Source: an uncultured Candidatus Saccharibacteria bacterium (GTDB taxonomy: Bacteria; Patescibacteriota; Minisyncoccia; Phycocordibacterales; UBA12088). From it: a stretch of 64,000 nucleotides of DNA. Numbering within the stretch: the first letter of the stretch is position 1; each line of letters begins with the position of its first letter. The stretch lies in contig CAZLUD010000001.1 in assembly GCA_964562615.1 (NCBI GenBank), positions 327,628-391,627 on the forward strand, written 5' to 3'. Made by a program: the position numbers and the translations under genes. A model generated the notes under the pieces. It worked only from the letters and a program-made list of their open reading frames with translations, was not told the origin of the DNA and did no database searches. Shown piece after piece: positions 1-64,000 of this stretch.

Positions 1-53
1 TCCTAGACGATAGAATCCAGAATCGTATTTTGCGCCCTTCTCTGATATTTCTC

Positions 54-236
54 AATACATAATGCCCTATCGGGCATATCTTTTGTGCGGGAATTTCCGA
101 CCTTGGAAACCTTCGGTTTTCCAACGTTCGCTTTGCTCACTGCCTTCCACCACGGGAGAGAATTCTCTCCCACCGATCTCATTCCGGTATCCCTCAGTAC
201 ATAATGCCCTATCGGGCATATCTTTTGTGCGGGATA
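54..236. repeat. tRNA-Gly(TCC)-linked palindromic element. A 38-bp direct repeat (56-93 and 198-235, consensus ATACATAATGCCCTATCGGGCATATCTTTTGTGCGGGA) contains the tRNA 3' terminus plus its trailer. The ~100 bp core between the copies holds an inverted copy of the tRNA T-arm/acceptor (rc of ATTCCGGTATCCC) and of the anticodon-stem segment (GGAAGGCAGT).
   Basis: The repeat and the inverted segments were aligned by eye. The repeat includes the perfect hairpin ATGCCC-GATA-GGGCAT. Confidence 0.6.
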
Positions 237-298
237 CCGGAATCGAACCGGTACCTACTGCTTGGAAGGCAGTCATTCTACCACTAAACTAATCCCGC
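228..298 (-). tRNA. tRNA-Gly (anticodon TCC). The minus-strand sequence folds as a cloverleaf: GCGGGAT acceptor, anticodon stem ACTGC/GCAGT with loop CTTCCAA, T-arm GGTTCGATTCC. No CCA is encoded.
   Basis: The cloverleaf was read directly from the reverse complement of 228-298. It is 71 nt with a 7-bp acceptor stem, a TTCGATT T-loop and anticodon TCC. Confidence 0.8.
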
Positions 299-330
299 AA
301 TTGCAATGTAGATGATTCTACCAAATAACA

Positions 331-362
331 ACAAGTCCCGCCATAGAGCGGGACTTGTTGTT
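331..362. terminator. Perfect 14-bp hairpin AACAACAAGTCCCGC-cataga-GCGGGACTTGTTGTT with T-rich tracts on both sides. It is a probable bidirectional intrinsic terminator.
   Basis: Inverted repeat seen directly; TTATTTG follows on the plus strand and TTATTTGGTAG on the minus strand. Confidence 0.55.
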
Positions 363-370
363 ATTTGACC

Positions 371-505
371 TTATTCTGACATGTCTGCATCTTTTTCTTC
401 GACAGTTGCATCTTCTGTCATATCACCCTCTTCCTTCTCTTCTTCTTCCATAGGCACTTCTTGAGCGAACAAATGACTCAGATCAAGTAATTCTAGAGTT
501 TGCAT
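371..505 (-). CDS. Small, very acidic 44-aa ORF (MQTLELLDLSHLFAQEVPMEEEEKEEGDMTEDATVEEKDADMSE) that lies directly upstream of the hairpin at 331-362. It is not in the ORF track because it is shorter than 60 aa.
   Basis: Manual translation of the minus strand. The ATG start is at 505 and the TAA stop at 371-373. A terminator hairpin follows. Confidence 0.25.
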   Translation of the reverse strand: MQTLELLDLSHLFAQEVPMEEEEKEEGDMTEDATVEEKDADMSE

Positions 506-656
506 ATACTTATTCAATTACTCAATATCTATTTGATATTGGGTCTGATAAACGGCTTCGCTAAAGAAGCGAATAAAAATAGTATACACAAAAAATGCCA
601 ACTTTCAATCGAAAGTTGAGTATTTGAGGTTCGCTAATAAGTGATATACTCGGCAT

Positions 657-1889
657 ATGACGTATTCAGCACATCGTGCCGCGCTCCTGTTGCTTAGCCT
701 TTTCTTGTTGGTTGTTTTTGGCCTGCAATCACTATACGCACCAAAAAGGCAATTAACGATTACAACCCCAGCACAAAATGCAACCACCACGCAAGCGGTA
801 GAAGAAACCCCAATGGATAAAGTTACCGCACTCATCAAAGAAGAAATAGCTGCGACAACCACCACACCACTTTCACTACTACCAACAAAAAAAGAAACAG
901 TACCGATAAAAACAAAGAGTGTAGCCACCACCAACGAACAAAAAGAGCCGACAAAAGAAGAGGCTCCCATCACTCCAGCAACACTAAGTAAAACAGTAAC
1001 CGAAACACTCACCCCTCCCCTTCCGGTGGATATATTTCCTGTGTCGTTTTCAAGTATCAACGAAGACGTTCGCGCGTCACTCGTCAATATTCTTTGCGTA
1101 ACTAAATCTGGTGGGCCGCTTATGCCCATCTCAGGATCAGGCATTATTATCGATTCTCGTGGAGTCATACTCACTAATGCACACATTGCTCAGTACTTAC
1201 TGCTCAAAGATTACATTGTAAAAGACTATGTCGAATGCATTATCCGTACCGGATCACCTGCGTATCCGCTCTACACCACAGAGCTACTGTATGTATCAGA
1301 AGCATGGGTACGCGAAAATGCAGTACAAATTGATAGCGAAAATCCCGTAGGTACGGGAGAACATGACTATGCGCTATTGCGAATTACTGGCACGGTTGAT
1401 GGTGATCCTGTTGGGGCTATTTCACACACTCCGGTAGATACAAAAGAGGTAGCGGTTGATGTTGGTTCTGAGGTGCTTGTCGCTGGATATCCAGCAGGCT
1501 TTGTGGGTGGTATTACCATACAAAAGTCTCTGTATCCTGCATCAAGTGTTACGAGCGTACGTGAGGTGTTTACCTTTGCCACCTCTACCGTTGATCTTAT
1601 CTCTGTTGGTGGAAGTATTGTCGCACAAAAAGGCTCTTCTGGTGGCGCGGTAGTGGGAAGAGACGGCAGATTAAAAGGTCTTGTGGTTACCTCAACACAA
1701 GCAGCATCAACCAATGACCGTGATTTGCGGGCTATTACCCTCTCGCATGTAAACAGAGACATCAAACTATCTACCGGCTACTCTCTTGGTGAATTTCTTT
1801 CAAAAAATCTACCTGCTGAGTCACATCGATTTATAACCACCGTCGCCCCTACCCTCACTCGTCTACTTGAAAATGCGCTCAGGGACTAG
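657..1889 (+). CDS. Secreted trypsin-like serine protease (S1/HtrA-like fold). It has an N-terminal transmembrane/signal segment and a Thr/Pro-rich linker. The C-terminal domain carries the catalytic His motif GSGIIIDSRGVILTNAHIA and the Ser motif GSSGGAVV.
   Basis: The TNAHI and GSSGG motifs match S1 peptidases. The N-terminus is hydrophobic. The exact start is uncertain. Confidence 0.6.
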   Translation: MTYSAHRAALLLLSLFLLVVFGLQSLYAPKRQLTITTPAQNATTTQAVEETPMDKVTALIKEEIAATTTTPLSLLPTKKETVPIKTKSVATTNEQKEPTKEEAPITPATLSKTVTETLTPPLPVDIFPVSFSSINEDVRASLVNILCVTKSGGPLMPISGSGIIIDSRGVILTNAHIAQYLLLKDYIVKDYVECIIRTGSPAYPLYTTELLYVSEAWVRENAVQIDSENPVGTGEHDYALLRITGTVDGDPVGAISHTPVDTKEVAVDVGSEVLVAGYPAGFVGGITIQKSLYPASSVTSVREVFTFATSTVDLISVGGSIVAQKGSSGGAVVGRDGRLKGLVVTSTQAASTNDRDLRAITLSHVNRDIKLSTGYSLGEFLSKNLPAESHRFITTVAPTLTRLLENALRD

Positions 1890-2998
1890 CGCGCATCCTC
1901 GCTACGTATAGCAACCTTTTTGATAAAGGCGTGTAGTACCTCACGGTATCTCTCTAGATCGTTAATATCTACCCACTCATCATCACTATGAGCGCCACCA
2001 CCGCGTGGATACACAAGGAGTGAAGGGATGCCATATCGTGCAAAATGACGTGCGTCTGATGCCCCATGAGAGCGAGTCCACCCCATAGTAATACCGTAAA
2101 GGGTGCGGGCAATGCCAGCAAACAACAGCGCTTCTTTGTTGTGTGGTGAAATGCCACATGCCGGCTCATCCATCACAATGTGGTATGAAACTCTTGGGTC
2201 TTTAGCTACTATTGTTTTTATACCCTCTAAGATAGCCTCTCTATCCGCCTCATCAATCACTCGTATATCAGCAGACACCGATGCTCTGTCTGGTACCTGA
2301 TTTACCGCCTCGCCTCCCTCTATGCGAGAAAAGGTTATCGTTGAGTGCCAATGATGTTCATCATCAGTTATAAATGTCGAACCAAATGCACTGATAGCGT
2401 TAATGGTATTGAGTAGTGTTGTTATTGCATTATCTCCTAACCATGGCCGTGATGCGTGTGCTGAAGCGCCAACCACCTCTATACGGATGCGAATCATACC
2501 TTTTGCAAATTCTTCAAAACACCACTCGCCACCCCCATCTGGAATAATTGCGAGGTCGCCTCTATACCCTTCTTTTTCGAGTAACGCACGAACACCATCC
2601 ATACCCCCCACCTCTTCATCTGCGGTAATCATGAGACCGAGGTCATAGTTTGATGCTTCATCTCCAAGGGAGCGCAAAATATCCACATATATAGCGATAG
2701 CAAATTTCATATCAAATACTCCTCGCCCACGTAACACACCCCTCTCTTGTTGCGGATGAAACAGCGATCTTCCCCCTGGTACCACATCGATATGAGCACT
2801 GAGCCAAAGCTTTGGTGACCTAGTAGCTGAGCTAGTTGCCAGCAATGACTCATGCCCGCCAAAGGCATACCGATGCAGATGTAGTGGTATACCACGCAGT
2901 TGTTCTTCAATATAATCATACGCCCTTGCTATCTCGTCATGATTGCCGGTAACCGTATGAAAGGTGATTAGTTTTTTGAGGGTTTCAACTAGGTACAT
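1886..2998 (-). CDS. M20 family metallopeptidase/deacylase (ArgE/DapE-like).
   Basis: The HIDVVPGG and GRGVFDMK motifs are typical of M20 zinc peptidases. Length is 370 aa. Confidence 0.65.
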   Translation of the reverse strand: MYLVETLKKLITFHTVTGNHDEIARAYDYIEEQLRGIPLHLHRYAFGGHESLLATSSATRSPKLWLSAHIDVVPGGRSLFHPQQERGVLRGRGVFDMKFAIAIYVDILRSLGDEASNYDLGLMITADEEVGGMDGVRALLEKEGYRGDLAIIPDGGGEWCFEEFAKGMIRIRIEVVGASAHASRPWLGDNAITTLLNTINAISAFGSTFITDDEHHWHSTITFSRIEGGEAVNQVPDRASVSADIRVIDEADREAILEGIKTIVAKDPRVSYHIVMDEPACGISPHNKEALLFAGIARTLYGITMGWTRSHGASDARHFARYGIPSLLVYPRGGGAHSDDEWVDINDLERYREVLHAFIKKVAIRSEDAR

Positions 2999-3033
2999 AT
3001 AAGGACTGTAAACTATTTATTACGGTTTGAAAA

Positions 3034-3065
3034 CAAAACCACACCCTGTGAGGGGTGTGGTTTAC
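3034..3065 (-). terminator. Intrinsic terminator hairpin AACCACACCC-tgtgag-GGGTGTGGTT, followed on the minus strand by TTTTGTTTTC. It lies downstream of ORF 3071-3298.
   Basis: Perfect 10-bp stem plus a U-tract, seen directly. Confidence 0.6.
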
Positions 3066-3070
3066 GAACA

Positions 3071-3298
3071 TCAGCAAGTGTTTTTATTTTTGGGACTCAT
3101 GGATGTCAATCTATCGAGTAAAATTCTCATAGCATTTTCTCTATCTGAATGAATTGCTGCTTCAGCAACCGCAGCTGCAGTTGCTGGATTACGAATAACA
3201 AACTGAACAAATGGGACAGCATCTGATCCTCCACCCAAAAGCCTTGAGAACATGTCAAATATAGCAAATTGTGCATGGTCAAGATCTTGTACTTGCAT
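3071..3298 (-). CDS. Hypothetical small protein (75 aa).
   Basis: ORF with a downstream terminator. No recognisable motif. Confidence 0.3.
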   Translation of the reverse strand: MQVQDLDHAQFAIFDMFSRLLGGGSDAVPFVQFVIRNPATAAAVAEAAIHSDRENAMRILLDRLTSMSPKNKNTC

Positions 3299-3562
3299 TG
3301 TTGACCCCCTTTCAAAGAACTTCGCGTTTTTGCGACCAAGCCAATTGCGACTTGGAGCGTGTGTCTATGTGCCATGGGCACACACTCCAAAGAACAATTT
3401 GCACAAGAGCCCCTTTTGGAGGGGCTCTTGTTGATGTTTCTTAAGATTTATTTCAACTAAAAGCACCCTCCGTGTTGGAGTGTAATCAGTACGAGGGTAA
3501 TCAGCGCTATTTGCTTCATAAAAATATAGTACCGAAGCAAAAAATACTGTCAAGAATAAAGA

Positions 3563-3608
3563 GAAACGGCGCCCGAAGGCGCCGTTGAAGTGGGGCATTA
3601 TGCCCCGT
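3563..3608 (-). terminator. Two adjacent hairpins (AAACGGCGCCCGAAGGCGCCGTT and GTGGGGCATTATGCCCCGTG), followed on the minus strand by TTTCTCTTTATTCTT. Probable terminator of ORF 3623-4054.
   Basis: Seen directly. Confidence 0.5.
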
Positions 3609-3622
3609 GATAATACCAAGCA

Positions 3623-4054
3623 CTATTGTCTATCTGGCGGGAGCACAACCGTATGAGCTTCTCTAAAAAGCACCACATCGTCCCTTCCGTCGAGATCGGC
3701 GCCAGATACCCTAGTTCCTGCACGTATATCAATCGTTGGAAAAACTGGTAGCCTTGTACTGGGTGACATCACCTGCCCACCTTCTGTTGGTGGTATTGAT
3801 CTGGTGGAGTGACCTCCTCCACCACTACCCCAACCGATTCGGGGATTTATCCTTGCAGATCCGCCAGGGATTAGCTTCCCCGGGACTGGGGAATCAACGA
3901 AACTGAAACCATTTTTATCAGCCACGAAAGCCTCCTTGCGTCGCCAGGGTCGACGCGCTGTTTCCACTATTACCCCCTGGAGTGTGATCACTACGCAATA
4001 ACCACACTTCAGGGGGTAATACCTTAATAACCTCTTATTTTCCTCAAAGAACAA
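3623..4054 (-). CDS. Hypothetical Gly-rich small protein. The ORF-track start at 4054 is a TTG codon. A GTG at 3925, preceded by a perfect AAGGAGG Shine-Dalgarno 7 nt upstream, is a more plausible start and would give ~100 aa (3623-3925).
   Basis: Manual codon check of the minus strand. No family recognised. Confidence 0.3.
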   Translation of the reverse strand: MFFEENKRLLRYYPLKCGYCVVITLQGVIVETARRPWRRKEAFVADKNGFSFVDSPVPGKLIPGGSARINPRIGWGSGGGGHSTRSIPPTEGGQVMSPSTRLPVFPTIDIRAGTRVSGADLDGRDDVVLFREAHTVVLPPDRQ

Positions 4055-4225
4055 TCCATCTATACGACAACCAGCCCCTGTGTGGGGCCGGTTGAATGTT
4101 TTTGATGAAGCAATCTATTACACATCAAACCGGCCCGAATGATTTCCGGCAAACCAGAGCGATGTATATGCAAAAAACTGTTGCATATACACATGCTATC
4201 TCTAGCTATGTTATATGTCAACAAA
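3926..4225 (-). promoter_or_regulatory. Sigma70-like promoter on the minus strand (-35 TTGACA at 4217-4222, 17-nt spacer, -10 TAGCAT at 4194-4199). It is followed by a ~270 nt hairpin-rich leader ahead of the putative GTG start at 3925. This is a candidate cis-regulatory leader or riboswitch.
   Basis: The promoter hexamers have ideal spacing. The leader contains an 11-bp perfect hairpin (TGTATATGCAA/TTGCATATACA), a CAACCGGCCCC/GGGGCTGGTTG hairpin and a 17-bp near-perfect stem (TTACCCCCTGAAGTGTG/CACACTCCAGGGGGTAA). Confidence 0.35.
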
Positions 4226-4245
4226 AAGCGAGCCATGTGGCTCGC
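4222..4245 (-). terminator. Hairpin GCGAGCCACATGGCTCGC plus TTTTTG on the minus strand; terminator of ORF 4261-4518.
   Basis: Seen directly. Confidence 0.5.
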
Positions 4246-4260
4246 ATCATCTATGCGCTT

Positions 4261-4518
4261 TTATATGGCGCCTTGTGAGGTGTCTATTCGTATAGTACTC
4301 ACGTTTGGTAATCCTTTGAGCACCTCTCTTAAAGAAGTAATATCCACCTGCTTGTTGCCAGTATAGGCAAAAAAGGGCATTTTTGCTCCTTCAGCAAAAA
4401 GACAAAAGTGACGGCAATCACGAACATTGTTCAGTATTGTTGTGGTGGTGTCTTGAGAATTGTCTTCAATAACCACAAGGAAGCTTTGCATCATTTTTAC
4501 TCCTGCTGCCGACAGCAT
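4261..4518 (-). CDS. Hypothetical 85-aa protein (MMQSFLVVIEDNSQDTTTTILNNVRDCRHFCLFAEG...). Family not recognised.
   Basis: ORF lying between a structured GC-rich leader and a terminator. Confidence 0.35.
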   Translation of the reverse strand: MLSAAGVKMMQSFLVVIEDNSQDTTTTILNNVRDCRHFCLFAEGAKMPFFAYTGNKQVDITSLREVLKGLPNVSTIRIDTSQGAI

Positions 4519-4554
4519 AATACGACAAAAAATACGCTATGCCTACTACCATAA

Positions 4555-4800
4555 ATGAAAGAGCGGCCCCAAAGTTGGGGCCGCTCGGAGGGGGTAAAAC
4601 CCCCTCCTCGACGTGTGACCTTCGTTGGTCAGGCGCTGCCGGTCGAGTGCCTGGCCGACGGGTTGGTGCCGGTGGTGTCGACCCTGCGCGCCGACGGGTC
4701 GGTGCCGAGATTCGCCATGCTGATGACAGAAAACGGAGGATGCTTCGTTCGAGTCATTGCCATTCTCCATGAGCTAGGGTGGGGCTCTATGCCCCAATCC
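4555..4800 (-). ncRNA. GC-rich structured element of ~250 nt, far above the local GC content. Its minus-strand 3' end has two stacked perfect hairpins (GGAGGGGGTTTTACCCCCTCC then GAGCGGCCCCAACTTTGGGGCCGCTC) followed by TTTCATTT, about 40 nt upstream of ORF 4518-4261. It is a candidate riboswitch/leader or a small RNA; the identity is unknown.
   Basis: Hairpins seen directly. There is an internal 19-nt direct repeat GCCGACGGGT(T/C)GGTGCCG x2. The overlapping ORFs look like random translation of GC-rich sequence. No match was found to the RNase P P4, tmRNA or SRP motifs I could recall. Confidence 0.3.
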
Positions 4801-4972
4801 CATGCCTCAAGTAATATACACCAAACTAAAAATAAGTCAATAGACTGTAAACGAATTTTGCATGAGTTAAAAACCCCTCCAAAAAACCATTATGTGTAGC
4901 TATTTTTTGGAGCCACTCCTACATTTGTTCAAAAAAATCTTTTATTTCGAATTTTTTTATACTTTGAAGGCT

Positions 4973-5767
4973 TTATAGCTCTGCTCCTATCGCAAAAGAG
5001 AATCGGTCTTTAGCACTCTCGCCTTGAACGACGATTTCAACAAATCTATGCCCGTGTATGCCAGAACTGCCTATGATAAGGGCGCTTTCGCCCTTTGGTA
5101 CTGCAGCAAGATGCTCATAGCAGGTAAATGTCCCAAGCTTTGTTTGTACCTGCGCGCCTTCTGTGAAAGAAATTTCTTCTGGAAGAATGGTGGTCTTTGC
5201 ATTGCCAAAGTTATCTATCCACCATACCGCCCTTGGCGCTGTAGGAATTTCTTGTATTGAAATATTCTCTGCAGGAACCGTATTACCTTTTAAGAGATAG
5301 TCGAGCACCCTCGGGGTAAAATCAAAACTTCTAAATTGTGAGCCGATTATTCTGTTTCTCTCCTCTTCAGTTAAAGCACCTACACCCACCATTGCCTCCG
5401 TCACGGTAGGAATATCCATGAGCGCTACAGAATCCGCAAGCCCAAGCTTTTTGATAAGCGAGAGGGTAAGGCCATCAAATGATGATACAACAAGGGTGTT
5501 GTGTACCAAAAAGTGGCAAAACGGCGTGCCGTTTTGCCACTTTTTGCTTCCCTTATGGCGAGGTGCCACATTTACCAATACCGCGCTTGTGTGTGGGGTA
5601 TCACGATACGCATCAAGCACATCAATAAGGTTGCCAGCAGCTGAAAGATCACCGTAATCCCCCACCCCCACCAAAGAAACAGAAGCTCCAGAAAGCGCCG
5701 CGGCGCGAGCTAGCTGTCTTCCTCCTGCATTGTCATCGTGACAATCATTGATAACGGTAATATGCAT
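4973..5767 (-). CDS. SAM hydroxide adenosyltransferase-like protein (DUF62, the chlorinase/fluorinase-related family).
   Basis: The C-terminal motifs VWWIDNFGNAKT and ALIIGSSGIHGHRFVEIVVQGESA resemble the DUF62 signatures (I.YIDHFGN...LIGSSG.LEIAV..GSA). The N-terminus is less typical. Confidence 0.45.
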   Translation of the reverse strand: MHITVINDCHDDNAGGRQLARAAALSGASVSLVGVGDYGDLSAAGNLIDVLDAYRDTPHTSAVLVNVAPRHKGSKKWQNGTPFCHFLVHNTLVVSSFDGLTLSLIKKLGLADSVALMDIPTVTEAMVGVGALTEEERNRIIGSQFRSFDFTPRVLDYLLKGNTVPAENISIQEIPTAPRAVWWIDNFGNAKTTILPEEISFTEGAQVQTKLGTFTCYEHLAAVPKGESALIIGSSGIHGHRFVEIVVQGESAKDRFSFAIGAEL

Positions 5768-5855
5768 GGTATGACGATAAATATGTAAACGTCATTTGAG
5801 CATACCCCAGAGCACTAGGCTCGTCTACCCTATACCGTAGGAGTATTATGGCGCT

Positions 5856-6995
5856 TTATAGCGAGAGTATCCCCGGCGTGCTTGTAGCAGTATCGTCTTC
5901 ACTCACTTCCTTATCTATTGATACCTCTTCTACCACTTCAAATACAAGCGCATTGTCGTCTTTTAGAATAGATACAAGCGCTGCGTCCTTAGCAGCAGAT
6001 ATAGAAACACTGAAGATATTCGTTGTATCTTTATCCTCACAATCACCCTCTACTACAGAATCAGTAAGTTGTATGAATATCTCTTCATTATCATTAGTAG
6101 TATGGGTGGTTGCTTCTGCAGCAAGGTCGCACGCACCAACTTCTAGTGATCCAGTATAGTGGTGTATCCCTTCTTCGTATCGATGGGTAACTACCAGCGG
6201 CATAGTGTGCGCTACCACCGCCGTTACCGATTGTGGTATACCTGCGATACGCGATTGTACGGTATCAATGACAGGAGTAAGCGCGGTGGTAGGTACCGCA
6301 TACATTGCAATTTCTGTACCAACATGAGCAGCAACCTTTGCTGATACTTCTGATGAGCCCTCTATAGAAAGCGGTTGAGTATCTACCGCCTTGTTGAGGG
6401 CAAGTACCGCACCTTCTTCTATGATACTGCTCTCGATTGCCATAAGCTCCTCAGAACCTTTAACCAATGCTTGAGCAAATAACGTACTGATGCTGTCAGC
6501 TGCTTCAGGGCTTTCTATCCTTAGCTTTGCTATTTTTTCTGATGCGCGTGATGCAAAAGTATCAATATCAACCGCAAGTGAAGCAAATACCGCCTCAGGA
6601 ATGTTTTTTGAATTGCGAGCGAGTGTAATAGCTTCCTCAAGACGGCGCTCGGCACGACGTATTTCCCACTTTGCTGACGCTTCGTCGCTAAAGGCAAACA
6701 ATAGACGGGCTTCTTCGTTTACATTTACTTTTATTGCATACAAAGAATCTCCTGGAAGCGCGTCTTCTGCCGCATACGAAACACCAGATAGCGCAACAAT
6801 CGCAACCAAAGAAGCTGCCATGACGGGGCGTGTGTGATATGTAATCCAAGAAAATAGCGATGGAGTGGCTACAGCTTTGCTGTGCGTCACCTCAGTGCGT
6901 GGTGGTGTCATGGCAACATACTCACGCAACACATTTTTCATGTGCTCGCGCTCCTCTATTGAGAGGTTAAATTGTTGCGTAGTATTATCCTTCAT
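5856..6995 (-). CDS. Membrane-anchored anti-sigma factor-like protein. It has a short cytoplasmic N-terminus, one transmembrane segment (RPVMAASLVAIVALSGVSYAA) and a large extracytoplasmic domain. Its start overlaps the stop of the upstream ECF sigma gene.
   Basis: Gene context (ATGA overlap with the sigma factor) and topology. No specific domain motif recognised. Confidence 0.45.
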   Translation of the reverse strand: MKDNTTQQFNLSIEEREHMKNVLREYVAMTPPRTEVTHSKAVATPSLFSWITYHTRPVMAASLVAIVALSGVSYAAEDALPGDSLYAIKVNVNEEARLLFAFSDEASAKWEIRRAERRLEEAITLARNSKNIPEAVFASLAVDIDTFASRASEKIAKLRIESPEAADSISTLFAQALVKGSEELMAIESSIIEEGAVLALNKAVDTQPLSIEGSSEVSAKVAAHVGTEIAMYAVPTTALTPVIDTVQSRIAGIPQSVTAVVAHTMPLVVTHRYEEGIHHYTGSLEVGACDLAAEATTHTTNDNEEIFIQLTDSVVEGDCEDKDTTNIFSVSISAAKDAALVSILKDDNALVFEVVEEVSIDKEVSEDDTATSTPGILSL

Positions 6996-7533
6996 ATATA
7001 AATTGCTTTTCCGTTGCTACTCGTTTAAGCGCCTTGAGCGCGCGGTGTAGTCGTACTGAAATTACATTTTCACTCTCACCGGTGATGATTGCTATCTCCT
7101 TTGGTGATAGCTCGTCGATAAAGCGCATAGTCACCACCTGCGCGTATTGATCTGGGACATGGGTAAGCAAATCGTATACCTTCTCAGCATCAATACTCCT
7201 TACCGTGTCTTTATGAGAGAGATCAACAAGCTCAGGAAAGTCTCCTTCTTGTACATGATCACTCTCAAGAATTTCGTCTAGTGATGAGGTCTTTTTCTTT
7301 CTGTACTCATCTATGATGAGGTTATTGAGTACTCGATATAAAAATGAACGGTATTCATCAATAACTCCCCCCTCACTTATGAACTTCCACGTTTTCATGA
7401 ACGTATCTTGCACCACATCCTTTGCTCGTTCTCTATCTGAGAGGCGAAATACGGCATGACGAAAAAGTACATCCGAATACTCATCAAATGACGAAATAAA
7501 CCCTTCTTCTGTTACTTTTTTGTTCTCACCCAT
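6985..7533 (-). CDS. ECF-type RNA polymerase sigma-70 factor.
   Basis: Region 2 (DVVQDTFMKTWKFI) and region 4 helix-turn-helix (LSPKEIAIITGESENVISVRLHRALKALK) patterns. Length 182 aa. Confidence 0.8.
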   Translation of the reverse strand: MGENKKVTEEGFISSFDEYSDVLFRHAVFRLSDRERAKDVVQDTFMKTWKFISEGGVIDEYRSFLYRVLNNLIIDEYRKKKTSSLDEILESDHVQEGDFPELVDLSHKDTVRSIDAEKVYDLLTHVPDQYAQVVTMRFIDELSPKEIAIITGESENVISVRLHRALKALKRVATEKQFIYEG

Positions 7534-7584
7534 AATGAAGACGATTGAGGTATGCCTACTCTTTCATACACATCTTTTGGCTTA

Positions 7585-8415
7585 CTATATCCCTAAAAAC
7601 GCCTCTACACCCTTTAGTACCCGTGGTACAAGCAGAGAGCTTACCCCATAGTGACCCCCCTTTTTGTGCGTCACCATGCGTATTCCCATTTCTTTAGCAA
7701 ACTCCTTTACTGGCGCACTTAGTACTACGGTATCATCATCAGCATGAAAGATACACACCTTTTCACTCACAATGAGATTGGTACTGTGTACTGGGTTGTA
7801 AAGGGTACCCTTTTTTAGTTTCTCTACTACATTCTTTGTCCATCTATACCCATTACCAAATGCGTGTACCGCATACGCGTGCATTGCCTCAAATGGTTTG
7901 CTATTTGAGGGATGTGACCAATCTACTACTGGTGATAGTGCTATTACCTTTTCAACTAATGGATGGTGCGATGCCATAAGCACGGCAGGCCCACCAAAAC
8001 TTGCTCCCACAAGATGTATAGAGGCAATTGGGATACGTGTCATTTGCTTACTCCACGAATCCTCAAAACCTTGCTCGATACCAGCAATAACATCAAGCAC
8101 GTCGTGGTGGTGCGACTTCGCAAGAAACACTCCTCCGCTTTCCCAGCATCCTCTGTATCGTGGCTGAAACGCCCAATATCCCTTGTTCGAAAAATATTCG
8201 AGCAGCTCTGGTGCGCCAGGAGTGCTTGGTGCGCCCTTCATTATGATGACCACCTTTCGTGGTGATTGCTTTGGTGGAGTCGCCTTTTTTCCTTGTGCAA
8301 CTGCTTTCATATACGCATACACATCCTTTGGGGGTAGGTATTCTGAGACTATGTCGTGTGAGAAGCGGGTGCGAAACATATTATATCCACTTGTTCCTCG
8401 CAAAAAGAAATCCAA
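7585..8415 (-). CDS. Alpha/beta hydrolase fold protein (GxSxG nucleophile elbow HLVGASFGG).
   Basis: GASFG serine motif; C-terminal His in HADDD context; 276 aa. Confidence 0.5.
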   Translation of the reverse strand: MDFFLRGTSGYNMFRTRFSHDIVSEYLPPKDVYAYMKAVAQGKKATPPKQSPRKVVIIMKGAPSTPGAPELLEYFSNKGYWAFQPRYRGCWESGGVFLAKSHHHDVLDVIAGIEQGFEDSWSKQMTRIPIASIHLVGASFGGPAVLMASHHPLVEKVIALSPVVDWSHPSNSKPFEAMHAYAVHAFGNGYRWTKNVVEKLKKGTLYNPVHSTNLIVSEKVCIFHADDDTVVLSAPVKEFAKEMGIRMVTHKKGGHYGVSSLLVPRVLKGVEAFLGI

Positions 8416-9316
8416 TCACCCCTGCAGATATCATAATAATGGCGATTACCGCCCAAAATGCAAGCGGGTGATCTCGTAATGGCAATGGAACATTCATACC
8501 AAAAAGAGATGACACAATAGTTGGTATGGTAAGCAGGATGGTAAGCGCGGTTAGCGTGCGTACAGTTGTGTTTAATTTAGTAGACATGACTGTCATGTAC
8601 GCGTTTTTAATATTTTGGATTGATTTAAGAAGCGCCTTACCGTTTTCAACTAACTGACTATTGGCAAGCAACATGTCTTCCATTATTTCTTCGTCTTCTT
8701 TAAATAAAGGAAGATGCTTCCCTGCCCTTAATCGTATAAGCGCAATATTGGTAGGAACAAGTGAGCTGATGTAATCGTTTACGGTGTTTTCGTACTTAAC
8801 AAATTGTTCAAGATCCTTGTCGGTAATTTTATCAAGCGGCACCCTACTCTCTCGCACCTCTTTTCTGATGGTAATAAAGGATCGGGTATACTCTGCAGTT
8901 ATCGCGTGCATCACGCTTATAAAAAACTTTGCTTTCTGCGTGGTATACAACTCTATCTTTCTTGTGCCAGCACTAAAGAATAGTTTAAAGAAGGGAGGCT
9001 TTCCAAATGAAGCAGTAAGGACAAAGTCCTCCCCTACCGCAAGAAGAATTGGCTTAGTTATAACTTCACCAGACTTTTCATCTACAGTTGGATATCGAGT
9101 GAAAAGATACGAGACGCTGCCGTGATGCTCGAATCGAGGTACTTCAAAAAAGTCATTGGCATCTTCAAGAAGACCTCTATCTAAGCCGTGCTTATCAACT
9201 AGTTCAGCTATCTCTTTCTCGGTGAGAGTTTCAACATAAATCCACATCCCCACCCGTGGGGTGCTGATTTCTTTTATTTCTTTATCTTTAAGAGTGCGAA
9301 AATAATATGCCAACAT
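8381..9316 (-). CDS. corA: CorA-family magnesium/cobalt transporter.
   Basis: GMN signature (LFGMNVPLP) between two C-terminal transmembrane helices. 311 aa. Confidence 0.8.
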   Translation of the reverse strand: MLAYYFRTLKDKEIKEISTPRVGMWIYVETLTEKEIAELVDKHGLDRGLLEDANDFFEVPRFEHHGSVSYLFTRYPTVDEKSGEVITKPILLAVGEDFVLTASFGKPPFFKLFFSAGTRKIELYTTQKAKFFISVMHAITAEYTRSFITIRKEVRESRVPLDKITDKDLEQFVKYENTVNDYISSLVPTNIALIRLRAGKHLPLFKEDEEIMEDMLLANSQLVENGKALLKSIQNIKNAYMTVMSTKLNTTVRTLTALTILLTIPTIVSSLFGMNVPLPLRDHPLAFWAVIAIIMISAGVIGFLFARNKWI

Positions 9317-9343
9317 ATCGCTGTATGAAGTATCCGTACACCA

Positions 9344-9835
9344 CTATGGTATAAGTACGGCACGAGGGTTTATAAGGTGTACATGAAAATGATCAGGGAT
9401 AGATTTAAATTTTTTTGTCGCTTCGATTACATACTGATAGGTATCAGCAATGTGTGTATGTTTAATCTCAATCAATTCCTCCTTCTCTTCTTGGGTTAGC
9501 CCTCGTTCGTCTATGTGACGAATTGGAATAAGCATGTGGTGTACTTCAGCAATCTTTCCGTACGGGAAGGCATTGATAACTATCCGCCAATGAATAAATG
9601 TGTGAATCGCTGGTTCATCACTACAAAGCGGACATCCAGCATCTACTAGTAGCGACTTACGACGAGCTCTATATGCTTCTTCTACCTCGGGTAGTCTCAG
9701 TGATACTGGTGTATACGACATAGTCTGAGTATACATCAATGTTGGTAGTAGATAAAAATAGTGGTCTTGTAACGCTTTTATATCAAACAACACTCGATTC
9801 GGGGCGCCCTTGGCCAAAATATTATCGTGCCACAA
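9344..9835 (-). CDS. HIT (histidine triad) family hydrolase. The annotated N-terminus (MWHDNILAKGAPNRV) is encoded by a repeat unit, so the true start is probably an internal Met.
   Basis: HFHVHLI histidine-triad motif; CPLC zinc-type motif. The first ~15 codons lie in repeat R2, which is duplicated at 10048-10080. Confidence 0.55.
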   Translation of the reverse strand: MWHDNILAKGAPNRVLFDIKALQDHYFYLLPTLMYTQTMSYTPVSLRLPEVEEAYRARRKSLLVDAGCPLCSDEPAIHTFIHWRIVINAFPYGKIAEVHHMLIPIRHIDERGLTQEEKEELIEIKHTHIADTYQYVIEATKKFKSIPDHFHVHLINPRAVLIP

Positions 9836-10126
9836 GGGTACTTCAAGAAATATAGTCGCGTTGCTCCTTATTTCTTTGGTCGCTCGAAGCGTTGCTTCTC
9901 TCTCTGTATTTTGTCGGGGCGCCGAGAAGGGGTCAGCTCACTAAGTACATTGAGTCGCAAACTCCTCAATGTACTAAGTGGCTCCTCCCCGGCCTCGCAG
10001 CCCCATTTCTCACGTTGTTCGAAATGGGGACCCGCTGCTCCGGCTTTCGATTCTCGGCGCCCTTGGCCAAAATAGTATCGCTCGAAGCGTTGCTTCTCTC
10101 TCTGTATTTTGTCGGGGCGCCGAGAA
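9795..10126. repeat. tRNA-Pro-linked composite repeat. A 46-bp direct repeat (9883-9928 and 10081-10126) contains the tRNA-Pro 3' end plus 30 nt of trailer. A ~33-bp direct repeat sits at 9795-9826 and 10048-10080. An inverted copy of the tRNA T-arm/acceptor (TTTCGATTCTCGGCGCCC, 10045-10062) faces the direct copy (GGGGCGCCGAGAA, 9915-9928) across a 120-nt hairpin-rich core. The segment 9827-9882 is an inverted copy of 10915-10975.
   Basis: Aligned by eye. Core hairpins: ACTAAGTACATTGAG/CTCAATGTACTAAGT and CCCCATTTC/GAAATGGGG. Confidence 0.6.
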
Positions 10127-10182
10127 TCGAACTCGGGCTACACGGTCCCAAACCGTGCGTACTACCTCTATACGACGCCCCG
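10112..10182 (-). tRNA. tRNA-Pro (anticodon TGG).
   Basis: Minus-strand cloverleaf: acceptor CGGGGCG/CGCCCCG, anticodon stem CACGG/CCGTG with loop TTTGGGA, T-arm CCGAG-TTCGATT-CTCGG. 71 nt; no CCA encoded. Confidence 0.8.
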
Positions 10183-10253
10183 CGAGACAAAACAATATGA
10201 CTCGTTAAGATAACGTACCACAAAATAAGAATAAAATGAAGCGTATAGCGCTC

Positions 10254-10742
10254 CTAGAAAGAGACATTCTCAAAGAATTCACACTTTGCTAGTTTTTTAT
10301 CTTCATCTATATAGACCGTAACAAGATCAACCTGCCACTCCCCCACCTCACGCTCTTCCAGATACATTTCTATGGTGCTAAGTAATTTTGCCAGCTTGTG
10401 GCGAGTCATGTTTTCTTCAGGTCGTATACCCGGTACTGACTGGACATACAATCCATTAGACTCGGCAATAGTACATACAGCACTCTTTACTTCTATAAAA
10501 TGAGTTACTCCCCCGCTCATGGTTACAACATCTATCTCTCCATGATTAGTACGAATATTTCTATCCACCACATCGTGACCTCTATCTAAAAGCCACTTCA
10601 CGGCCAAATCCTCACCTAATTTTCCTGTCTTTTGAGCGGTAGTTGTACCATAGTTCCACATATTCATAGTATAAGCCATATTCTGGTATTTTGGTAGAAA
10701 AAGTCCCTTTATAAGAGACCAAAAAAGTCGTCCTTTATACAC
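10254..10742 (-). CDS. YraN/UPF0102 family endonuclease-like protein (restriction-endonuclease-like fold).
   Basis: Pattern GEDLAVKWL...GHDVVDRNIRTNHGEIDVV...THFIEVKS resembles the YraN consensus (GE..A..YL...G...L.RN.R...GEIDLI....FVEVK.R). The start is probably an internal Met. Confidence 0.5.
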   Translation of the reverse strand: MYKGRLFWSLIKGLFLPKYQNMAYTMNMWNYGTTTAQKTGKLGEDLAVKWLLDRGHDVVDRNIRTNHGEIDVVTMSGGVTHFIEVKSAVCTIAESNGLYVQSVPGIRPEENMTRHKLAKLLSTIEMYLEEREVGEWQVDLVTVYIDEDKKLAKCEFFENVSF

Positions 10743-10879
10743 TAATCCCCAGAGTTATCCACAGTTTTGACCTATTCTGTGTATTTCTTTTAGGCTGTTT
10801 CGGCACGAATTATACCGAGGATAGGCGCAATAATAGGATGAAAGAATAAAGCAAAATATATCCCTAATGCTCCCGCTCT

Positions 10880-11175
10880 CTCCTCTTATTTAGTGTGCGA
10901 CCTAATTTTGTTGAGCGACCAAAGAAATAAGGAGCAAAGCGACTATATTTCTTGAAGTACCCCTTGTGGCACGTAGCGATTACAAAATGGAAGTACTCTC
11001 TGTGGTGCGACCTAATTTTTACGACCGTAGGGAGATAAAAATGGAAGTACTCTTTGTGGTGCGACCTAATTTTGTTGAGCGACCAAAGAAATAAGGAGCA
11101 AAGCGACTATATTTCTTGAAGTACCCCTTGTGGCACGTAGCGATTACAAAATGGAAGTACTCTTTGTGGTGCGGG
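10880..11175. repeat. Tandem array of two ~115-bp units (approx. 10893-11009 and 11056-11172) separated by a truncated 54-bp unit. Each unit ends with the motif AAAATGGAAGTACTCT(C/T)TGTGGTGCG. The array begins with a duplicate of the tRNA-Gly(GCC) trailer (CTCCTCTTATTTAGTGTGCG).
   Basis: Direct repeats aligned by eye. This is not CRISPR-like: the units are long and the spacer is itself repeat-derived. Confidence 0.7.
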
Positions 11176-11309
11176 TAGGGAGAATCGACCCGCTTTTGCT
11201 AAGCTCGCAATGCTCGCTAAGCACGCTGGTCGCGCCTCGCCGACAATTTTACTTCGCTTTGCTACGTAAAATCGTAGACCGGCTCCGGCGTTCGATTCTC
11301 CCTACCCGC
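11169..11309. repeat. tRNA-Gly(GCC)-linked palindromic element. Perfect 18-19 bp terminal inverted repeats (GTGCGGGTAGGGAGAATCGA ... TTCGATTCTCCCTACCCGC) are copies of the T-arm/acceptor 3' strand of the adjacent tRNA-Gly, and they flank a ~100 nt core. In tRNA sense, the distal arm reads ...CCCGCACCA, ending in a CCA that the genomic tRNA lacks.
   Basis: Seen directly. The core is homologous to the Lys-linked element at 61377-61526 (shared blocks GCTAAGCAC, TCGCCGACAATTTT, CGTAAAATCGTAGACC, GCTCCGGCGTTCGA). Confidence 0.7.
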
Positions 11310-11354
11310 CTAAAATATATCGTCAAAGCTCCGCTTTCTCCTCTTATTTTAGTG

Positions 11355-11425
11355 TGCGGGTAGGGAGAATCGAACTCCCGTCTGCTCCATGGCAAGGAGC
11401 CGTCATACCACTAAACTATACCCGC
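11355..11425 (-). tRNA. tRNA-Gly (anticodon GCC).
   Basis: Minus-strand cloverleaf: acceptor GCGGGTA/TACCCGC, anticodon stem GCTCC/GGAGC with loop TTGCCAT, T-arm GGGAG-TTCGATT-CTCCC. 71 nt; no CCA encoded. Confidence 0.8.
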
Positions 11426-11491
11426 AGTTGAGGTGACATACGCCCCTCAATTGCTCAAAACAATACCACTTATCCCCTCCCCTCTCAAGTT

Positions 11492-11701
11492 TTAATGAAC
11501 GTCCTGCTTTAGCTCCTTTAACGAAAGATCATTAAAGTAAAGGTATGCAAGCGCAACAACTCCAGGAAGGATGTCTCCCAAAAATGAATTGCCAAAAAAG
11601 TAGTCAGCGCCGTGCCATATCGCTCTCCAAATAAGTGCCAAACACACTACCACAAGGACCGAGTTAATTACCCCATGACGCTTTATAAAGTCTTGAAACA
11701 T
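11492..11701 (-). CDS. Hypothetical small membrane protein (69 aa, two hydrophobic segments).
   Basis: ORF only; it overlaps the tRNA-Arg trailer region. Confidence 0.25.
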   Translation of the reverse strand: MFQDFIKRHGVINSVLVVVCLALIWRAIWHGADYFFGNSFLGDILPGVVALAYLYFNDLSLKELKQDVH

Positions 11702-11764
11702 GATACTGCGCAGTTAGCTATAGAATTAAATCCCCTATTATTCGCTTTCCACTCCTTTGTTTTG

Positions 11765-11836
11765 TGCGCCCGCCAGGACTCGAACCCAGAATAACTGATC
11801 CGAAGTCAGTTGTGATATCCATTTCACCACGGGCGC
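11765..11836 (-). tRNA. tRNA-Arg (anticodon TCG).
   Basis: Minus-strand cloverleaf: acceptor GCGCCCG/CGGGCGC, D-arm GTGA-AATGGAT-ATCAC, anticodon stem ACTGA/TCAGT with loop CTTCGGA, T-loop TTCGAGT. 72 nt. The trailer CACAAAACAAAGGAG resembles the other tRNA trailers. Confidence 0.7.
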
Positions 11837-11896
11837 ATATGCGGAATAATAGCCTAGTATAGAGAAAATACAAAGTCTGGAGTACACTATACCTAC

Positions 11897-13369
11897 ATGG
11901 AGATCACACTACCATACATACCAAATGAAGTGTTACGTGTTACAGAAACACTAGAAAAAGCTGGTTTTGAAGCATATTTAGTTGGTGGTTGCGTTCGTGA
12001 TCTTCTCCTTGGAAGAGCCCCAAAGGATTGGGATATAACCACCAACGCGGTGCCGAGCGAAATCCAATCACTATTTGAAGAAACCTATTACAACAATGAC
12101 TTTGGAACTGTCGGGGTTGTCACCACAAGTGAGCGTGCTTCCCTAAAGGTCATTGAGATAACTCCGTATAGGACAGAAGGTACATATACTGATGCGAGGC
12201 GCCCTGATAGCGTGTCCTTTAGCAAAAAACTATCTGACGACCTTGAAAGGCGTGATTTTAGTATCAATGCAATGGCGTTTCGTGTTTCATCCGAAACACT
12301 TGTTGATATGTTTAATGGTAAGGAAGACCTGAAAAAGGGCCTTATCAGAGCTGTTGGTGATGCAAATAAAAGGTTTTCTGAGGACGCCCTACGCATTTTA
12401 CGTGCTGTTCGCCTTTCTGCTGAACTTGGATTTGTTATTGAAGCAGATACCCTATCCGCAATAGTTACATGTGTAACGCAGCTTGAGAAAATTTCTAAAG
12501 AAAGAATAAGGGATGAATTTTCAAGAATTATGCTTTCAGATAGACCAGCCGAGGCACTGTTTCTCATGAAACAAGTCAAAATGCTTCAGTTTGTGATCCC
12601 TGACATTATGAGATCAATTAATGTTGAGCAGAATAAATCGCACAAATACAACGTATTTGAACACTTGGTGCGCAGCGCACAGCACGCCGCGGACAAAAAT
12701 CTTCCTCTTGATATGAGGTTGGCGGCTCTATTCCATGATATTTCAAAGCCTGAAAGCAGAAGGTTTTCACAGGAAACACATGACTATACGTTCTACGGAC
12801 ATGAAGTAATCGGTGCAAGAGTAACAAAAAGAGCTCTACAAAGCCTTAAATACCCAAACGAACTAGTTGAAAGGGTGTCACTACTGGTCAGGTGGCATAT
12901 GTTTTTTTCTGACCCAGACGAAATTACCCTCTCTGCTGTAAGGAGAATGATCAGTAATGTGGGCAAAGATAATATATGGGACCTACTCGAGCTTAGAATA
13001 TGCGACAGAATTGGTAGTGGTAGACCGAAAGAACAGCCGTTTAGGTTTAGAAAGTATAAGGCAATGGTAGAAGAAGCACTTCGCGACCCGGTGAGTGTTG
13101 GTATGTTAAAGGTTGACGGTGCAAAAATAATGGAAACATTTCATGAGAAACCAGGACCGAGAATTGGATGGACACTGCACGCACTACTTGAAGAAGTTAT
13201 AGAGGATCCTACAAAAAACACAGAGATATTGCTTCTAAAGCGTGCAAAAGAGCTTCTTGAGCTACCAGACCAAGAACTTGAAGTACTAGGAAGAAAAGGG
13301 AAAGAAAAGCGTGATGAGGTTGACGATGCAGAGATAGCTCAGATACAAAAAAAGTACGGTGTACAATAG
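11897..13369 (+). CDS. cca: CCA-adding tRNA nucleotidyltransferase/poly(A) polymerase family enzyme with an HD domain and a Lys/Glu-rich C-terminal tail.
   Basis: Head-domain motif LVGGCVRDLLLGR...DWDI; an HD region (FHDISKPE...H) follows. Confidence 0.75.
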   Translation: MEITLPYIPNEVLRVTETLEKAGFEAYLVGGCVRDLLLGRAPKDWDITTNAVPSEIQSLFEETYYNNDFGTVGVVTTSERASLKVIEITPYRTEGTYTDARRPDSVSFSKKLSDDLERRDFSINAMAFRVSSETLVDMFNGKEDLKKGLIRAVGDANKRFSEDALRILRAVRLSAELGFVIEADTLSAIVTCVTQLEKISKERIRDEFSRIMLSDRPAEALFLMKQVKMLQFVIPDIMRSINVEQNKSHKYNVFEHLVRSAQHAADKNLPLDMRLAALFHDISKPESRRFSQETHDYTFYGHEVIGARVTKRALQSLKYPNELVERVSLLVRWHMFFSDPDEITLSAVRRMISNVGKDNIWDLLELRICDRIGSGRPKEQPFRFRKYKAMVEEALRDPVSVGMLKVDGAKIMETFHEKPGPRIGWTLHALLEEVIEDPTKNTEILLLKRAKELLELPDQELEVLGRKGKEKRDEVDDAEIAQIQKKYGVQ

Positions 13370-13408
13370 TGGCTTAACAAAGCCGTTATTCAAAATAATC
13401 GCAGTTTC

Positions 13409-13612
13409 ATGGGAAACGAAAAATGCCCCGTTGGCATTGTGGAGAAAGCCGACGAGGCATTGACGATCCGCAAATCGCGGAAAGAACTAAAACTGCTTAA
13501 GAACAATTATCTATTCTGGGGTGATGTCACTTTATACAAAATTTTATTGTCTATGAGTGAGGACAAACACATTCCAGGGCAACGCCAAGATTATTATTCT
13601 CAAGAACCTTAA
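13409..13612 (+). CDS. Hypothetical 67-aa ORF.
   Basis: ORF only. Confidence 0.15.
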   Translation: MGNEKCPVGIVEKADEALTIRKSRKELKLLKNNYLFWGDVTLYKILLSMSEDKHIPGQRQDYYSQEP

Positions 13613-13699
13613 GAACAGAAAGAACTAAGCTACGATCTCAAGGAGAAGCGAGACCGTATTTGGCACACACCATATTTATTGATCTACTAGTAGTATCTG

Positions 13700-13760
13700 T
13701 CCTTTATGCAATCATGTAAAGGACAAGGGTGTGGATAACTTGTCCTTTATAAAACAGTGC
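13700..13760. terminator. Overlapping alternative hairpins (TGTCCTTTA-tgcaatcatg-TAAAGGACA and AAAGGACAAG...TTGTCCTTT) between the convergent genes 13409-13612(+) and xth(-).
   Basis: Seen directly. Confidence 0.4.
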
Positions 13761-14523
13761 CTAGAGTGAGGGTAATAGGGCAGTGGTCAGAACCTAGTAT
13801 ATCGCTTTGTATAGTCGCATTTTTAAGATGAGGAAGAAGCTCTGTTGATATAAAAAAGTAGTCAATACGCCACCCAACATTTCTATTTCTTGCAAATGTT
13901 TTCATATCCCAGTACGTATATGCATCTTTTTTGTTTGGGTTGAGATGCCGGTAGGTATCTATAAATCCGGCACCGATAAGCTCATCAACCCACGCTCGCT
14001 CTACCGGAAGAAATCCGACATGGGTTTCATTTTCTTTTGGTCTTGCTATGTCTATTTCTTCGTGAGCAACATTTACATCGCCCATGATTATCACCTGCAT
14101 GCCTTTCTTTTTTAGTGATTGTACGTAGGAGAGAAATGCGTCATAAAATGCAAGCTTGTATACAAGACGCTCTGGCGCGCCACCACCGTTAGGGAAGTAG
14201 ACGTTGCAAATTACGGTGGTGCCAAAAAACGCAATAATTACGCGCCCTTCTTGATCATTTGTCCCAAAATCATATAACACTGAGTCGGGCTCCTTTTTGG
14301 TATAAAGCGCGACACCGCTATATCCTTTTTTTGTTTTGGATGAATTAAAATACGCGTGGTATCCCTTCATTGCCCGAACATCTTCAGGTAATTGATCTAC
14401 TTCGGCTTTTGTCTCCTGTATACCAATAACATCCGCGTCAAAACAACTAATTAAAAAGGTGTTCCAATGACCCTGCTTGTGTGTTGCTCGTATACCATTA
14501 GTGTTCCAAGAAACCAGTTTCAT
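13747..14523 (-). CDS. xth: Exodeoxyribonuclease III (AP endonuclease, Xth/ExoIII family).
   Basis: N-terminus MKLVSWNTNGIRA. EEP-fold motifs: IGIQETK, GDVNVAHEEIDIA, SDHCPI at the C-terminus. Confidence 0.85.
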   Translation of the reverse strand: MKLVSWNTNGIRATHKQGHWNTFLISCFDADVIGIQETKAEVDQLPEDVRAMKGYHAYFNSSKTKKGYSGVALYTKKEPDSVLYDFGTNDQEGRVIIAFFGTTVICNVYFPNGGGAPERLVYKLAFYDAFLSYVQSLKKKGMQVIIMGDVNVAHEEIDIARPKENETHVGFLPVERAWVDELIGAGFIDTYRHLNPNKKDAYTYWDMKTFARNRNVGWRIDYFFISTELLPHLKNATIQSDILGSDHCPITLTLGTVL

Positions 14524-14605
14524 TTAGATATCGTAGCATGCAAATGATGTCTGTGTATCTAGCACAGAATTACGTTGTTATATGTACTGAACCGTAACAA
14601 AAGGA

Positions 14606-15010
14606 ATGACAATGGGTACAGAACACAACAACACAGGGGATGCCACTCTTGTAACAACCAACAGAGTTACAAGAGCTAGGTCGTTTTATGAAGGCATGTG
14701 GTGGTTATATATTGGCGGTACTGAGAATGCCATCAAGGTAATACACGACATGAATTATTCCCAAAAGATACTATTCCTTAGCTGGATACGGGGGCAGGTA
14801 ATCTTAGGGTGGCAGGTGTTTATCGAGCATCTCCAGTGCCACAGGGCGTTACCCTTTAACAATGCACCAAAAAAGAGGCCGTATTCACTCATTGGTGACG
14901 CATCAGGCAGAGCGCTGTTTGATTTTATGGTCACCCTAGAGAGGCAGCTTGTGCAAGTAAATGTAAGCGCAGCTGAGCTCCTTGAGCAAAAGTACAAAGA
15001 TAGATATTGA
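14606..15010 (+). CDS. Hypothetical protein (134 aa).
   Basis: ORF only. Confidence 0.3.
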   Translation: MTMGTEHNNTGDATLVTTNRVTRARSFYEGMWWLYIGGTENAIKVIHDMNYSQKILFLSWIRGQVILGWQVFIEHLQCHRALPFNNAPKKRPYSLIGDASGRALFDFMVTLERQLVQVNVSAAELLEQKYKDRY

Positions 15011-15042
15011 GAGGTGTGTGCCTAGGTTACACCTGGCACACA

Positions 15043-15993
15043 CTATCTTTTTGTGTGAAAACGTTTATGCACCTCACGGAGGTGTTTGTCTGTAACGTGT
15101 GTATACACTTGTGTAGTAGCAATATTTGCATGACCAAGCAGTGCTTGTACAGAACGCAAGTCTGCACCATTTGAAAGAAGGTCGGTGGCAAATGAGTGTC
15201 TAATGACGTGAGGGGTAACTTTTTTAGTAATACCTGCTTTTATGGCGTACTGCTTGACTATTCTTTCAACAGAGCGGGGATTGAGGCGAGTGGTGGTGGC
15301 GTTTTTTGAACGATTTGATGTCTGCACAAACAGCGCATCATCCATATCTTTTCTTTTGACTAGATAGGCGCGAATAGATTCACGCGCTGAATCAGACAAA
15401 AATACAACGCGCACCTTTTCACCTTTACCACGTACAGAAAACTCTTCCTTTGAAATATCTAAATCACGAGAAAGCGAACAAAGCTCTGACACGCGCAATC
15501 CAGTAGAAAAAAGCAGCTCGAGCATGGCTCTATCACGGAGTGATTTAACATCATCACCATTAGCTGCGGCCATTAAACGGGTGAGTTCTTCAAACGATAT
15601 AAGATCGAGTGATCGTTCTCCAACTTTAGCTAGCTCTATTCGCTCAGGTGAAAGAGATTCAATGCCACGCTTTCTTAAATATTTTAGAAACGCACGTAAA
15701 GCAATAAGGTAGTAATTCTGTGTCTTTTTTTTGAGTGTTTCTTTTCTTCCACCTATTGCAGCGCCAGATTCTTGGCGATTTAGCCATAATCGGTATTCTC
15801 TAAGAAGAGTGTCATCAATGGTTGATGGATTTTCTACCTTTGCAAAGGCAAGAAAACGAGAGAGGTATCGCTCATAATTCTCTATAGTATTGAGAGAGCG
15901 TCCTTTTTCAATCTCAAGGTGTTCTAAAAACTCACGCTTTAGTGTTTCTATGTGCGTGGATGACATGTCACAAGTATGACATCTATGTCGCAA
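15043..15993 (-). CDS. Tyrosine site-specific recombinase, XerC/XerD-like.
   Basis: C-terminal catalytic region HVIRHSFATDLLSNGADLRSVQALLGHANIATTQVYTHV with the catalytic Tyr. The N-terminal SAM-like domain is typical of Xer recombinases. Confidence 0.8.
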   Translation of the reverse strand: MRHRCHTCDMSSTHIETLKREFLEHLEIEKGRSLNTIENYERYLSRFLAFAKVENPSTIDDTLLREYRLWLNRQESGAAIGGRKETLKKKTQNYYLIALRAFLKYLRKRGIESLSPERIELAKVGERSLDLISFEELTRLMAAANGDDVKSLRDRAMLELLFSTGLRVSELCSLSRDLDISKEEFSVRGKGEKVRVVFLSDSARESIRAYLVKRKDMDDALFVQTSNRSKNATTTRLNPRSVERIVKQYAIKAGITKKVTPHVIRHSFATDLLSNGADLRSVQALLGHANIATTQVYTHVTDKHLREVHKRFHTKR

Positions 15994-16284
15994 AACAAAA
16001 AGAGCGCCGCCTTGTGGGCGGCGCTATCTGCGCCATGTTCTTTTATTTTGAACACAGCGGTAGGGAAACCACTCTATGTCCGGCGAAGGACAGAGTGGAT
16101 TTGGTAACTCAATTTTGTATGTAGGGGTTCTTCCGCCCCTTTCAAATCCGGCATCGCCGGAGAGGGCGCACCCTCCAAATAGGTGGAGTGCGCAAAGAGC
16201 CATTAGCAATCTCATATTTCTCTCCTTCCGTACCAGACTTCACCACCCCTTGCCAAAAAAGTCAATACGTGCTATAAATGTGCC

Positions 16285-16551
16285 ATGCTGACAAAGCGAC
16301 AAAAAGAGAATGCAATACGCGAAATAAAGCGCCACGATACTGACACTGGGTCACCGGAGGCTCAAATCGCGCTTCTCACTAAAGCAATAAACGAACTAAC
16401 CGACCATCTAAAAAAGCATGGGAAGGATCTTCATTCTCGTCGCGGTCTTTTGGGAATGGTTGCTGATAGACGTTCACACCTTCGCTATCTCGAAAAAAAG
16501 GATAAAAAGCGTTACAACGCGGTAGTAAAGAAGCTTGATCTCAAAAAGTAG
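16285..16551 (+). CDS. rpsO: 30S ribosomal protein S15.
   Basis: TGSPEAQIALLT...HSRRGLL..V..RR.HLRYL pattern; 88 aa; upstream of pnp. Confidence 0.9.
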   Translation: MLTKRQKENAIREIKRHDTDTGSPEAQIALLTKAINELTDHLKKHGKDLHSRRGLLGMVADRRSHLRYLEKKDKKRYNAVVKKLDLKK

Positions 16552-16565
16552 TTGGTGTTGTGTCG

Positions 16566-16601
16566 CTCGACACAACAATGGTGTGTCTTTTTGTATAAAC
16601 G
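16566..16601 (+). terminator. Hairpin GTTGTGTCGC-TCGACACAAC followed by a T-tract. This is the rpsO terminator/attenuator ahead of the downstream genes.
   Basis: Seen directly. Confidence 0.55.
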
Positions 16602-16649
16602 CGTTATAGTTAGGCGAGGGTATTTTTATATTTATATATAGTATTTTTT

Positions 16650-17192
16650 ATGGCTGCAATTAAACATGGGGCGCAACGAGTAGGGATATTTATTGATACG
16701 CAAAACCTATATCACAGTGCAAAGCATTTGTATCAAGCAAAGGTTAATTTTGGATCAGTATTAAAAGATGCACTTGCGGGACGTACGCTTATACGAGCAA
16801 TTGCGTATGTGATAACCACCGAGAGTGGGGAAGAGCAAGGCTTTTTTGAAGCACTTGAAAAAGTTGGTATTGAAACAAAAACCAAAGACCTTCAAGTATT
16901 CTATGGTGGAGCAAAAAAGGCAGACTGGGATGTTGGACTTGCTGTTGACGCAATCAAAATGGCATCAAAATTGGATACGGTCATTATCGCCTCTGGTGAT
17001 GGTGATTTCGCCCCACTTGTTGAATACCTCAAAATGAATGAGGGATGCCAAGTTGAAGCCATCTCATTTGGTCGCTCTACCTCGGGACTACTCAGAGAGG
17101 CCGTAGACGTTTTTACCGACCTCGACGAAAATCCAAAGAATTTTCTCATTGGGTACCGCGGCGCAAAATTTATACCGCGAACAAAGAAATAG
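16650..17192 (+). CDS. NYN (LabA-like/DUF88) domain protein, a predicted RNA nuclease fold. It sits between rpsO and pnp.
   Basis: Pattern GIFIDTQNLYHSAK...IASGDGDFAPLVEYL. Confidence 0.55.
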   Translation: MAAIKHGAQRVGIFIDTQNLYHSAKHLYQAKVNFGSVLKDALAGRTLIRAIAYVITTESGEEQGFFEALEKVGIETKTKDLQVFYGGAKKADWDVGLAVDAIKMASKLDTVIIASGDGDFAPLVEYLKMNEGCQVEAISFGRSTSGLLREAVDVFTDLDENPKNFLIGYRGAKFIPRTKK

Positions 17193-17314
17193 CTCTCGCT
17201 CATTTTCTCTGTTACACTCGAAGTGTTATAAGCTCGCTTTCCTTTAGAGAGCGAGGTTTGAAGCTGTATAGCACATGCTCAGTTTCAAGTCTTTACTCTG
17301 AAGGAGAGCGGTAA

Positions 17315-19474
17315 TTGGATTATATGCTAAAGAAAACCTTTTCAGTGGAGCTAGGTGGAAAAACCCTGACGGCAGAATTTAGTGATCTCGCAGATCAAGC
17401 AAATGGTTCGGTTATTTTGCGATACGGTAAAACGGTGGTACTCGCAACCGCAACAATGGGACAAACAGAGCGACACGAGATTGATTATTTTCCCCTTACG
17501 GTTGATTACGAGGAGCGCTTTTATGCAGCTGGGCAAATACTAGGGTCACGCTTTATGCGACGCGAAGGGCGCCCAAGCGAAGAAGCAATACTCTCTGGAA
17601 GAATTGTAGACAGAACTATACGACCACTTTTCAATCACCACTTGAGAAATGAAGTGCAAGTTGTGCTAACTATTCTTTCAATTGACGAGGATGATCCTGA
17701 TGTGCTCGGTGTCATTGCTGCATCATTAGCGCTTGGTGTAAGCGATATACCGTGGAATGGACCAGTCTCTGCGGTACGCATAGGCAAGAAAAAGGGAGGG
17801 GAAGTAATTATAAACCCTACCTATGTCGAGCGTGCGTTTGAGGATTATCATTATGATGTGCTTGCCTGTGGTAAGGATGGATCAATCAATATGATTGAGA
17901 TTGCATCAGATGAAGCGAGTGAGCACGAGATTCTTGAGGCGCTTCGCGAAGCAACACGCATACACACCACACTAGGTGCGTGGCAACAAGAAATAATTGC
18001 AGAAATAGGCAAAGAGAAAAAAACAGTTACTCACCTTGCCTACGCTGATGAAATTATCGCTCACTTTAATGAACACGCAGCGGCACTCATGTCTGCTGCA
18101 TTGATTACTGGCGAGCCAGGTAAGGCGGGGATTAAAAAACTCAAAGATGAGTGGCTCGCAAAAGTTGCCGTGGATATTCCTGATTTCTTGAAACGAGCAG
18201 GGCATTACTTTGAGGAGAAAGTAGACGAACAACTACACAGCGAAGCTACCGCAAACGGCAGACGTCCTGATGGTAGAGCGATGGATGAGGTACGACCACT
18301 GTTTGCCCTCGCGGGTGATATGTCACCTATGGCACACGGTACTGGCGTATTTTATCGTGGAGGAACACACGTATTTACCGCACTCACCTTAGGAGGACCC
18401 GGTGATTCACAAATTGTTGATTCAATTGAGCATCAGGACGAGAGCAAGCGATTCATGCACCACTACAACTTCCCACCATTTAGCTCAGGAGAAACGGGCA
18501 GACTTGGTGGTGTTAATAGAAGAGCGGTGGGACACGGCGCGCTTGCAGAAAAAGCACTCCTTCCAATGATTCCAAAAAAAGAAGACTTCCCGTACACCAT
18601 TCGTTTGGTTTCAGAGTGTATGGCGTCAAACGGATCGACCTCAATGGCATCAACGTGTGCTTCAACACTTGCGCTTATGGATGGAGGTGTGCCAATCAAG
18701 CGACCCGTAGCGGGTATCGCTATGGGGCTAATGCTACACGGCTCTACCTATAAAGTACTTACTGACATTCAAGGCCCTGAAGATCATCACGGTGATATGG
18801 ATTTTAAAGTTGCCGGCACCACAGAAGGTATTACCGCAGCACAGATGGATGTGAAAGTCGGAGGTATTCCACTCTCTATTCTTGAAGAAGCTCTAACAGG
18901 TGCTAAGAAGGCCCGTCTCCATATACTTGAAACAATGCGTGGCGCTATTAGCGCCCCTCGCGAAGACATCTCGCCACTTGCACCAAAAATAATTGCATTA
19001 AAGGTGCGCGTAGATCAGATCGGACTAGTTATTGGCCCAGGAGGAAAGACCATTAATGGTATTAAGGATAGAACGGGAGTTACCGACATCACCATCGAAG
19101 ATGATGGGTCAGTATTTATCACCGGAAAGGACGGTACTGCAGAGCTAGCGCGTGATGAAATCGCAAGTCTTACTCATGTCTACACCGCGGGTGAGCGGCA
19201 CGAGGGTGAGGTGGTGCGTCTTATGGACTTTGGAGCATTTGTAAAAATAGGGAAAAACGCTGAAGGATTGGTACACATTTCAGAAATTGCTCCATTTAGA
19301 ATTCAAAAAGTTGAAGATGTGCTTTCTGTAGGAGAGGTTGTTCCGGTTATAATACGAGAGATAGATGAGAAAGAAAGAATTAATCTTTCTATCAAAATGG
19401 CAGACCCAGAGTTTGCACAGCGTAAAGGTATAAACCCCGACATAAAGGGAACAAGTACCAATGGATCCAACTAA
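17315..19474 (+). CDS. pnp: Polyribonucleotide nucleotidyltransferase (PNPase).
   Basis: 719 aa with two RNase PH-like domains, then KH (GPGGKTINGIK) and S1 (GEVVRLMDFGAFVKIG) domains. The rpsO-pnp gene order is conserved. Confidence 0.9.
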   Translation: MDYMLKKTFSVELGGKTLTAEFSDLADQANGSVILRYGKTVVLATATMGQTERHEIDYFPLTVDYEERFYAAGQILGSRFMRREGRPSEEAILSGRIVDRTIRPLFNHHLRNEVQVVLTILSIDEDDPDVLGVIAASLALGVSDIPWNGPVSAVRIGKKKGGEVIINPTYVERAFEDYHYDVLACGKDGSINMIEIASDEASEHEILEALREATRIHTTLGAWQQEIIAEIGKEKKTVTHLAYADEIIAHFNEHAAALMSAALITGEPGKAGIKKLKDEWLAKVAVDIPDFLKRAGHYFEEKVDEQLHSEATANGRRPDGRAMDEVRPLFALAGDMSPMAHGTGVFYRGGTHVFTALTLGGPGDSQIVDSIEHQDESKRFMHHYNFPPFSSGETGRLGGVNRRAVGHGALAEKALLPMIPKKEDFPYTIRLVSECMASNGSTSMASTCASTLALMDGGVPIKRPVAGIAMGLMLHGSTYKVLTDIQGPEDHHGDMDFKVAGTTEGITAAQMDVKVGGIPLSILEEALTGAKKARLHILETMRGAISAPREDISPLAPKIIALKVRVDQIGLVIGPGGKTINGIKDRTGVTDITIEDDGSVFITGKDGTAELARDEIASLTHVYTAGERHEGEVVRLMDFGAFVKIGKNAEGLVHISEIAPFRIQKVEDVLSVGEVVPVIIREIDEKERINLSIKMADPEFAQRKGINPDIKGTSTNGSN

Positions 19475-21074
19475 CGAAACAACAAAAGACGTACAACCAT
19501 CCACCGCTCCACAACCTGATGTGGTGCTTGATGATCTTGATGTAAAACTTTCTGAAGCTGAACACTCACTCTCAGAGAGAGATATCTCTGCGCGCACAAG
19601 AGCCGAAGAGGAGCTTGCTGCTGAGCTTGCGAGCGGAGGAAACCAAGACATCTCACTCGATTTTCCTGATGCCTCTACTACACCATGGTCTGCTGCAGCG
19701 GTAAAACCCCCAACCAAAAAAGAAGAGGTGATTCACGTAACCCCTAACACCACGCAAGGGGAGGCAATACCACAGCAAAAGAGCGAGGTTACCGAGACGT
19801 CTACCGCTACACCATTTGCCTACAGAGGTTCTGTCACTCCACTTGAACAAAGAGGAGCAAAAGAGGTGAGTGCTCCAGCGGTAGTGGTGCCTACCCAGCC
19901 ACAAAGCGCACTTGCATCTGCTAAATCTGCACTTCTTGGTGGTGGTAATGAGGTGCGGGACCTATCAAAAAGTGGTTCAATAAATCAAACACCTACACCT
20001 GTTGCTCCAATAGCGGCGTCACCTCTTACGAACCTACAGAGCGAGAATCCTACACCCGCTATTCCTACGACTCCCGTAGCACCACCCACACCGACTCCTG
20101 TTGCGCAGGTTGTTCAAAACACCGAGCGCGATACCGCCCCACAAACAACTACACCACGCCCACAAGCAAGTGAGCGTGATGATTCTGTACGACCAATACG
20201 TACCTTTAGAGACGACATTGCCCGTGTGCTGCAGAAGAAGAAAACAACCTTGGTAGATGCAGTCGTTGCTGAAGAAAATCGTTCAAATCGAGAAAAGGAG
20301 GTGGAACCACCAAAGGGAGCGCCGCGATCGTTTGTATCGTACCTTGTGGTATTTTTTAGTGGACTTCTTATAACCGGCGGAGTAAGTGCGTACGCAATCT
20401 ATTATTTCTTTGGACCGACCGATATAACCCGAATAGATGTTGCTGAAGTGCCGTCCATTATATTCGTAGAAGAGCAAAAAGAATTTGAGATTTTTGATGA
20501 CGAAAGCAAGCGAGATATCTTCAGAAGAATTGGTGTAGAGAAAGATTCTGCACTACTACGCCTAGGTAGCATAGAGCAACTCTATTTCACACGAAGCATC
20601 TATGATGAAAGCATTGCTTCTACTAAAAAAATGCTTGTATCTTCTGCAGAATTTATTGCTCGAAGCGAATTTCGTATAGACAGCTCATTCACCAGAAACC
20701 TTTTGCCTGAGATGACGTTTGGCTACCACTCATTTGATGGTACTCAACCATTTATCGTCTTTAAAACAGAGTTTTATGAAGACGCATTTGCCGCAATGCT
20801 TGATTGGGAGGCGCGCATGAATGAAGATTTGTCGCCACTTTTTGGAGATATAGTGATGGAAACGTATTTGGTAGGATCATCAACCAGAACAAGACCAGCG
20901 AGTCTTACCTTTGAAGATGTGTTGGTTAAAAACAAAGAAGTAAGGGTACTCTATGACAGCACCGGTAAAGAGTTGCTCCTGTATGGATTTCCCGACTCAG
21001 AAACAATAGTAATCACCACCAATCAATACACCTTTACAGAAATAGTCACACGGCTGCAATCAATCCGAATATAG
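19461..21074 (+). CDS. Hypothetical membrane protein. It has a Pro/Thr-rich N-terminal half, one transmembrane helix (LVVFFSGLLITGGVSAYAIYYFF) and a C-terminal globular domain.
   Basis: Composition and hydrophobicity only. Confidence 0.35.
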   Translation: MDPTNETTKDVQPSTAPQPDVVLDDLDVKLSEAEHSLSERDISARTRAEEELAAELASGGNQDISLDFPDASTTPWSAAAVKPPTKKEEVIHVTPNTTQGEAIPQQKSEVTETSTATPFAYRGSVTPLEQRGAKEVSAPAVVVPTQPQSALASAKSALLGGGNEVRDLSKSGSINQTPTPVAPIAASPLTNLQSENPTPAIPTTPVAPPTPTPVAQVVQNTERDTAPQTTTPRPQASERDDSVRPIRTFRDDIARVLQKKKTTLVDAVVAEENRSNREKEVEPPKGAPRSFVSYLVVFFSGLLITGGVSAYAIYYFFGPTDITRIDVAEVPSIIFVEEQKEFEIFDDESKRDIFRRIGVEKDSALLRLGSIEQLYFTRSIYDESIASTKKMLVSSAEFIARSEFRIDSSFTRNLLPEMTFGYHSFDGTQPFIVFKTEFYEDAFAAMLDWEARMNEDLSPLFGDIVMETYLVGSSTRTRPASLTFEDVLVKNKEVRVLYDSTGKELLLYGFPDSETIVITTNQYTFTEIVTRLQSIRI

Positions 21075-21115
21075 AACCTATTGCATCGCATGTAGGGAGG
21101 CGTTATCATGGAAGC

Positions 21116-21514
21116 ATGAATCACCCAGACATTACGCCATCACAACTGGAATCCTTTAAAAATAGACTCCTTACTGAGAAAGCAGAGGTAGAAGAATCAC
21201 TTAAAGAAGTAGGTGTTCGTAATCCACAAAACCCAAGCGATTGGGTAGCAACCCCAGGTGATATGCCTGAGATAAATGCCGATGCAAATGAGCTTAGTGA
21301 TAAGTTTGAAGAATACGGCCAAAATCAAGGGTTGGTAAATAATCTCGAAGTACGACTTGCAAACATCACTCGTGCCCTCGAAAAAATAGAAAACCAGGAG
21401 TACGGTATCTGCGAAATCTCAAGCACACCAATTGAACTAGACAGGCTTGAGGCTAATCCTGCTGCTCGCACCTGCAAGGCTCACATGGAGGAAGGTGACT
21501 CGCTTCAAGCATAG
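21116..21514 (+). CDS. DksA/TraR-family C4 zinc-finger protein.
   Basis: C-terminal CEIS...C..H with a second Cys pair (CEISSTPIELDRLEANPAARTCKAH) preceded by a coiled-coil. Confidence 0.5.
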   Translation: MNHPDITPSQLESFKNRLLTEKAEVEESLKEVGVRNPQNPSDWVATPGDMPEINADANELSDKFEEYGQNQGLVNNLEVRLANITRALEKIENQEYGICEISSTPIELDRLEANPAARTCKAHMEEGDSLQA

Positions 21515-21517
21515 TGT

Positions 21518-23017
21518 ATGGCGGTGGCTCGGGTAACAAGCGCCCAACCAAGCTACCCGCATGCGATTATTGTTGATGTTGAAACAGACCTCAGTAAAGG
21601 ACTCAACGCTTTTTCTATTGTTGGACTTCCTGATAAAGCGGTTGATGAGGCGAAAGATAGAGTATCGTCCGGAATAAAAAATTCGGGCTATCCCTCACCA
21701 AAAAGCACCAATCTTAAAACAGTGGTGTCCCTTGCTCCTGCTGATTTTAAAAAAGAGGGTACACACTACGACCTACCAATAGCCATTTCGTACCTCATTG
21801 CAAGCGGGGCAATTCCCGCTATTTCACGATCAATACTTATTGTTGGAGAGCTTACCCTTGATGGGAGCGTGCGGGGAGTGCGCGGAGTATTGTCATGTGC
21901 TATCGCAGCAAAAAAAGAAGGATTCGAGGCTATTTTTGTACCTCGTGCCAACGCAGAAGAGGCGTCGCTTGTTGATGGCATTTCAATCTACCCCGTAACC
22001 TCTCTTACAGAGATATTGTTACACCTTCGAAATGAGGCGATGATATCAGCGTACACCTCTTCAGGTGTGAGTGCGGAATCGCCCACCGCGCGTATAGATT
22101 TTTTTGATATTAGAGGACAAGAGAGTGCAAAGCGCGCGCTTGAAGTAGCAGCTGCAGGGAGACACAACATCGTACTCTATGGCCCACCGGGCACTGGTAA
22201 ATCAATGCTCGCGCAAGCATTCTGTGGTATTTTGCCGCCCCTTACCCACGAAGAAGCACTCGAAGCAACAATTATTCACTCACTTGCGGGAGTGTTACAT
22301 ACCACTCACATTGCTCAGCCTCCAATGAGAGCCCCGCACCATACAAGCTCACACATTGCTCTTGTTGGGGGCGGAAGCACTCCTCGCCCTGGAGAAATTA
22401 CCCTAGCACATCGAGGTGTGCTGTTTTTAGATGAGTTTCCAGAGTTTGAACGAAGGACTATAGACGCACTACGTGAGCCACTTGAAGGAGGAGAAATAAC
22501 CATCGCAAGAGCGAGAGGCGCGGTGAGGTATCCAGCAAACTTTATTCTTGTTGCGGCAATGAATCCAACAAGGGGTCATGATGGTATCGCAAATTTAAGC
22601 GAAAAGGAGCGTCTCCAAAAAAAGATATCGGGGCCAGTGGCTGACAGAATAGATATCTGGATAGAGGTGGGACACATTACTCACCACACCCTCTCTGATA
22701 TGCCACATGGTGAACGTTCTGCTGTTATACAAAAAAGAGTAGAGGGAGCGAGGGAGGTGCAGTACAAACGATTTGCCTCAAGCGGTAAAACTAATTCAGA
22801 AATGTCGGTGCGCGACCTGGATTCTTTTATCCATATGAGCCAGCACGCAAAAGAGGTGCTCAATCAATCGGCCACACGCCTTCAGCTTTCACCCCGAGCA
22901 TATCATCGAATTGTAAAGCTTTCTCGTACTATTGCCGATTTATCTAACAGCGATAGCGTAGAAGATACTCACGTACTTGAAGCTCTTCACTACAGACCTA
23001 AAAACTTATTTGATTAG
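21518..23017 (+). CDS. comM: YifB/ComM family Mg-chelatase-like AAA+ ATPase.
   Basis: Lon-like N-domain. Walker A (VLYGPPGTGKSML), Walker B (VLFLDEFPEF). 499 aa. Confidence 0.8.
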   Translation: MAVARVTSAQPSYPHAIIVDVETDLSKGLNAFSIVGLPDKAVDEAKDRVSSGIKNSGYPSPKSTNLKTVVSLAPADFKKEGTHYDLPIAISYLIASGAIPAISRSILIVGELTLDGSVRGVRGVLSCAIAAKKEGFEAIFVPRANAEEASLVDGISIYPVTSLTEILLHLRNEAMISAYTSSGVSAESPTARIDFFDIRGQESAKRALEVAAAGRHNIVLYGPPGTGKSMLAQAFCGILPPLTHEEALEATIIHSLAGVLHTTHIAQPPMRAPHHTSSHIALVGGGSTPRPGEITLAHRGVLFLDEFPEFERRTIDALREPLEGGEITIARARGAVRYPANFILVAAMNPTRGHDGIANLSEKERLQKKISGPVADRIDIWIEVGHITHHTLSDMPHGERSAVIQKRVEGAREVQYKRFASSGKTNSEMSVRDLDSFIHMSQHAKEVLNQSATRLQLSPRAYHRIVKLSRTIADLSNSDSVEDTHVLEALHYRPKNLFD

Positions 23018-24012
23018 AAAGGATTTTTAGCACCGCGAACCTCAAAGTGGAGGTGAGGACCAGTTGATCTACCGGTATTGCCCACGTATCCGATAACCTG
23101 CCCTTGTACTACTTGTTGCCCTGCATACACGATGTTTCCTGAGAGGTGAGCATAGAGTGTTTGTGTACCGTTTTGGTGTTCTACTACAATGTAGTTACCG
23201 TACCCACCATTCCATCCGCTTGTGCGTGAGACGAGTACCTTTCCACCTGCTGATGACCTAACCGAGGCGCCAACCCTCGCACCAAAGTCAATACCATTGT
23301 ATCCATGAATACCCTGTGTCTTAATCGCTCCTGGGACTGGGTGTATGAAATATCCTGAATATGAGCTTGCTTTTGAGCCACTTGAAGCATATGCAGGCTT
23401 TGGTGCCTCTATTTCTCCACCTGGAATTGTGAGGGTTTCACCTACAGAAATAGCTTCTGCTGATGCAAGGTGGTTGTATGAAATGATTTCCTCCTCATTT
23501 CCTTTGAATTTTTTGGCAATAGAGGCGAGGGTGTCGCCCTTTTTGACGGTATATTGAACACCATTGATTGGTAGAATGAGCAATTCTTGTCCCGACACAA
23601 TGGCACTACCCTTAGCAATATTGTTTGCCCACAAGATGGTATTAGGAGAAACACCAAACATTTGAGCAATCTGGGAGAGCGAATCTCCGTCCTTTACTAC
23701 ATAAAGAGAAATCTCTCCATTTCCTGATGTTTCTTCAATATTTGCCATTGAGCCAGCAGGTCCGGTCTCGGCGCGTAGCGCGCTGTCAGAAACCACAATA
23801 ATATCGCCACCTCCCTTTGAAGGATTGGGGTCAACATTATACGCCCCCTTTAGTAGGGGTAGGGTTTGTGAGCTGTATGCCTCATAGGTATCGTCTCCTG
23901 TCTGTCTTTCAGAAGAGAAAAATGAGGTCATTCGGGAAAGCATACTGCCCTCTACAGCCATAGGCATACTTATTAGACCTAAGATGGCAATGTATGTCCC
24001 GAAATATGTCAC
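23014..24012 (-). CDS. LysM-domain M23 family peptidoglycan endopeptidase.
   Basis: Two LysM repeats (YVVKDGDSLSQIAQMF, YTVKKGDTLASIAKKF). M23 motifs HxxxD-like and GPHLHFEV. Confidence 0.75.
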   Translation of the reverse strand: MTYFGTYIAILGLISMPMAVEGSMLSRMTSFFSSERQTGDDTYEAYSSQTLPLLKGAYNVDPNPSKGGGDIIVVSDSALRAETGPAGSMANIEETSGNGEISLYVVKDGDSLSQIAQMFGVSPNTILWANNIAKGSAIVSGQELLILPINGVQYTVKKGDTLASIAKKFKGNEEEIISYNHLASAEAISVGETLTIPGGEIEAPKPAYASSGSKASSYSGYFIHPVPGAIKTQGIHGYNGIDFGARVGASVRSSAGGKVLVSRTSGWNGGYGNYIVVEHQNGTQTLYAHLSGNIVYAGQQVVQGQVIGYVGNTGRSTGPHLHFEVRGAKNPF

Positions 24013-24253
24013 CGAAGGGGAGTGCGATACGCTCGTAGCCTTTGGATCTTTGTAAGTTTTTTTGATAAGCCGTTTTTTAGCCCAATCAACCGGAAATTTC
24101 TGGAAATGGCTTTGTTAAGCCGTAGGTCAATCAGTCGTATGCGTCAGTACCTAAGCACTATAGCGGTCTATAAAATGCTGTCAACGCCTTTTATACACCA
24201 AAAAATAAAGAAATATTATTGGACAATTAGTCAAGTTTTGTTGTCTTATTTTA

Positions 24254-26200
24254 TTGGCAGTATGCTATAGTCCATGCATGACATATTTAGATGAACTGAA
24301 CACGCATCAATATGAGGCAGCAACCACCATCACGGGACCGCTCCTTGTCATTGCGGGAGCAGGCGCAGGCAAAACAAAGACCATCACCCACCGAATACTC
24401 CATATTATTAACTCTGGGGTAGCTCCTCGGAATATTCTTGCCGTTACCTTTACCAACAAAGCAGCTAGCGAGATGAGAGAGCGGGTGCTATCCCTCATGA
24501 ACAAGGAGGGTATATCAAACGAAGAGGGGTTACCCACTGTTGCCACCTTTCACTCATTGTGTGCCACCATCCTAAGAAACGAGTCTGAGGCTATTGGCAT
24601 AAAAAGGCATTTTGTCATACTCGACAGAACTGATTCTATGAAGGCAATAAAAGAGGCGATGGAAAAGTCAGGTGTGTCCGATAAGCAATTTGAGCCGCGG
24701 ACAATACTGGGGCATATATCAAGACAAAAGGGGGAGGGTAATACTGCGCAGGTGTATGAACGAAACTACGGATCAGAGTATGTTCCTGGTGTAATAGCAA
24801 AGGTGTGGCGAAACTATGAAGTAATACTCGAGCGTGAGCAGGCACTTGATTTTGACGACCTACTCTTGAAAACCATGCTACTGTTCAGCACACGTAAAGA
24901 TATACTCTCGCGATATTCATCAACGTGGCAATACATTCATATTGATGAGTACCAAGATACCAACAAGGTACAGTTCAGCATCGCTCGTCTTCTTGCGAGT
25001 GAACATGGCAACATGTGTGTTGTTGGTGATATTGATCAAAACATTTACTCATGGCGCGGCGCCTCTATCGATAATATTCTTGATTTTGAAAAAGAATTTC
25101 CGGGCGCCAAGGTAGTTACCCTTGAGCAAAATTATCGCTCAACAAAGACTATTGTGCATATTTCAAACAAGGTCATAGAGAAAAACCTTCGAAGAAAAAA
25201 GAAGGTGGTCTTTACTGAAAATGAAGATGGGGAGCCGATTTCTTTATTCTCTGCATTTGATGAACAAGATGAAGCGAGATTTATTGCCCACACCTCAAAA
25301 AAACTTATTGAGGGTGGTGTGTCTCCAAGCTCGATTGCGGTACTCTATAGAGCCAATTTTCAATCACGCGTACTTGAAGAGGCATATCTCTCTAGCGAAG
25401 TGTCATATCGTGTATTGGGAGTAAAGTTCTTTGATAGAAAAGAAGTCAAAGATGTCCTCTCGTACGTACGCGCATCACTCAATAGAGATTCTCATTTTGA
25501 TATCTCACGTACCGCAAACGTACCGGTGCGGGGTATCGGCAAAGTAACGTTGATTAAAATGCTTGCGGGGCAAATAGACGACCTCCCACCAGCTACAAAG
25601 AAAAAGGTGGCGGATTATTACACACTTCTCGACTCGATTAAAACCCACGCCTCGAATGACAAACCATCAGAGACAATAAAATTTGTCCTCGATGCAAGTG
25701 GCTACCTACAAAGTCTTGAACACACTAAAAAGGAGGAGGACCTTGAACGGGCTGAAAACCTCAAAGAGCTCGTAACATTGGCGCAAAAATATGATGACCT
25801 AAGCCCACTTCAAGGCATTGAAGCCCTGCTTGAATACGCCGCTCTTGAAAGCGATCAAGATAAACTTGAACAAAAAGAGAAAGCGGTAACATTAATGACT
25901 GTGCACGCAGCAAAAGGTCTTGAGTTTGATTACGTATTTATTGCAGGACTTGAAGATGGGCTATTTCCACACGAAAGAATGGGGGATAGTGGTGTTGATA
26001 ACGAGGAAGAGCGCCGACTCTTCTACGTAGCAGTGACGAGAGCAGCCAAAAAAATATATCTCACACACGCGGCAACGCGCACCATATATGGAACAAAACA
26101 AGTAAACCTCCCCTCAGAATTCTTAGCTGATATAGATGAGGAGTTTCTTGTTGCCGAAGAGAGGCCAGATGGATTTAGTAGGGTAATATACCTTGATTAA
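24254..26200 (+). CDS. pcrA: UvrD/PcrA-type superfamily-1 DNA helicase.
   Basis: N-terminal motif I AGAGAGKTKTITHRI. DExx (HIDEYQDTN). 648 aa. Confidence 0.8.
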   Translation: MAVCYSPCMTYLDELNTHQYEAATTITGPLLVIAGAGAGKTKTITHRILHIINSGVAPRNILAVTFTNKAASEMRERVLSLMNKEGISNEEGLPTVATFHSLCATILRNESEAIGIKRHFVILDRTDSMKAIKEAMEKSGVSDKQFEPRTILGHISRQKGEGNTAQVYERNYGSEYVPGVIAKVWRNYEVILEREQALDFDDLLLKTMLLFSTRKDILSRYSSTWQYIHIDEYQDTNKVQFSIARLLASEHGNMCVVGDIDQNIYSWRGASIDNILDFEKEFPGAKVVTLEQNYRSTKTIVHISNKVIEKNLRRKKKVVFTENEDGEPISLFSAFDEQDEARFIAHTSKKLIEGGVSPSSIAVLYRANFQSRVLEEAYLSSEVSYRVLGVKFFDRKEVKDVLSYVRASLNRDSHFDISRTANVPVRGIGKVTLIKMLAGQIDDLPPATKKKVADYYTLLDSIKTHASNDKPSETIKFVLDASGYLQSLEHTKKEEDLERAENLKELVTLAQKYDDLSPLQGIEALLEYAALESDQDKLEQKEKAVTLMTVHAAKGLEFDYVFIAGLEDGLFPHERMGDSGVDNEEERRLFYVAVTRAAKKIYLTHAATRTIYGTKQVNLPSEFLADIDEEFLVAEERPDGFSRVIYLD

Positions 26201-27008
26201 TATGCGTGCCAAAAAAAGCCTTGGGCAGCACTTTTTAACCAGCGAATCAGCAATTACTGCTATTATTGCCGCTGCAAAGCTTAATAAAAGTGATTCGGTA
26301 CTTGAAATTGGACCAGGTAAGGGTGTGCTCACCAAGGCACTGCTTAAACACGCGGGTAAGGTGGTTGCTATTGAAAAGGACCCCGACATGATTGCTTACC
26401 TTACCGAAGAATTTGCAAATGAGCTTAAAAATGGCTCACTTACGCTATATGAAGGATCGGCTGAGGATATTGCCTTTGATGCGGTATTGCCCGGCGAGTA
26501 CAAAGTGGTAGCAAACATACCCTACTACATAACCGGGTTACTACTTCGGCATATGTTTTCACAAAAGACCTTACCCACTTGTGCGGTGGTACTAGTGCAA
26601 AAAGAGGTAGCGACACGCATTGCAAGAGAAAAAAAGGAAAGCATTCTCTCACTTTCTGTAAAAGTATATGGGACACCGGTATATATTCAAACCGTAAAAG
26701 CGGGGAGTTTTTCACCTGCGCCGAAGGTAGATTCGGCCATTTTAGCCGTATACGACATACAAAGAAGTGCTGTTGATTCCCCAAACAAAGAAAAAGTGTT
26801 TTTTACCTTACTAAAAGAAGGGTTTAGCAAAAAAAGAAAGCTCCTTGTGTCCAATCTTTCACACCTACTACCTCGAGAGGAGATTTTGAGCGCGTTTACT
26901 GATGCTGGTATATCACATAGTGCACGTGCAGAGGATGTACCGCTCTCACAATGGCTTGCTATTACCTCTACACTCGAGAGACTAATCCACAGCAACACCA
27001 CAAAGTAG
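26193..27008 (+). CDS. rsmA: 16S rRNA (adenine1518/1519-N6)-dimethyltransferase RsmA/KsgA.
   Basis: SLGQHFL N-terminal motif. SAM-binding LEIGPGKGVLT. NIPY motif (ANIPYYIT). Confidence 0.85.
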   Translation: MINMRAKKSLGQHFLTSESAITAIIAAAKLNKSDSVLEIGPGKGVLTKALLKHAGKVVAIEKDPDMIAYLTEEFANELKNGSLTLYEGSAEDIAFDAVLPGEYKVVANIPYYITGLLLRHMFSQKTLPTCAVVLVQKEVATRIAREKKESILSLSVKVYGTPVYIQTVKAGSFSPAPKVDSAILAVYDIQRSAVDSPNKEKVFFTLLKEGFSKKRKLLVSNLSHLLPREEILSAFTDAGISHSARAEDVPLSQWLAITSTLERLIHSNTTK

Positions 27009-27052
27009 CTATTCTACAAAAAAACTCTGCTATACTTTGAAGAAGGGTATCT

Positions 27053-28090
27053 ATGAATGAATCCATACTTCCAAGTAAGCAGTTTATTATTACCGTGATT
27101 GTCATTACGGTACTACTCGGTGGTGGCATCGCGGTATTTTTGAGTACACGAGAATCAGCAAGTAAATTTTTTGCCGAATCAAACGAAAAAGAGATGCGAG
27201 AAATCGCAGAAAAGCTGGTTGCCTCTGACGAAGATGAAGATGGGCTTCTTGATTGGGAAGAATCTCTTTGGAAAACTGATGTAAAAAACCCTGACACTGA
27301 TAGCGACGGCACTTCAGATGGCGAAGAAATCCGCATCGGAAGGGATCCACTTAAACCAACTCCTGGTGATGAAATTACTGTTCAAAGTATTGAGGTATTT
27401 AGAGATACTGCGGTAACTGATGCGCAAATTAAAAACAGCAACCTAACCGCTGAATTTGCCAAAAACTTTTTTGTTGAATACGCAAAAACCAAAGAGGCAG
27501 GTTTACCAGTTGGGATCATGGGAGCAAGTATAGAAAAGGTAGAGAACTTGATTCCGCAAGACCAGTACGAGAATAGAGAGCCTCTTTTTACAGAAGAAGA
27601 TATTTTGATAGCGCCATCTGAAGATAATTACTCCCTACGCGAGTATGGAAATGCTGTTGGGCGTGCATTTGAAAATCACCCGGTTGTAGGGGAGAACATG
27701 CTTGATGTTCTCTATCGAGCGTTGCGTAGCGGAAATAAAGCTGAGCTCGACAAACTACGAGATGCTGCTTCTTCAGTAAGCCTGCTCGCTGAAGAGATTA
27801 TTTCGATTCGAGTCCCTGAACCTCTCGTAGAAAATCATCTTGATTTGCTTAATGCTCTAGCATTTTTTAATGAGATACTTGTCGCATTTGGCAATACATA
27901 CGAAGATCCGCTTGGTGCAACTATTGCAATGACCTACTACCCTAAGACCGCTAAAGAATTAGCAATTATCGGGATATCAACTGCAAAGTACCTTGAGTCG
28001 AGAAATATTGTATACACACGAAATGACCCTGGACATGTATTCAATGAACTACTTGTAATTTATAAGAGATCGCCGAATCTATTTATATGA
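27053..28090 (+). CDS. Hypothetical protein with an N-terminal transmembrane anchor and an acidic Asp-rich segment (DEDEDGLLDWEE...DTDSDGTSDGEE).
   Basis: Hydrophobic N-terminus. Ca-binding-like D-x-D repeats are possible. Confidence 0.35.
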   Translation: MNESILPSKQFIITVIVITVLLGGGIAVFLSTRESASKFFAESNEKEMREIAEKLVASDEDEDGLLDWEESLWKTDVKNPDTDSDGTSDGEEIRIGRDPLKPTPGDEITVQSIEVFRDTAVTDAQIKNSNLTAEFAKNFFVEYAKTKEAGLPVGIMGASIEKVENLIPQDQYENREPLFTEEDILIAPSEDNYSLREYGNAVGRAFENHPVVGENMLDVLYRALRSGNKAELDKLRDAASSVSLLAEEIISIRVPEPLVENHLDLLNALAFFNEILVAFGNTYEDPLGATIAMTYYPKTAKELAIIGISTAKYLESRNIVYTRNDPGHVFNELLVIYKRSPNLFI

Positions 28091-29808
28091 AATCAGTTGC
28101 TAGGGTAGTCACATCTCTTCTGACTCGCTACGTAGCGCCATCTACCATAATAATGGCGTTATTTGCTCCTTCAGTATTTGTTATTGCAACCCCACAAAAA
28201 ACTGAGGCTATTTTTGGATTTGGTGACACTGTAGTTGAGGTGGGTGCAAACCTATATACAAATGTTGCCAATACCGTGGAAGCAGTTTGGGCAACCCTCA
28301 AGGAAGCATCGCTTGATGGTATTGCGTGGTACCTCGCTAAGTTAGTAATACAACGAATGACCGTTGAGATTATCAACTGGATCAATAGAGATTTTGAGGG
28401 CTATCCACAATTTGTTAATAATCTTGGCGTATTTCTTACTGATGTAGTAGACCAAGCCACCGGGGCATTTATACGCGAAAACAATCTTGAGTATTTATGT
28501 AACCCACTGAGTATTCGTATTGCGCTGTTAACGTATCAATACCAACCCATTCAACAGAGGTATTCGTGTACGCTTTCTCAAGTGGTAAACAACGTAGACT
28601 CATTCATACAAGGAAACTTTGCGGAGGGAGGTTGGACGGGATGGTTTTCACACGCCACCATCCCTACCAATAACTTGCCTGGGCAATATCTTGTCATACA
28701 AGGAGAGCTTGTTAAGTACGCCAACAAAAAAGAAGAGAATCAAAAAAACTACCTTTCCTTTGGGCAAGGCATGTTCTCAGACCTTTCGTTTGAGTGGTGC
28801 CAATCAGTAGAAAATACTGAAGGGGTTCCAGATGGATCAGGGGGCGTTCGTTATCAAACCGGTATGACAAGAGATGATTGTCAAATAAAAACACCAGGTA
28901 AATTGATAACAGATCAACTAAGTTGGGTCACGACAAGCCCACTCAGACAACAAGAGCTTGCTGATGAACTAAACGAAGCGATTTCAGCAATCCTCAGTAC
29001 GCTCATGAGTAAATTGCTCTCTGATGGTCTTGCATACCTTACCTCAAGTGGTCTTGGAAGAGGTGCAGCTGGCTCTTCGTATGATGATCTTTTGCGAGAA
29101 GATATTGCACGCCAACAAGAGCGCGTAACAGAAGACATTATCCTTCAGATTGATCAACAAATTGAAGAGGAGCTTGCGCTTGGTAGAGAGCTTGGCTGTT
29201 ATGGCGAAGATCCTGGAGACGGTGATGGAGGGGGCGGGGGTGATGGAGGGGGAGGTGATATTGGTGGAAATGAATTTCACGATGTGCCTATTGGTGACCG
29301 ATCAATACTTCCTGATACCACCACATTCTCAAATATCAGATATACCCCAGCTGATTCATACGCAGCGTACCAAACATCAGGACTAGAACCTCTTACGCCA
29401 ACAGAGTACTATCAAGAACTCACCCTTGCAGGACTCATCGACAGTCCAACCAGCACTACCTGGAGTGAGAATTATACCCTTAGAGAGGTTGGTATCGACG
29501 AGGGCGCAATCATTATTGAGAGAACCGGCGAAGATGCATATCGAGTACTATATGACGCTGACGGAGACGATGTGCGAGAAGTTATCGCAACATCAAGAGA
29601 AGTAGAGGGTCAGTCTGGTACATACACCTTTACCCGCGTCACCGGAGAAGACCTTGGATTTCAAACGCTTGGGGTAAGAAGTAGTGTTGCGGCAGGAGCA
29701 GTAAATGAGGCCTTGAGAGAGTACTACCTAATTAACGAAAACCCTCCTCAAACAAAACTGGAGCCAGTTGGAGGTACAGGCTCAAATGGCACAACAGGGA
29801 ATCGTTAG
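28087..29808 (+). CDS. Hypothetical secreted or membrane-anchored protein (573 aa) with a Gly/Asp-rich linker (GDGDGGGGGDGGGGDIGG).
   Basis: N-terminal hydrophobic segment. Translationally coupled to the upstream gene. Confidence 0.35.
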   Translation: MKSVARVVTSLLTRYVAPSTIIMALFAPSVFVIATPQKTEAIFGFGDTVVEVGANLYTNVANTVEAVWATLKEASLDGIAWYLAKLVIQRMTVEIINWINRDFEGYPQFVNNLGVFLTDVVDQATGAFIRENNLEYLCNPLSIRIALLTYQYQPIQQRYSCTLSQVVNNVDSFIQGNFAEGGWTGWFSHATIPTNNLPGQYLVIQGELVKYANKKEENQKNYLSFGQGMFSDLSFEWCQSVENTEGVPDGSGGVRYQTGMTRDDCQIKTPGKLITDQLSWVTTSPLRQQELADELNEAISAILSTLMSKLLSDGLAYLTSSGLGRGAAGSSYDDLLREDIARQQERVTEDIILQIDQQIEEELALGRELGCYGEDPGDGDGGGGGDGGGGDIGGNEFHDVPIGDRSILPDTTTFSNIRYTPADSYAAYQTSGLEPLTPTEYYQELTLAGLIDSPTSTTWSENYTLREVGIDEGAIIIERTGEDAYRVLYDADGDDVREVIATSREVEGQSGTYTFTRVTGEDLGFQTLGVRSSVAAGAVNEALREYYLINENPPQTKLEPVGGTGSNGTTGNR

Positions 29809-29817
29809 AACAGCAAT

Positions 29818-31596
29818 ATGAATGCAACAAGATCAATCATAATTTCATCGCTTCTGATCATCAGTGCGTACGCATCTTCTGTTTGGATATATTCCCCAAA
29901 GCTCTCTGCTCAGACACCTCCTCAAGAACCAGTTACCTGTGAAGAAGTAGACACCACCATCGCACAGCTCACCGCCCTTCGAGCACGAGCAGAGGCAGCA
30001 GACACTCCAGAGGAGATGCAGGCAGTAGTGGATGAATTTAATAGACTAGAGACACATAATGGTAACGATTTGGTGGTAGCACAACAAGAAAATCAACTTG
30101 AAGATAGAAGAGCATATTTAATAAGTAGAATAGAGGACACAAAGGAGGTTGATGCAGCACAAGGTGGAAGAAATGCAGAAGAGCTTGATGAGCTACTTGC
30201 ACGAGCAGAGGCTGCAGATGACTTTACCGAGCTTGGACGAGTAGAAGGAGAGCTTGGTGAGATACGAGGGAGATTGGGGCTTAGCGGTGGAGGAAGTGGT
30301 GGGGGTGGGGGAGGAGGGGGAGGTGGAGTAATTGGTGGAGGAGGCGATGGATCATGGGCTGGAGGAGTGCTTGATGGCAGTGGCAAAAACAACAGAGCGC
30401 CCGTTCCTGCATTTACAAGAACAGTTGTGCTTGGGCCAGGAGATGATATACAAGGGGCAATTAATAGTGCTACCCCAGGCACTGACATCCAACTCAAAAG
30501 TGGTACGTACAATTACTCCAACCTAAGCATAAGCGGAAAGGGTGGAAATCCGAACGCATGGATACGGCTTGGCAATGCTCCTGGAGAACATCCTATTCTT
30601 AGGCCGACAGGAGGATATGCAACCCTAAACGTGGCAGGCGGTTCGAGCTATATTCTAATTGAGGGACTGGAAATAAATGGGAGTAGGGTGGGAACAACAC
30701 TTCCTGATGGGACATATATTGGATCATGGAATGATATGCTTGCCTACTCTAATAGGAGTTGCAGTAATATCGGATACCATTGCAATCAGGGTATAATGCT
30801 CGGTTGCGGAGGCTGTAATACCAATCAAGGGCACCACATTGTCGTTCGAGATAATGTTACCCACGACTTTGGAGGCTCTGGTATTAGCACCTTTGGTGTT
30901 GATTATGTGATTATTGAAGACAATGTTTCTTTCAATAATGGCAATTTCTCTCGTTATGGGGAGAGTGGTATATCTGCTGGATTTCCAGCACTGGTAGGGG
31001 GAGGAAGCATGAGTGACTACGGCTTTATTGTAAGGAGAAACACCACCTACGATAATAAGCAATACTTGGGGTCAATAGACTGTGGTTGTGGCCCAGGTAT
31101 TACCGATGGTAACGGCATAATTCTTGACGGTATGGATCATAATGGTGCATACAGAAGAGTTCTTGTTGAGAGTAATCTTTCGTACAACAATGGTGTTGAG
31201 GTGCCTGGGCAGGGTGTGCATGGGTCAGGAATGCATTCAGTCGATTCTTCTAATGCAGAGTTCATAAATAACACCGCGTATGGTAATGCAGCTGCGCAGA
31301 TATTTGCATGTTGCGCCTCAAACAACAATAAGTTTTACAACAACATAGCAATAGGCAATAGGCCGTTGTTTGCTGCCCACGGTGTCCCTTTTACTGGAGG
31401 ATGTAACATATCGAGTGGTTCTGAAAATGTACCTACTACTGTTACTGACCCAATGTTTGTAAACCCTAGCGCTGGAGACTTTAGCTTGCGGGCGGGATCT
31501 CCGGCAATAAACGCCGCATGCGGACAAACCGCATCAAGCGACCTTAATGGAGCCCTCGCAAATGGGGCAAAAGATATCGGTGCTATAGAAATGTAG
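29818..31596 (+). CDS. Secreted protein with signal peptide, shared coiled-coil N-module, Gly-rich linker (GGGSGGGGGGGGG) and a C-terminal right-handed parallel beta-helix domain (pectate-lyase/polysaccharide-lyase-like repeats).
   Basis: Recurrent N-x-G/NNG-type beta-helix coil motifs (VRDNVTHDFGGSGIST, IEDNVSFNNGNFSRYGESGISAG, VESNLSYNNGVEVPG, INNTAYGNAAAQ). Confidence 0.5.
   Translation: MNATRSIIISSLLIISAYASSVWIYSPKLSAQTPPQEPVTCEEVDTTIAQLTALRARAEAADTPEEMQAVVDEFNRLETHNGNDLVVAQQENQLEDRRAYLISRIEDTKEVDAAQGGRNAEELDELLARAEAADDFTELGRVEGELGEIRGRLGLSGGGSGGGGGGGGGGVIGGGGDGSWAGGVLDGSGKNNRAPVPAFTRTVVLGPGDDIQGAINSATPGTDIQLKSGTYNYSNLSISGKGGNPNAWIRLGNAPGEHPILRPTGGYATLNVAGGSSYILIEGLEINGSRVGTTLPDGTYIGSWNDMLAYSNRSCSNIGYHCNQGIMLGCGGCNTNQGHHIVVRDNVTHDFGGSGISTFGVDYVIIEDNVSFNNGNFSRYGESGISAGFPALVGGGSMSDYGFIVRRNTTYDNKQYLGSIDCGCGPGITDGNGIILDGMDHNGAYRRVLVESNLSYNNGVEVPGQGVHGSGMHSVDSSNAEFINNTAYGNAAAQIFACCASNNNKFYNNIAIGNRPLFAAHGVPFTGGCNISSGSENVPTTVTDPMFVNPSAGDFSLRAGSPAINAACGQTASSDLNGALANGAKDIGAIEM
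29954..30320 (+). repeat. Copy 1 of a 367-bp near-identical intragenomic repeat encoding the shared N-terminal module. It pairs with 31741-32107.
   Basis: Nucleotide alignment by eye; only a handful of mismatches. Confidence 0.85.
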
Positions 31597-31607
31597 ATTG
31601 TTGCTTC

Positions 31608-33065
31608 ATGAAAAACGCAATCAGTATAAGTAGTTTTGTATCACTCGTAGTGATCGCGCTATCGTGCGTGAGCATCATTCCAACAAGAAGTAGTGCGCAA
31701 ACACCACCGCAAGAACCGATTACTTGCCAAGAAGTTTCTTCCACCATCGCACAACTCACCGCCCTTCGAGCACGAGCAGAGGCAGCAGACACTCCAGAGG
31801 AGATGCAGGCAGTAGTGGATGAATTTAATAGACTAGAGACACATAATGGTAACGATTTGGTGGTAGCACAACAAGAAAATCAACTTGAAGATAGAAGAGC
31901 ATATTTAATAAGTAGAATAGAGGACACAAAGGAGGTTGATGCAGCACAAGGTGGAAGAAATGCAGAAGAGCTTGATGAGCTACTTGCACGAGCAGAGGCT
32001 GCAGATGACTTTACCGAGCTTGGACGAGTAGAAGGAGAGCTTGGTGAGATACGAGGGAGATTAGGGCTTAGTGGTGGAGGAAGTGGTGGGGGTGGGGGAG
32101 GAGGGGGCACAGTAGGTGGAGGAGGCGGGGGCACCACCACACCAGGAACAGGGGTGGGCTCAGGTACCGCTGCGGGTACACCAACAGACACTGGCTTTGC
32201 TCCAGCAGGGTATACACTTGCGTGGAATGATGAATTCAATTCTCTTAGCTTAGGAAGTGGTTCAGCGTTTAGATGGACGCCATTTGATACGCTTGCTGCA
32301 AATGCTGGATATGATGCAAAAGGAAGAATACTTGCAAGTAACAGCTCTGATGCTATATGGGTTGCTGATTACGAAACAAATGCAGGTGGGACACGAACGT
32401 ATGGTGACGCATTTAAGGCAGCCGGCACCTACGGTGAGGGGCCATTCTTCCATGAGGTAAGTGATGGCGCACTTGCTATGCGTGCGTATCCAGTACCAAG
32501 CTCAGTACGCAACGAATTTATTGCGTATGGATGGCCGCAGGGTGCTCCATACGCCGCAGGTGGAATATTTGGATCACTCTCACATACCCAAACATACGGC
32601 TACTATGAAGTGCGGCTGCGTGTAAATTCAATAACAAGAGGCCAACATTTTGCGCTTTGGCTACTCCAAGACGACCTTGCATGGCCTCCTGAGATAGACA
32701 TGCTTGAGGTTATTGGTGAAAATCCTCAGTTTTATCACACTACCGTACACGGCGAAGGGCCAAATGGCTCTGACCCAACCACCTCATTTAAGCTGCTTCC
32801 AGCAGGAGGGAGCGGGACATGGCACACCTACGGATTTTTGTGGACACCTGAAAGTATGCGATTTTTTGTCGATGGAAAGGAGTATTTCTTAAGAGAAAAT
32901 TATGGGGAAGGGGCAGAAATAGGAACATTACCTAACTTTGTAAACAAGCCAATGTACCTCCTTGCAACCTGGGAAATGGCAAGCTATTGGCCAGGAGATC
33001 CTGATGCAACTACCGTGTGGCCAGCAGAGGTTGAGCTTGATTACGTCCGCATCTACAAACCATAG
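31608..33065 (+). CDS. Secreted protein: the same N-module plus Gly-rich linker as 29818-31596, fused to a glycoside hydrolase family 16-like (beta-glucanase/laminarinase-type) domain.
   Basis: GH16-like motifs WNDEFN and catalytic E-I-D-M-L-E (PPEIDMLEVIGE). Confidence 0.55.
   Translation: MKNAISISSFVSLVVIALSCVSIIPTRSSAQTPPQEPITCQEVSSTIAQLTALRARAEAADTPEEMQAVVDEFNRLETHNGNDLVVAQQENQLEDRRAYLISRIEDTKEVDAAQGGRNAEELDELLARAEAADDFTELGRVEGELGEIRGRLGLSGGGSGGGGGGGGTVGGGGGGTTTPGTGVGSGTAAGTPTDTGFAPAGYTLAWNDEFNSLSLGSGSAFRWTPFDTLAANAGYDAKGRILASNSSDAIWVADYETNAGGTRTYGDAFKAAGTYGEGPFFHEVSDGALAMRAYPVPSSVRNEFIAYGWPQGAPYAAGGIFGSLSHTQTYGYYEVRLRVNSITRGQHFALWLLQDDLAWPPEIDMLEVIGENPQFYHTTVHGEGPNGSDPTTSFKLLPAGGSGTWHTYGFLWTPESMRFFVDGKEYFLRENYGEGAEIGTLPNFVNKPMYLLATWEMASYWPGDPDATTVWPAEVELDYVRIYKP
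31741..32107 (+). repeat. Copy 2 of the 367-bp near-identical repeat (pairs with 29954-30320).
   Basis: Nucleotide alignment by eye. Confidence 0.85.
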
Positions 33066-33131
33066 CGGCGGTACCGACCACACAACAAGAAACTGTGGAG
33101 TAATCTATGCTTCACACGCTAACATGGTGGT

Positions 33132-35558
33132 ATGATAGGTGTATCGCTGTGCATCTTGCACTGTTATATGGCTGCATCACCATTACATAATTTGTATACT
33201 CGCATAAAAAACTTGGTGGTATGTGGATTTGCTGAGCATAAACGCATACTCGCTATCTCGCTTGTGGTAGTGGTGACGCTACTTTTTAGTGCTACTCCAT
33301 ACGCAACACACGCTGCCAATTTGTGGGAAATTATAACCACACCACAGCTTATGTTTGCGTGGGTTGGCTCAGGAGTGTTGTGGCTCATGAGCGGTATCTT
33401 GGGTATTACGGCAATCCTCCTCAATATCACAATTTTGCAAACCGTAACCGGGATGGGAAATCACATCAACGACATAATAGGTATACAAATTGCCTGGGCA
33501 CTACTACGTGATATGGCAAATATATTGTTTATCTTTGGCATTGTATACATAGGCTTGAATCTTATTCTTGGCAACAATAGACACGGGCATCAGCAAGCAC
33601 TTGCACGACTTGTGATTATCGCGCTCGTCATTAACTTTAGTCTCTTTATAACAAAAACCGTAGTCGAGACATCGAATGTAATGGCGAACACGATATTTAG
33701 ACTCATTATTCCTCCGGGCACAACTGGGAGTCAAGCGTGTGATGGAAGAAGCACGCTTCCAGAAAACGTAATACAATGCGTAAATTTTGGTATTACAGGA
33801 ATTATTAATAACTCCCTTGGTCTTACTACGGTATTTAACGTTGGGGGTACTGCAAACTCAGCTGGATTTACCTCTCCAACACTTAACAGCGCTACAGCAA
33901 TTGATGCGTCTAAAATCTTCTACATAACAGCACTCGGTTCAATATTTATTCTCATTACTGCGTTTGTCTTTGCGTCCGCTGCCGTGTTGTTGGTTATTAG
34001 ATTTGTCATACTGATTATACTCATGGTGTTTTCACCGCTTGCGTTTGCGGCGTGGATACTGCCTTCAACGAGTGGTTACTTTTCTTATTGGTTAAAATCA
34101 CTTCTCAATCAATCGTTTTTTGCGCCTGCCTACATGCTTATGATGTGGATCGCAATAAAAATAATCGAGGGGTATGGTGTCTCTACGGTTACTGGTGTTG
34201 CCACACGATCAAACAATTTTGGCGCAGCGCTCTTGGGCGCAAATGTTAGCTTTGCAAACGTATTCTTAAACTTTGCCATTATCACCGTATTTATGGTGGC
34301 AGCGCTTGTAGTTGCAAAGAAACTTGGCGCCATTGGCGCTGATAAGGCATACGGCATTGGTAAGGGATGGGTCAACACCGCACAGTCAACCGCGTATAAG
34401 TACAAGAGCACAATTGCGGCTGGAGCAGCGGGTGCAACTGTATTTCCTGCGCTTGTTGGAGGGGGGGCACTCCTTGGCGCAGCGGCTGGTGTTGCTGGGT
34501 GGAAGGGAACGAGAGTTGGCACGAAGGTAATTGCTGACGAGAGTGCAAGGTTTGCCGGCAGAAAGGTAAACGCGATAAATGAAAGATTGATGAAGGCCCC
34601 AGTAAAAGAAGGTGGTGTTAAAGACACAATAAGAAAAGCGACAATTGGACGATTAGACAATGCACTAGGCTACAGCCAAACAGTGGCAGCTGATGTGAAG
34701 TCAGCACAAGAGAAAGTAAAAGCCCTTTCTAGAGATGGAAATACAAAGGGATCATCTGATTTCCTTCTCGCACAACGTGAAGACGTAAGAAATACGCTAT
34801 TTGCAGGACTATCACCATCTGAACAAATTACTGTGGGGGCAGAGATGGGTAAGAATGTAGTGACTCGAGACGGACTGGTTGATAAGAAAGCTACGGATAA
34901 AAATATCAAGAAAAAAGCCGTCGCACTCTCAAGCCTACGTGAAAGCGCAAGAGAAAAATACCTTGAAGCCATGACAAAGGATTTTGCAAACGACTCAAAA
35001 GAGTTGTACAAACAAATCTCAACGCTTAATGGTGATGATCTAACCTACGCATACTCAAAAATGACTCCACGCATCAGAGCGGCGTACGAAACAGAACTTA
35101 ACAAGGCGACTGGAAATGATACTCGCACAAAATCTCTTAGAAAGACAATATCAATTGAGGATCAAGAAAAAACAGAGAAAGAAGCAGGTGAAGTAAAAGC
35201 TCGTACAGAGAAAAAATCAAGATCTGGAGACCTTATCACCTTGATACAGCAACATCAAACACTCTCTACAACACCAACAACCTCAAATCCATCTTCACCT
35301 ACCGGCACAGAGATTGATAATAAAATCCGTAACATTATTAGAGTAATGGGCGACAAAGAAGTAACGGATCTAAAACCAGATGTGTTGAAGAGTAAAGAAT
35401 TTGCAAAGCATGTAACAGTAGGAATGCTCTCTAAAATTGCTGCGGTAGACAATATCACGCAAGAGACCAAACAAACACTTAGAGATAATGTTATGAGTGT
35501 AAACAATACAAAAGGAATCAGTTGGCTACAAGACAAAGGTAAAGATTTATTCCAATAA
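33132..35558 (+). CDS. Polytopic membrane protein, VirB6/TrbL-like component of a type IV secretion system. It has a long hydrophilic C-terminal tail. The start is probably downstream of 33132.
   Basis: Six or more transmembrane segments in the first ~400 aa; Gly-rich intramembrane stretches. It is in a cluster with a VirB4 ATPase and PrgI-like proteins. Confidence 0.45.
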   Translation: MIGVSLCILHCYMAASPLHNLYTRIKNLVVCGFAEHKRILAISLVVVVTLLFSATPYATHAANLWEIITTPQLMFAWVGSGVLWLMSGILGITAILLNITILQTVTGMGNHINDIIGIQIAWALLRDMANILFIFGIVYIGLNLILGNNRHGHQQALARLVIIALVINFSLFITKTVVETSNVMANTIFRLIIPPGTTGSQACDGRSTLPENVIQCVNFGITGIINNSLGLTTVFNVGGTANSAGFTSPTLNSATAIDASKIFYITALGSIFILITAFVFASAAVLLVIRFVILIILMVFSPLAFAAWILPSTSGYFSYWLKSLLNQSFFAPAYMLMMWIAIKIIEGYGVSTVTGVATRSNNFGAALLGANVSFANVFLNFAIITVFMVAALVVAKKLGAIGADKAYGIGKGWVNTAQSTAYKYKSTIAAGAAGATVFPALVGGGALLGAAAGVAGWKGTRVGTKVIADESARFAGRKVNAINERLMKAPVKEGGVKDTIRKATIGRLDNALGYSQTVAADVKSAQEKVKALSRDGNTKGSSDFLLAQREDVRNTLFAGLSPSEQITVGAEMGKNVVTRDGLVDKKATDKNIKKKAVALSSLRESAREKYLEAMTKDFANDSKELYKQISTLNGDDLTYAYSKMTPRIRAAYETELNKATGNDTRTKSLRKTISIEDQEKTEKEAGEVKARTEKKSRSGDLITLIQQHQTLSTTPTTSNPSSPTGTEIDNKIRNIIRVMGDKEVTDLKPDVLKSKEFAKHVTVGMLSKIAAVDNITQETKQTLRDNVMSVNNTKGISWLQDKGKDLFQ

Positions 35559-35570
35559 ATACTAATTGCC

Positions 35571-36167
35571 ATGGATGAACTAGAACTAAAGTTTAAAGAG
35601 CACTTTGATCGACTACCAGAGGTTGTGCAAGAGTATGTGCTTCATGGTAATTACTCATCTGAAATAGCGTCCATAGGGCATCTATTCAAATTTCACATTG
35701 ATACGATGGGGCAACTTTCCGATTTTGTCACCTATGTCTTGGTTGGTATTATACCCACCCACGAAGCAGAGAAGAAATTTACTGAGTTCTTACCTGAGTA
35801 TTCAGCTCAAACAAAAGCAATCTTACAAGAAATTGAGCGCCGAATCTTGAGTAGTGTACGCACCATGACCACAATTAAATCTGATTCGACTGCTCCCATT
35901 GAACAGGTGACGGCACCGAGTGCTATTTCCAATCTCCCTACAACACCAGCACAACAAGCACAGACTGTGCCAATAAACACCGCACAAGTACCTGTTGCTG
36001 TTTCGCCACAAAAATTACCAATGGTTACACCAGCCACTCCACCAACAAGTCAAACAGCACCGAACCAAAATGCTTCTACACCAATGAAAACGGTAGGGAA
36101 GGAGATAGTTATTCCAGACACTGCACCGAAAAAATCAACGGATCCCTATCGAGAGCCAGTTGACTAA
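35571..36167 (+). CDS. Hypothetical protein with a Pro/Thr/Gln-rich C-terminus, associated with the T4SS cluster.
   Basis: ORF, tightly spaced within the cluster. Confidence 0.35.
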   Translation: MDELELKFKEHFDRLPEVVQEYVLHGNYSSEIASIGHLFKFHIDTMGQLSDFVTYVLVGIIPTHEAEKKFTEFLPEYSAQTKAILQEIERRILSSVRTMTTIKSDSTAPIEQVTAPSAISNLPTTPAQQAQTVPINTAQVPVAVSPQKLPMVTPATPPTSQTAPNQNASTPMKTVGKEIVIPDTAPKKSTDPYREPVD

Positions 36168-36197
36168 ATAATGTTTTCATGGTATAAATAATATAGT

Positions 36198-37523
36198 GTG
36201 CTCTTTGACAGAGCGCTTTCTAAACACTTAACTGGAGGTCATCCGATGACGAACAGTGTACTGGATCTGGTCTCGATTATCCTATTTCCACACACGTTTG
36301 CGCTTTTTGTGGGTCTGTTTTCGGTGCTATACGCACCATTTACCATTAACTCAGCAAAAAATCCTGCGAGATTTCTCTCCATGTTCACACGTGTCTCTCC
36401 AAACCAACTCAAAATTATTGAGTGGGGTGGAACATTTGTGAGGGTTATTTGTGTCAACCCTGGGTACGCCTTCAGAGCGTGGGTTGATAGTGGTGGTAAC
36501 ATGTTGCCTTCAAAAAACAACTTACATGAATGGGAGGTGGTTGAAAGACCTCCAACCTGCCCTCCAATGCCAGAAGTTGTGCCTGGAAGTATATTTTCTG
36601 GGCGCTACACGAAATGGCTTTCTCCGCTCTTTGTGTTTAGACTGGTATCCTACAAGATAACAGGTCTTCACTTTTATGGCATCGCGCCATATGTGCAGGT
36701 CAGATCACAAGACTACAAGCGCGGAAAGGTGCCTGACTCTGGTGAAATATCACTAGAGACCGTAACACAGGTTGTAGATGAGACCGATCATTTTAGACTA
36801 AGTGCGTTTACAAACCTCACCGTATCGGGAAAGCTCCCAACACAGCAGGGGTGGGGGGTGTCTGTACTTGTTGCGCTTGAGCTGTCAATTACCGACGCTC
36901 CGAGCGCTGCCTATTCGGTGAATAGGTGGGACCAAAACATACAGCAACGCGTTGTTGCTGCCATTGCTGAAGCGATGCATGGAGCAAACATCGGTTCGGT
37001 ATATGGAGGTGGTGATATCTCTCACAAGAACGCCATCGTGGATAAGTGTTGGTTCTTCTTGACGGGGCTTGATACTAACGCACGAGCCACCAATGCCAGA
37101 TACTTCCGTACTGTTGCTGATTTGGGAAGCATCAACGTGCACAACATTCGAGTTGTGGATATGAATGCTGATCAGCATTCACAAGAAGCGGTGGAGCAAG
37201 CACTCTCTGCTGCCTTTGTTGGGACCCAGGAAGGAAACAAGATCAAGAACAAACTTACCCTTGAAGGAGAAGGTAGGCAGGCTTTCCTGAGTAACCAAAT
37301 TAGCGGCGTAAGCGAGAGCCTAACCGACCAAGAAAAAATGAGGTTGGCCATACGCATCATTGAGGGGGAGGCACTTCGAAACGCAGTGATAGATGGAGGC
37401 GCGAAGGTAATAGCCACGTTTGGTAACCAGCAGCAAGAACCAGGCGCTCCGCTTTCGTTGCCTCAATTTATTGCGGCAACGAAAGAAGATTCTCAGCAGA
37501 ACACGGAAGGAGACCGTCAATGA
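36198..37523 (+). CDS. Hypothetical membrane-anchored protein (441 aa), associated with the T4SS cluster.
   Basis: N-terminal transmembrane segment (LVSIILFPHTFALFVGLFSVLYAPF). Its stop overlaps the next gene. Confidence 0.35.
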   Translation: MLFDRALSKHLTGGHPMTNSVLDLVSIILFPHTFALFVGLFSVLYAPFTINSAKNPARFLSMFTRVSPNQLKIIEWGGTFVRVICVNPGYAFRAWVDSGGNMLPSKNNLHEWEVVERPPTCPPMPEVVPGSIFSGRYTKWLSPLFVFRLVSYKITGLHFYGIAPYVQVRSQDYKRGKVPDSGEISLETVTQVVDETDHFRLSAFTNLTVSGKLPTQQGWGVSVLVALELSITDAPSAAYSVNRWDQNIQQRVVAAIAEAMHGANIGSVYGGGDISHKNAIVDKCWFFLTGLDTNARATNARYFRTVADLGSINVHNIRVVDMNADQHSQEAVEQALSAAFVGTQEGNKIKNKLTLEGEGRQAFLSNQISGVSESLTDQEKMRLAIRIIEGEALRNAVIDGGAKVIATFGNQQQEPGAPLSLPQFIAATKEDSQQNTEGDRQ

Positions 37524-38206
37524 CACAAGAGGGAGGTGGGTGGACGCTGGATATACTTCCCATAATACCAGCATCAATAGAGATAGCTGTAATACTAGCT
37601 ATCCTTTTCACCCTTCTGGTGGTAATCATTTCTGTTTTCAAATCGGAATCCTCAGGAGCAGCGCCCTCAACCACTAAACGTATCTCGCTTAGTGGGAGTC
37701 TTATACCACTTGGGGGGGTAATCCTGATCGGTGTCACCATTCTTGTGGTAGCACTGTACTGGCCATCACAAACCCCATTCCTCGCATTGGTGTTGCCAAT
37801 ACTCTGGCACTACACCGCCTCAAGGACAAAAGCTGAGGCGCATTTTTGGGGGATCACGTGGAGGGATGGTGAACAATACCTTTCCTCGTACTTGATGCTC
37901 CAATTTATGTTCCAAATGCTGTTCCTTGTAGGGGTTATTTTACTCCTACTATTGTGGGGGCCTTGGTTCCTTGCTAAGGCACTCCAAGGATCCGCGCTCT
38001 ATATAATTCTTGGTGTTGGTATAATTTTTACCACCTGGTTCTTTGAGAGCTGGGGCAAATTTACCAGGATGATGCTATATGCATTTGGTGGAGGCGTCAC
38101 CCTATTATGGTTGTTTGGCAGAAAACTTGCTGCCCAAAATGATTTCGCCACCATAGAGTTGTGGCGAAATAACATACTCGAGCTAGATAAGCTATTTTAT
38201 CTCTAG
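37520..38206 (+). CDS. Polytopic membrane protein (about 6 transmembrane segments), associated with the T4SS cluster.
   Basis: Hydrophobicity; ATGA overlap with the upstream gene. Confidence 0.4.
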   Translation: MTQEGGGWTLDILPIIPASIEIAVILAILFTLLVVIISVFKSESSGAAPSTTKRISLSGSLIPLGGVILIGVTILVVALYWPSQTPFLALVLPILWHYTASRTKAEAHFWGITWRDGEQYLSSYLMLQFMFQMLFLVGVILLLLLWGPWFLAKALQGSALYIILGVGIIFTTWFFESWGKFTRMMLYAFGGGVTLLWLFGRKLAAQNDFATIELWRNNILELDKLFYL

Positions 38207-38280
38207 CTCGAAGAGGCTTGAAGCCGTGATGCAATATCATCACGGCTTCTTTTATTTGTGATACACAGTCAAAAGCAGAG

Positions 38281-38784
38281 TTGCCAACAATTATTTATAT
38301 AAATGACTTAGCTATAGGTTGTATTCGAGGTACAATATACTCACATACCCCTATGCGTTATCACGTACCACAATTTATTGATATCGAAGATAAAGTGGTT
38401 GGACCACTTACCATAAAACAGTTTGTGTACATCGCGGGAGGTGTAGGGTTTGTTGCACTTCTTACCGCATTTATGCCGTGGCAGTGGGCTGCTATTGTGG
38501 GTAGTCCGCTTGTACTCCTTGGATTACTCCTTGCCTTCTATCAAGTAAACAATCAACCTTTTATCGCAATAATGGAAGCGGCATTTTATTACCTTGTGAG
38601 TAAAAAACTCTATCTTTGGAAAAAGAATACTGGGGTAAAAGATGAAGCAAAAGAAATGGTAGGGAAGGAAGCGCTCGTGCATACTCCCTATGTGCCAAAA
38701 GTCTCTAATAATAGACTTAAAGAGCTTGCGTGGTCACTAGACATAAAAGATAAAACTGGTGGTTCAACACTAAATCAATCGTAG
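38281..38784 (+). CDS. PrgI/TcpE/VirB3-like small membrane protein of Gram-positive-type T4SS.
   Basis: Motif GPLTIKQFVYIAGGVG followed by two transmembrane helices. It lies immediately upstream of the VirB4-like ATPase. Confidence 0.45.
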   Translation: MPTIIYINDLAIGCIRGTIYSHTPMRYHVPQFIDIEDKVVGPLTIKQFVYIAGGVGFVALLTAFMPWQWAAIVGSPLVLLGLLLAFYQVNNQPFIAIMEAAFYYLVSKKLYLWKKNTGVKDEAKEMVGKEALVHTPYVPKVSNNRLKELAWSLDIKDKTGGSTLNQS

Positions 38785-38785
38785 T

Positions 38786-39430
38786 ATGAAAGAAGTTAAT
38801 AAAAAATCAGGCGCATCACAAGCATTTGTACCCATCGAGGAGGTGCGAGATGGAATTGTCATACTTAAAGACGGCTCATTGCGCGGAGTGTTTATGGCGT
38901 CATCGACCAACCTCGCCCTAAAGGGGCAAGACGAGCAACAAGCTATCCTCACCCAGTTTGGACAATTCCTTGATTCGCTTGATTTTTCAGTGCAATTTTT
39001 TGTGCAATCACGAAAACTTGATATTCGCCCCTATGTCGCCATGCTTGAAGCGCGCTATGTTGAACAAACAGAAGAGCTCATGAAAATACAGGTACGTGAG
39101 TATGTAGATTTCATAAAAACATTTACCGAGGGTGCCAATATCATGACAAAAAGCTTCTTTGTGGTAGTGCCATACGCACCAGCAATTATTGGTAGCGCAT
39201 CATCAATAAATCCTTTTGCAAAAAAAGACGAAAGTGGTGAAGCGTCCAATGCCACCTTTGAAGAGAGCAGGTCACAACTTGAGCAGCGCATGGGCATCGT
39301 ACAACAGGGGTTGCTACGATCTGGAGTACGGGTCGCACAACTCGGAACCGAAGAGGTGATAGAATTGTTTTACAAGATGTTTAACATGGGTGAACTAGAG
39401 CGCCCTATCCCTCTTGATAACAGAGCATAG
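38786..39430 (+). CDS. T4SS-associated hypothetical protein (214 aa) whose N-terminus resembles the N-terminal region of VirB4-family proteins (VPIEEVRDGIVILKDGSLRGV).
   Basis: Motif similarity by recollection only. Its stop (TAG at 39428-39430) lies 5 nt before the VirB4 start. Confidence 0.35.
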   Translation: MKEVNKKSGASQAFVPIEEVRDGIVILKDGSLRGVFMASSTNLALKGQDEQQAILTQFGQFLDSLDFSVQFFVQSRKLDIRPYVAMLEARYVEQTEELMKIQVREYVDFIKTFTEGANIMTKSFFVVVPYAPAIIGSASSINPFAKKDESGEASNATFEESRSQLEQRMGIVQQGLLRSGVRVAQLGTEEVIELFYKMFNMGELERPIPLDNRA

Positions 39431-39435
39431 TATAT

Positions 39436-41271
39436 ATGGGACTATTTGATATCTTTAACAAAAAAGGCGACAAAGAGTCGATGGAGGATTACCACATCCA
39501 GCCCGTACTTCCTGCAGAGATGTTTGAAGTTGGCTCTCTTGAGCTTAAAGATGTTATCGCACCATCTGCGCTAGAGATTACCCCCAAAGAAATGAACTTG
39601 GGTGACAAAGTAGTCCGAACATTTTTTGTTATTTCGTACCCGAGCTTTCTCTCTGATAACTGGTTTTCTCCAATTATCAATCTCGATAAAGTGTTTGATG
39701 TCTCAATCTTTGTTCATCCTATAGACACCGCCTCGGTACTTAAAAAGTTTCAAAAAAAGGTAGCAGAGGTACAAAGCCAGATTCAACTACGCGAAGAAAA
39801 AGGACTTGTCCGCGACCCAAAACTAGATAGTGCATATCAAAACCTCGAGGAACTCCGTGATAAATTGCAACAAGCACAGGAGCGTCTGTTTGATGTTGGT
39901 TTGTATATCTCTATATACGGAGACAGTAGGGAGGAGCTTGATAAAATTGAATCAGAGATAAAATCAATTCTAGAAGCGCAGTTGGTCTATTTAAAGCCCG
40001 CACTCTTTCAACAGGAGCAGGGGTGGAAGAGTGTCATACCTATTTCTACCGACTTACTTAGTGTGCATTCAAAACTAAACTCTCAACCACTTTCAAGCTT
40101 TTTTCCTTTTATTTCTTTTGATCTCTCTGCAGATACCGGTATCCTCTATGGTATCAACCGCCACAACTCATCTTTGGTGTTGTTTGACCGATTCTCAATG
40201 GAAAACTACAACTCTGTGGTATTTGCAAAATCTGGTTCTGGAAAGTCCTACACCATAAAGCTAGAGATTTTGCGTTCACTCATGTTTGATACAGACATCA
40301 TTGTTATCGACCCAGAACGTGAGTATGAATATATCGCTGAAGCAACTGGCGGGCGTCACTTTAACATTTCACTTTCATCAGGTCACCATATCAATCCGTT
40401 TGATCTTCCTATACCCCGAGAGGACGAGTCTCCTTCAAACGTTCTTCGATCACACGTGGTATCGCTGGTGGGATTGTTTCGTATTATGCTCGGCGGGCTT
40501 TCTCCAGAAGAAGACTCAATTATAGACAGGGCAATAACCGAGACCTACGCACTAAAAGACATCACCGGTGAACATGACTTTTCAAGCATGAACCCACCGC
40601 TTCTCTCTGATTTTGAACTAGTACTTGCTGGTATGGATGGAAGTGAATCACTTGTACAACGACTCACCAAGTACACCAAGGGTACGTGGGCAGGATTTAT
40701 TAACCGTCCTACCAATGTTGATATCAACAAACGATTCGTGGTGTTTTCAGTACGTGACATGGAAGACGAGCTGAAGACTGCCGCGATGTACATCATCACT
40801 AACTTTATTTGGGCAACCATACGCAAAGAGCTCAAAAAGAGGCTCTTGGTGGTAGATGAGGCGTGGTGGATGATGAAATCAGAAGACACCGCATCATTTC
40901 TCTATGGTATTGCAAAGCGAGGACGAAAATACTATCTAGGTTTGGCAACCATCACTCAAGACGTTGATGACTTTTTGAAAAGCCCATATGGCGTACCGAT
41001 GATCACCAACTCATCTATACAATTACTCCTTAAACAATCTCCAACCTCAATAGGAACAATCCAGCAGGTATTTAACCTTACCGATGAAGAGAAATATCTT
41101 CTTCTTGAATCTAATGTGGGGGAGGGGATATTCTTTGCTGGCATGAAGCACGTAGCGATAAAGATAATTGCTTCGTACACCGAGGATCAGATTATTACCT
41201 CTGATCCGTCACAGCTCCTCTCTATAAAGAAAGCACGCGATGAAAAAAAGGCGTCTGTTGATACGGTATAA
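39436..41271 (+). CDS. virB4: VirB4/TrbE/CagE-family type IV secretion ATPase.
   Basis: Walker A (VVFAKSGSGKSYTIK), Walker B (LLVVDEAWWMM). The N-terminal block APSALEI...RTFFVISYPSFLSDNWFSPIINLDKVFDVSIFVHPID is typical of Gram-positive VirB4 homologues. Confidence 0.8.
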   Translation: MGLFDIFNKKGDKESMEDYHIQPVLPAEMFEVGSLELKDVIAPSALEITPKEMNLGDKVVRTFFVISYPSFLSDNWFSPIINLDKVFDVSIFVHPIDTASVLKKFQKKVAEVQSQIQLREEKGLVRDPKLDSAYQNLEELRDKLQQAQERLFDVGLYISIYGDSREELDKIESEIKSILEAQLVYLKPALFQQEQGWKSVIPISTDLLSVHSKLNSQPLSSFFPFISFDLSADTGILYGINRHNSSLVLFDRFSMENYNSVVFAKSGSGKSYTIKLEILRSLMFDTDIIVIDPEREYEYIAEATGGRHFNISLSSGHHINPFDLPIPREDESPSNVLRSHVVSLVGLFRIMLGGLSPEEDSIIDRAITETYALKDITGEHDFSSMNPPLLSDFELVLAGMDGSESLVQRLTKYTKGTWAGFINRPTNVDINKRFVVFSVRDMEDELKTAAMYIITNFIWATIRKELKKRLLVVDEAWWMMKSEDTASFLYGIAKRGRKYYLGLATITQDVDDFLKSPYGVPMITNSSIQLLLKQSPTSIGTIQQVFNLTDEEKYLLLESNVGEGIFFAGMKHVAIKIIASYTEDQIITSDPSQLLSIKKARDEKKASVDTV

Positions 41272-41279
41272 TACGGGGT

Positions 41280-41756
41280 ATGCACGTAGATAACGACAAT
41301 TACAGAATTTCCTCCTTTACAGGAGGCATGATGGTGAGTGTTGCCATGATAACCGACGTGGTGCAAATGGCACTCACCGGGCTACACCTATTTATCCCCC
41401 TCTTTGGGAGTATGCTTTCTATACTTAGTATCTTTGGTATAACCACCCTCGGGGGGCTTATTTTCTTTCTTTGGTTTCATATTCTTGATGTGAGTCAAAT
41501 AGATTCAGCGCTTGATAACCCTGGCGCAACATTTGCCTTTTCGATTGCAGAACTATCGCCGTTTGTTAACTTTCTCCCTTTTATGACTATAAAAGTAGCG
41601 TGGGAGGTATACTCATCGAGGCTTTCAGACAAAAAAGAGATGGAGAAAAGCAAGAAGAAAAAAGCACAACTACGACAACGTCAGTTACAACAGGCGATGA
41701 ATGCTCGTATGTTGGCACAAAATGCAAATAATCAAGTAATTCAAGATGCGAGCTAG
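41280..41756 (+). CDS. Small polytopic membrane protein with a Lys/Gln-rich C-terminal tail; a T4SS cluster component.
   Basis: Hydrophobicity only. Confidence 0.35.
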   Translation: MHVDNDNYRISSFTGGMMVSVAMITDVVQMALTGLHLFIPLFGSMLSILSIFGITTLGGLIFFLWFHILDVSQIDSALDNPGATFAFSIAELSPFVNFLPFMTIKVAWEVYSSRLSDKKEMEKSKKKKAQLRQRQLQQAMNARMLAQNANNQVIQDAS

Positions 41757-41789
41757 AGGAGGGGGGTAAAAAGGTGGTATACTTTTTTT

Positions 41790-42806
41790 ATGATTCGTAT
41801 AGGTATGATGATGGTGATATGGAGTGTGGGGATATTGGTATCTCTTAGTCCTTTACCGTTGCTTGCACAGTCATTTGGTATTGGCATACCATCGCCAACT
41901 ATTGGCGGTTCGCCTCTTACCATGGAAATGTTTCCTCAATACGCACGCCCGGGTGAGTATGTGGAGTTTTCTTTAGTTAGCTCAACCATCGCACTTTCAA
42001 CCGCTACTGTCACCTGGACAGTAAATGGTACTCGAGTATTTTCTGGTGCATCGGCAACAAAATACGTGTATAAAATCCCAGAGAGTACTGATCCATTTGT
42101 GGTGGTAGCAGATGTCTACACAAGAACAAATCAGTACTTTACGACACGTCTTACCGTACAACCATCATCTCTTACCCTCCTCTATGAAGGCGCCACCTAC
42201 GCGCCGCCACTATATGCCGGAAGACCAACACTCTCACCAGAGGCAAGTCTTTCGGTACACGCGATTCCTGCTGTGATAGAAAACGGCATAGAGCTACAAC
42301 CGGATGATCTCTATTTTAAGTGGACCGTGAATGGAAAGTTTGTTTCTGAATTATCTGGACTTGGCAAAAGCTCTGCGATTGTAGCAAACACTGGGTACCT
42401 CCGTCCTTTAGATATTATTGTGGAGGCATCATCAGATAACGGAACCATTGCAGGGGATAGAATAAAAGTGTCGGTAGAAAATCCGTGGGTTGTCTTCTAT
42501 GAAAATGATCCGTTGCTTGGCATTCGCTACGACAAAGCACTTGGAACATACTCGCTAAAAAATGAGGAGGTGACAGTTATTGCAGAGCCCTACCATATGA
42601 GCGCATACAAAAGAAATGATGCTACCCTTGAGTATTCTTGGGGAATCAATCAGGAACGACAGGCAGAAACCACTGCACCGAGCATCACCCTTCGTCCACA
42701 GAGCGATACAGGTAGTGGAATCTCTACCATAGGTGTTTATATACAAAATACCGTCTTCGAACTGCAAAACGTAGCTAATGCATTTAGAATAAACCTCTCA
42801 CAATAA
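41790..42806 (+). CDS. Secreted protein (signal peptide, 338 aa), likely beta-rich; a T4SS cluster component.
   Basis: N-terminal signal-like segment MIRIGMMMVIWSVGILVSLSPLPLLA. Confidence 0.35.
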   Translation: MIRIGMMMVIWSVGILVSLSPLPLLAQSFGIGIPSPTIGGSPLTMEMFPQYARPGEYVEFSLVSSTIALSTATVTWTVNGTRVFSGASATKYVYKIPESTDPFVVVADVYTRTNQYFTTRLTVQPSSLTLLYEGATYAPPLYAGRPTLSPEASLSVHAIPAVIENGIELQPDDLYFKWTVNGKFVSELSGLGKSSAIVANTGYLRPLDIIVEASSDNGTIAGDRIKVSVENPWVVFYENDPLLGIRYDKALGTYSLKNEEVTVIAEPYHMSAYKRNDATLEYSWGINQERQAETTAPSITLRPQSDTGSGISTIGVYIQNTVFELQNVANAFRINLSQ

Positions 42807-42812
42807 TATTGT

Positions 42813-43298
42813 ATGAATGTTGTAACTATACTAAAAGGGCTGCTCATATTCATGGTCACGCTAGTTATCGCGGTACCATCATACGCCCTTGCTGCTGATC
42901 CAATCGAGCCGTTAATTTTCCTTCCACGGATTGTTGGTGATGCATCATCTCCGACAAGCGTAGAGGGGCTGCTTCAAGGATTGTTTCAACTTTCCATTTC
43001 AATCGGTGCGATTTTGGCAGTGATAATGATTGCTGTTGGTGGTATTGAGTATATGGGTAGTGACGCAATATCAAGCAAGCAAGCAGGGAGAGAGCGTATG
43101 TTTAATGCAGTACTTGGGCTAGTGCTTATACTTGGTACCTATGTGATTTTAAATACAATAAATCCCAATCTCCTTAGCTTTGCTATTTTCTCCGCCCCTG
43201 GTAATCAGGTTGAATCTAGAGCTGATTTTCCAACTGAGGCAGTAACAAATCCAGGCAGTGGGCCTACACAGGGGGTACCTGCTGGTACCAGTGGTTAA
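42813..43298 (+). CDS. VirB2/TrbC-like pilin-type protein: a signal peptide followed by two hydrophobic helices separated by a short polar loop.
   Basis: Topology (signal, then LFQLSISIGAILAVIMIAVGGIEYM, polar loop, then AVLGLVLILGTYVILN) resembles T4SS pilins. There is no sequence-level proof. Confidence 0.35.
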   Translation: MNVVTILKGLLIFMVTLVIAVPSYALAADPIEPLIFLPRIVGDASSPTSVEGLLQGLFQLSISIGAILAVIMIAVGGIEYMGSDAISSKQAGRERMFNAVLGLVLILGTYVILNTINPNLLSFAIFSAPGNQVESRADFPTEAVTNPGSGPTQGVPAGTSG

Positions 43299-43374
43299 GC
43301 ACTTTGCTTGACTTGCGCTTGGGTCTAATTAGTTGTATAAAATATACAGTGAAAACCTGAAGTAGGAGGTACTC

Positions 43375-43815
43375 GTGTTTAAGGCACTACTGAGGAGTGT
43401 GTTGCTCCTTGCTTTTCTTGGGAGCCCCATTTATGGGGCTGAATACAGCAAAAAACCAATTGTAGTGGACGCACTGGGGGGGAGGATGTTAGGGGTTAAT
43501 GCCCTAACACAAAACGACAACTACATTTGGTATGGGAAAGACGAAGAAGTTCGGGATGTGACGATGAAAGTCATCTGCACTCTCGAACAGGCGAACACCG
43601 AATTTGTGGTTCTTGTCGATCCACAAACTAACAGTGCGGTTGAGGTGCGAGGGCATCACTTCATCTATCTCAAGTATTTTAGGGTGGACGGCATATCCAC
43701 CCACAAGTGCGACAAACGAGTCGTCGCGATCGAGAAGGGTACCTTAAAGAGTATCCTTCAGATAAACGAAGAAAAGCTGCAAATCAGGCAGGTGGCAGTT
43801 GTAGCTACAAACTAA
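43375..43815 (+). CDS. Small secreted protein (146 aa).
   Basis: Signal-like N-terminus. Confidence 0.3.
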   Translation: MFKALLRSVLLLAFLGSPIYGAEYSKKPIVVDALGGRMLGVNALTQNDNYIWYGKDEEVRDVTMKVICTLEQANTEFVVLVDPQTNSAVEVRGHHFIYLKYFRVDGISTHKCDKRVVAIEKGTLKSILQINEEKLQIRQVAVVATN

Positions 43816-45237
43816 ATGGGAGGTATCCTCAATGAGGATAACCGGAGGCAGAAGGAGCGCATCGAGATGAAATACGATGCGCTTTTTCAATTATGCCATT
43901 TGGCATACGTTGATAATTACAAACACCCGCACCCTCCACGCGTTAGTAAATCCATGAGATACTACAGCTACATGGAGGATCTAAAAAAGAAACTTGCCGA
44001 AAATTGGAAGCAACTAGTACTACTCATCATAGTAGTGCTTATACTCATTGCGGTTGCAATGTTTATGTTTTTACGAAGTGACACTAACTCCACCAACACA
44101 ACAGAGACTGGGGTATTTCCACAAGCGGGGGATAGGGGGATTGGCTTTCCTAACACCAACGAGCAAGGCGGTATAAGCAATACACCCGCAACAACCACAA
44201 ACGAGATTCCGCTATTAAGACAATTGTGGAGTAAGCCTGTTTCTGGGGCTGGGTATTTTCGAAGCAATGAAGAGACTCTTGCGGTGCGCTTTGTTGAAAG
44301 AGCTAGCGGCCATATATATGACATACCTACAGATAGCCTTACCGCTACCAAAATACTCAATATTACTATCCCTCGTATTCAACACGCATTCTTTTTTAAT
44401 AACGGAGGAAATCTAATTCTTCAATATCTTAGCGATCTGCATACCAGCATCGAAACCTATAGCGCCACCCTTATACCCGTCTTGGATGATGGAGAAAACG
44501 CTTATTCGCTTGATGGGACATTCTTACCCGCTGACATTACGGCAATAACCCCATCACCGGATGGCAAATCGCTTTCATTTATTCAAAAGAACGAAACCGG
44601 TTCAACACTATATAAGTCGTCACTTGATGCGGGAAGCGCGGTTGAGTTGTTTAGAAGTCCTTTTAAGAGTTGGCGATTAGAGTGGGCAAGTCCAAGTAGG
44701 GTAGTGCTTACCTCTGCACCTCATCCAGGCGCAATTGGTTCCACTTTTGCTATTGCAACAGAAGATGGGGCACTCAAAAGTTTGGTCACCTCTAAGAATG
44801 GTTCATTTACCGCATCAAGTAATGACAACCTTACCTATACTGTTTTCTCTGAAGAGATTGATAAAGTGGTGAGATTGTATGCCTATGACTACGCAAAAAA
44901 GGAGCGCAAGAATCTTAATTTGAGTACATTTATGGATAAATGTGTGTGGAGTAATGTCTCCAACACCACCCTATACTGTTTTGTGCCTAATCAGCTTGTC
45001 ATACCTGGAAACATCTTGGCGTGGAACCAAGGTGGAGGTAATTTTGCTGACAACATGTGGAAGATTGATGTCAGCACTGGAGAAGCCGTACTCCTATACC
45101 AAATTGATAAAGAGTTTAGCAAGTACCTCGATGTAATAAAGCCTGTACTTGCCGATGATGATTCAAGTATTACCTTTATAGACAAAAACGACCTCACACC
45201 GTGGCTCCTTTTATTTAGTACCTCAAAAGGAGAGTAG
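43816..45237 (+). CDS. Membrane-anchored protein with a large extracytoplasmic domain (possibly beta-propeller-like). The real start is probably an internal Met near MRYYSYMEDLKKK.
   Basis: Single transmembrane helix (LVLLIIVVLILIAVAMFMFL), then ~400 aa of Ser/Thr-rich beta-type sequence. Confidence 0.35.
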   Translation: MGGILNEDNRRQKERIEMKYDALFQLCHLAYVDNYKHPHPPRVSKSMRYYSYMEDLKKKLAENWKQLVLLIIVVLILIAVAMFMFLRSDTNSTNTTETGVFPQAGDRGIGFPNTNEQGGISNTPATTTNEIPLLRQLWSKPVSGAGYFRSNEETLAVRFVERASGHIYDIPTDSLTATKILNITIPRIQHAFFFNNGGNLILQYLSDLHTSIETYSATLIPVLDDGENAYSLDGTFLPADITAITPSPDGKSLSFIQKNETGSTLYKSSLDAGSAVELFRSPFKSWRLEWASPSRVVLTSAPHPGAIGSTFAIATEDGALKSLVTSKNGSFTASSNDNLTYTVFSEEIDKVVRLYAYDYAKKERKNLNLSTFMDKCVWSNVSNTTLYCFVPNQLVIPGNILAWNQGGGNFADNMWKIDVSTGEAVLLYQIDKEFSKYLDVIKPVLADDDSSITFIDKNDLTPWLLLFSTSKGE

Positions 45238-45261
45238 GGTACCGAGTACGTATACAAGTTA

Positions 45262-45756
45262 TTACACCAGCTCCGCGTCTCCTGTAGGAATAAAGCCGGC
45301 GTTTCGTGGTGTGATAACAATATGTCGATCTCTTCCTTCTCCACGAGATTCGGTTTTTATATCCTTATCTTCAGAAAAGAGGGCGTGTATTATCATGCGT
45401 TCATATGAGCTCATTGGTTGAAGGGGTACTTCTGCTTTTAACGAACGTACTCGCTCTGCGAGCATTTTTACTGTACTGACAAGGGTATCAATCTTATTCT
45501 TTTGGAAGTTGTTCACATCAAGCATGAAATGCCTTCCTTCTTCGCCATATTTCTTCTCTGTTATCCTTTTTACAATATGCGTTAGCGCTTGCAGTGTCTC
45601 ACCGCGCTCACCAACAAGTACTTGATTAGGAGAAGTGACCATCACAGAAGGGTGTATATCTGACGCCTCAACTACCACACTCTCATACTCTGCCCCCATG
45701 GCGGCAAGTACCTCTTCTACTATTGTTTTAAGTTCTTGGGGATTCATACTAGGCAT
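45262..45756 (-). CDS. Jag/KhpB-type RNA-binding protein (KH plus R3H domains).
   Basis: C-terminal R3H-like region (ERMIIHALFSED...ESRGEG). Conserved position after yidC. Confidence 0.65.
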   Translation of the reverse strand: MPSMNPQELKTIVEEVLAAMGAEYESVVVEASDIHPSVMVTSPNQVLVGERGETLQALTHIVKRITEKKYGEEGRHFMLDVNNFQKNKIDTLVSTVKMLAERVRSLKAEVPLQPMSSYERMIIHALFSEDKDIKTESRGEGRDRHIVITPRNAGFIPTGDAELV

Positions 45757-46471
45757 CGTTCTTTATATGCTTCTTTACATACATCTCTTGGAAAATTTGG
45801 AACACATTACTTGTTATCCAGTACAACGCAACCGCAGCAGGAAGTGCGTATGAAATACCAGTAATAATAAGAGGGAAGACATACTTCATTTGAAGCTGAA
45901 AACTTCGTTGAAAATCATCACTAAATGAAGCGTTATCTTTTCGCTTTGTGATTTCAGGCATCACAATATGCATTTGTATGTATTGGGTGATACCGGTAAG
46001 GAGCGCAAGGAATATATTTCTCTCAGCAACATTAATAAGCCCCAAGAAATTCATATCGATTGTAGCTGGAGTTGGTATAAAGCTATACAGAATGTCAGTG
46101 TTAATACTTGGTAGTCCTCCGCTTGAGAAAACCCAAAAAAGCCCAAGAATGATAGGTATCTGAACAAGAAGAGGGATAAACAATGAAAATGGGCTTATGT
46201 TGTACTCTCGGTAGAGCTCCATTGTTTTAAGGGCAAGTGCTTGCTTATCTTCTTTGTATTGCTCTTTTAGCGCCTCCAGCTTTGGTTGCATGAGACGAAT
46301 TATTTGTTGAGTTTTGGCCGCTTTAAGGGAGATAGGGAAGAGGAGAAACTTTACCGCTAGAGTAAGTACAATAACCGCAATACCAAGCTCTGCGTACGGC
46401 ACCACAGAAACGATTCCCACAAGGGCGTTATATAAAGGGTTATATACTACCGCATTAAATATGTCTGCCAT
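45749..46471 (-). CDS. yidC: Membrane protein insertase YidC (short form).
   Basis: 240 aa polytopic protein in the rnpA-yidC-jag context. Motif PLLVQIPIILGLFWVF. Confidence 0.75.
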   Translation of the reverse strand: MADIFNAVVYNPLYNALVGIVSVVPYAELGIAVIVLTLAVKFLLFPISLKAAKTQQIIRLMQPKLEALKEQYKEDKQALALKTMELYREYNISPFSLFIPLLVQIPIILGLFWVFSSGGLPSINTDILYSFIPTPATIDMNFLGLINVAERNIFLALLTGITQYIQMHIVMPEITKRKDNASFSDDFQRSFQLQMKYVFPLIITGISYALPAAVALYWITSNVFQIFQEMYVKKHIKNDA

Positions 46472-46534
46472 TATCCAGCTATTCTAGCTGAATAATGGTA
46501 CTAAATCTACTTGCGCTAATGAGAAAAAGTGCCG

Positions 46535-46867
46535 TTATGCGTGATGTCTATTTATTGACTTACTAACCATACTATCAATCTCTGCTTTAATCTGCTTTTG
46601 CTTTGCCTTGAGTATTCCTTTGTTTGGAAAAACCACATATGATCCCTTGGGTATAGTGTGTAGAATATCCTTAAAAAGACTATATATTCTGCGCTTTATT
46701 ACATGGCGCTCATGTGCCATAGACAATGTTTTTTTAGAAATAACCACAGACATCTTGGTGAGGGTGCCTTTATAGACGCGTATAGTAAGCAAATCACCTC
46801 TATGCGTAGTAGGTGACGATCCCTTCGGGAATTCTTCTCGAGATAGTCTCGAGACAGCTCTTAGCAT
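46535..46867 (-). CDS. rnpA: Ribonuclease P protein component.
   Basis: 110 aa basic protein; RNR-like motif region (KKTLSMAHERHVIKRRIYSLF). Position between rpmH and yidC. Confidence 0.75.
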   Translation of the reverse strand: MLRAVSRLSREEFPKGSSPTTHRGDLLTIRVYKGTLTKMSVVISKKTLSMAHERHVIKRRIYSLFKDILHTIPKGSYVVFPNKGILKAKQKQIKAEIDSMVSKSINRHHA

Positions 46868-46876
46868 GAAATGGTA

Positions 46877-47014
46877 TTAAACCGCTAATCTAGCTCTGCC
46901 CTTCATTCTTCTTCGCTTGAGCACTCTGGTGCCTGTTTTGGTCCTGGATCTAACTAAAAATCCGTGAGTGGTCTTTCTTTTTTTGTTTTTTGGTTGGTAG
47001 GTTCTCTTTGGCAT
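46877..47014 (-). CDS. rpmH: 50S ribosomal protein L34 ([45 protein letters not shown]). It is not in the ORF track because it is shorter than 60 aa.
   Basis: Manual translation of the minus strand. The L34 signature is nearly invariant. Start ATG at 47014; stop TAA at 46877-46879. Confidence 0.9.
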
Positions 47015-47070
47015 ATAAACATCTTATACACATCTTATTAACATAATTACTCATAAATCGCAAGTTTTTA

Positions 47071-48453
47071 TTGCATGAAGAGACAGCTATAATAGGGGAC
47101 ATGCACACTCAAAACAATAGAGAGCTCTGGCAAAATATCCTTACTGAAATAGAGCTGACTATTCCCGGACCACATTTTAAGACATGGTTTAAAGATACCT
47201 CAATAGTAAAAATAGAAGACGGCGTAGCAACCATTGGTGTTCCTACAGAAGTTGCAAGAGAGTGGCTTCAAAAGAAGCATAGTAAGTTACTTCTTAAATC
47301 ACTACGAAGCCATCTTGATTCTGCTCGGTCTCTTGAGTTTATCGTACATAAATCAAACAAGCTCAAGCAACAAGCACCTACATCACGTAGTCCATTTTTT
47401 GCCCAAGAGTTGCCGCTCGGTGAGCATTACGTAAACAGAAGTGATAACCTCAATCCAAAATACGTATTTGAAACCTTTGTGGTTGGACCATTTAACGAAA
47501 TCGCCTTTTCTGCAGCACAGGGTGTGGTAAAAGAGCCTGGAATTACCTACAACCCATTGTTTATATATGGAAATACTGGATACGGTAAAACACACCTCAT
47601 CCAAGCTATTGGTAATCAAATAAAAAAGCAGAGCCCGAACAGAAAAGTATTCTATGTCACGAGTGAAAAATTCACTATGGATTTTGTAAACGCTCTTCAA
47701 AGCAACTCCGTTAATGCATTCAAAGAAAAGTATCGTCAATATGATGTACTTATCATGGATGATATTCAGTTTTTTGCTCAAAAAGAAAAAACACAGGAAG
47801 AGCTCTTTCACTTGTTTAACTCACTTTATCAAAACAATAAGCAGATAATCTTCTCTTGCGACAAGCACCCAAACTATATTCAGGATCTGGAAGATAGATT
47901 GAAGTCTCGATTTGCACAGGGAATGATTATTGATATATCAGAGCCAGATAGCGAGTCGCGTATCGCCATCCTTAAAACCAAGGCAGCACAACACAATTTT
48001 CACATAGAAGACTCCATGCTTACCTTTATTGCGTCACTTGTAGACGGCAACATACGAGACCTCGAGGGTATGCTTAATGCTGTTATTTGCCAAACACAAC
48101 TACGTGGTAGAGCGCTTAATCCCGGAGAAATAAAACATCTTATCAAGGATAGTTCGAGACCAAAAAGAGCCATCTCTCCAAAGGAGATAGTAAAGCGAGT
48201 AGCGGAGTTTTATGATCTTGAAGAAAATGCTATTTATGAAAAGACAAGAAAGAAGGAAGTAGTTCGTCCTCGACAACTCATTATGTACATCCTGAGAGAG
48301 GATTATAACGTGTCATATCCACTTATCGGTGAAAAGTTAGGAGGGAGAGATCACACCACTGTTATTCACTCATGTGAAAAAATCAAAAAAGATATTCAAC
48401 ATAACAGCGTATTACAACAAGAATTGCAGCATATACGCATGATGTTGAAATAG
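47071..48453 (+). CDS. dnaA: Chromosomal replication initiator DnaA.
   Basis: AAA+ Walker A (GNTGYGKTHL), sensor regions, C-terminal DNA-binding domain (QLIMYILRE...GGRDHTTVIHSCEKI). Confidence 0.9.
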   Translation: MHEETAIIGDMHTQNNRELWQNILTEIELTIPGPHFKTWFKDTSIVKIEDGVATIGVPTEVAREWLQKKHSKLLLKSLRSHLDSARSLEFIVHKSNKLKQQAPTSRSPFFAQELPLGEHYVNRSDNLNPKYVFETFVVGPFNEIAFSAAQGVVKEPGITYNPLFIYGNTGYGKTHLIQAIGNQIKKQSPNRKVFYVTSEKFTMDFVNALQSNSVNAFKEKYRQYDVLIMDDIQFFAQKEKTQEELFHLFNSLYQNNKQIIFSCDKHPNYIQDLEDRLKSRFAQGMIIDISEPDSESRIAILKTKAAQHNFHIEDSMLTFIASLVDGNIRDLEGMLNAVICQTQLRGRALNPGEIKHLIKDSSRPKRAISPKEIVKRVAEFYDLEENAIYEKTRKKEVVRPRQLIMYILREDYNVSYPLIGEKLGGRDHTTVIHSCEKIKKDIQHNSVLQQELQHIRMMLK

Positions 48454-48689
48454 TGTGGATATATATGTGGATAACAAATGAACAGTACTGTGGAAAAGAG
48501 ATGAATGAGAAAGGTGATAACTCGAGGACAACACAACTAGTACATTTCAAAAATAGGTATACGAGCCGTATGAACACTTATACACAAACATCTATGCATA
48601 AATACCTACCTGTGTAGCTATGGTTAGAAGTTATCCACGTATCCACACCCCTAATAATAAAACTATCTTTATAAGCAAAAAAACTCACT
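48454..48689. promoter_or_regulatory. Probable oriC. The DnaA-box cluster lies between dnaA and dnaN: TGTGGATAT (48455-48463), a perfect TGTGGATAA (48467-48475), TTATCCACG (48631-48639) and TATCCACAC (48640-48648). A further near-consensus box, TTATACACA, sits at 47024-47032 upstream of dnaA.
   Basis: 9-mer matches to TTATCCACA or its complement seen directly. AT-rich spacer. Classic dnaA-dnaN intergenic origin. Confidence 0.65.
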
Positions 48690-49790
48690 ATGAACTTCAC
48701 TACACCTACTGCAACGCTACTCACCATAAGCTCAATAGTTGAAAAGGTAAGTGGGAGAAATCTAACACTCGCTAATCTCAATGGGGTGTATGTTGAAGCG
48801 AGTAAGGGGCAGGTCATTCTTAGAGCAACAAACCTGGACGTTGCGGTAGAGATAAAAGTACCTGCAAAGGTGGAAGAAGACGGTGTGGCTTCAATACCGG
48901 GGAGTATGCTCTCTCAGATACTCTCAAACAGCTATAAAGGCGATAGCGTGAGCGTAGTGCGCAAAGACGGTACATTGTCCATAAAAACAGGGGACGGCCT
49001 CTCTACCATCAAAATATTGCCTGATGAGGACTTTCCAACACTCCCAAGTGTTGTTGATGGTAATAAGATAACCTTAAAGGCTAAAGATTTTATTGATGGC
49101 ATTGCTAATGTCTGGCACTGCGCATCTACGTCAACAATTAAACCGGAGCTAGCAAGTGTGTACGTATATCCTGACGGGAAGAATCTTATTTTTGTCGCAA
49201 CAGACTCATTTAGATTGGCAGAAAAGAAGGTAGCAGCACAATTTACCGGAGAGTTTGACTACATGCTCATTCCCTCAAGAAACATTCCGGAGATTATTAA
49301 GGTACTTGAGATTGCTGAAGGAGAAGTCGAACTTACCTTTAATGATCATCAGCTTTCATTTACCTTTGACTCGGTACACCTTACTACGCGTCTTACTGAC
49401 GGGGTATTCCCTGACTACAGACAAATTATTCCAAAGCAACGTGTTGCCGAAGTAACGGTACTTACTAAGGATTTGCAACAAGCATGCAAAAGAACCAGCA
49501 TGTTCTCTGATAAGTTTAATCAAGTGCAGTTTTCGATACAACCATCAAAAAAGATATGTAGAGTTATTGCTAAAAACCCAGATGTTGGCGAGTCAGTAAC
49601 TGATCTTGATGCAGTTATAGAAGGGGAGGAGCTTGATATCTCGTTTAATGTTAAGTACATCAGTGAAGTGTTTCAGGCACTACAAGCGGATAGTGTCTCG
49701 CTCTCATTTTCAGGAACCGCAAAACCTTTAGTTATTAAAGGGGTGAGTAATGCATCATTCCTTTACTTAGTGATGCCAATGAACAGATAA
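48690..49790 (+). CDS. dnaN: DNA polymerase III beta sliding clamp.
   Basis: 366 aa, three-domain length. Position after dnaA. Confidence 0.8.
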   Translation: MNFTTPTATLLTISSIVEKVSGRNLTLANLNGVYVEASKGQVILRATNLDVAVEIKVPAKVEEDGVASIPGSMLSQILSNSYKGDSVSVVRKDGTLSIKTGDGLSTIKILPDEDFPTLPSVVDGNKITLKAKDFIDGIANVWHCASTSTIKPELASVYVYPDGKNLIFVATDSFRLAEKKVAAQFTGEFDYMLIPSRNIPEIIKVLEIAEGEVELTFNDHQLSFTFDSVHLTTRLTDGVFPDYRQIIPKQRVAEVTVLTKDLQQACKRTSMFSDKFNQVQFSIQPSKKICRVIAKNPDVGESVTDLDAVIEGEELDISFNVKYISEVFQALQADSVSLSFSGTAKPLVIKGVSNASFLYLVMPMNR

Positions 49791-49804
49791 TTACTCCACG
49801 GTAT

Positions 49805-50068
49805 ATGGCCTTTGAAGGTATCCGCAGCTATTTTGATAAATTCACCACGCTACGCCCCCCGCAGCGGTTTATCGGCGGTATGGTTATTGATGCGTGTTAT
49901 GCAATCTGTGGTATCACGCTCAAAGAGCACGAGGTAGTGGTTCGCGATTCTGTAGTGTACATCACTACTAATCCAATGATAAAGAATGAAATTTTAGAGA
50001 GGCGATCAGAAATACTTTCTCGGGTATGTGAGAGAGCGCGAACGAGGGTGATTACTGAGATACGCTAA
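49805..50068 (+). CDS. DUF721/DciA-like small protein, commonly encoded after dnaN(-recF).
   Basis: Size (87 aa), position, and pattern FIGGMVIDACYAICGITLKEHEVVVRDSVVYI. Confidence 0.4.
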   Translation: MAFEGIRSYFDKFTTLRPPQRFIGGMVIDACYAICGITLKEHEVVVRDSVVYITTNPMIKNEILERRSEILSRVCERARTRVITEIR

Positions 50069-52532
50069 AGATAGTAGATATCTCGTTTTTATTTCGTACC
50101 ACATCATACACTATCATCTTAAGTGTGTTTGATTCTGTAATGGTTGGTTGTGATGCAGGAGTAAACATAAATTGGAACGGTTCTTTTGTGGCAGTGCCAA
50201 TGTGTACGTTGTTTACATAAAACTCTACTTCACTAATTGGAAATTTACCTTTAACTTGTGGGATAAGAAGCATACTCTCGTTCTTATTGAATGTTTGACC
50301 ATACGCAGGGGAAATAATACTTATGGTAGGGATATTTTCTCTCGTATGTATGGTGTCTACTGCGGTAGGAGGTGTAAAGATGGTCTCATCAGTAAGTCCA
50401 AGTGCTGACTTGTAGCGCTGAACTCCCGCCTCCCAGAATGGGTACTGTGGGTCGTTTGCTGGATTTGAAGGGAATGGGCCAAGTGGATCACTCTTGTTTA
50501 CCCAATGTAATATTGTATGGATATTAATTATCATATGCTCTTTTACAAGCTCTTGTGGTGTGTATTCTGTTGCTAAATTACCAGTAAGTGAATCAACAAG
50601 ATATGATTCGCCACCTTGCCATTTGCCTCGTAATACTGGTTTTATTTCTGTAGAAATAGGTGGAGGAGTAGGGAATGTTTCTTGTGGATACTTTTGTAGC
50701 GCGTAGGTAAAAAATTCATTCCACATAGGTGCAATGATGAATCCTGCCACCTTCTTTTCCATGGGGGTATTGTCATTGTTTCCTGCCCATGCACCTGCTG
50801 CAAATGAAGGGGTGTATCCTATTATCCATGCATCACGGTACTCATTAGTGGTACCGGTTTTAACCGCCACCTGTCTGTTAGGGAAGTATAAAGCTGAGGT
50901 GGCGCCGAATGCGGGAGCTCTTGCGACATTATCAGAAAGCATATCAGAAATAGTATGTGTTACTGGAGCCTCCAATACCCTTGTTGCTTTCGGGGTGAAT
51001 TCCTCTACCAGCGCGCCGGTAGAATCCTCTATTTTAATGATACCAGTGTACGGGTTTCTGATTCCATCGTTTGCAAAGACTCCATAGGCGCTAGTCATAT
51101 CAAGTAGTGATACTTCTCCACCTCCAAGTACTAACGTAAGCCCGTATCGTGATATATCACCAAGTGACTCTACGCCCATACCTTGAGCAAGTTTTAGCGT
51201 GTCTTTAATACCAGCAAGGTACAATACTTTAATAGCGGGTATGTTCATTGATTGAGCAAGCGCCTCACGGAAGGTGACCGGGCCTCTGAATTTACCGTCA
51301 TAGTTTGTTGGGGCATAGCAATCACCTCCATTTGTTAAATCATATGGACTACAAGAGGTAGAGAATTGCGTCGCAACGTCAAACACTACGGTGTTTGCGG
51401 TGTAGCCTTTTCTGAGTGCTTCTGCATACGCAAATGGTTTAAAGGCAGAACCAGGTTGTCGGTGGGCGAGTGCAACGTTAAAGTTGCCATCTATTTCTTC
51501 ATCAAAATAATCACGTGACCCTACCATAGTAAGGATTTGTCCTGTCTTAGGATCAACAGCAACCAATGATGCGTTAGATGCATTAAAACTTTTTGCATTT
51601 TCTAACGCATATTTTTTTACAGTCTCCTCTGCTTTAGCCTGAAGGTCGTAGTCGAGTGAGGTGATAACCCTGAACCCTCTCTCTTCTAGCGCTCGCTGAC
51701 CATACTTATTTTCTAAGTATTCTCGTATAAAGAATACAAAGTGAGGCGCGAGAATACCCTTATCTCTAGATGGTTTAAATTCAACAGTGGTAGATTTTGC
51801 GCCTTCATACTCTTCTTCTGTAATAAAGCCATTCTCAAGCATTTTGCTCAAAACTAGATTCTTTCTTGATTCTAGCTTTTCTCTATTGTTGCCATATGGA
51901 GAATAGTAGGTTGGTGCTTGGGGAAGTGCTGCAAGGTACGCAGACTCAACCAATGTTAGGTCGGTAGCTGATTTACCAAAAAATTGCTCACTTGCTTCTT
52001 CGATACCATATATATTTCCTCCATATGGTGATTCGTTTAGGTAGAATTCGAGAATCTTCTCTTTTGAATACTCACGCTCAAGTTTTATAGCAAGCACCCA
52101 CTCTTTAAGCTTTCGAGAAATTGATTTTTCTTGGCTAAGAACACTATTTTTAATTACCTGCTGGGTAATAGTAGAGCCACCTTGTGAATACTCAAGGGTA
52201 GTAAGGTTAACCAAAATCGCCCGCAAAATAGCATCTGGTTTTATTCCACCGTGTTCATAAAACTCGGCATCTTCAATTGCAACAGTGGCGTTTTTGATGT
52301 GGTGGGCAATTGAGTCAAATGGTACTACCGTGCGTTGTACCTCGTTGTGGAGCTCGTAAAGAAGTATCTCACCAGTGCGGTCATAAATTTTTGTTGATTG
52401 CGCCACCTTTCGTGTATCAAATGATCCTAGATCAGGTGTCTTAAGTGATGCTACCCACAATACTGATATGCCAGAGATAAAGAATCCCCCAATAACACAG
52501 TATATAAATATTTTCCACGCTAATTCACGCAT
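50052..52532 (-). CDS. Class A penicillin-binding protein (PBP1A-type, bifunctional glycosyltransferase/transpeptidase).
   Basis: GT51 motifs (IEDAEFYEHGGI, ITQQVIKN); transpeptidase SxxK (GSAFKPF), SxN, KTGT (VAVKTGTTN). N-terminal transmembrane anchor. Confidence 0.85.
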   Translation of the reverse strand: MRELAWKIFIYCVIGGFFISGISVLWVASLKTPDLGSFDTRKVAQSTKIYDRTGEILLYELHNEVQRTVVPFDSIAHHIKNATVAIEDAEFYEHGGIKPDAILRAILVNLTTLEYSQGGSTITQQVIKNSVLSQEKSISRKLKEWVLAIKLEREYSKEKILEFYLNESPYGGNIYGIEEASEQFFGKSATDLTLVESAYLAALPQAPTYYSPYGNNREKLESRKNLVLSKMLENGFITEEEYEGAKSTTVEFKPSRDKGILAPHFVFFIREYLENKYGQRALEERGFRVITSLDYDLQAKAEETVKKYALENAKSFNASNASLVAVDPKTGQILTMVGSRDYFDEEIDGNFNVALAHRQPGSAFKPFAYAEALRKGYTANTVVFDVATQFSTSCSPYDLTNGGDCYAPTNYDGKFRGPVTFREALAQSMNIPAIKVLYLAGIKDTLKLAQGMGVESLGDISRYGLTLVLGGGEVSLLDMTSAYGVFANDGIRNPYTGIIKIEDSTGALVEEFTPKATRVLEAPVTHTISDMLSDNVARAPAFGATSALYFPNRQVAVKTGTTNEYRDAWIIGYTPSFAAGAWAGNNDNTPMEKKVAGFIIAPMWNEFFTYALQKYPQETFPTPPPISTEIKPVLRGKWQGGESYLVDSLTGNLATEYTPQELVKEHMIINIHTILHWVNKSDPLGPFPSNPANDPQYPFWEAGVQRYKSALGLTDETIFTPPTAVDTIHTRENIPTISIISPAYGQTFNKNESMLLIPQVKGKFPISEVEFYVNNVHIGTATKEPFQFMFTPASQPTITESNTLKMIVYDVVRNKNEISTIFSVSQ

Positions 52533-52606
52533 AATGAGTATAGTAATAGTAGCATGTACCCTCTGTAGTACTTAACAGAAGACCATGAACAGCAGCAGCA
52601 TGAGCC

Positions 52607-52645
52607 AAAATAGAAATGCGATTCATATGAATCGCATTTCTATTT
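52607..52645. terminator. Perfect 18-bp palindrome AAATAGAAATGCGATTCA-ta-TGAATCGCATTTCTATTT. It is probably the terminator downstream of the minus-strand gene at 52657-52869 and upstream of the PBP1A gene.
   Basis: Seen directly. Confidence 0.55.
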
Positions 52646-52656
52646 GATCATACTCA

Positions 52657-52869
52657 CTAAAACGCCTCTTCATCATCAACCATTCCAAAAACATCATCCT
52701 CGTCCTCTTCTTCATCTGCGGCGTCCTCTACGTCCTCAATTCCATCTTCGATACCTTCTAGATCTACCGCATCGTCTTCTGGAAGCTCTATCTCTTTCTC
52801 GTCATCTACCTCTTCTTCCTCGGTGGAAAAAAACGACCACCAAGGTAAATCATATGCATCAGCAAACAT
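52657..52869 (-). CDS. Small, extremely acidic protein (70 aa, mostly Asp/Glu).
   Basis: ORF with a downstream palindromic terminator. Composition only. Confidence 0.3.
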   Translation of the reverse strand: MFADAYDLPWWSFFSTEEEEVDDEKEIELPEDDAVDLEGIEDGIEDVEDAADEEEDEDDVFGMVDDEEAF

Positions 52870-52985
52870 GGTCTATACCGCGTACATTACTAGTAAAATA
52901 TTTTCCTATGACTTCGTCACAGTTGTATCAAAACCTCACCTTTTTTCAATACCCCCCTATGGGGAAAAGTAAGACTCGCAGTACC

Positions 52986-53465
52986 TTAGCGTTTCTCTCT
53001 GTAATATGCAAGGGAAGTAATACCAATTGCAATGGCGTCATATTCGTCATCAAGCATATCGGTACGTGGTAGTGATACTAATTTAGGAAGTAGGCGCATC
53101 ATACTACGCTTGTCTGAGCGACCTTCTCCCGTAATTGCGATTTTTACTTCTTGTGGTGAGTACTCTTCAATTATTAAATTATGACTTTTTGCAATATGAA
53201 GTAGCATGCCTCGAACCTCAGCAACTTTCATTGCTGTCTTTTGATTCTTTTGAAAGAAAAGTTTTTCCATAGCGCAATGGGTGGGAGTGTGCGTGTTGAT
53301 GAATGATTCAACCGCACTCGCAAGTATGGCAAGACGAGTAGGAAAATCGTCTTCTTTATTTGTCCGTACTGTGGTGGAAAAAAGGACTACATCCTTTCCA
53401 GAGTTTTTTTCTAGCAAGGCAACACCAAGTCGTTCGTACCCAGGATCAAAGGCGATGACTCGCAT
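52986..53465 (-). CDS. ruvC: Holliday junction resolvase RuvC.
   Basis: N-terminus MRVIAFDPGYERLGVALLE (catalytic Asp). 159 aa. Confidence 0.8.
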   Translation of the reverse strand: MRVIAFDPGYERLGVALLEKNSGKDVVLFSTTVRTNKEDDFPTRLAILASAVESFINTHTPTHCAMEKLFFQKNQKTAMKVAEVRGMLLHIAKSHNLIIEEYSPQEVKIAITGEGRSDKRSMMRLLPKLVSLPRTDMLDDEYDAIAIGITSLAYYREKR

Positions 53466-53468
53466 ATA

Positions 53469-53999
53469 TTAGAGGGCATTAGCATACACTGCAGTAACAT
53501 CATCAATTTCTTCAAGTACATCAACAAGAGAGGTAAGCTTCTCCATATCCTCAGGTGAAAGGGTAAGGGTGACACTTGGAACCCACTCACCATCGGTCTT
53601 AGTAAATGCCCAGCTCGCAGATCCACTTTCAGCAAGTACATGCCCATAGACAGACAGAGCACGCTTTACTTCTTGAACACTTCTGTTTCGGTTATCGGTC
53701 AATCCTTCGATAATAAGTGCAACGCCAGCAGGCCCGTATGCTTCATAGACCACCTTCTCAAGTGGGGCGCTTGTATCAAGTACACCCTTTTGTACTGCGC
53801 GCTCGATATTTTCTTTAGGCATGTTTATCGACTTTGCCTTATCAATAACCATCTTAAGCGATGGTGACGAGGTGTCGCCTTGTACAAGGCGAGATTCGGT
53901 ACTAATAAGACGAGAGTATTTTGAAAACTCCTTACTCTTCTTCGCATCTGAAGAAGCCTTTTTGTGCTTTATTTTTGACCATTTATTATGACCAGACAT
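53469..53999 (-). CDS. YebC/PmpR-family DNA-binding regulator. It is shorter than typical (176 aa, against ~240).
   Basis: N-terminus MSGHNKWSKIKHKKASSDAKKSK matches the YebC signature. Position between ruvC and ruvB. Confidence 0.65.
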   Translation of the reverse strand: MSGHNKWSKIKHKKASSDAKKSKEFSKYSRLISTESRLVQGDTSSPSLKMVIDKAKSINMPKENIERAVQKGVLDTSAPLEKVVYEAYGPAGVALIIEGLTDNRNRSVQEVKRALSVYGHVLAESGSASWAFTKTDGEWVPSVTLTLSPEDMEKLTSLVDVLEEIDDVTAVYANAL

Positions 54000-54004
54000 A
54001 GGTA

Positions 54005-55015
54005 TTATAGTGACAAGGTTGATTGGTTTTGTGGCGGCACTTCTTTAAGGTGAGTGTACGCGTGGGGGGTGGCCACTCTACCTCGTTGTGTTCTCTCTAT
54101 AAGCCCACACTGAAGAAGAAACGGTTCATGGACATCAGCAATGGTGGACTCTTCATCCCCAAGCGCTGCAGCAAGAGTGCTTAATCCAACGGGACCACCA
54201 GAGAATTTTTTTATAAGTACTCGCAACAATTCTCTGTCTCCTTCAGTTAATCCCAAGTCATCTACTCCAAGGAGTGAGAGTGCTTCAATAGCCATTGCTT
54301 TAGTGAGTGGTTGGTTGTGTACTTGCGCGTAGTCACGGCATCGCTTTAGCAAATAATTTGCGATGCGTGGAGTTCGTCTACTTCTTTGTGCGATGGTTTG
54401 TATTGAATCACTATCAATCTCAGTGCCAAGAATTGTGGCAGATCTCTCTACAATGCGCTCAATTTCTTGTGGAGAGTAAAACTCAAGCCTGAATGATCCA
54501 CCAGAAAAACGTGAGCGTAGTGGGGCAGAGACATTAGCTACCTGCGTGGTGGCAGCAATAAGGGTAAATGGTGGTAATTCAAGTTGAATTGTTCTTGCTG
54601 ATGGACCTTTACCTAAAATTATGTCCAATACGCCAGATTCAAGTGCGGGGTATAGTACCTCCTCAATTGATTTATTAAGACGATGCACTTCATCGATAAA
54701 TAAAATGTCTCCTTCGCCTAGGTTGGTGAGAATTGCCGCAAGATCACCCACTCGCTCTATTGCAGGACCCGAGGTTATTTTCATTTGTGCATTAAGTTCA
54801 CGTGCGACAAGGTGAGCAAGAGTGGTCTTTCCTAACCCTGGTGGACCGTAGAGAAGGATATGTTCAGGGGAGTGACCTCTTGTGGCAGCGGCACCGAGTA
54901 AAATTCGCAAATTTCCTTTTATGGTTTCTTGCCCAATATACTCATCCCATGAGGATGGCCTGAGGGTTTTGTCTAGGTAGGTGTCCTTTTCTTGAGTTGT
55001 AGGGGGGGTTGACAT
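54005..55015 (-). CDS. ruvB: Holliday junction branch-migration ATPase RuvB.
   Basis: Walker A LLYGPPGLGKTTLAHLVA, Walker B ILFIDEVHRL, sensor and C-terminal winged helix. 336 aa. Confidence 0.9.
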   Translation of the reverse strand: MSTPPTTQEKDTYLDKTLRPSSWDEYIGQETIKGNLRILLGAAATRGHSPEHILLYGPPGLGKTTLAHLVARELNAQMKITSGPAIERVGDLAAILTNLGEGDILFIDEVHRLNKSIEEVLYPALESGVLDIILGKGPSARTIQLELPPFTLIAATTQVANVSAPLRSRFSGGSFRLEFYSPQEIERIVERSATILGTEIDSDSIQTIAQRSRRTPRIANYLLKRCRDYAQVHNQPLTKAMAIEALSLLGVDDLGLTEGDRELLRVLIKKFSGGPVGLSTLAAALGDEESTIADVHEPFLLQCGLIERTQRGRVATPHAYTHLKEVPPQNQSTLSL

Positions 55016-55312
55016 AATATTTTTTTCGTGCTAAATTCTATGATAGTACGGGTGCGGTATGAAGTGACTTCATTTGAGTGGTAGCTGAAGTATAGCAAAA
55101 AACCAGCTCAAATAGATAAATCCGATTCAGCACCCTCTAAGCGACGCGCCGCGCATGGCAGTGGTTCTTCTTGCGAGGGTTTTCTGGTTCTACCTTCGGG
55201 TGTGTTACTGGAAAATTCCTTAGAGGAAAGAACCAACTTTCAATTTCGGTTGAAAGTTTCACTTAGAGGGTGGTGTACCGGATTTGATTCGGTCGTCTCT
55301 AATAATTCTTTC

Positions 55313-57151
55313 TTATGAAAGAATATGATCATTGAAGGTGTCTATATCCACCTCAATAACACGCGCTAATTCTTCAAGGGTGGTAACTCCATCAAGTACT
55401 TTTATAACCCCATCTTGAATCATGGTGAGGGTTCCTTGTTTTGCAGCTTCAAGTGCAATTTCGCGCTCGGTAGCAGTACTATTCATCATTTCTTCGATGG
55501 CTGGAGTTACTTCGATTGCTTCAAATACTGCAAGTCTACCCCTAAATCCAGTAATACAAGCGCCACCAGTTTTTGCTTTATATGCAACAGTAGTGTTTTG
55601 AGGAATGAGAGATGTGTCCTCAATAGTTGCAAGGACTCTATCGACAAATGCTTTTTCTGTACCCTCTAATGTATAAGGTTCACGACAATCTTCTCGTAAT
55701 ATACGCACTAGACGCTGTGCCATCACCACATTCACCGATGAACCAATAAGTGCCGGATTAACACCAAGTCCTATTAGTCGTGGAAACGCACCCGCAGCAG
55801 TGTTGGTGTGTAGTGTTGAAAATACAAGGTGTCCCGTAAGTGATGCTTGAATTGCAGTATCGGCAACTTCTGGGTCACGAATTTCTCCCACCATAATAAT
55901 GTCAGGGTCTTGTCGGAGTGATGATCGAAGTCCAAGCTCAAACGTGTAGTCTTTTTTATTTACTTGTGTTTGTACTATGCCGGGTACGTGGTACTCGATA
56001 GGGTCTTCGATGGTGATTATTTTTATTTGAGGATTTTTTACTCGCTGAAGAAACGCGTAGAGGGTGGTGGTCTTTCCTGATCCAGTTGGTCCGGTGTTGA
56101 GGATCATCCCGTTTGGTTTATGGATTTCTCTTTCAAGAAGTGGAAACAACTTTTTATTCATACCGAGCTTTTCCATGGGAATAGTTAGGGTGGTTGGATC
56201 AAGCACACGAAGCACTACAGATTCTCCATAGTTTCCTGGGAGTACTGACGTACGAATCTCTATCTCTTTGTTATCAATACGTACACTAAATCGTCCGTCT
56301 TGCGCGGCGTTTTTAATATTGATTTTTAGGCCTGAAAGAAGCTTCATGCGAGAGAGGAGGAGATTGTGCGTCTCGTGATCAAACGAAAGAATATCAGTAA
56401 GTACACCATCGAGTCGGTATCGCAACTTCACTGATATTTCTTCTGGTTCGATATGTACGTCGGAGGCAAAGGTAGCAAGTGCTCCAGCAAGAATGGTCTC
56501 TAAGATACGAGAAATTTTGTATATCTTCTTCATCCCAAGTACGTTGGTAACTTGCTCAACCACGTCTTCAATAGAATGAATGGTAGCCATGAGGTGTTGC
56601 ACCTCTTCACCTGAAATATCTAGTACCCCCGCCTTAGTTTCAATGGCAAAGGAAAGGTCTTTGTACCTACTCCATGCTCGCTCTAGTGAGAGATGTGATG
56701 CCATAAAGAGAGAGACCACAAACCCTCTTTTTGTAAGATCATCGACTATCTCTTTTACTTTTTGATTATTGGGAGAAATAACCGCAAGAGAAACTTTTTT
56801 ATTGAGTTGATTAAATGGACACAACCCTGCGTCTCGCGCTCGCTCCTCATGTACTAGTCGCAAGGAGTCTGTGTCGATAGGTAGTTGTGTTAGGTCAACA
56901 TACCCAATGCCGTATTTCTCAGAAAGCATTCTGGCAAGCTCTTCCTCTTCGTGTCTTCGAAGAGTTTCTAATTTCTTCTCTTGTTTTTCTTCATTAAATT
57001 CAGCCACAGTACTATGATACCTGCTTTGGGTATAAAAAACGAGAAAAAAACCAACAGCAAAAAGAAATGCTAGAATAGATGTATGAAAGAGGTATTCAGC
57101 ATCGAAAGTGAAGATGACCTTAAAGAGGTCCTCGTAGGAATAAGTAAGCAC
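55313..57151 (-). CDS. GspE/PilB-family type II/IV secretion or pilus assembly ATPase. The annotated N-terminal 45 aa are hydrophobic, so the start is probably an internal Met.
   Basis: Walker A (LNTGPTGSGKTTTLYA), Asp box, Walker B (IIMVGEIRD), His box (LVFSTLHTN). Confidence 0.8.
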   Translation of the reverse strand: MLTYSYEDLFKVIFTFDAEYLFHTSILAFLFAVGFFLVFYTQSRYHSTVAEFNEEKQEKKLETLRRHEEEELARMLSEKYGIGYVDLTQLPIDTDSLRLVHEERARDAGLCPFNQLNKKVSLAVISPNNQKVKEIVDDLTKRGFVVSLFMASHLSLERAWSRYKDLSFAIETKAGVLDISGEEVQHLMATIHSIEDVVEQVTNVLGMKKIYKISRILETILAGALATFASDVHIEPEEISVKLRYRLDGVLTDILSFDHETHNLLLSRMKLLSGLKINIKNAAQDGRFSVRIDNKEIEIRTSVLPGNYGESVVLRVLDPTTLTIPMEKLGMNKKLFPLLEREIHKPNGMILNTGPTGSGKTTTLYAFLQRVKNPQIKIITIEDPIEYHVPGIVQTQVNKKDYTFELGLRSSLRQDPDIIMVGEIRDPEVADTAIQASLTGHLVFSTLHTNTAAGAFPRLIGLGVNPALIGSSVNVVMAQRLVRILREDCREPYTLEGTEKAFVDRVLATIEDTSLIPQNTTVAYKAKTGGACITGFRGRLAVFEAIEVTPAIEEMMNSTATEREIALEAAKQGTLTMIQDGVIKVLDGVTTLEELARVIEVDIDTFNDHILS

Positions 57152-57526
57152 CTAACACCGCAAGAAGAAGGGGCAACGGTGATAGGTCTTGTTGGAGAAT
57201 TGGGAGCGGGAAAGACCACTTCTGCTCAACTACTAGGGAGGCATATTGGAGTGGTAAGCACCATGCAGAGCCCCACGTTTGTGATTGAGCGGGTATACCC
57301 AATTGCGTGGAATGGATTTACCACACTTGCACATCTTGATATGTATCGACTTTCTCCTGGAGATCTCCCCTCGGTAAAACTTCACGAACGATTAAGAGAC
57401 GTGCAGACGCTACTAATTATTGAGTGGGCAGATATGATAAAAGATACCCTTCCAAAAAACACCCATTGGATAACCCTTGCTCGTACGAAAGACGATACGC
57501 GTGAGGTAGAGTACAACCATGAGTAA
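57083..57526 (+). CDS. tsaE: tRNA threonylcarbamoyladenosine biosynthesis ATPase TsaE (YjeE).
   Basis: P-loop GELGAGKTT; ~150 aa. The start is likely downstream of 57083. Confidence 0.65.
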   Translation: MKEVFSIESEDDLKEVLVGISKHLTPQEEGATVIGLVGELGAGKTTSAQLLGRHIGVVSTMQSPTFVIERVYPIAWNGFTTLAHLDMYRLSPGDLPSVKLHERLRDVQTLLIIEWADMIKDTLPKNTHWITLARTKDDTREVEYNHE

Positions 57527-59891
57527 AAAACAGACAAAAAAAAGAATAGTCCTCCTTGATACGCATGCAATTTTGCATAGGGCGTATCATGCGCTGCCAG
57601 ATTTTGTTGCGCCTGATGGATCACCTACTGGAGCGCTCTATGGACTAGTAACTATGCTACTTAAACTTGGAAGTGATCTTACCCCAGACTATATCGTTGC
57701 TTGCTATGACTTGCCGGGCCCAACGTATCGACATCACGCATTTGAAGGGTACAAGGCAACACGAGAAAAAATGGAGGATGCGCTTTCTTCTCAGATTGAA
57801 AAATCGCGCACGCTACTTGCTGCATTTGGTATTCCTGTATACGAGGCACCGGGATTTGAAGCGGATGATATTTTAGGAACTATTGCCGCCCAGACAAAAA
57901 AACAAAAAGATATTGAAATAGTCATTGCGTCAGGTGATATGGATACCATGCAATTAGTGACAGATGGTCACGTGCGTGTGTTTACCCTGAAAAAGGGTAT
58001 CAAAGAGACAATCCTATACGACGAAGCAGCGGTGGTGGAGAGGTTTGGCTTTCGCCCCACACTACTTCCTGACTTTAAAGGGTTACGAGGAGACCCATCA
58101 GACAACATACCAGGTATTCATGGTATCGGAGAGAAAACGGCAACCATCCTTATTACCAACTTTGGTGGTATTACAGATATATACAAGACAATAAAAAAAG
58201 ACCCAGAAGCTATACGAAATGCAGGTATAACGGAGAGAATGCTACAAAAGCTTATCGAAGGTGAGGAGGACGCACTTTTTTCAAAGGAGCTTGCAACTAT
58301 TCGTACTGATGCACCCATCACCTTTTCACTACCCACAAAGCCGTGGCAAGAGGGAATTGATATTGATACCATCGTGTCATTGTTTGATGCGTATGCATTT
58401 CGCACGCTCACCCAACGAGTGCGGGCGCTTAAAGGGGTGCAAGAGAGTGCGGAGAGCATACAAGCAACTGAGCCTAAAGAAGATATAGACGAGGTGTTGC
58501 TCGCAAAAGCAAAAATAGCGTTATGGCTTTTAGATTCAGAACGAACAAATCCAGGGTATGAAGAAGTGCTTGATTATACACAAAAGAAAAACCTAAGAGA
58601 GGCGCATGAGCACCTACTCCTTTTATTAGAAAAAGACACTCTTCTACGAGTGTATACAGATATTGAGCTGCCTCTTATACCGGTGGTGATGCGAATGAAA
58701 GAGCGAGGGGTGCTCATAGACAGAACGTATCTACACGAGCTGTCTGTTACGTATCACAAAGAACTAGAAGCAATCGAACGTGATATTTATGAGCTTGCAG
58801 GAACTACCTTTAACATCAACTCACCAAAACAATTAGGTGACATTTTATTTGGAACATTAGAACTTGAGGTAAAGGGAGTTAAAAAAACAGCGACAGGGCA
58901 ACGATCAACTCGTGAAAGTGAGTTGGCAAAAATCGCAGACCAACATCCAATAGTTGCAAAGATTCTTACCCATCGCGAACTTTCGAAGCTTTTAAGTACC
59001 TACATAGACACCATACCAAATCTACTTGGTGACGATTCACGGCTTCATGCTGATTTTATACAAACAGGTACCACCACAGGAAGAATGGCAAGTCAGAATC
59101 CAAACATGCAAAATCTTCCTATACGGACAGAGCATGGAAAAAACATACGCAAGGCAATTACCGCCCCTGAAGGATTTAGTATTTTAGCGCTCGATTATTC
59201 GCAAATAGAGCTGAGGATTGCCGCTATTCTTTCTGGGGATGAAAAGTTAACTCGGGTATTTCTTGAGGGGAGAGATATTCATCTTGCGGTAGCGGCAGAA
59301 GTATTTGGTGTTCCACCAGAAGAAGTTGATAAAGAAATGCGCCGCCGTGCAAAGGTAATTAACTTTGGCATTCTCTACGGGATGGGTGTTTCTGCGTTGA
59401 TGCAAAACCTAGGAACTTCTCGGAAGGAAGCGCAAGATTTTTATAACCACTACTTTGAATCGTTCCCTGGAATTACCCACTACTTAAATAAAACAAAAGA
59501 CGAGGTGCGGCGTCTGGGGTACACCGAGACGCTTTATGGAAGAAAGCGCCGGTTCCCAGGCATTCGCTCTCCGCTTCCATACGTGGTGGCGCAAGCTGAG
59601 CGCATGGCAATCAATGCACCAATCCAAGGTACGCAGTCAGATATTATAAAAATTGCGATGAGCCGTATTCATCAACAGATTGAAAAAAATAAATGGAATA
59701 ATGATGCCTACATGATTATGCAGGTGCACGATGAACTGGTGTTTGAGGTACGGGATGAGATTGTTGACGATGCCATTCACGTGTTTTCAGAGATTATGGA
59801 GGGCGTGCTCCCAAAGAATGAATCAAGAGGTATAACCCTTAAGGTGGATGCAGAAACTGGAGTATCGTGGGGCGACATGAAAGAACTATGA
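57519..59891 (+). CDS. polA: DNA polymerase I (5'-3' exonuclease domain plus polymerase domain). At 790 aa it is shorter than E. coli Pol I, so the 3'-5' proofreading domain is probably reduced.
   Basis: 5' nuclease motifs in the N-terminus. Polymerase motif A (LALDYSQIELRI), motif B (RRRAKVINFGILYGM), motif C (QVHDELVFE). Confidence 0.9.
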   Translation: MSKKQTKKRIVLLDTHAILHRAYHALPDFVAPDGSPTGALYGLVTMLLKLGSDLTPDYIVACYDLPGPTYRHHAFEGYKATREKMEDALSSQIEKSRTLLAAFGIPVYEAPGFEADDILGTIAAQTKKQKDIEIVIASGDMDTMQLVTDGHVRVFTLKKGIKETILYDEAAVVERFGFRPTLLPDFKGLRGDPSDNIPGIHGIGEKTATILITNFGGITDIYKTIKKDPEAIRNAGITERMLQKLIEGEEDALFSKELATIRTDAPITFSLPTKPWQEGIDIDTIVSLFDAYAFRTLTQRVRALKGVQESAESIQATEPKEDIDEVLLAKAKIALWLLDSERTNPGYEEVLDYTQKKNLREAHEHLLLLLEKDTLLRVYTDIELPLIPVVMRMKERGVLIDRTYLHELSVTYHKELEAIERDIYELAGTTFNINSPKQLGDILFGTLELEVKGVKKTATGQRSTRESELAKIADQHPIVAKILTHRELSKLLSTYIDTIPNLLGDDSRLHADFIQTGTTTGRMASQNPNMQNLPIRTEHGKNIRKAITAPEGFSILALDYSQIELRIAAILSGDEKLTRVFLEGRDIHLAVAAEVFGVPPEEVDKEMRRRAKVINFGILYGMGVSALMQNLGTSRKEAQDFYNHYFESFPGITHYLNKTKDEVRRLGYTETLYGRKRRFPGIRSPLPYVVAQAERMAINAPIQGTQSDIIKIAMSRIHQQIEKNKWNNDAYMIMQVHDELVFEVRDEIVDDAIHVFSEIMEGVLPKNESRGITLKVDAETGVSWGDMKEL

Positions 59892-60610
59892 TATACGCGT
59901 ATCTCATCGAGCATAATGAAGGATTAGCAAAAGTAAGATCATTAGAATCTACACTCAGAGCAAAACAGCCTGATGCGGGGTATTTTGTTGTTGATGAAGA
60001 AAATCTATCCTTGTCACTTATACATGAACTTACTGAATCACAGGGATTATTTGCAAAACGATATTTGGTACGGGTGGAGGGAAATTTTTCATCAGCAGAA
60101 CACAAAGAAGTAATCAAAAAGGCAATACCGCTTATGGCGGAATCAGAGAATGTGTTTATTGTTCTTTCTGAGCAGGTAGATAGCGCAACAAAAAAACTTC
60201 TTGCAACACATGCAGAGAAAGTACTAGAGCCAAAAAAAGCGCTAGATGATGTGAAAGAGAAACAGAGCGGTAACCTTTTTAGACTAACTGATGCTTTTGG
60301 TGATAGAAACACAAACCGTATGTGGAGCTTGTATAGAGAAGCAAAAGAAAATGGTGCATCAGACGAAGAGATACATGGACTCCTGTGTTGGCAGTATCGG
60401 CAGATGCTATTTGCAACAAAAGAATCATCTGCTGAAAATGCCGGTATGAAGTCATTTATCTATACTAAGGTCACTCGTCAGGCGAGGAACTTCTCTGCAG
60501 CGGAGTTGGTACACATTGGCACTACGCTAACGGCGATGAATCATGATGATAGGCGAGGGCTGCGAGACTTAGCGACATCACTTGAATTGTTTACCCTTAC
60601 CCTTCGGTAG
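59867..60610 (+). CDS. DNA polymerase III delta subunit-like protein (HolA-like).
   Basis: Size and weak pattern (LF.LTDAF..RN...MW.LY......GA....I..LL.WQYRQML). Confidence 0.4.
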   Translation: MGRHERTMIYAYLIEHNEGLAKVRSLESTLRAKQPDAGYFVVDEENLSLSLIHELTESQGLFAKRYLVRVEGNFSSAEHKEVIKKAIPLMAESENVFIVLSEQVDSATKKLLATHAEKVLEPKKALDDVKEKQSGNLFRLTDAFGDRNTNRMWSLYREAKENGASDEEIHGLLCWQYRQMLFATKESSAENAGMKSFIYTKVTRQARNFSAAELVHIGTTLTAMNHDDRRGLRDLATSLELFTLTLR

Positions 60611-60729
60611 GTGTAAGAATGGGTGATGGGTGGCGTCACCGCAATAGGAAGCACATCTATGCTTGGTACCCTGGAGCAAAATGCCGTCTAGTGATTTGGG
60701 CATTTTACGCAGAGCACCTAGCGTAAAAA

Positions 60730-61266
60730 ATGAGGAGGACGCTGATGACTCTCAGCAGGATCGTCGAAATAACGAGCAACAAACACAGAAACAGAATACG
60801 GCGCACGCCTATTCTCATTCTCGTTGGTGCTTTTATTCTTTTGCTTTTTCTATCGAAGATTGCAAACGCAACTCAAAACGATATTGAGTGCTTGGCTAAC
60901 AATGCTGCCTATGAAGCGGCAGGTCAGGGTGTGACTGCAATGGCAAATGTTATTGAAGTAACCATCAATAGAGCAAATGGAAAGAGTATATGCCAGGTAG
61001 TGTATGAAAAAACTACCAATGGTGTTTGCCAATTTTCTTGGGTGTGCATGCAAAAAAGGAGAGTGCTCACTCACAGGGAAAAGAAGCTTGCTATAGATAT
61101 TGCACAATCAGCGTTATACGGAGGAGCTACCCTCAACTCCCCATTTACAGAGGATGCACAATATTTTTGTGTACCAAAGGCATGCAAAAAATGGCATGCA
61201 AAAAGCCCGCAACTAGAACGGGTAGGATATGATGGTGCCCACGTGTATTACAGAGTAGCATCGTAA
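60730..61266 (+). CDS. Cell-wall hydrolase of the SleB/CwlJ family (Hydrolase_2 domain) with an N-terminal membrane anchor.
   Basis: Motifs CLANNAAYEAAGQG...VIEVTINRA...CQVVYE...CQFSW. Confidence 0.55.
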   Translation: MRRTLMTLSRIVEITSNKHRNRIRRTPILILVGAFILLLFLSKIANATQNDIECLANNAAYEAAGQGVTAMANVIEVTINRANGKSICQVVYEKTTNGVCQFSWVCMQKRRVLTHREKKLAIDIAQSALYGGATLNSPFTEDAQYFCVPKACKKWHAKSPQLERVGYDGAHVYYRVAS

Positions 61267-61276
61267 TATGTGTGGA

Positions 61277-61308
61277 AAGGGCTCGACAATGTCGAGCCCT
61301 TTCTGTGT
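61277..61308 (+). terminator. Intrinsic terminator hairpin AAGGGCTCGAC-aat-GTCGAGCCCTT plus TTCTGTGT.
   Basis: Seen directly; it follows the stop of the SleB-like gene. Confidence 0.6.
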
Positions 61309-61526
61309 ATGGAAGTACATTTGTGGTGCGACCAAAAAATAATGAGCTCTGCGAATATATTTTTTGAAGTACTCTTGTGGTGCGCCCGGGAGCTCGGTCA
61401 CTAGTTGCTAACCATTTTGTACGCTTCGCTTCAAAATGCTAAGCACTTGCGACCCCGACTCGGCGACAATTTTGCTCCATTTCATTTCGCAAAATCGTAA
61501 ACCGCCTCCGTCTTTCGAACCCTACG
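61309..61526. repeat. tRNA-Lys-linked element. It has two copies of the motif (ATGGAAGTACATTTGTGGTGCG at 61309-61330; TTGAAGTACTCTTGTGGTGCG at 61364-61384). The 5' arm is a copy of the tRNA-Lys 3' end including CCA (GTGGTGCGCCCGGGAG, 61377-61395). The ~115 nt core is homologous to the Gly-GCC element core. The distal arm is a degenerate inverted T-arm (TTTCGAACCCT, 61511-61525).
   Basis: Aligned by eye with 11169-11309. Confidence 0.6.
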
Positions 61527-61596
61527 CAAAGCACGAAGGTGCTTTGCTCCACGGGGCACCTAATCAAAATGGAACACCTACGTGTTCTATTTTTCA

Positions 61597-61672
61597 TGGT
61601 GCGCCCGGGAGGGTTCGAACCTCCGACCAATGGCTTAAAAGGCCACTGCTCTACCAGCTGAGCTACAGGCGC
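61597..61672 (-). tRNA. tRNA-Lys (anticodon TTT) with genomically encoded CCA.
   Basis: Minus-strand cloverleaf: acceptor GCGCCTG/CGGGCGC, D-arm GCTC-AGCTGGTA-GAGC, anticodon loop CTTTTAA, T-arm GGAGG-TTCGAAC-CCTCC, 3' ACCA. Confidence 0.85.
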
Positions 61673-61715
61673 GTACGAGACGCACTATACCACAAATAGC
61701 GTTCAAGTCGATATG

Positions 61716-62165
61716 TTAGAGCCGCGGAATATCAATAGCGAGTACTCCAGCGCCACTAAGTAACAAAGAAAGGCACACGACAAAGATAAGTATATAGGTT
61801 GCTCGTTCATTTTTTGCTACTGATGGGTAGGTTCGTTGTAGGTAGTAGAGCTTTCCTGCGATGAGCATACCGCCAATAGCTGCTGCTTGAGTAAGGAAGC
61901 CGGTAATAAGGAATGCTCCCACAATGATTTCAAAAAATGATAAATACCATATAAATAAGATACCAAGCGATCCCCACTCGACTCGCAAGCTTGTGGCACA
62001 GTCAGCATATCTATCTTTCTTTAGGAACTCTATTCCCCAGTATAAAAAGTAGGATCCAACCACCACGCGTAGGAGTAATGGAGCAAAAAGCACAAAGGTG
62101 ATTAGTTCTGGAAATATGTTAAGCATAAGGGTATTGTAGCAGGACAGGGCAAAAAACACTTCCAC
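61716..62165 (-). CDS. DoxX-like small polytopic membrane protein.
   Basis: Four predicted transmembrane helices; 149 aa. Confidence 0.35.
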   Translation of the reverse strand: MEVFFALSCYNTLMLNIFPELITFVLFAPLLLRVVVGSYFLYWGIEFLKKDRYADCATSLRVEWGSLGILFIWYLSFFEIIVGAFLITGFLTQAAAIGGMLIAGKLYYLQRTYPSVAKNERATYILIFVVCLSLLLSGAGVLAIDIPRL

Positions 62166-62167
62166 AC

Positions 62168-62635
62168 ATGAAAATACTTATTCTTGAAAACATACGAAGC
62201 GCCGAAAATACAGGCTCAATTCTGCGTACGGCAGAAGCGCTGGGTGTTGAAGAGGTGTTGCTCGTAGGAACCACACCAACCCCAATTGATAGATTTGGCA
62301 GAGTAAGAAACGACATCAAAAAAGTTGCCCTAGGGGCAGAGAGTATGCCGTGGAAATTTTTTGAGACAATGCGTGAGGCGGTTGACTATGTGCGTACGCA
62401 TAAGCTTTGCCTGCTTGTGCTTGAACAAGATGTTCGCTCGATATCGTATCAGTCGTGTCAGGTACACAACGACTTTGCGCTGGTTGTTGGTAACGAGGTG
62501 GAGGGGGTAAGTGCATACGCAAAAGATAGCGCCGATACCATTATAGAAATACCTCTTTTAGGTAAAAAGGAATCCCTCAATGTCTCGGTAGCGCTTGGGA
62601 TAGCACTTGCGTCACTTGTTCACGGTAGGAGTTAA
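62168..62635 (+). CDS. SpoU/TrmH-family RNA 2'-O-methyltransferase.
   Basis: SPOUT motifs LVVGNEVEGVS and ESLNVSVALGIAL; N-terminal ILILENIRSAENTGSILRTAEALGV. Confidence 0.7.
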   Translation: MKILILENIRSAENTGSILRTAEALGVEEVLLVGTTPTPIDRFGRVRNDIKKVALGAESMPWKFFETMREAVDYVRTHKLCLLVLEQDVRSISYQSCQVHNDFALVVGNEVEGVSAYAKDSADTIIEIPLLGKKESLNVSVALGIALASLVHGRS

Positions 62636-63588
62636 TACCGTATTCTGTCTACCACCACACCTGATGGATCAATAAGATCTATAACGTCATGCTCGTTATT
62701 CCAAAGCTCTTTGGTGAGTCCAAAAAACAGACGCCACTCTGGTCTAAAAAATCCACGCACTTCACTAAATCTATCAACGCATCCAGCATAGGTAAGCTCG
62801 TTTTGTATAAAAGTGACACACTCAGAAGAGAAGGTTTTTGGTAGTTCTTCTAGCACCATCTCGCACCGAGGTATGCGTGATATGTATTCAGTGCAGGATT
62901 CACCAAGACCGTCAGAGAGCTTTTTCATATCAAAGGTTTCGCTTGGGAGTGGGCAGTAATGATAGAGGCGGGGGAAGTAGTCTTGAAATTGATCAAAGTA
63001 CCCAGTACATCCGTTTACCCTAAAGGATGATCCGATAGGAGATTCACCAGTAGTTAGGTATACCCGTTCTCCAGGGGCAAGATATACCGGCGCTTCTTCG
63101 TTAATGCGTGAAGTGTACGCTATTCTTGCTGCCTCAGGAATAATAGCCTCAGCTCCACTGTTGTTGCTTCGTATTTTCCACCCACTTATATTAACGGACT
63201 CTGTCGCATCGGGAGCCACTTCAAGCACGAGGTACTCTTTTTTAGTCTCAGAATATTGTGTCCCGGTTGGGCCATCAACAAAGCGAACTTTGTTCCATAA
63301 TGGAGAAGTACTTTTGAACGAGCTATCTCTTCCTATAGAAAAAGAAATACCAAGATTGTCGGTAAAGCCATCGCCATAATATTCTTGTCCTTCTGTCCTT
63401 CCTGTAAAGAGCTCGCCTATTGTATTTGGGTCAGTTTCTCCAGAAAAAGTACCAGTCTGATTAGGGGCGGTGATAAAGGGGCGCTTTGATTGTTCGCGCG
63501 AAGGTCCTCCCATAGATACCCATACAAAAAAGAGCACAATAAAAATGCCTATCACGAAAAAGAGATCTTTTTTTGCATCGCCATCCAT
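62632..63588 (-). CDS. Hypothetical membrane-anchored or secreted protein (318 aa).
   Basis: N-terminal transmembrane segment (LFFVIGIFIVLFFVWVSM). Several Cys residues in the C-terminal half. Confidence 0.35.
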   Translation of the reverse strand: MDGDAKKDLFFVIGIFIVLFFVWVSMGGPSREQSKRPFITAPNQTGTFSGETDPNTIGELFTGRTEGQEYYGDGFTDNLGISFSIGRDSSFKSTSPLWNKVRFVDGPTGTQYSETKKEYLVLEVAPDATESVNISGWKIRSNNSGAEAIIPEAARIAYTSRINEEAPVYLAPGERVYLTTGESPIGSSFRVNGCTGYFDQFQDYFPRLYHYCPLPSETFDMKKLSDGLGESCTEYISRIPRCEMVLEELPKTFSSECVTFIQNELTYAGCVDRFSEVRGFFRPEWRLFFGLTKELWNNEHDVIDLIDPSGVVVDRIRY

Positions 63589-63597
63589 ACTGCTATC

Positions 63598-63960
63598 CTA
63601 CGCTTTAGAGGATGTATTGTGAAGCACTTCAATTTCTTCTGCGGCAACAGCGCTATCACTCCAAGGAGTTTTTTTACCTCCCGCTTCCATTATATAAGGA
63701 TCAGTACCTTTACCGGTAATAAGTACTACATCCTTTTCTTTTGCGAGGTGTAACGCTTCACGTATTGCATGTCGTCTATCAAGAATTATTTTTGGCGTGA
63801 TGGTAGTAAAGCCAGGAAGCATGTCTTGTAGTATTTGCTTTGGGTCCTCGTCATAGGGATCCTCATTGGTGAGGATTGCAACATCACAATAGGTATCAGC
63901 AACCTTTGCCATGAGTGGGCGCTTCCACTTGTCACGGCCACCACCACAGCTCCCAAGCAC
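63598..63960 (-). CDS. C-terminal domain of a Mur ligase (MurE/MurF-type). The gene is partial within the window and probably continues upstream beyond 64000.
   Basis: Pattern GG.RDK.KRPLMAK.A...CDVAILTNEDP..EDP..I and VVLITGKGTDPYI...G...PWSD, typical of the Mur ligase C-terminal domain. Confidence 0.5.
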   Translation of the reverse strand: MLGSCGGGRDKWKRPLMAKVADTYCDVAILTNEDPYDEDPKQILQDMLPGFTTITPKIILDRRHAIREALHLAKEKDVVLITGKGTDPYIMEAGGKKTPWSDSAVAAEEIEVLHNTSSKA

Positions 63961-64000
63961 GCATATTTTTCTTTTTGTTTTAAATGCAGCATAGAGCTTT

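Follow-up and report, generated by a model that had tools for sequence, protein, structure and literature searches.

The window analyzed here is a 64-kb stretch of DNA that carries a co-directional gene cluster at 33132-45237, as the earlier note had reported. Twelve long ORFs are present in this interval, all on the + strand, with lengths (in order) of 808, 198, 441, 228, 167, 214, 611, 158, 338, 161, 146, and 473 aa. The count is thus 12 and not 13 as given previously, and a separate gene call for the identical locus in public assemblies likewise gives 12. The spacing between cluster genes ranges from -4 to 76 nt, which agrees with the tight packing described before, but the cluster is broken by a terminator-like hairpin at 38220-38249 (+ strand; 12-bp stem, 7 GC pairs, T-tract). 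This hairpin is the top-ranked terminator-like site in a scan of 26500-46000 and is located between the fourth and fifth cluster genes, directly 3' of an inserted gene pair (36198-38206). Given the strength of this site, the cluster probably comprises two or more transcription units. The packing is thus tight, yet not seamless.

The comparisons cover 43 relatives with full flanks and 80 related loci. In HMM searches with Pfam, as proposed earlier, and with NCBIfam, the VirB4, PrgI, and pilin ORFs score above the cutoffs, and HMMs or structure uphold four identities: VirB4, PrgI/VirB3, the VirB2-like pilin, and VirB6 in an extended form. The VirB4 ATPase (39436-41271, 611 aa) is of the monoderm CD1110/MPF_FATA type and is encoded without its N-terminal domain. 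A score of 378.7 bits (cutoff 325) was obtained with the NCBIfam model conju_CD1110 (VirB4-like), covering model positions 184-733 of 752, and Pfam P-loop_TraG was matched at 84.8 bits, together with AAA_10 and DUF87. The Walker A (AKSGSGKS) and Walker B (LLVVDE) motifs claimed for this protein are both present. Its closest plasmid relatives are CD1110-family VirB4 proteins of Firmicutes and Actinobacteria, with identities of 28-35%. The Gram-positive-type N-terminus that had been ascribed to this ORF is found instead as a distinct TrsD/TraC-like polypeptide of 214 aa, encoded at 38786-39430. The latter protein was identified using NCBIfam TrsD (34.2 bits), an alignment to the CD1110 VirB4 model (positions 5-119), a BLASTP match (E 2e-7) to a VirB4 encoded on a C. 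perfringens plasmid (residues 35-201), and a precomputed PF26593 TraC-like annotation. In all 43 relatives, too, the TrsD-like protein has an ORF of its own.

The two-helix membrane protein encoded at 38281-38784 was confirmed as PrgI/VirB3-like by a match to PF12666 of 28.6 bits (Pfam cutoff 27). Its probable true start is at 38353, which gives a protein of 143 aa, the length also found in the gene call, and the gene is present in all 43 relatives. The ORF at 33132-35558 encodes an extended polytopic membrane protein of the VirB6/TrbL type with a hydrophilic C-terminal domain of ~350 aa; its start is probably at 33216 (780 aa), and it is found in 42 of the 43 relatives. The earlier note named missing HMM support for VirB4 and VirB6 as a ground against the system. 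VirB4 scores above its cutoff; the VirB6-like ORF itself has no significant HMM match, Pfam included, and is supported by its orthologues and by its fold. TrbL (PF04610) was matched in 6 of 39 orthologues, and TrbL or TrbL_3 annotations are precomputed for ~14 of 47 homologues. The best hit of a PDB profile search is TrwI (E 0.26). The AF2 model (pLDDT 75, pTM 0.71) was used in a Foldseek search of the PDB, in which the top seven matches are all TrwI/VirB6 (R388 TrwI) with a probability of 1.0 and a TM-score of 0.46-0.51 on the target. The predicted VirB6 identity, previously proposed as VirB6/TrbL-like, therefore draws on the orthologues and on a structural match whose TM-score is modest.

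The VirB2-like T4SS pilin (42813-43298, 161 aa) has two hydrophobic helices besides its signal peptide, in line with the pilin-like protein noticed before. Scores of 30.5 bits for T4SS_pilin PF18895 (cutoff 26.6) and 17.8 bits for TrbC were obtained with Pfam. A pilin gene occurs in 39 of the 43 relatives, some of which have two copies, and the proteins are 140-500 aa long.

The uncharacterized genes at 35571-38206 and 41280-45237 had been put forward as candidates for novel structural components. Four of these genes (35571, 41280, 41790, and 43816) are conserved across relatives, and three (36198, 37520, and 43375) are insertions. The gene at 35571-36167 encodes a small, conserved, soluble protein of 198 aa, predicted to be cytoplasmic. 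It carries a linker rich in Pro, Thr, and Gln and, towards its C-terminus, a DPYRE motif that is almost invariant (conserved at ≥90%). Within this slot, 43 of 48 ORFs join into a single family that includes the window's own; the protein has no hydrophobic segment, and searches of PDB and Pfam gave no match. A small membrane protein (41280-41756, 158 aa) combines two to three hydrophobic helices with a charged tail. This protein belongs to a family comprising 20 of the 25 ORFs in its slot, is conserved across relatives but quick to evolve, and is likewise without a match in PDB or Pfam. The secreted protein encoded at 41790-42806 (338 aa, probable start at 41805) has three Ig-like repeats with a W..NG motif occurring three times. 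Its gene is present in 43 of 43 relatives. Among 39 orthologues, 8 match BiPBP_C, matches to Ig_3 and PKD also occur, and weak Ig-like matches are seen in the PDB. The last cluster gene (43816-45237, 473 aa; 43 of 43 relatives) encodes a bitopic membrane protein. In its predicted topology, ~66 residues lie in the cytoplasm, a single helix spans the membrane, and a TolB-like beta-propeller is outside the cell. Every PDB match of its family profile below E 0.1 is TolB (best E 5.8e-6), and a few orthologues show PD40, DPPIV_N, or PG_binding_1.

Judged by its relatives, in which it begins directly after ksgA, the conserved module starts at 27053 and not at 33132, with two additional + strand genes at 27053-28090 and 28087-29808. 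The first gene encodes a conserved protein of 345 aa with a single hydrophobic segment at the N-terminus (membrane anchor or signal sequence) and a weak match to the calcium-binding TSP3 repeat (TSP3_bac 19.5 bits, sub-threshold). This gene lies directly 3' of ksgA in 29 of 43 full-flank relatives and overlaps the second gene by 4 nt. The second gene encodes a conserved secreted or anchored protein of 573 aa, and its orthologue is directly 5' of the VirB6-like gene in 37 of 43 relatives. Its helical N-domain of ~300 aa is shared by a CPR family that is very large, with 5302 clusters at 50% identity (E ≤ 1e-3), and its C-terminal extension is variable. NCBIfam TrbJ matches 8 of 78 family members and Pfam DUF4141 matches 2 of 78. 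A custom TrbJ HMM matches 44 of 150 members with a top score of 22.3 bits (controls ≤6.4 bits), and these matches come via an (I/V)PV(I/F)D..N..Q motif. The fold search gave no match for the 28087 protein, and hhalign likewise gave no support for VirB5. The motif of ~35 residues is a weak N-terminal signature, which offers a new lead and tentatively suggests that this conserved gene may encode a VirB5/TrbJ-like (pilus-tip or stalk) subunit.

In the window the 27053 and 28087 genes are parted from VirB6 by two lineage-specific + strand genes for secreted proteins. The first (29818-31596, 592 aa) has an N-module that is coiled-coil and Gly-rich, and a right-handed beta-helix is weakly indicated (Beta_helix 18 bits, sub-threshold). 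The second (31608-33065, 485 aa) is a GH16 glycoside hydrolase (Glyco_hydro_16 73.4 bits) with the same N-module, and a 300-nt repeat of 95% identity is shared between the two (29907-30206 and 31694-31993). Neither has a counterpart in any of the 80 related loci. Three cluster genes are classed as insertions and not as core genes because none of the 80 related loci has them and their GC3 is atypical. The 36198-37523 gene (441 aa, N-terminal membrane anchor) has a GC3 of 0.47, compared with 0.31-0.43 for the conserved genes; no match was found in Pfam, NCBIfam, or PHROGs, and no relatives in viral or metagenome scans. The 37520-38206 gene, translationally coupled to the 36198 gene, encodes a polytopic membrane protein (228 aa, ~4-5 hydrophobic segments; GC3 0.48) with no family match in Pfam, NCBIfam, or PHROGs, and the 43375-43815 gene encodes a small secreted protein (146 aa; GC3 0.55) with none in Pfam or PHROGs. 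From this pattern the genes at 29818-33065, 36198-38206, and 43375-43815 are assessed as recent lineage-specific insertions and not as core parts.

Downstream of the module are genes for Jag, YidC, and RnpA, followed by rpmH (46877-47014, - strand), dnaA (47071-48453), and dnaN, which bears out the housekeeping context near rpmH/dnaA noted earlier. Six of the 23 DnaA-box-like 9-mers in the window cluster within 194 nt (48454-48647) in the dnaA-dnaN spacer, the probable oriC, 3.2 kb downstream of the module end. The order ksgA, module, (jag) yidC, rnpA, dnaA, dnaN is kept in all 43 full-flank genomes, which represent different Paceibacteria lineages, so the locus is considered vertically inherited and chromosomal. 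Besides the platform proteins and the pilin, seven further families keep their order in related genomes, including the TolB-like propeller, Ig-repeat, and TrbJ-signature proteins. For the same loci, the median identity is 76% for VirB4, 59% for TrsD, 56% for DnaA, and 43% for both DnaN and YidC, and only 26-30% for the exposed module proteins. These values indicate strong purifying selection on the motor (VirB4 and TrsD). The earlier note assigned the system to the CPR/Saccharibacteria type. The CPR kind holds, with no relaxase or coupling protein nearby, but VirB4 is 75-82% identical to that of Paceibacteria MAGs, and the source organism is on this ground a Paceibacteria/Parcubacteria-type CPR bacterium and not a Saccharibacterium.

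An ordinary or decayed ICE, with its relaxase, coupling protein, and integrase beyond the cluster, would account for the homology of the T4SS genes to Firmicutes conjugative plasmids and ICEs and for the tyrosine recombinase about 17 kb upstream (15043-15993). Pfam confirmed the XerC/D-like identity given to this recombinase, and the same setting (NusA, XerC/D, S15, NYN) is seen in one distant relative. Pfam detected no relaxase, VirD4, or additional integrase among the scanned long ORFs of the 64-kb window, as the earlier note had held for relaxase and VirD4; such genes flanking the cluster were its stated ground for an ICE. Combined with a chromosomal position that is always between ksgA and yidC/dnaA (43 of 43 related genomes), VirB4 that is better conserved than DnaA, and the native composition of the conserved cluster genes, this largely refutes an ICE, which is now very improbable. 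VirD4-like genes are reported to be distant from virB4 in most CPR genomes (PMC12102498), and a coupling protein or unusual relaxase could be located elsewhere in the genome.

Import of host DNA for nucleotides or genes by a competence-type T4SS (cf. H. pylori ComB, archaeal Ced) needs neither a relaxase nor a coupling protein, both absent nearby, and would suit CPR bacteria that are unable to make nucleotides (PMC10633639). The comM and uvrD genes lie upstream within the conserved synteny. This function is nevertheless unlikely: the VirB4 match to the CedB DNA-import model is weak (37.5 bits, cutoff 700) and ten times lower than that to the CD1110 conjugative model, the window also encodes a type IV pilus ATPase of the PilB type, and competence in Southlakia relies on type IV pili and ComEC, where a comEC deletion is viable and the T4SS is essential (PMC12857230). 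Somewhat less improbable, though still doubtful, is that the conserved unknowns are mere syntenic neighbors in a frozen origin-proximal region, outside the secretion machine. The entire NusA/XerC/D-DnaN region is syntenic across Paceibacteria, so conserved order alone is no proof of functional linkage, and none of these proteins significantly matches a known T4SS family in Pfam, NCBIfam, or PDB. The unknowns are, however, interspersed among genuine T4SS genes in the same orientation, at intergenic distances of -4 to 33 nt. All encode membrane or secreted proteins except for the soluble 35571 protein, and they evolve fast, unlike the housekeeping neighbors. The 28087 family, with its TrbJ-like N-terminal motif, also adjoins VirB6 (cf. 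IncP trbJ near trbL).

The locus is best explained, with a probability of about 85%, as the Paceibacteria form of the Patescibacteria (CPR) T4SS: vertically inherited, origin-adjacent, and derived from monoderm conjugation systems, with DNA-processing parts lost or never kept nearby. Monoderm ancestry is supported by the Firmicutes and Actinobacteria plasmid relatives of VirB4 and the common order VirB6-like, PrgI, VirB4. The membrane platform consists of the split VirB4 (TrsD-like N-domain and ATPase), the PrgI/VirB3-like anchor, and the VirB6/TrbL-like channel protein. VirB4 and TrsD, docked onto PrgI and VirB6, would power the assembly of a VirB2 (perhaps also VirB5-like) filament or conduit across the single membrane and cell wall. 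Fast-evolving surface parts would make contact with the host cell, and the machine would move proteins, or molecules of other kinds, between the symbiont and its host rather than transfer DNA as plasmids do. By analogy, a role in host interaction and not conjugation is suggested by published Tn-seq in one Saccharibacterium (PMC10633639). Epibiotic growth of Southlakia epibionticum requires the T4SS and pilin genes; these essentiality data are from Saccharimonadia, a class other than Paceibacteria (PMC10633639, PMC12857230).

Chromosomal, relaxase-less T4SS clusters of this kind are origin-adjacent in nearly all Paceibacteria (CPR/Patescibacteria). The system is real and already known, including its dnaA/rnpA/rpmH/ksgA surroundings, since it was published by Quinonero-Coronel et al. 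2025 (Microb Genom 11:001409, PMC12102498) and Wang et al. 2023 (Cell, PMC10633639; SEML1_0006-0019 of Southlakia epibionticum). No essential difference from the published Patescibacteria T4SS is seen: the MPF_FATA-derived VirB4, adjacent TrsD-like gene, PrgI/VirB3, VirB6, VirB2-like pilin, and lack of a nearby relaxase or coupling protein are common to both, and the location by dnaA, dnaN, rnpA, rpmH, and ksgA is as reported for Paceibacteria (PMC12102498). The locus differs in having one pilin gene, compared with arrays of up to 11 in Saccharimonadia, no detectable VirB1-like hydrolase or VirB8-like gene, and three lineage-specific insertions. The genes for the TolB-like propeller, Ig-repeat, and TrbJ-like-motif proteins, among others, are unnamed in the main text of PMC12102498 and PMC10633639. 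Monoderm MPF_FATA systems (pCF10 PrgH-PrgI-PrgJ and Clostridium CD1110-type plasmids) share the local order VirB6-like, PrgI, VirB4. These plasmids differ in encoding a full-length VirB4 of ~785 aa, a VirD4 (CD1115 family), a relaxase with MobC, and VirB1-like hydrolase and VirB8-like proteins, whereas VirB4 is split here and DNA-processing genes are absent; they are also without the pilin found here. Unlike diderm P-type/VirB systems, the locus has no VirB7, VirB9, or VirB10 outer-membrane core genes and no VirB11. The similarity of the 28087 candidate to VirB5 spans ~35 residues, under family thresholds, and the candidate is two to four times longer. The diderm systems (R388 TrwJ-TrwI stalk, PDB 7O3V) have a VirB2 pilin, to which the VirB2-like pilin here corresponds, and the VirB6-like protein here has the TrwI fold. 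The gene carrying the TrbJ-type mature N-terminal motif lies 5' of VirB6, matching the order trbJ-(trbK)-trbL of R751.

The cluster at 33132-45237 on the + strand contains 12 long ORFs of 808, 198, 441, 228, 167, 214, 611, 158, 338, 161, 146, and 473 aa. The same 12 genes were called independently in public assemblies that contain the identical locus, three of them with a later start (33216, 38353, and 41805), so the 13 genes counted in the earlier note are one too many. Neighbouring genes overlap by up to 4 nt or are separated by up to 76 nt. One of the two largest gaps holds a strong terminator-like hairpin (38220-38249), and a single translationally coupled operon, as previously proposed, is therefore unlikely. 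The genes at 36198-37523 (441 aa, anchored) and 37520-38206 (228 aa, polytopic) overlap by 4 nt, and the pair ends in this hairpin.

The ORF at 39436-41271 matches the Pfam family P-loop_TraG at 84.8 bits, with additional matches to AAA_10 and DUF87. A score of 378.7 bits, relative to a cutoff of 325, was obtained with the NCBIfam model conju_CD1110 ("VirB4-like conjugal transfer ATPase, CD1110 family"), and the Walker A (AKSGSGKS) and Walker B (LLVVDE) motifs are both found. The nearest plasmid VirB4 proteins are those of Firmicutes and Actinobacteria, and the identity to any plasmid VirB4 is 35% or less. The HMM matches uphold the VirB4 assignment and point to a motor of the monoderm type (MPF_FATA/CD1110). 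The match to the CD1110 model spans only positions 184-733 of 752. The preceding ORF of 214 aa (38786-39430) aligns with positions 5-119 of the same model, matches TrsD at 34 bits (NCBIfam), is annotated as PF26593 TraC-like in the precomputed data, and aligns with residues 35-201 of a full-length Clostridium perfringens plasmid VirB4 at an E-value of 2e-7. This ORF is thus the missing N-terminus of VirB4, with a TrsD-like gene adjoining virB4. The split is real because the two ORFs are separate in 43/43 related genomes. The monoderm ATPase of the first reading is therefore retained, but its Gram-positive-type N-terminus resides in a separate ORF. The PrgI/VirB3-like and pilin-like proteins recognized in that reading were confirmed by Pfam: the product of 38281-38784 matches PrgI at 28.6 bits (cutoff 27), and the product of 42813-43298, a VirB2-like pilin, matches T4SS_pilin at 30.5 bits (cutoff 26.6).

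The 808-aa polytopic protein encoded at 33132-35558 gave no match of its own in direct Pfam and NCBIfam scans. TrbL was detected in 6 of 39 orthologues, and TrbL or TrbL_3 is precomputed for about 14 of 47 database homologues. The search of the PDB with the full-length family profile was swamped by coiled-coil matches from the C-terminal domain. With the membrane-domain profile, R388 TrwI/VirB6 ranks first, at an E-value of only 0.26. An AlphaFold model of the protein (pLDDT 75, pTM 0.71) was searched using Foldseek, and the top seven matches are all TrwI/VirB6 chains with a probability of 1.0 and a target TM of 0.46-0.51. The hhalign comparisons of the family with a single PrgH or plasmid VirB6-like ORF and with a 6-sequence TrbL alignment were not significant, the templates being shallow and of low power. 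The orthologue Pfam matches, the PDB profile, and the predicted fold agree in suggesting that this protein is VirB6, and the original VirB6/TrbL-like assignment is upheld by the orthologues and the TrwI fold and not by an HMM match of the protein itself. Its hydrophilic tail of ~350 aa makes it an "extended VirB6" as PMC12857230 uses the term.

Hundreds of proteins from Kaiser-, Campbell-, Nomura-, Taylor-, Wolfe-, Zambryski-, and Yonathbacteria and from "Paceibacterota" MAGs share 75-82% identity with the VirB4 of the window. Based on these identities, the source organism is a Paceibacteria-type CPR bacterium and not a Saccharibacterium. Many GTDB MAGs labelled "uncultured Candidatus Saccharibacteria bacterium" (loci L001, L002, L007, L010, and others) carry the Paceibacteria-type locus. 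The VirB4 proteins of these loci are 75-82% identical to those of Kaiser-, Campbell-, and Nomurabacteria, and the label on these MAGs looks like a generic one and not a classification.

Gene order was compared in 43 genomes of GTDB species for which the 10-kb flanks were complete, with the gene families designated by the start coordinate of the window member. The order is ksgA, the 27053 family, the 28087 family, VirB6-like, the 35571 family, PrgI, TrsD, and VirB4, followed by the 41280 family, the 41790 family, the pilin (1-2 copies), the 43816 family, (jag) yidC, rnpA, dnaA, and dnaN. By tblastn, the 27053 family was recovered from 29/43 genomes and the core genes from 37-43 of them. Fast evolution puts the 35571 and 41280 families beyond the reach of tblastn; the ORFs occupying these slots link into single families (43/48 for 35571 and 20/25 for 41280). 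The shared order and the slot families together define a conserved module of 11 families that starts at 27053, and not at 33132 as the cluster had been delimited.

No counterpart was found in any of 80 related loci for the genes at 29818-31596, 31608-33065, 36198-37523, 37520-38206, and 43375-43815. All five are insertions into the locus and not core components. Of the uncharacterised genes proposed as novel components, 35571, 41280, 41790, and 43816 are conserved, and 36198, 37520, and 43375 are such insertions. The genes at 29818-31596 (weak beta-helix) and 31608-33065 (GH16 at 73 bits) both encode secreted enzymes, and they share a signal peptide, a coiled-coil, and a Gly-rich N-terminal module. 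A DNA repeat of 300 nt (29907-30206 and 31694-31993) is 95% identical, and the common N-terminal module was duplicated recently. The pair at 29818-33065 sits between the two conserved upstream genes and VirB6, and these enzymes may be cargo that degrades cell wall or glycans and was recruited to the T4SS locus. The other three insertions have a raised GC3 of 0.47-0.55 (0.47-0.48 for the pair at 36198-38206 and 0.55 for the orphan at 43375-43815) versus 0.31-0.43 in the conserved genes, and they have no detectable relatives. Neither the related loci nor viral or metagenome contigs contained relatives of the 36198-38206 pair, the single metagenome match of 36198-37523 being a spurious high-GC contig. 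A PHROGs search matched none of the unknown genes. The initial impression of 36198-37523 as an SPFH/band-7 protein came from the sequence, found no tool support, and is not claimed.

The degree of conservation differs sharply between the parts of the machine. For the same loci (L002-L079), VirB4 and TrsD have median identities of 76% and 59% to their window counterparts, compared with 56% for DnaA, 46% for KsgA, and 43% each for DnaN and YidC. Exposed and membrane parts are only 26-30% identical (VirB6-like, 29%; 28087 family, 30%; 41790 family, 28%; 43816 family, 28%). These loci were picked by VirB4 similarity, which somewhat inflates the VirB4 identity; the contrast is nevertheless large. 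The comparison sets the core apart from the accessory genes and reveals a cytoplasmic motor that is more conserved than DnaA, together with surface parts that evolve fast. A highly constrained motor with fast-diverging surface parts fits a machine that touches varying partners.

The gene at 28087-29808 encodes a protein with a helical N-domain of ~300 aa that defines its family. A word-indexed homologue search returned 6 proteins only, and an exhaustive search was needed to recover 5302 clusters at 50% identity (E <= 1e-3), with lengths of 335-1170 aa and adhesin-type C-terminal domains in a few members. The window protein has no VirB5/TrbJ match of its own in Pfam or NCBIfam. NCBIfam TrbJ is matched by 8/78 family members, with a best E-value of 7.7e-6 and scores far below the curated cutoffs, and Pfam DUF4141 is matched by 2/78. 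The DUF4141 protein of Bacteroides conjugative transposons is listed beside traJ, its locus tag falling between those of traG and traJ. An HMM built from seven IncP-type TrbJ proteins matches 44/150 representatives of the family, the best scores being 22.3, 21.2, 16.6, and 15.0 bits. The control maxima are 6.4 bits for 167 VirB4/VirB6 proteins, 5.6 bits for 193 further secreted cluster proteins, and 3.0 bits for 450 shuffles. The alignment corresponds to the mature N-terminus of TrbJ, (I/V)PV(I/F)D..N..Q..(I/V)SAV; this motif is clear in some members (15-22 bits) and degenerate in the window protein (TVVEVGANLYTNVANTV). In the relatives, the gene of this family is directly upstream of VirB6, an order that mirrors trbJ-(trbK)-trbL of R751. 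The hhalign comparison with TrbJ gave a probability of 2.5% with only 15 columns aligned, and the positive control failed too. The AF2 model (pTM 0.31) matches nothing in a fold search, and tblastn against plasmids gave nothing relevant. The VirB5/TrbJ-like character of this family is thus presented as a lead and not as a finding. A VirB5-like subunit for the Patescibacteria clade is not reported in the main text of PMC12102498, PMC10633639, or PMC12857230.

The product of 43816-45237 is a bitopic protein with a TolB-like beta-propeller as its ectodomain. In a search of the PDB with the family profile, 12 TolB sequences are the only matches below E 0.1, with a best E-value of 5.8e-6 and a coverage of about 120 residues; PD40 (2/44) and DPPIV_N were detected in a few orthologues. 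The gene at 41790-42806 encodes a secreted protein with three Ig-like repeats. The protein encoded at 35571-36167 is soluble and carries a C-terminal DPYRE(P) motif that is nearly invariant in the alignment with its orthologues and looks like a short docking peptide. A low-complexity Pro/Thr/Gln linker precedes this motif, and the gene follows VirB6. The gene at 41280-41756 encodes a small membrane protein. Profile searches of the PDB with the 35571 and 41280 families found nothing.

The genes jag, yidC, and rnpA lie downstream of the cluster, followed by rpmH (46877-47014, - strand), dnaA, and dnaN. Six DnaA-box-like 9-mers, one of them perfect (TTATCCACA), occur within the 194 nt of 48454-48647. 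They fall in the spacer between dnaA and dnaN, the probable oriC. The near-origin placement asserted earlier holds because of these sites and the flanking dnaA, dnaN, rnpA, and rpmH genes. The minimum of the cumulative GC skew, near 11-12 kb, is the point where gene orientation flips, and the skew here thus seems to track the coding strand. A PilB-type T2SSE ATPase (369 bits) is encoded at 55313-57151 on the - strand, which indicates that the region near the origin encodes a type IV pilus system as well. Upstream of the module, at 21116-23017, lie a DksA/TraR-type zinc-finger gene and comM (Mg-chelatase-like), and their synteny with uvrD and ksgA is conserved in the window and in loci L086 and L087. 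Pfam gave no match for the 537-aa ORF at 19461-21074, which is flanked by PNPase and the DksA-like gene.

The reading of the cluster as an integrative conjugative element or other conjugative element was considered and rejected. The sole recombinase found, the XerC/D-like gene at 15043-15993, stands in the same NusA, XerC/D, S15, NYN setting in a distant relative. Among the long ORFs of the 64-kb window that were scanned, Pfam detected housekeeping genes and no relaxase, VirD4 coupling protein, or element integrase, and the site of the locus is fixed in 43/43 relatives. The earlier note had likewise described a cluster that lacks VirD4 and a relaxase and sits among chromosomal housekeeping genes. 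Beyond the parts list and the ancestry, which are shown, the mechanism is one that we infer. VirB4 with TrsD, seated on PrgI and VirB6, would drive the assembly of a VirB2-based filament through the monoderm envelope, and the fast-evolving surface proteins would touch the host. Proteins or small molecules, and not relaxase-led DNA, would be transported; import of DNA by the T4SS is a minority alternative.

The machine described here may have an architecture of its own. At a probability of roughly one in three, the Paceibacteria T4SS is a distinct variant that combines a monoderm-type inner platform, a diderm-like pilus/stalk set, and CPR-specific envelope proteins. The platform may comprise the split VirB4, PrgI, and the extended VirB6. 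The pilus/stalk set may comprise the VirB2 pilin and a VirB5/TrbJ-like tip protein that was previously unrecognised, has diversified hugely, and carries exchangeable adhesin domains, and this tip protein may be the 28087-29808 family with its >5000 clusters at 50% identity. The anchored TolB-like propeller, the three-Ig-repeat protein, and the cytoplasmic DPYRE-motif protein may replace VirB8, VirB1, and the core complex. The proteins with the TrbJ-like motif, the TolB-like propeller, the Ig repeats, and the DPYRE motif are nominated for structural and genetic work.

Few machines have been demonstrated to be indispensable for an epibiotic way of life, and the CPR T4SS is one of them: in a single Saccharibacterium, the T4SS and pilin genes are required for epibiotic growth (Wang et al. 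2023, PMC10633639). A 2025 review speculates that the system makes a pilus or a conduit for exchange with the host (PMC12857230). Exactly the system seen here is described by Quinonero-Coronel et al. (2025, PMC12102498), and it follows that the cluster is real, that the outline reading of it is correct, and that it was already known. According to that study, VirB4 is present in 2,417/3,035 Patescibacteria genomes as a clade nested in MPF_FATA; TrsD, VirB3/PrgI, VirB6, and VirB2-like pilins are encoded near virB4; hardly any relaxases occur, and most VirD4-like genes are distant; and the site in Paceibacteria is beside dnaA, dnaN, rnpA, rpmH, and ksgA. The window therefore holds no new system but a clean Paceibacteria example, which shares with the Patescibacteria-clade T4SS the TrsD gene next to virB4, VirB3/PrgI, VirB6, the pilin, and the chromosomal site near dnaA.

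Follow-up and report, generated by a model that had tools for sequence, protein, structure and literature searches.

Small folded modules behind tRNA genes in Patescibacteria, with arms that copy the end of the adjoining gene

The window, by which we mean the whole 64,000-nt stretch of DNA analysed, carries near its right end a tRNA-Lys(TTT) gene followed by a small folded element. Because all tRNA genes in the window are on the minus strand, this strand gives the best reading of the element, and it is described here on the minus strand, that is, downstream of tRNA-Lys. The features of the locus are:

61711..61684, minus strand: promoter-like site for tRNA-Lys
61597..61672, minus strand: tRNA-Lys(TTT) with encoded CCA (ARAGORN; Rfam tRNA, 74 bits), source of both arm copies
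61561..61596, minus strand: trailer X, terminator-like, consisting of hairpin GAACACGTAGGTGTTC and then CATTTTGATT
61552..61560, minus strand: inverted arm, part 1, GGTGCCCCG (read directly from the sequence)
61526..61549, minus strand: extra hairpin, GAGCAAAGCAC-CTTC-GTGCTTTGC (from the sequence)
61514..61525, minus strand: inverted arm, part 2, GTAGGGTTCGAA (from the sequence and arm statistics)
61393..61513, minus strand: T1 core, a three-way junction (covariance-model match at 61388-61524, 61.4 bits; fold; covariation)
61381..61392, minus strand: direct arm, CTCCCGGGCGCA, followed by CCA at 61380..61378
61309..61380, minus strand: two 'GTACTTC' modules
61274..61303, no strand assigned: strong bidirectional terminator-like hairpin, GAAAGGGCTCGACATTGTCGAGCCCTTTCC (from the sequence)

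The direct arm (T') and its CCA, 61378..61392, are exactly the last 15 nt of tRNA-Lys. The inverted arm (rcT) is in two pieces. Part 1 complements the acceptor 3' strand and CC, with a 1-nt deletion, and part 2 complements the T-loop and the T-stem 3' strand; the extra hairpin splits the arm between these acceptor and T-stem complements. The same split is seen in L016, L060, L061 and L009, and analogous hairpins occupy the equivalent position in those four genomes and in L072. The core comprises a stem Pa (GAC/GUC), a conserved GNA/GA internal loop, and hairpins P2 (ACGAUUUUG/CAAAAUUGU) and P3 (UGCUUAGCAUUUUG.../...CAAAAUGGUUAGCA). Beyond the direct arm, the first GTACTTC module, CCACAAGAGTACTTC...GGTCGCA, spans 61380..61327, its opening 3 nt being the CCA of that arm, and the second, CCACAAATGTACTTCCAT, spans 61326..61309; modules of this kind are highly polymorphic among strains at the Gly and Pro loci. 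Hairpin X contains a terminator-like site at 61587..61572, and the hairpin at 61274..61303 closes the block formed by tRNA-Lys and its element and, from the other side, the gene that converges on it at 60730-61266. The promoter-like site of tRNA-Lys and the first strong terminator bracket the entire Lys block.

Three further elements of similar design are found in the window:

11170..11309, minus strand: T1 element behind tRNA-Gly(GCC) (78.6 bits; fold -76.6 kcal/mol, z -7.7)
9923..10056, minus strand: T1 element behind tRNA-Pro(TGG) (55.5 bits; fold z -8.3)
about 75..196, minus strand: element behind tRNA-Gly(TCC) whose core is of a third type (T3), with equal arm logic

The Gly-GCC element has an inverted arm GCGGGTAGGGAGAATCGAA (11309..11291), a core, and a direct arm TCGATTCTCCCTACCCGCA (11188..11170) that is followed by CCA; the tRNA-Gly(GCC) gene itself has no encoded CCA. 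The tRNA-Pro element is flanked by a perfect 49-nt direct repeat made up of the tRNA 3' end and trailer, and the T3 core has homologues in L087 and L034. The first-pass annotation had proposed that the Lys element shares a homologous core with the Gly-GCC element. This was borne out by pairwise alignment with 11160-11315 (76% column identity) and by the covariance model, with which the two loci score 61-79 bits each (E ~1e-15 to 1e-20). Its four shared blocks are real, but not all are exact, with one or two differences in each; conservation is centred around CGGAGsCGGTyTACGATTTTrCG, AAAATTGTCGsCGAG and GTGCTTAGC, and within the window TACGATTTTRCG and AAAATTGTCGSCGAG occur only at the Lys and Gly-GCC loci. 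The two copies of a trailer motif that it had noticed, CCACAARRGTACTTC, were found at 61326..61309 and 61380..61363, and five more are present at the Gly locus (chance expectation 0.05). The arm carrying the tRNA-Lys 3' end with CCA is likewise present, but it is the tRNA-distal arm (3' in the tRNA sense) and not, as had been stated, the proximal one.

The survey for T1 covered 80 related Paceibacteria genomes (1.34 Mb), which were scanned with a covariance model, as the first-pass annotation had suggested. The search found 68 copies, 62 of them 23-312 nt downstream of a tRNA gene on the same strand; independent, unrelated metagenome contigs gave 42 more matches, 30 of which lie behind at least 12 tRNA species. 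Overall the core family follows at least 15 tRNA species and, on occasion, protein genes (rplL, efp and a small basic-protein gene), where the arms obey the rule seen for tRNAs and are copies of the end of the coding sequence. Among the 62 tRNA-linked copies, the inverted arm is at least 10 nt long in 44, the direct arm in 44 and both arms in 38, which supports the earlier reading of one family whose termini match the preceding tRNA. A copy of the gene's own 3' end was found downstream of 57 of 274 tRNAs (~0.7 expected by chance) and upstream of none of the 274, barring neighbouring tRNA genes with similar 3' ends. Eight tRNAs have an inverted copy only, mostly still with a core, and core-less T-X-rcT palindromes are rarer than core-containing ones. 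A second core family, T2, is unrelated to T1 and has equal architecture (32 matches, 27 behind tRNAs; covariation 0.555 versus 0.147). In all, four unrelated cores share a common arm logic, and tandem arrays with differing cores occur. Against Rfam 15 (tRNA-like, tmRNA and ribozyme families included), only the five tRNAs passed at gathering thresholds, and E-value mode gave only noise on the elements. A literature search for repeats or structured RNAs in CPR tRNA flanks found no description. The modules constitute a widespread, apparently undescribed family behind tRNA genes in the CPR (Patescibacteria).

The core is supported as a folded structure by covariation. Compensatory changes were found in 20 of 22 pairs, and 93% of cells are paired compared with 65% in shuffles and 31-47% in slid controls, counts that are somewhat inflated because the alignment was fitted to the covariance model; the covariation score is 0.61 versus 0.18 in shuffles. 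In 65 of 68 copies the more stable fold is that of the tRNA-sense strand (mean -46.3 versus -38.2 kcal/mol), and G-U pairs outnumber A-C mismatches 51 to 25. Element orientation tracks that of the tRNA even at convergent tRNAs ~200 nt apart (L018), and the same rule holds on either side of the skew minimum in the window; together these rule out insertion specific to a replication strand. A by-eye comparison with hammerhead, twister, K-turn, retron, group I and group II logic found the required conserved junction nucleotides absent. The description of the element as tRNA-derived could not be upheld, since only the arms derive from tRNA, and the core is an independent three-way junction.

Several orthologous sites were found both without and with an element. 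At tRNA-Pro, L009 is empty and the window is filled; further empty and filled pairs are L060 and L071 (tRNA-Pro) and L048 and L031 (tRNA-Gly-TCC), in both of which the ancestral trailer lies beyond T' and the trailer adjacent to the tRNA is new. Such pairs show that T1 is an insertion and, in agreement with the earlier suggestion, not a passive duplication. For 38 of 47 direct repeats, the end of the repeat coincides with that of the tRNA. Cores from one genome have a mean identity of 0.62; between genomes, the mean is 0.565 for cores behind the same tRNA species (p = 6e-4) and 0.559 for cores behind different tRNAs. Because cores resemble other copies in the same genome, and not copies behind the same tRNA elsewhere, the arms appear to be made or homogenised locally; descent from tRNA-specific lineages as the source of arm identity is so far contradicted by these comparisons. 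To this extent the proposal that the element copies or templates on its neighbour is supported, but the odd arms of the Lys copy have another origin. Mature-tRNA priming, or CCA-templated reverse transcription, was rejected as a source of arms: they copy the genomic trailer (in L016 and L060 the inverted arms run on into the complement of the genomic trailer, not of CCA), the enrichment of CCA after the direct arm is mild (11 of 47, versus 34 of 258 tRNA genes), and no reverse transcriptase was found among the scanned window ORFs.

The Lys locus of strain L001 has two intact elements, B and A, and a complete Lys inverted arm, CCCGGGAGGGTTCGAA; strain L005 has B only. In both strains, the 5' arm of B has exactly the sequence of part 2 of the inverted arm in the window. 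Comparison with these strains establishes, at the level of sequence, that the window copy is a recombinant of the two-element array, in which the 5' arm of B is fused to the core and 3' arm of A. Its odd arms are thus due to recombination between two tandem elements. The inverted arm is indeed degenerate, as had been observed, and this recombinant origin is the cause. A derivation of the arm from a Gly arm was considered and rejected, since L001 shows the arm to be of Lys origin, with a deletion and a hairpin insertion. Elements are gained or lost at the strain level, and strain differences sit at short repeats. Several strain contigs end at these tRNA loci. Taken as a whole, the first-pass interpretation is partly supported.

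We found no transposase, integrase or reverse transcriptase associated with the element. The scanned window ORFs of at least 80 aa look like housekeeping genes, T4SS-like genes or genes of unknown function, with no candidate mover protein among them, and the sole integrase, encoded at 15043-15993, is of the Xer-like type and lies in a syntenic position beside rpsO/pnp. Large integrase-bearing islands were also discounted: the inserts bounded by the repeats measure 57-330 nt, across the 80 loci no larger repeat-bounded islands were seen, the only distant direct repeats being other tRNA genes, and a 2.4-kb gene-carrying islet at the equivalent position in L042 has no recombinase. A phage or plasmid origin was not supported by a pattern scan of a viral collection: of its 20 matches, the model retained a single one, weakly and within a stretch of 72% GC.

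The reading that we favour, with a probability of roughly one half, is that T1 is a multi-copy, non-autonomous mobile insertion module of Paceibacteria (CPR/Patescibacteria), structured and with target-templated arms. The inserted block stands directly 3' of the tRNA gene, past the discriminator base and C. It comprises, in order, a new trailer hairpin X, rcT (a reverse-complement copy of the last 10-25 nt of the gene), a conserved core of ~90-120 nt folding as a three-way junction, and T' (a direct copy of the same 10-25 nt), with the original trailer displaced beyond T'. Sequence comparison establishes membership of the family, structure, strand, position, insertion polymorphism, local tailoring of the arms and the recombinant origin of the Lys copy, whereas the mechanism of mobility, the enzyme involved and any function of a transcript are inferred. 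The active or selected form would be the folded tRNA-sense single strand, most simply a read-through transcript or else a single-stranded DNA intermediate. In this strand rcT may pair with either of two partners, the 3' end of the tRNA itself or T', the latter pairing closing the junction. The arms would not be inherited with the core; they would be templated on, or homogenised against, the local target, either by target duplication and fold-back copying at insertion or by later template switching at quasi-palindromes. One core could therefore carry Lys, Gly, Pro, Arg or other ends. Arrays would build up because each insertion regenerates a tRNA-like 3' end, and short-repeat recombination between arms would then reshuffle them. 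It should be noted that the resemblance of many X hairpins to efficient intrinsic terminators speaks against abundant read-through. The hairpin loops also count against this reading of T1: they are rarely GNRA or UNCG and often GCGNAGC, a type better known from DNA mini-hairpins.

A tentative alternative, which we think unlikely but to be taken seriously, is that T1 is purely a functional cis-acting RNA in the 3' trailers of highly expressed genes, serving in processing, termination, insulation or quality control, with a middle arm that switches between the tRNA 3' end and its decoy copy; inheritance would be vertical, and selection would keep the arms matched. Strong covariation and sense-strand specificity are what such an RNA would display, as are an orientation that is always that of the upstream gene, hosts that are highly expressed (tRNAs, rplL, efp), and the position of the window Lys block between the promoter-like site of tRNA-Lys and the first strong terminator. 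A purely functional RNA with vertical inheritance would also account for the orthologous copies in L039 and L016, which have diverged with compensatory changes. However, the distribution is patchy, with a direct 3'-end copy (our proxy for the element) at 17-22% of each syntenic tRNA; orthologous sites without an element exist; arrays combine different cores, and strains gain or lose copies; cores group by genome and not by tRNA; four unrelated cores share the arm logic; and X, often a canonical terminator, stands upstream of the element. Improbable in our estimate is a derivation from tRNA-targeting integrative elements, as scars or miniature derivatives of elements whose tyrosine integrase crosses over in the T-loop, so that the incoming element brings its own tRNA 3' end and trailer and pushes the original 3' end downstream, the core being a leftover attP arm. 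A direct repeat that starts from the T-loop and usually goes no further than the tRNA 3' end, the displacement of the ancestral trailer past it, the islet in L042, and simple duplications of hairpin plus tRNA 3' half at tRNA-Pro in L051, L057 and L069 are all in keeping with this. Against it, the inserts are 110-330 nt and lack an integrase, larger repeat-flanked islands are absent from the 80 loci, att sites carry no inverted target copy, the core has covariation and strand asymmetry, there are no tRNA-specific core lineages, and the viral collection held no copy with the pattern tried. Integrase specificity, moreover, cannot explain the target range, because at least 15 tRNA species and protein genes are used.

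The elements might instead be remnants of single-stranded DNA transposons of the IS200/IS605 (PATE) or attC/CTX type, with the sense strand as substrate of an HUH or tyrosine enzyme encoded elsewhere and the inverted arm as a long target guide. The strand-specific, hairpin-dominated fold, the common GCGNAGC mini-hairpin loops and insertion exactly 3' of a defined target speak for such a remnant, as does the left end of IS608, whose layout of target, linker, internal complement and hairpin resembles T1. We give this little likelihood all the same, since no Y1/HUH gene was found among the scanned ORFs of the 64-kb window, orientation is tied to the gene and not to replication direction, T1 duplicates the target at its right end and IS200/IS605 does not, and we know of no precedent for locus-specific guides of 10-25 nt. 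Least probable of all would be that no dedicated mechanism exists, and that arms and repeats are by-products of template switching at hairpins near tRNA genes, through quasi-palindrome extension and slippage. Mutation by template switching at inverted repeats is well established, and both the long near-perfect palindromes that extend from the end of the tRNA across X and into the inverted arm (with arms of 28 nt in L016) and the location of strain differences at short repeats could have arisen in this way. It leaves unexplained, however, the conserved covarying cores at hundreds of loci in one layout and orientation and the foreign trailer X at filled sites, and second copies of the non-palindromic X are direct repeats, not inverted ones.

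A target-templated module of the kind we favour would share features with several known systems. Like tRNA-targeting integrative elements, T1 has a direct repeat from T-loop to 3' end, supplies a new trailer, displaces the original and accumulates in tandem; unlike them, it is only 110-330 nt long and without integrase, has an extra inverted target copy and a conserved covarying core, and occupies many tRNA species and protein-gene ends with no lineage for each tRNA species. IS200/IS605 PATEs, integron attC sites and CTX phage attP resemble T1 in their strand-specific hairpins, insertion 3' of a recognised sequence and internal target complement. In PATEs, however, the target or guide is a fixed 4-5 nt and orientation depends on the lagging-strand template, compared with a locus-specific 10-25 nt in T1, which also repeats the target at its far end, is oriented independently of replication direction and has no cognate enzyme among the ORFs scanned in the 64-kb window. 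REP/BIME/REPIN sequences and MITEs (ERIC, Correia, RUP) are, like T1, small, multi-copy, non-coding, extragenic structured repeats in 3' flanks, strain-variable and capable of forming arrays with alternating orientation of pairing segments; their inverted repeats are constant and their loops variable, whereas T1 has a constant core and closing arms copied at each site. The E. coli tyrT repeats and the Photobacterium tRNA pseudogene repeats resemble T1 in that the final 15-20 nt of a tRNA recur in direct orientation downstream of it, but these are simple tandem duplications with no structured core, inverted copy or spread to many tRNAs. As in plant mitochondrial t-elements, mascRNA and acceptor/T-arm minihelices, the closing helix of tRNA-linked T1 reproduces the acceptor and T stem, sometimes with a 3' CCA and a side hairpin in place of the tRNA body. 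Unlike tRNA-like processing signals, its pairing often passes the discriminator into the trailer, there is no T-loop and no Rfam match, and copies behind protein genes have no tRNA-like helix. TIGR arrays have alternating 8-12-nt repeats and 9-nt spacers in 36-nt units beside a Nop-domain Tas gene (PMC12045711). TIGR-Tas dual guides were ruled out for T1, whose units are ~150 nt with mutually complementary arms; the scanned window ORFs gave no Nop-domain match.

More broadly, and with considerable doubt, T1, T2 and the related cores may represent a new class of small protein-less mobile elements that insert beside a hairpin at the 3' end of highly transcribed genes and gain their terminal pairing arms by copying the target in both orientations at or after insertion; such elements would be self-retargeting and defined by structure, and might travel as a folded single strand of RNA or DNA handled by host enzymes. 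The CPR/Patescibacteria have small genomes in which little mobile DNA is usually expected. In the sample analysed, however, about one fifth of the tRNA genes were found to be followed by a direct copy of their own 3' end, the hallmark of the modules, and further copies with degenerate arms come from the T1 and T2 models; these two new covariance models are usable for annotation. The modules break metagenome assemblies at tRNA loci, and the pseudo-tRNA 3' ends that they create can mislead finders of att sites and islands. If the modules are mobile, they would target without a fixed end sequence, since the target itself would supply the sequence of their ends. Should they be functional RNAs, a major bacterial lineage would contain a widespread class of unannotated RNAs that act on the 3' ends of tRNAs and mRNAs.

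The window's five tRNA genes all lie on the minus strand, so the tRNA-Lys locus is read in that sense. The parts of its element are given below in order, with X denoting the trailer hairpin next to the gene, together with the elements of the same build elsewhere in the window. T1 denotes the family of insertion modules with a three-way-junction core; T2 to T4 are other core types.

61672..61597, minus strand: tRNA-Lys(TTT), CCA encoded
61587..61572, minus strand: hairpin X, terminator-like
3' of X: first piece of the inverted arm, GGTGCCCCG, complement of the acceptor 3' strand
Between the two inverted-arm pieces: 24-nt hairpin
Second piece of the inverted arm: GTAGGGTTCGAA, complement of T-loop and T-stem
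3' of GTAGGGTTCGAA: core, ~120 nt
Direct arm: CTCCCGGGCGCA-CCA, exact direct copy of the last 15 nt of tRNA-Lys
3' of the direct arm: two CCACAA..GTACTTC modules
3' of these modules: strong terminator hairpin, end of the tRNA-Lys downstream block
11309..11170, minus strand: tRNA-Gly(GCC) element, same part order
Behind tRNA-Pro: element with a T1 core
75-196, minus strand: element behind tRNA-Gly(TCC), with a different core (T3)

The Lys and Gly(GCC) elements agree at 76% in alignment and have diagnostic blocks that the rest of the window lacks, so the homology proposed in the first-pass annotation is real, although the shared blocks, taken there as exact, are near-identical instead. The Gly element has Gly-specific arms (GCGGGTAGGGAGAATCGAA ... 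TCGATTCTCCCTACCCGCA). At Lys, the CCA is carried by the arm distant from the tRNA and not, as had been stated, by the proximal one. The Lys locus is also present on contigs of near-identical strains. Contig L001 has two tandem elements behind tRNA-Lys: B, with different P2 and P3 helices, is followed by a GTACTTC module and a new trailer, and then by A, which has a complete inverted arm, CCCGGGAGGGTTCGAA. Contig L005 has B alone at this site, and the window copy consists of the inverted arm of B joined to the core and direct arm of A. By sequence comparison, the L005 and window forms follow from the L001 array through recombination between repeated arms, which explains the degenerate arm and weaker fold of the window Lys copy (fold z-score -3.0, against -7.7 for the Gly copy and -8.3 for the Pro copy).

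In a second strain contig, L089, indels of 18-110 nt add or remove GTACTTC modules at repeat boundaries relative to the window. Modules of 50-75 nt that form a family of their own, with CCACAARRGTACTTC, an AT-rich quasi-palindrome and GGTCGCA, were seen at window positions 10889-11170, 9836-9885 and 61309-61380 and in L089. These modules occur in both orientations, with a tandem duplication of 164-nt period at 10895-11173, and vary among near-identical strains through indels of 18-110 nt; behind tRNA-Arg, L022 has a related motif. Metagenome contigs of the same organism (L002, L003, L004, L006, L008) repeatedly terminate at or beside tRNA/element loci, and the elements thus appear to break short-read assemblies.

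The breadth of the family was examined in 80 syntenic loci collected via the cca gene adjoining the Gly/Arg tRNAs. All 80 are from Patescibacteria MAGs or complete genomes, labeled Kaiserbacteria, Adlerbacteria, Nomurabacteria, Paceibacterota or, in some records, Saccharibacteria; L009 was retrieved at 92% amino-acid identity. Within the window and these loci, 57 of 274 tRNA genes are followed, at a distance of 57-330 nt, by a copy of their own last 16 nt with no more than 3 mismatches, where ~0.7 would be expected by chance, and no upstream or far-downstream copies of a tRNA 3' end were found except other tRNA genes. By inspection of the trailers, the cores fall into no fewer than four unrelated types (T1-T4), all with a common arm logic. 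The T1 covariance model found 68 copies in 1.34 Mb; that for T2 found 32, 27 of them behind tRNAs, with covariation as strong as for T1. T3 cores (window 75-196, minus strand; L087 about 7685-7800; L034 about 4560-4760) have the conserved stretch GTGGnGGAAGGCAGTGAGCnnAGCGAnCGTTGGAAAACCGnnGGTTTCCAAGG and lie behind tRNA-Gly(TCC) or tRNA-Arg; T4 cores were seen in L056, L038 and L030. A metagenome scan with the T1 pattern only, free of bias to the cca locus, gave 42 model matches, 30 of them behind tRNAs, which belong to at least 12 tRNA species. Simple duplications of the tRNA 3' half, with neither inverted arm nor T1/T2 core, were also seen at tRNA-Pro (L051, L057, L069), at tRNA-Gly(TCC) (L022) and in L049; a usually hairpin-bearing insert, conserved and ~55 nt in the first three, unrelated and 10-50 nt in the others, precedes a full copy of T-arm plus acceptor 3' strand.

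A T1 consensus was derived with RNAalifold from 24 copies, from which the covariance model was made. In it the arms form the closing helix P1, and the rest consists of stem Pa (3 bp), a GNA/GA internal loop that is conserved, and hairpins P2 and P3; compensatory changes occur at 20 of 22 pairs. In the 68-copy alignment, 93% of cells pair (65% when shuffled, 31-47% in slid controls) and shuffling lowers the covariation score from 0.61 to 0.18, figures that are somewhat generous because the alignment was fitted to the model. Individual columns are nevertheless unambiguous; position 2 of Pa, for example, is CG in 29 copies, GC in 23 and AU in 10. The tRNA-sense strand folds better in 65/68 copies (mean -46.3 versus -38.2 kcal/mol for the complement), and there are 51 G-U pairs to 25 A-C mismatches. 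A search of Rfam gave no family matching T1 elements. Hairpin tips in T1 P3 loops and many trailers are very often UGA-GCGNAGC-GAA, N being any base (window 61431-61443 and 11257-11267; L047, L015, L034). GCGNAGC is an unusually stable DNA mini-hairpin, so one may ask from these tips whether it is DNA, rather than RNA, that folds.

In 62 of the 68 copies, T1 lies 23-312 nt, mostly 35-75 nt, 3' of a same-strand tRNA gene. Its orientation is that of the tRNA, even for converging tRNAs within ~200 nt (L018), and in the window the same rule holds on either side of the minimum in cumulative GC skew, near 12 kb; orientation is therefore independent of the replication strand. Complementarity to the own tRNA 3' end (at least 10 nt) is found on the 5' side in 44 of the 62 tRNA-linked copies, and identity of that length on the 3' side in 44, with both arms in 38; in many copies a hairpin splits the inverted arm at the junction of acceptor and T-stem complements. 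tRNAs greatly predominate among the targets, but T1 also occurs behind protein genes: rplL in L122, efp in L166 and one for a small basic protein in L039 and L016. There the arms copy the last codons of the CDS, either side of a hairpin. These copies show that tRNAs are preferred rather than exclusive targets, and that the layout can be stated for gene ends in general: the end of the gene (T), then hairpin X, then rcT (T in reverse complement), the core, and T once more. At L153 (9950-10400), the 3' end of 5S rRNA recurs as antisense fragments (GGCGGCGACCTACTCTC); two T1 copies lie among these fragments, and their arms are copied from them.

The tRNA-Pro site is empty in L009 and filled in the window. 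Other empty/filled pairs are L060/L071 at tRNA-Pro and L048/L031 at tRNA-Gly(TCC), in both of which the ancestral trailer resumes directly after the direct arm T' and the X next to the tRNA is new. Such comparisons show that the element is an insertion. Of 47 direct repeats, 38 go no further than the discriminator plus C, and only 9 reach 15 nt or more into the trailer. In tandem arrays, different cores can lie between identical T-X-rcT units (L018, L061). Mean T1 core identity is 0.62 between different tRNAs of the same genome but 0.565 for the same tRNA species in other genomes (p = 6e-4); different tRNAs in other genomes give 0.559, not meaningfully lower. Core identity follows the genome and not the tRNA species, so the cores do not form tRNA-specific lineages even though the arms of each copy match its own tRNA, and the arms are presumably made locally. 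This agrees with the proposal that termini are tailored to the neighboring tRNA and not passively duplicated; the description "tRNA-derived" suits the arms and not the core. Inverted arms often run on into the complement of the genomic trailer (a 28-nt perfect palindrome in L016; likewise L060), pointing to the gene or primary transcript as template. Mature CCA-tailed tRNA was rejected as template, and with it the reading of CCA in the arm as a sign of such copying: CCA comes after the direct arm in 11 of 47 cases, only a mild enrichment over the 34 of 258 tRNA genes.

We favor, at a probability of about 0.5, a non-autonomous multi-copy insertion module of which the folded sense strand is the selected form and the closing arms are templated on the target. 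For insertion, we infer three conceivable routes: a staggered cut around the end of the gene, with fold-back copying where the hairpin lies; an inverted arm that acts as a guide would, with quasi-palindrome homogenization as a later step; or a process at the RNA level. A purely functional trailer RNA is a possible but rather unlikely alternative. That the elements are integrase scars is improbable; the single integrase in the window is Xer-like and syntenic. We give equally little weight to a single-stranded DNA element of the IS200/IS605 kind, and template switching without an enzyme seems very improbable.

No candidate mover for the module was found among the scanned window ORFs of at least 80 aa, which are housekeeping (dnaA, dnaN, rnpA, yidC, ruvABC, polA, cca, pnp), T4SS/pilus-like or unknown, and the viral collection held no convincing T1 copy. 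A 2.4-kb islet (L042 4500-6934) occupies the same kind of site as the elements: tRNA-Gly(TCC) lies on one side of it, and on the other a degenerate tRNA 3' end, after which come X, T1 and the direct arm. It encodes a CopG/RHH protein and 293-aa and 158-aa proteins without Pfam matches; no recombinase was found in it. In the window, jag, yidC, rnpA, dnaA and dnaN lie at 45.3-49.8 kb (45262-49790), whereas the skew minimum coincides with a gene-orientation switch between tRNA-Arg and cca; the origin position is therefore ambiguous. A T4SS-like cluster (38281-43298; PrgI-like, VirB4/TraG-type ATPase, T4SS pilin) is flanked at 28-37.5 kb by large ORFs, several in number, that match nothing in Pfam, two of them paralogues with glycine-rich repeats and a 300-nt repeat of 95% identity (29907-30206, 31694-31993).

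The searchable literature gave no description of such elements; TIGR arrays, the sole CPR-related dual-guide system that surfaced there, differ in architecture. The feature is real, widespread and structurally conserved, and neither Rfam 15 nor the searchable literature describes it. Closest in kind are bacterial miniature repeat elements and tRNA-site integrative elements, but the module alone combines a constant core with arms copied from the site.
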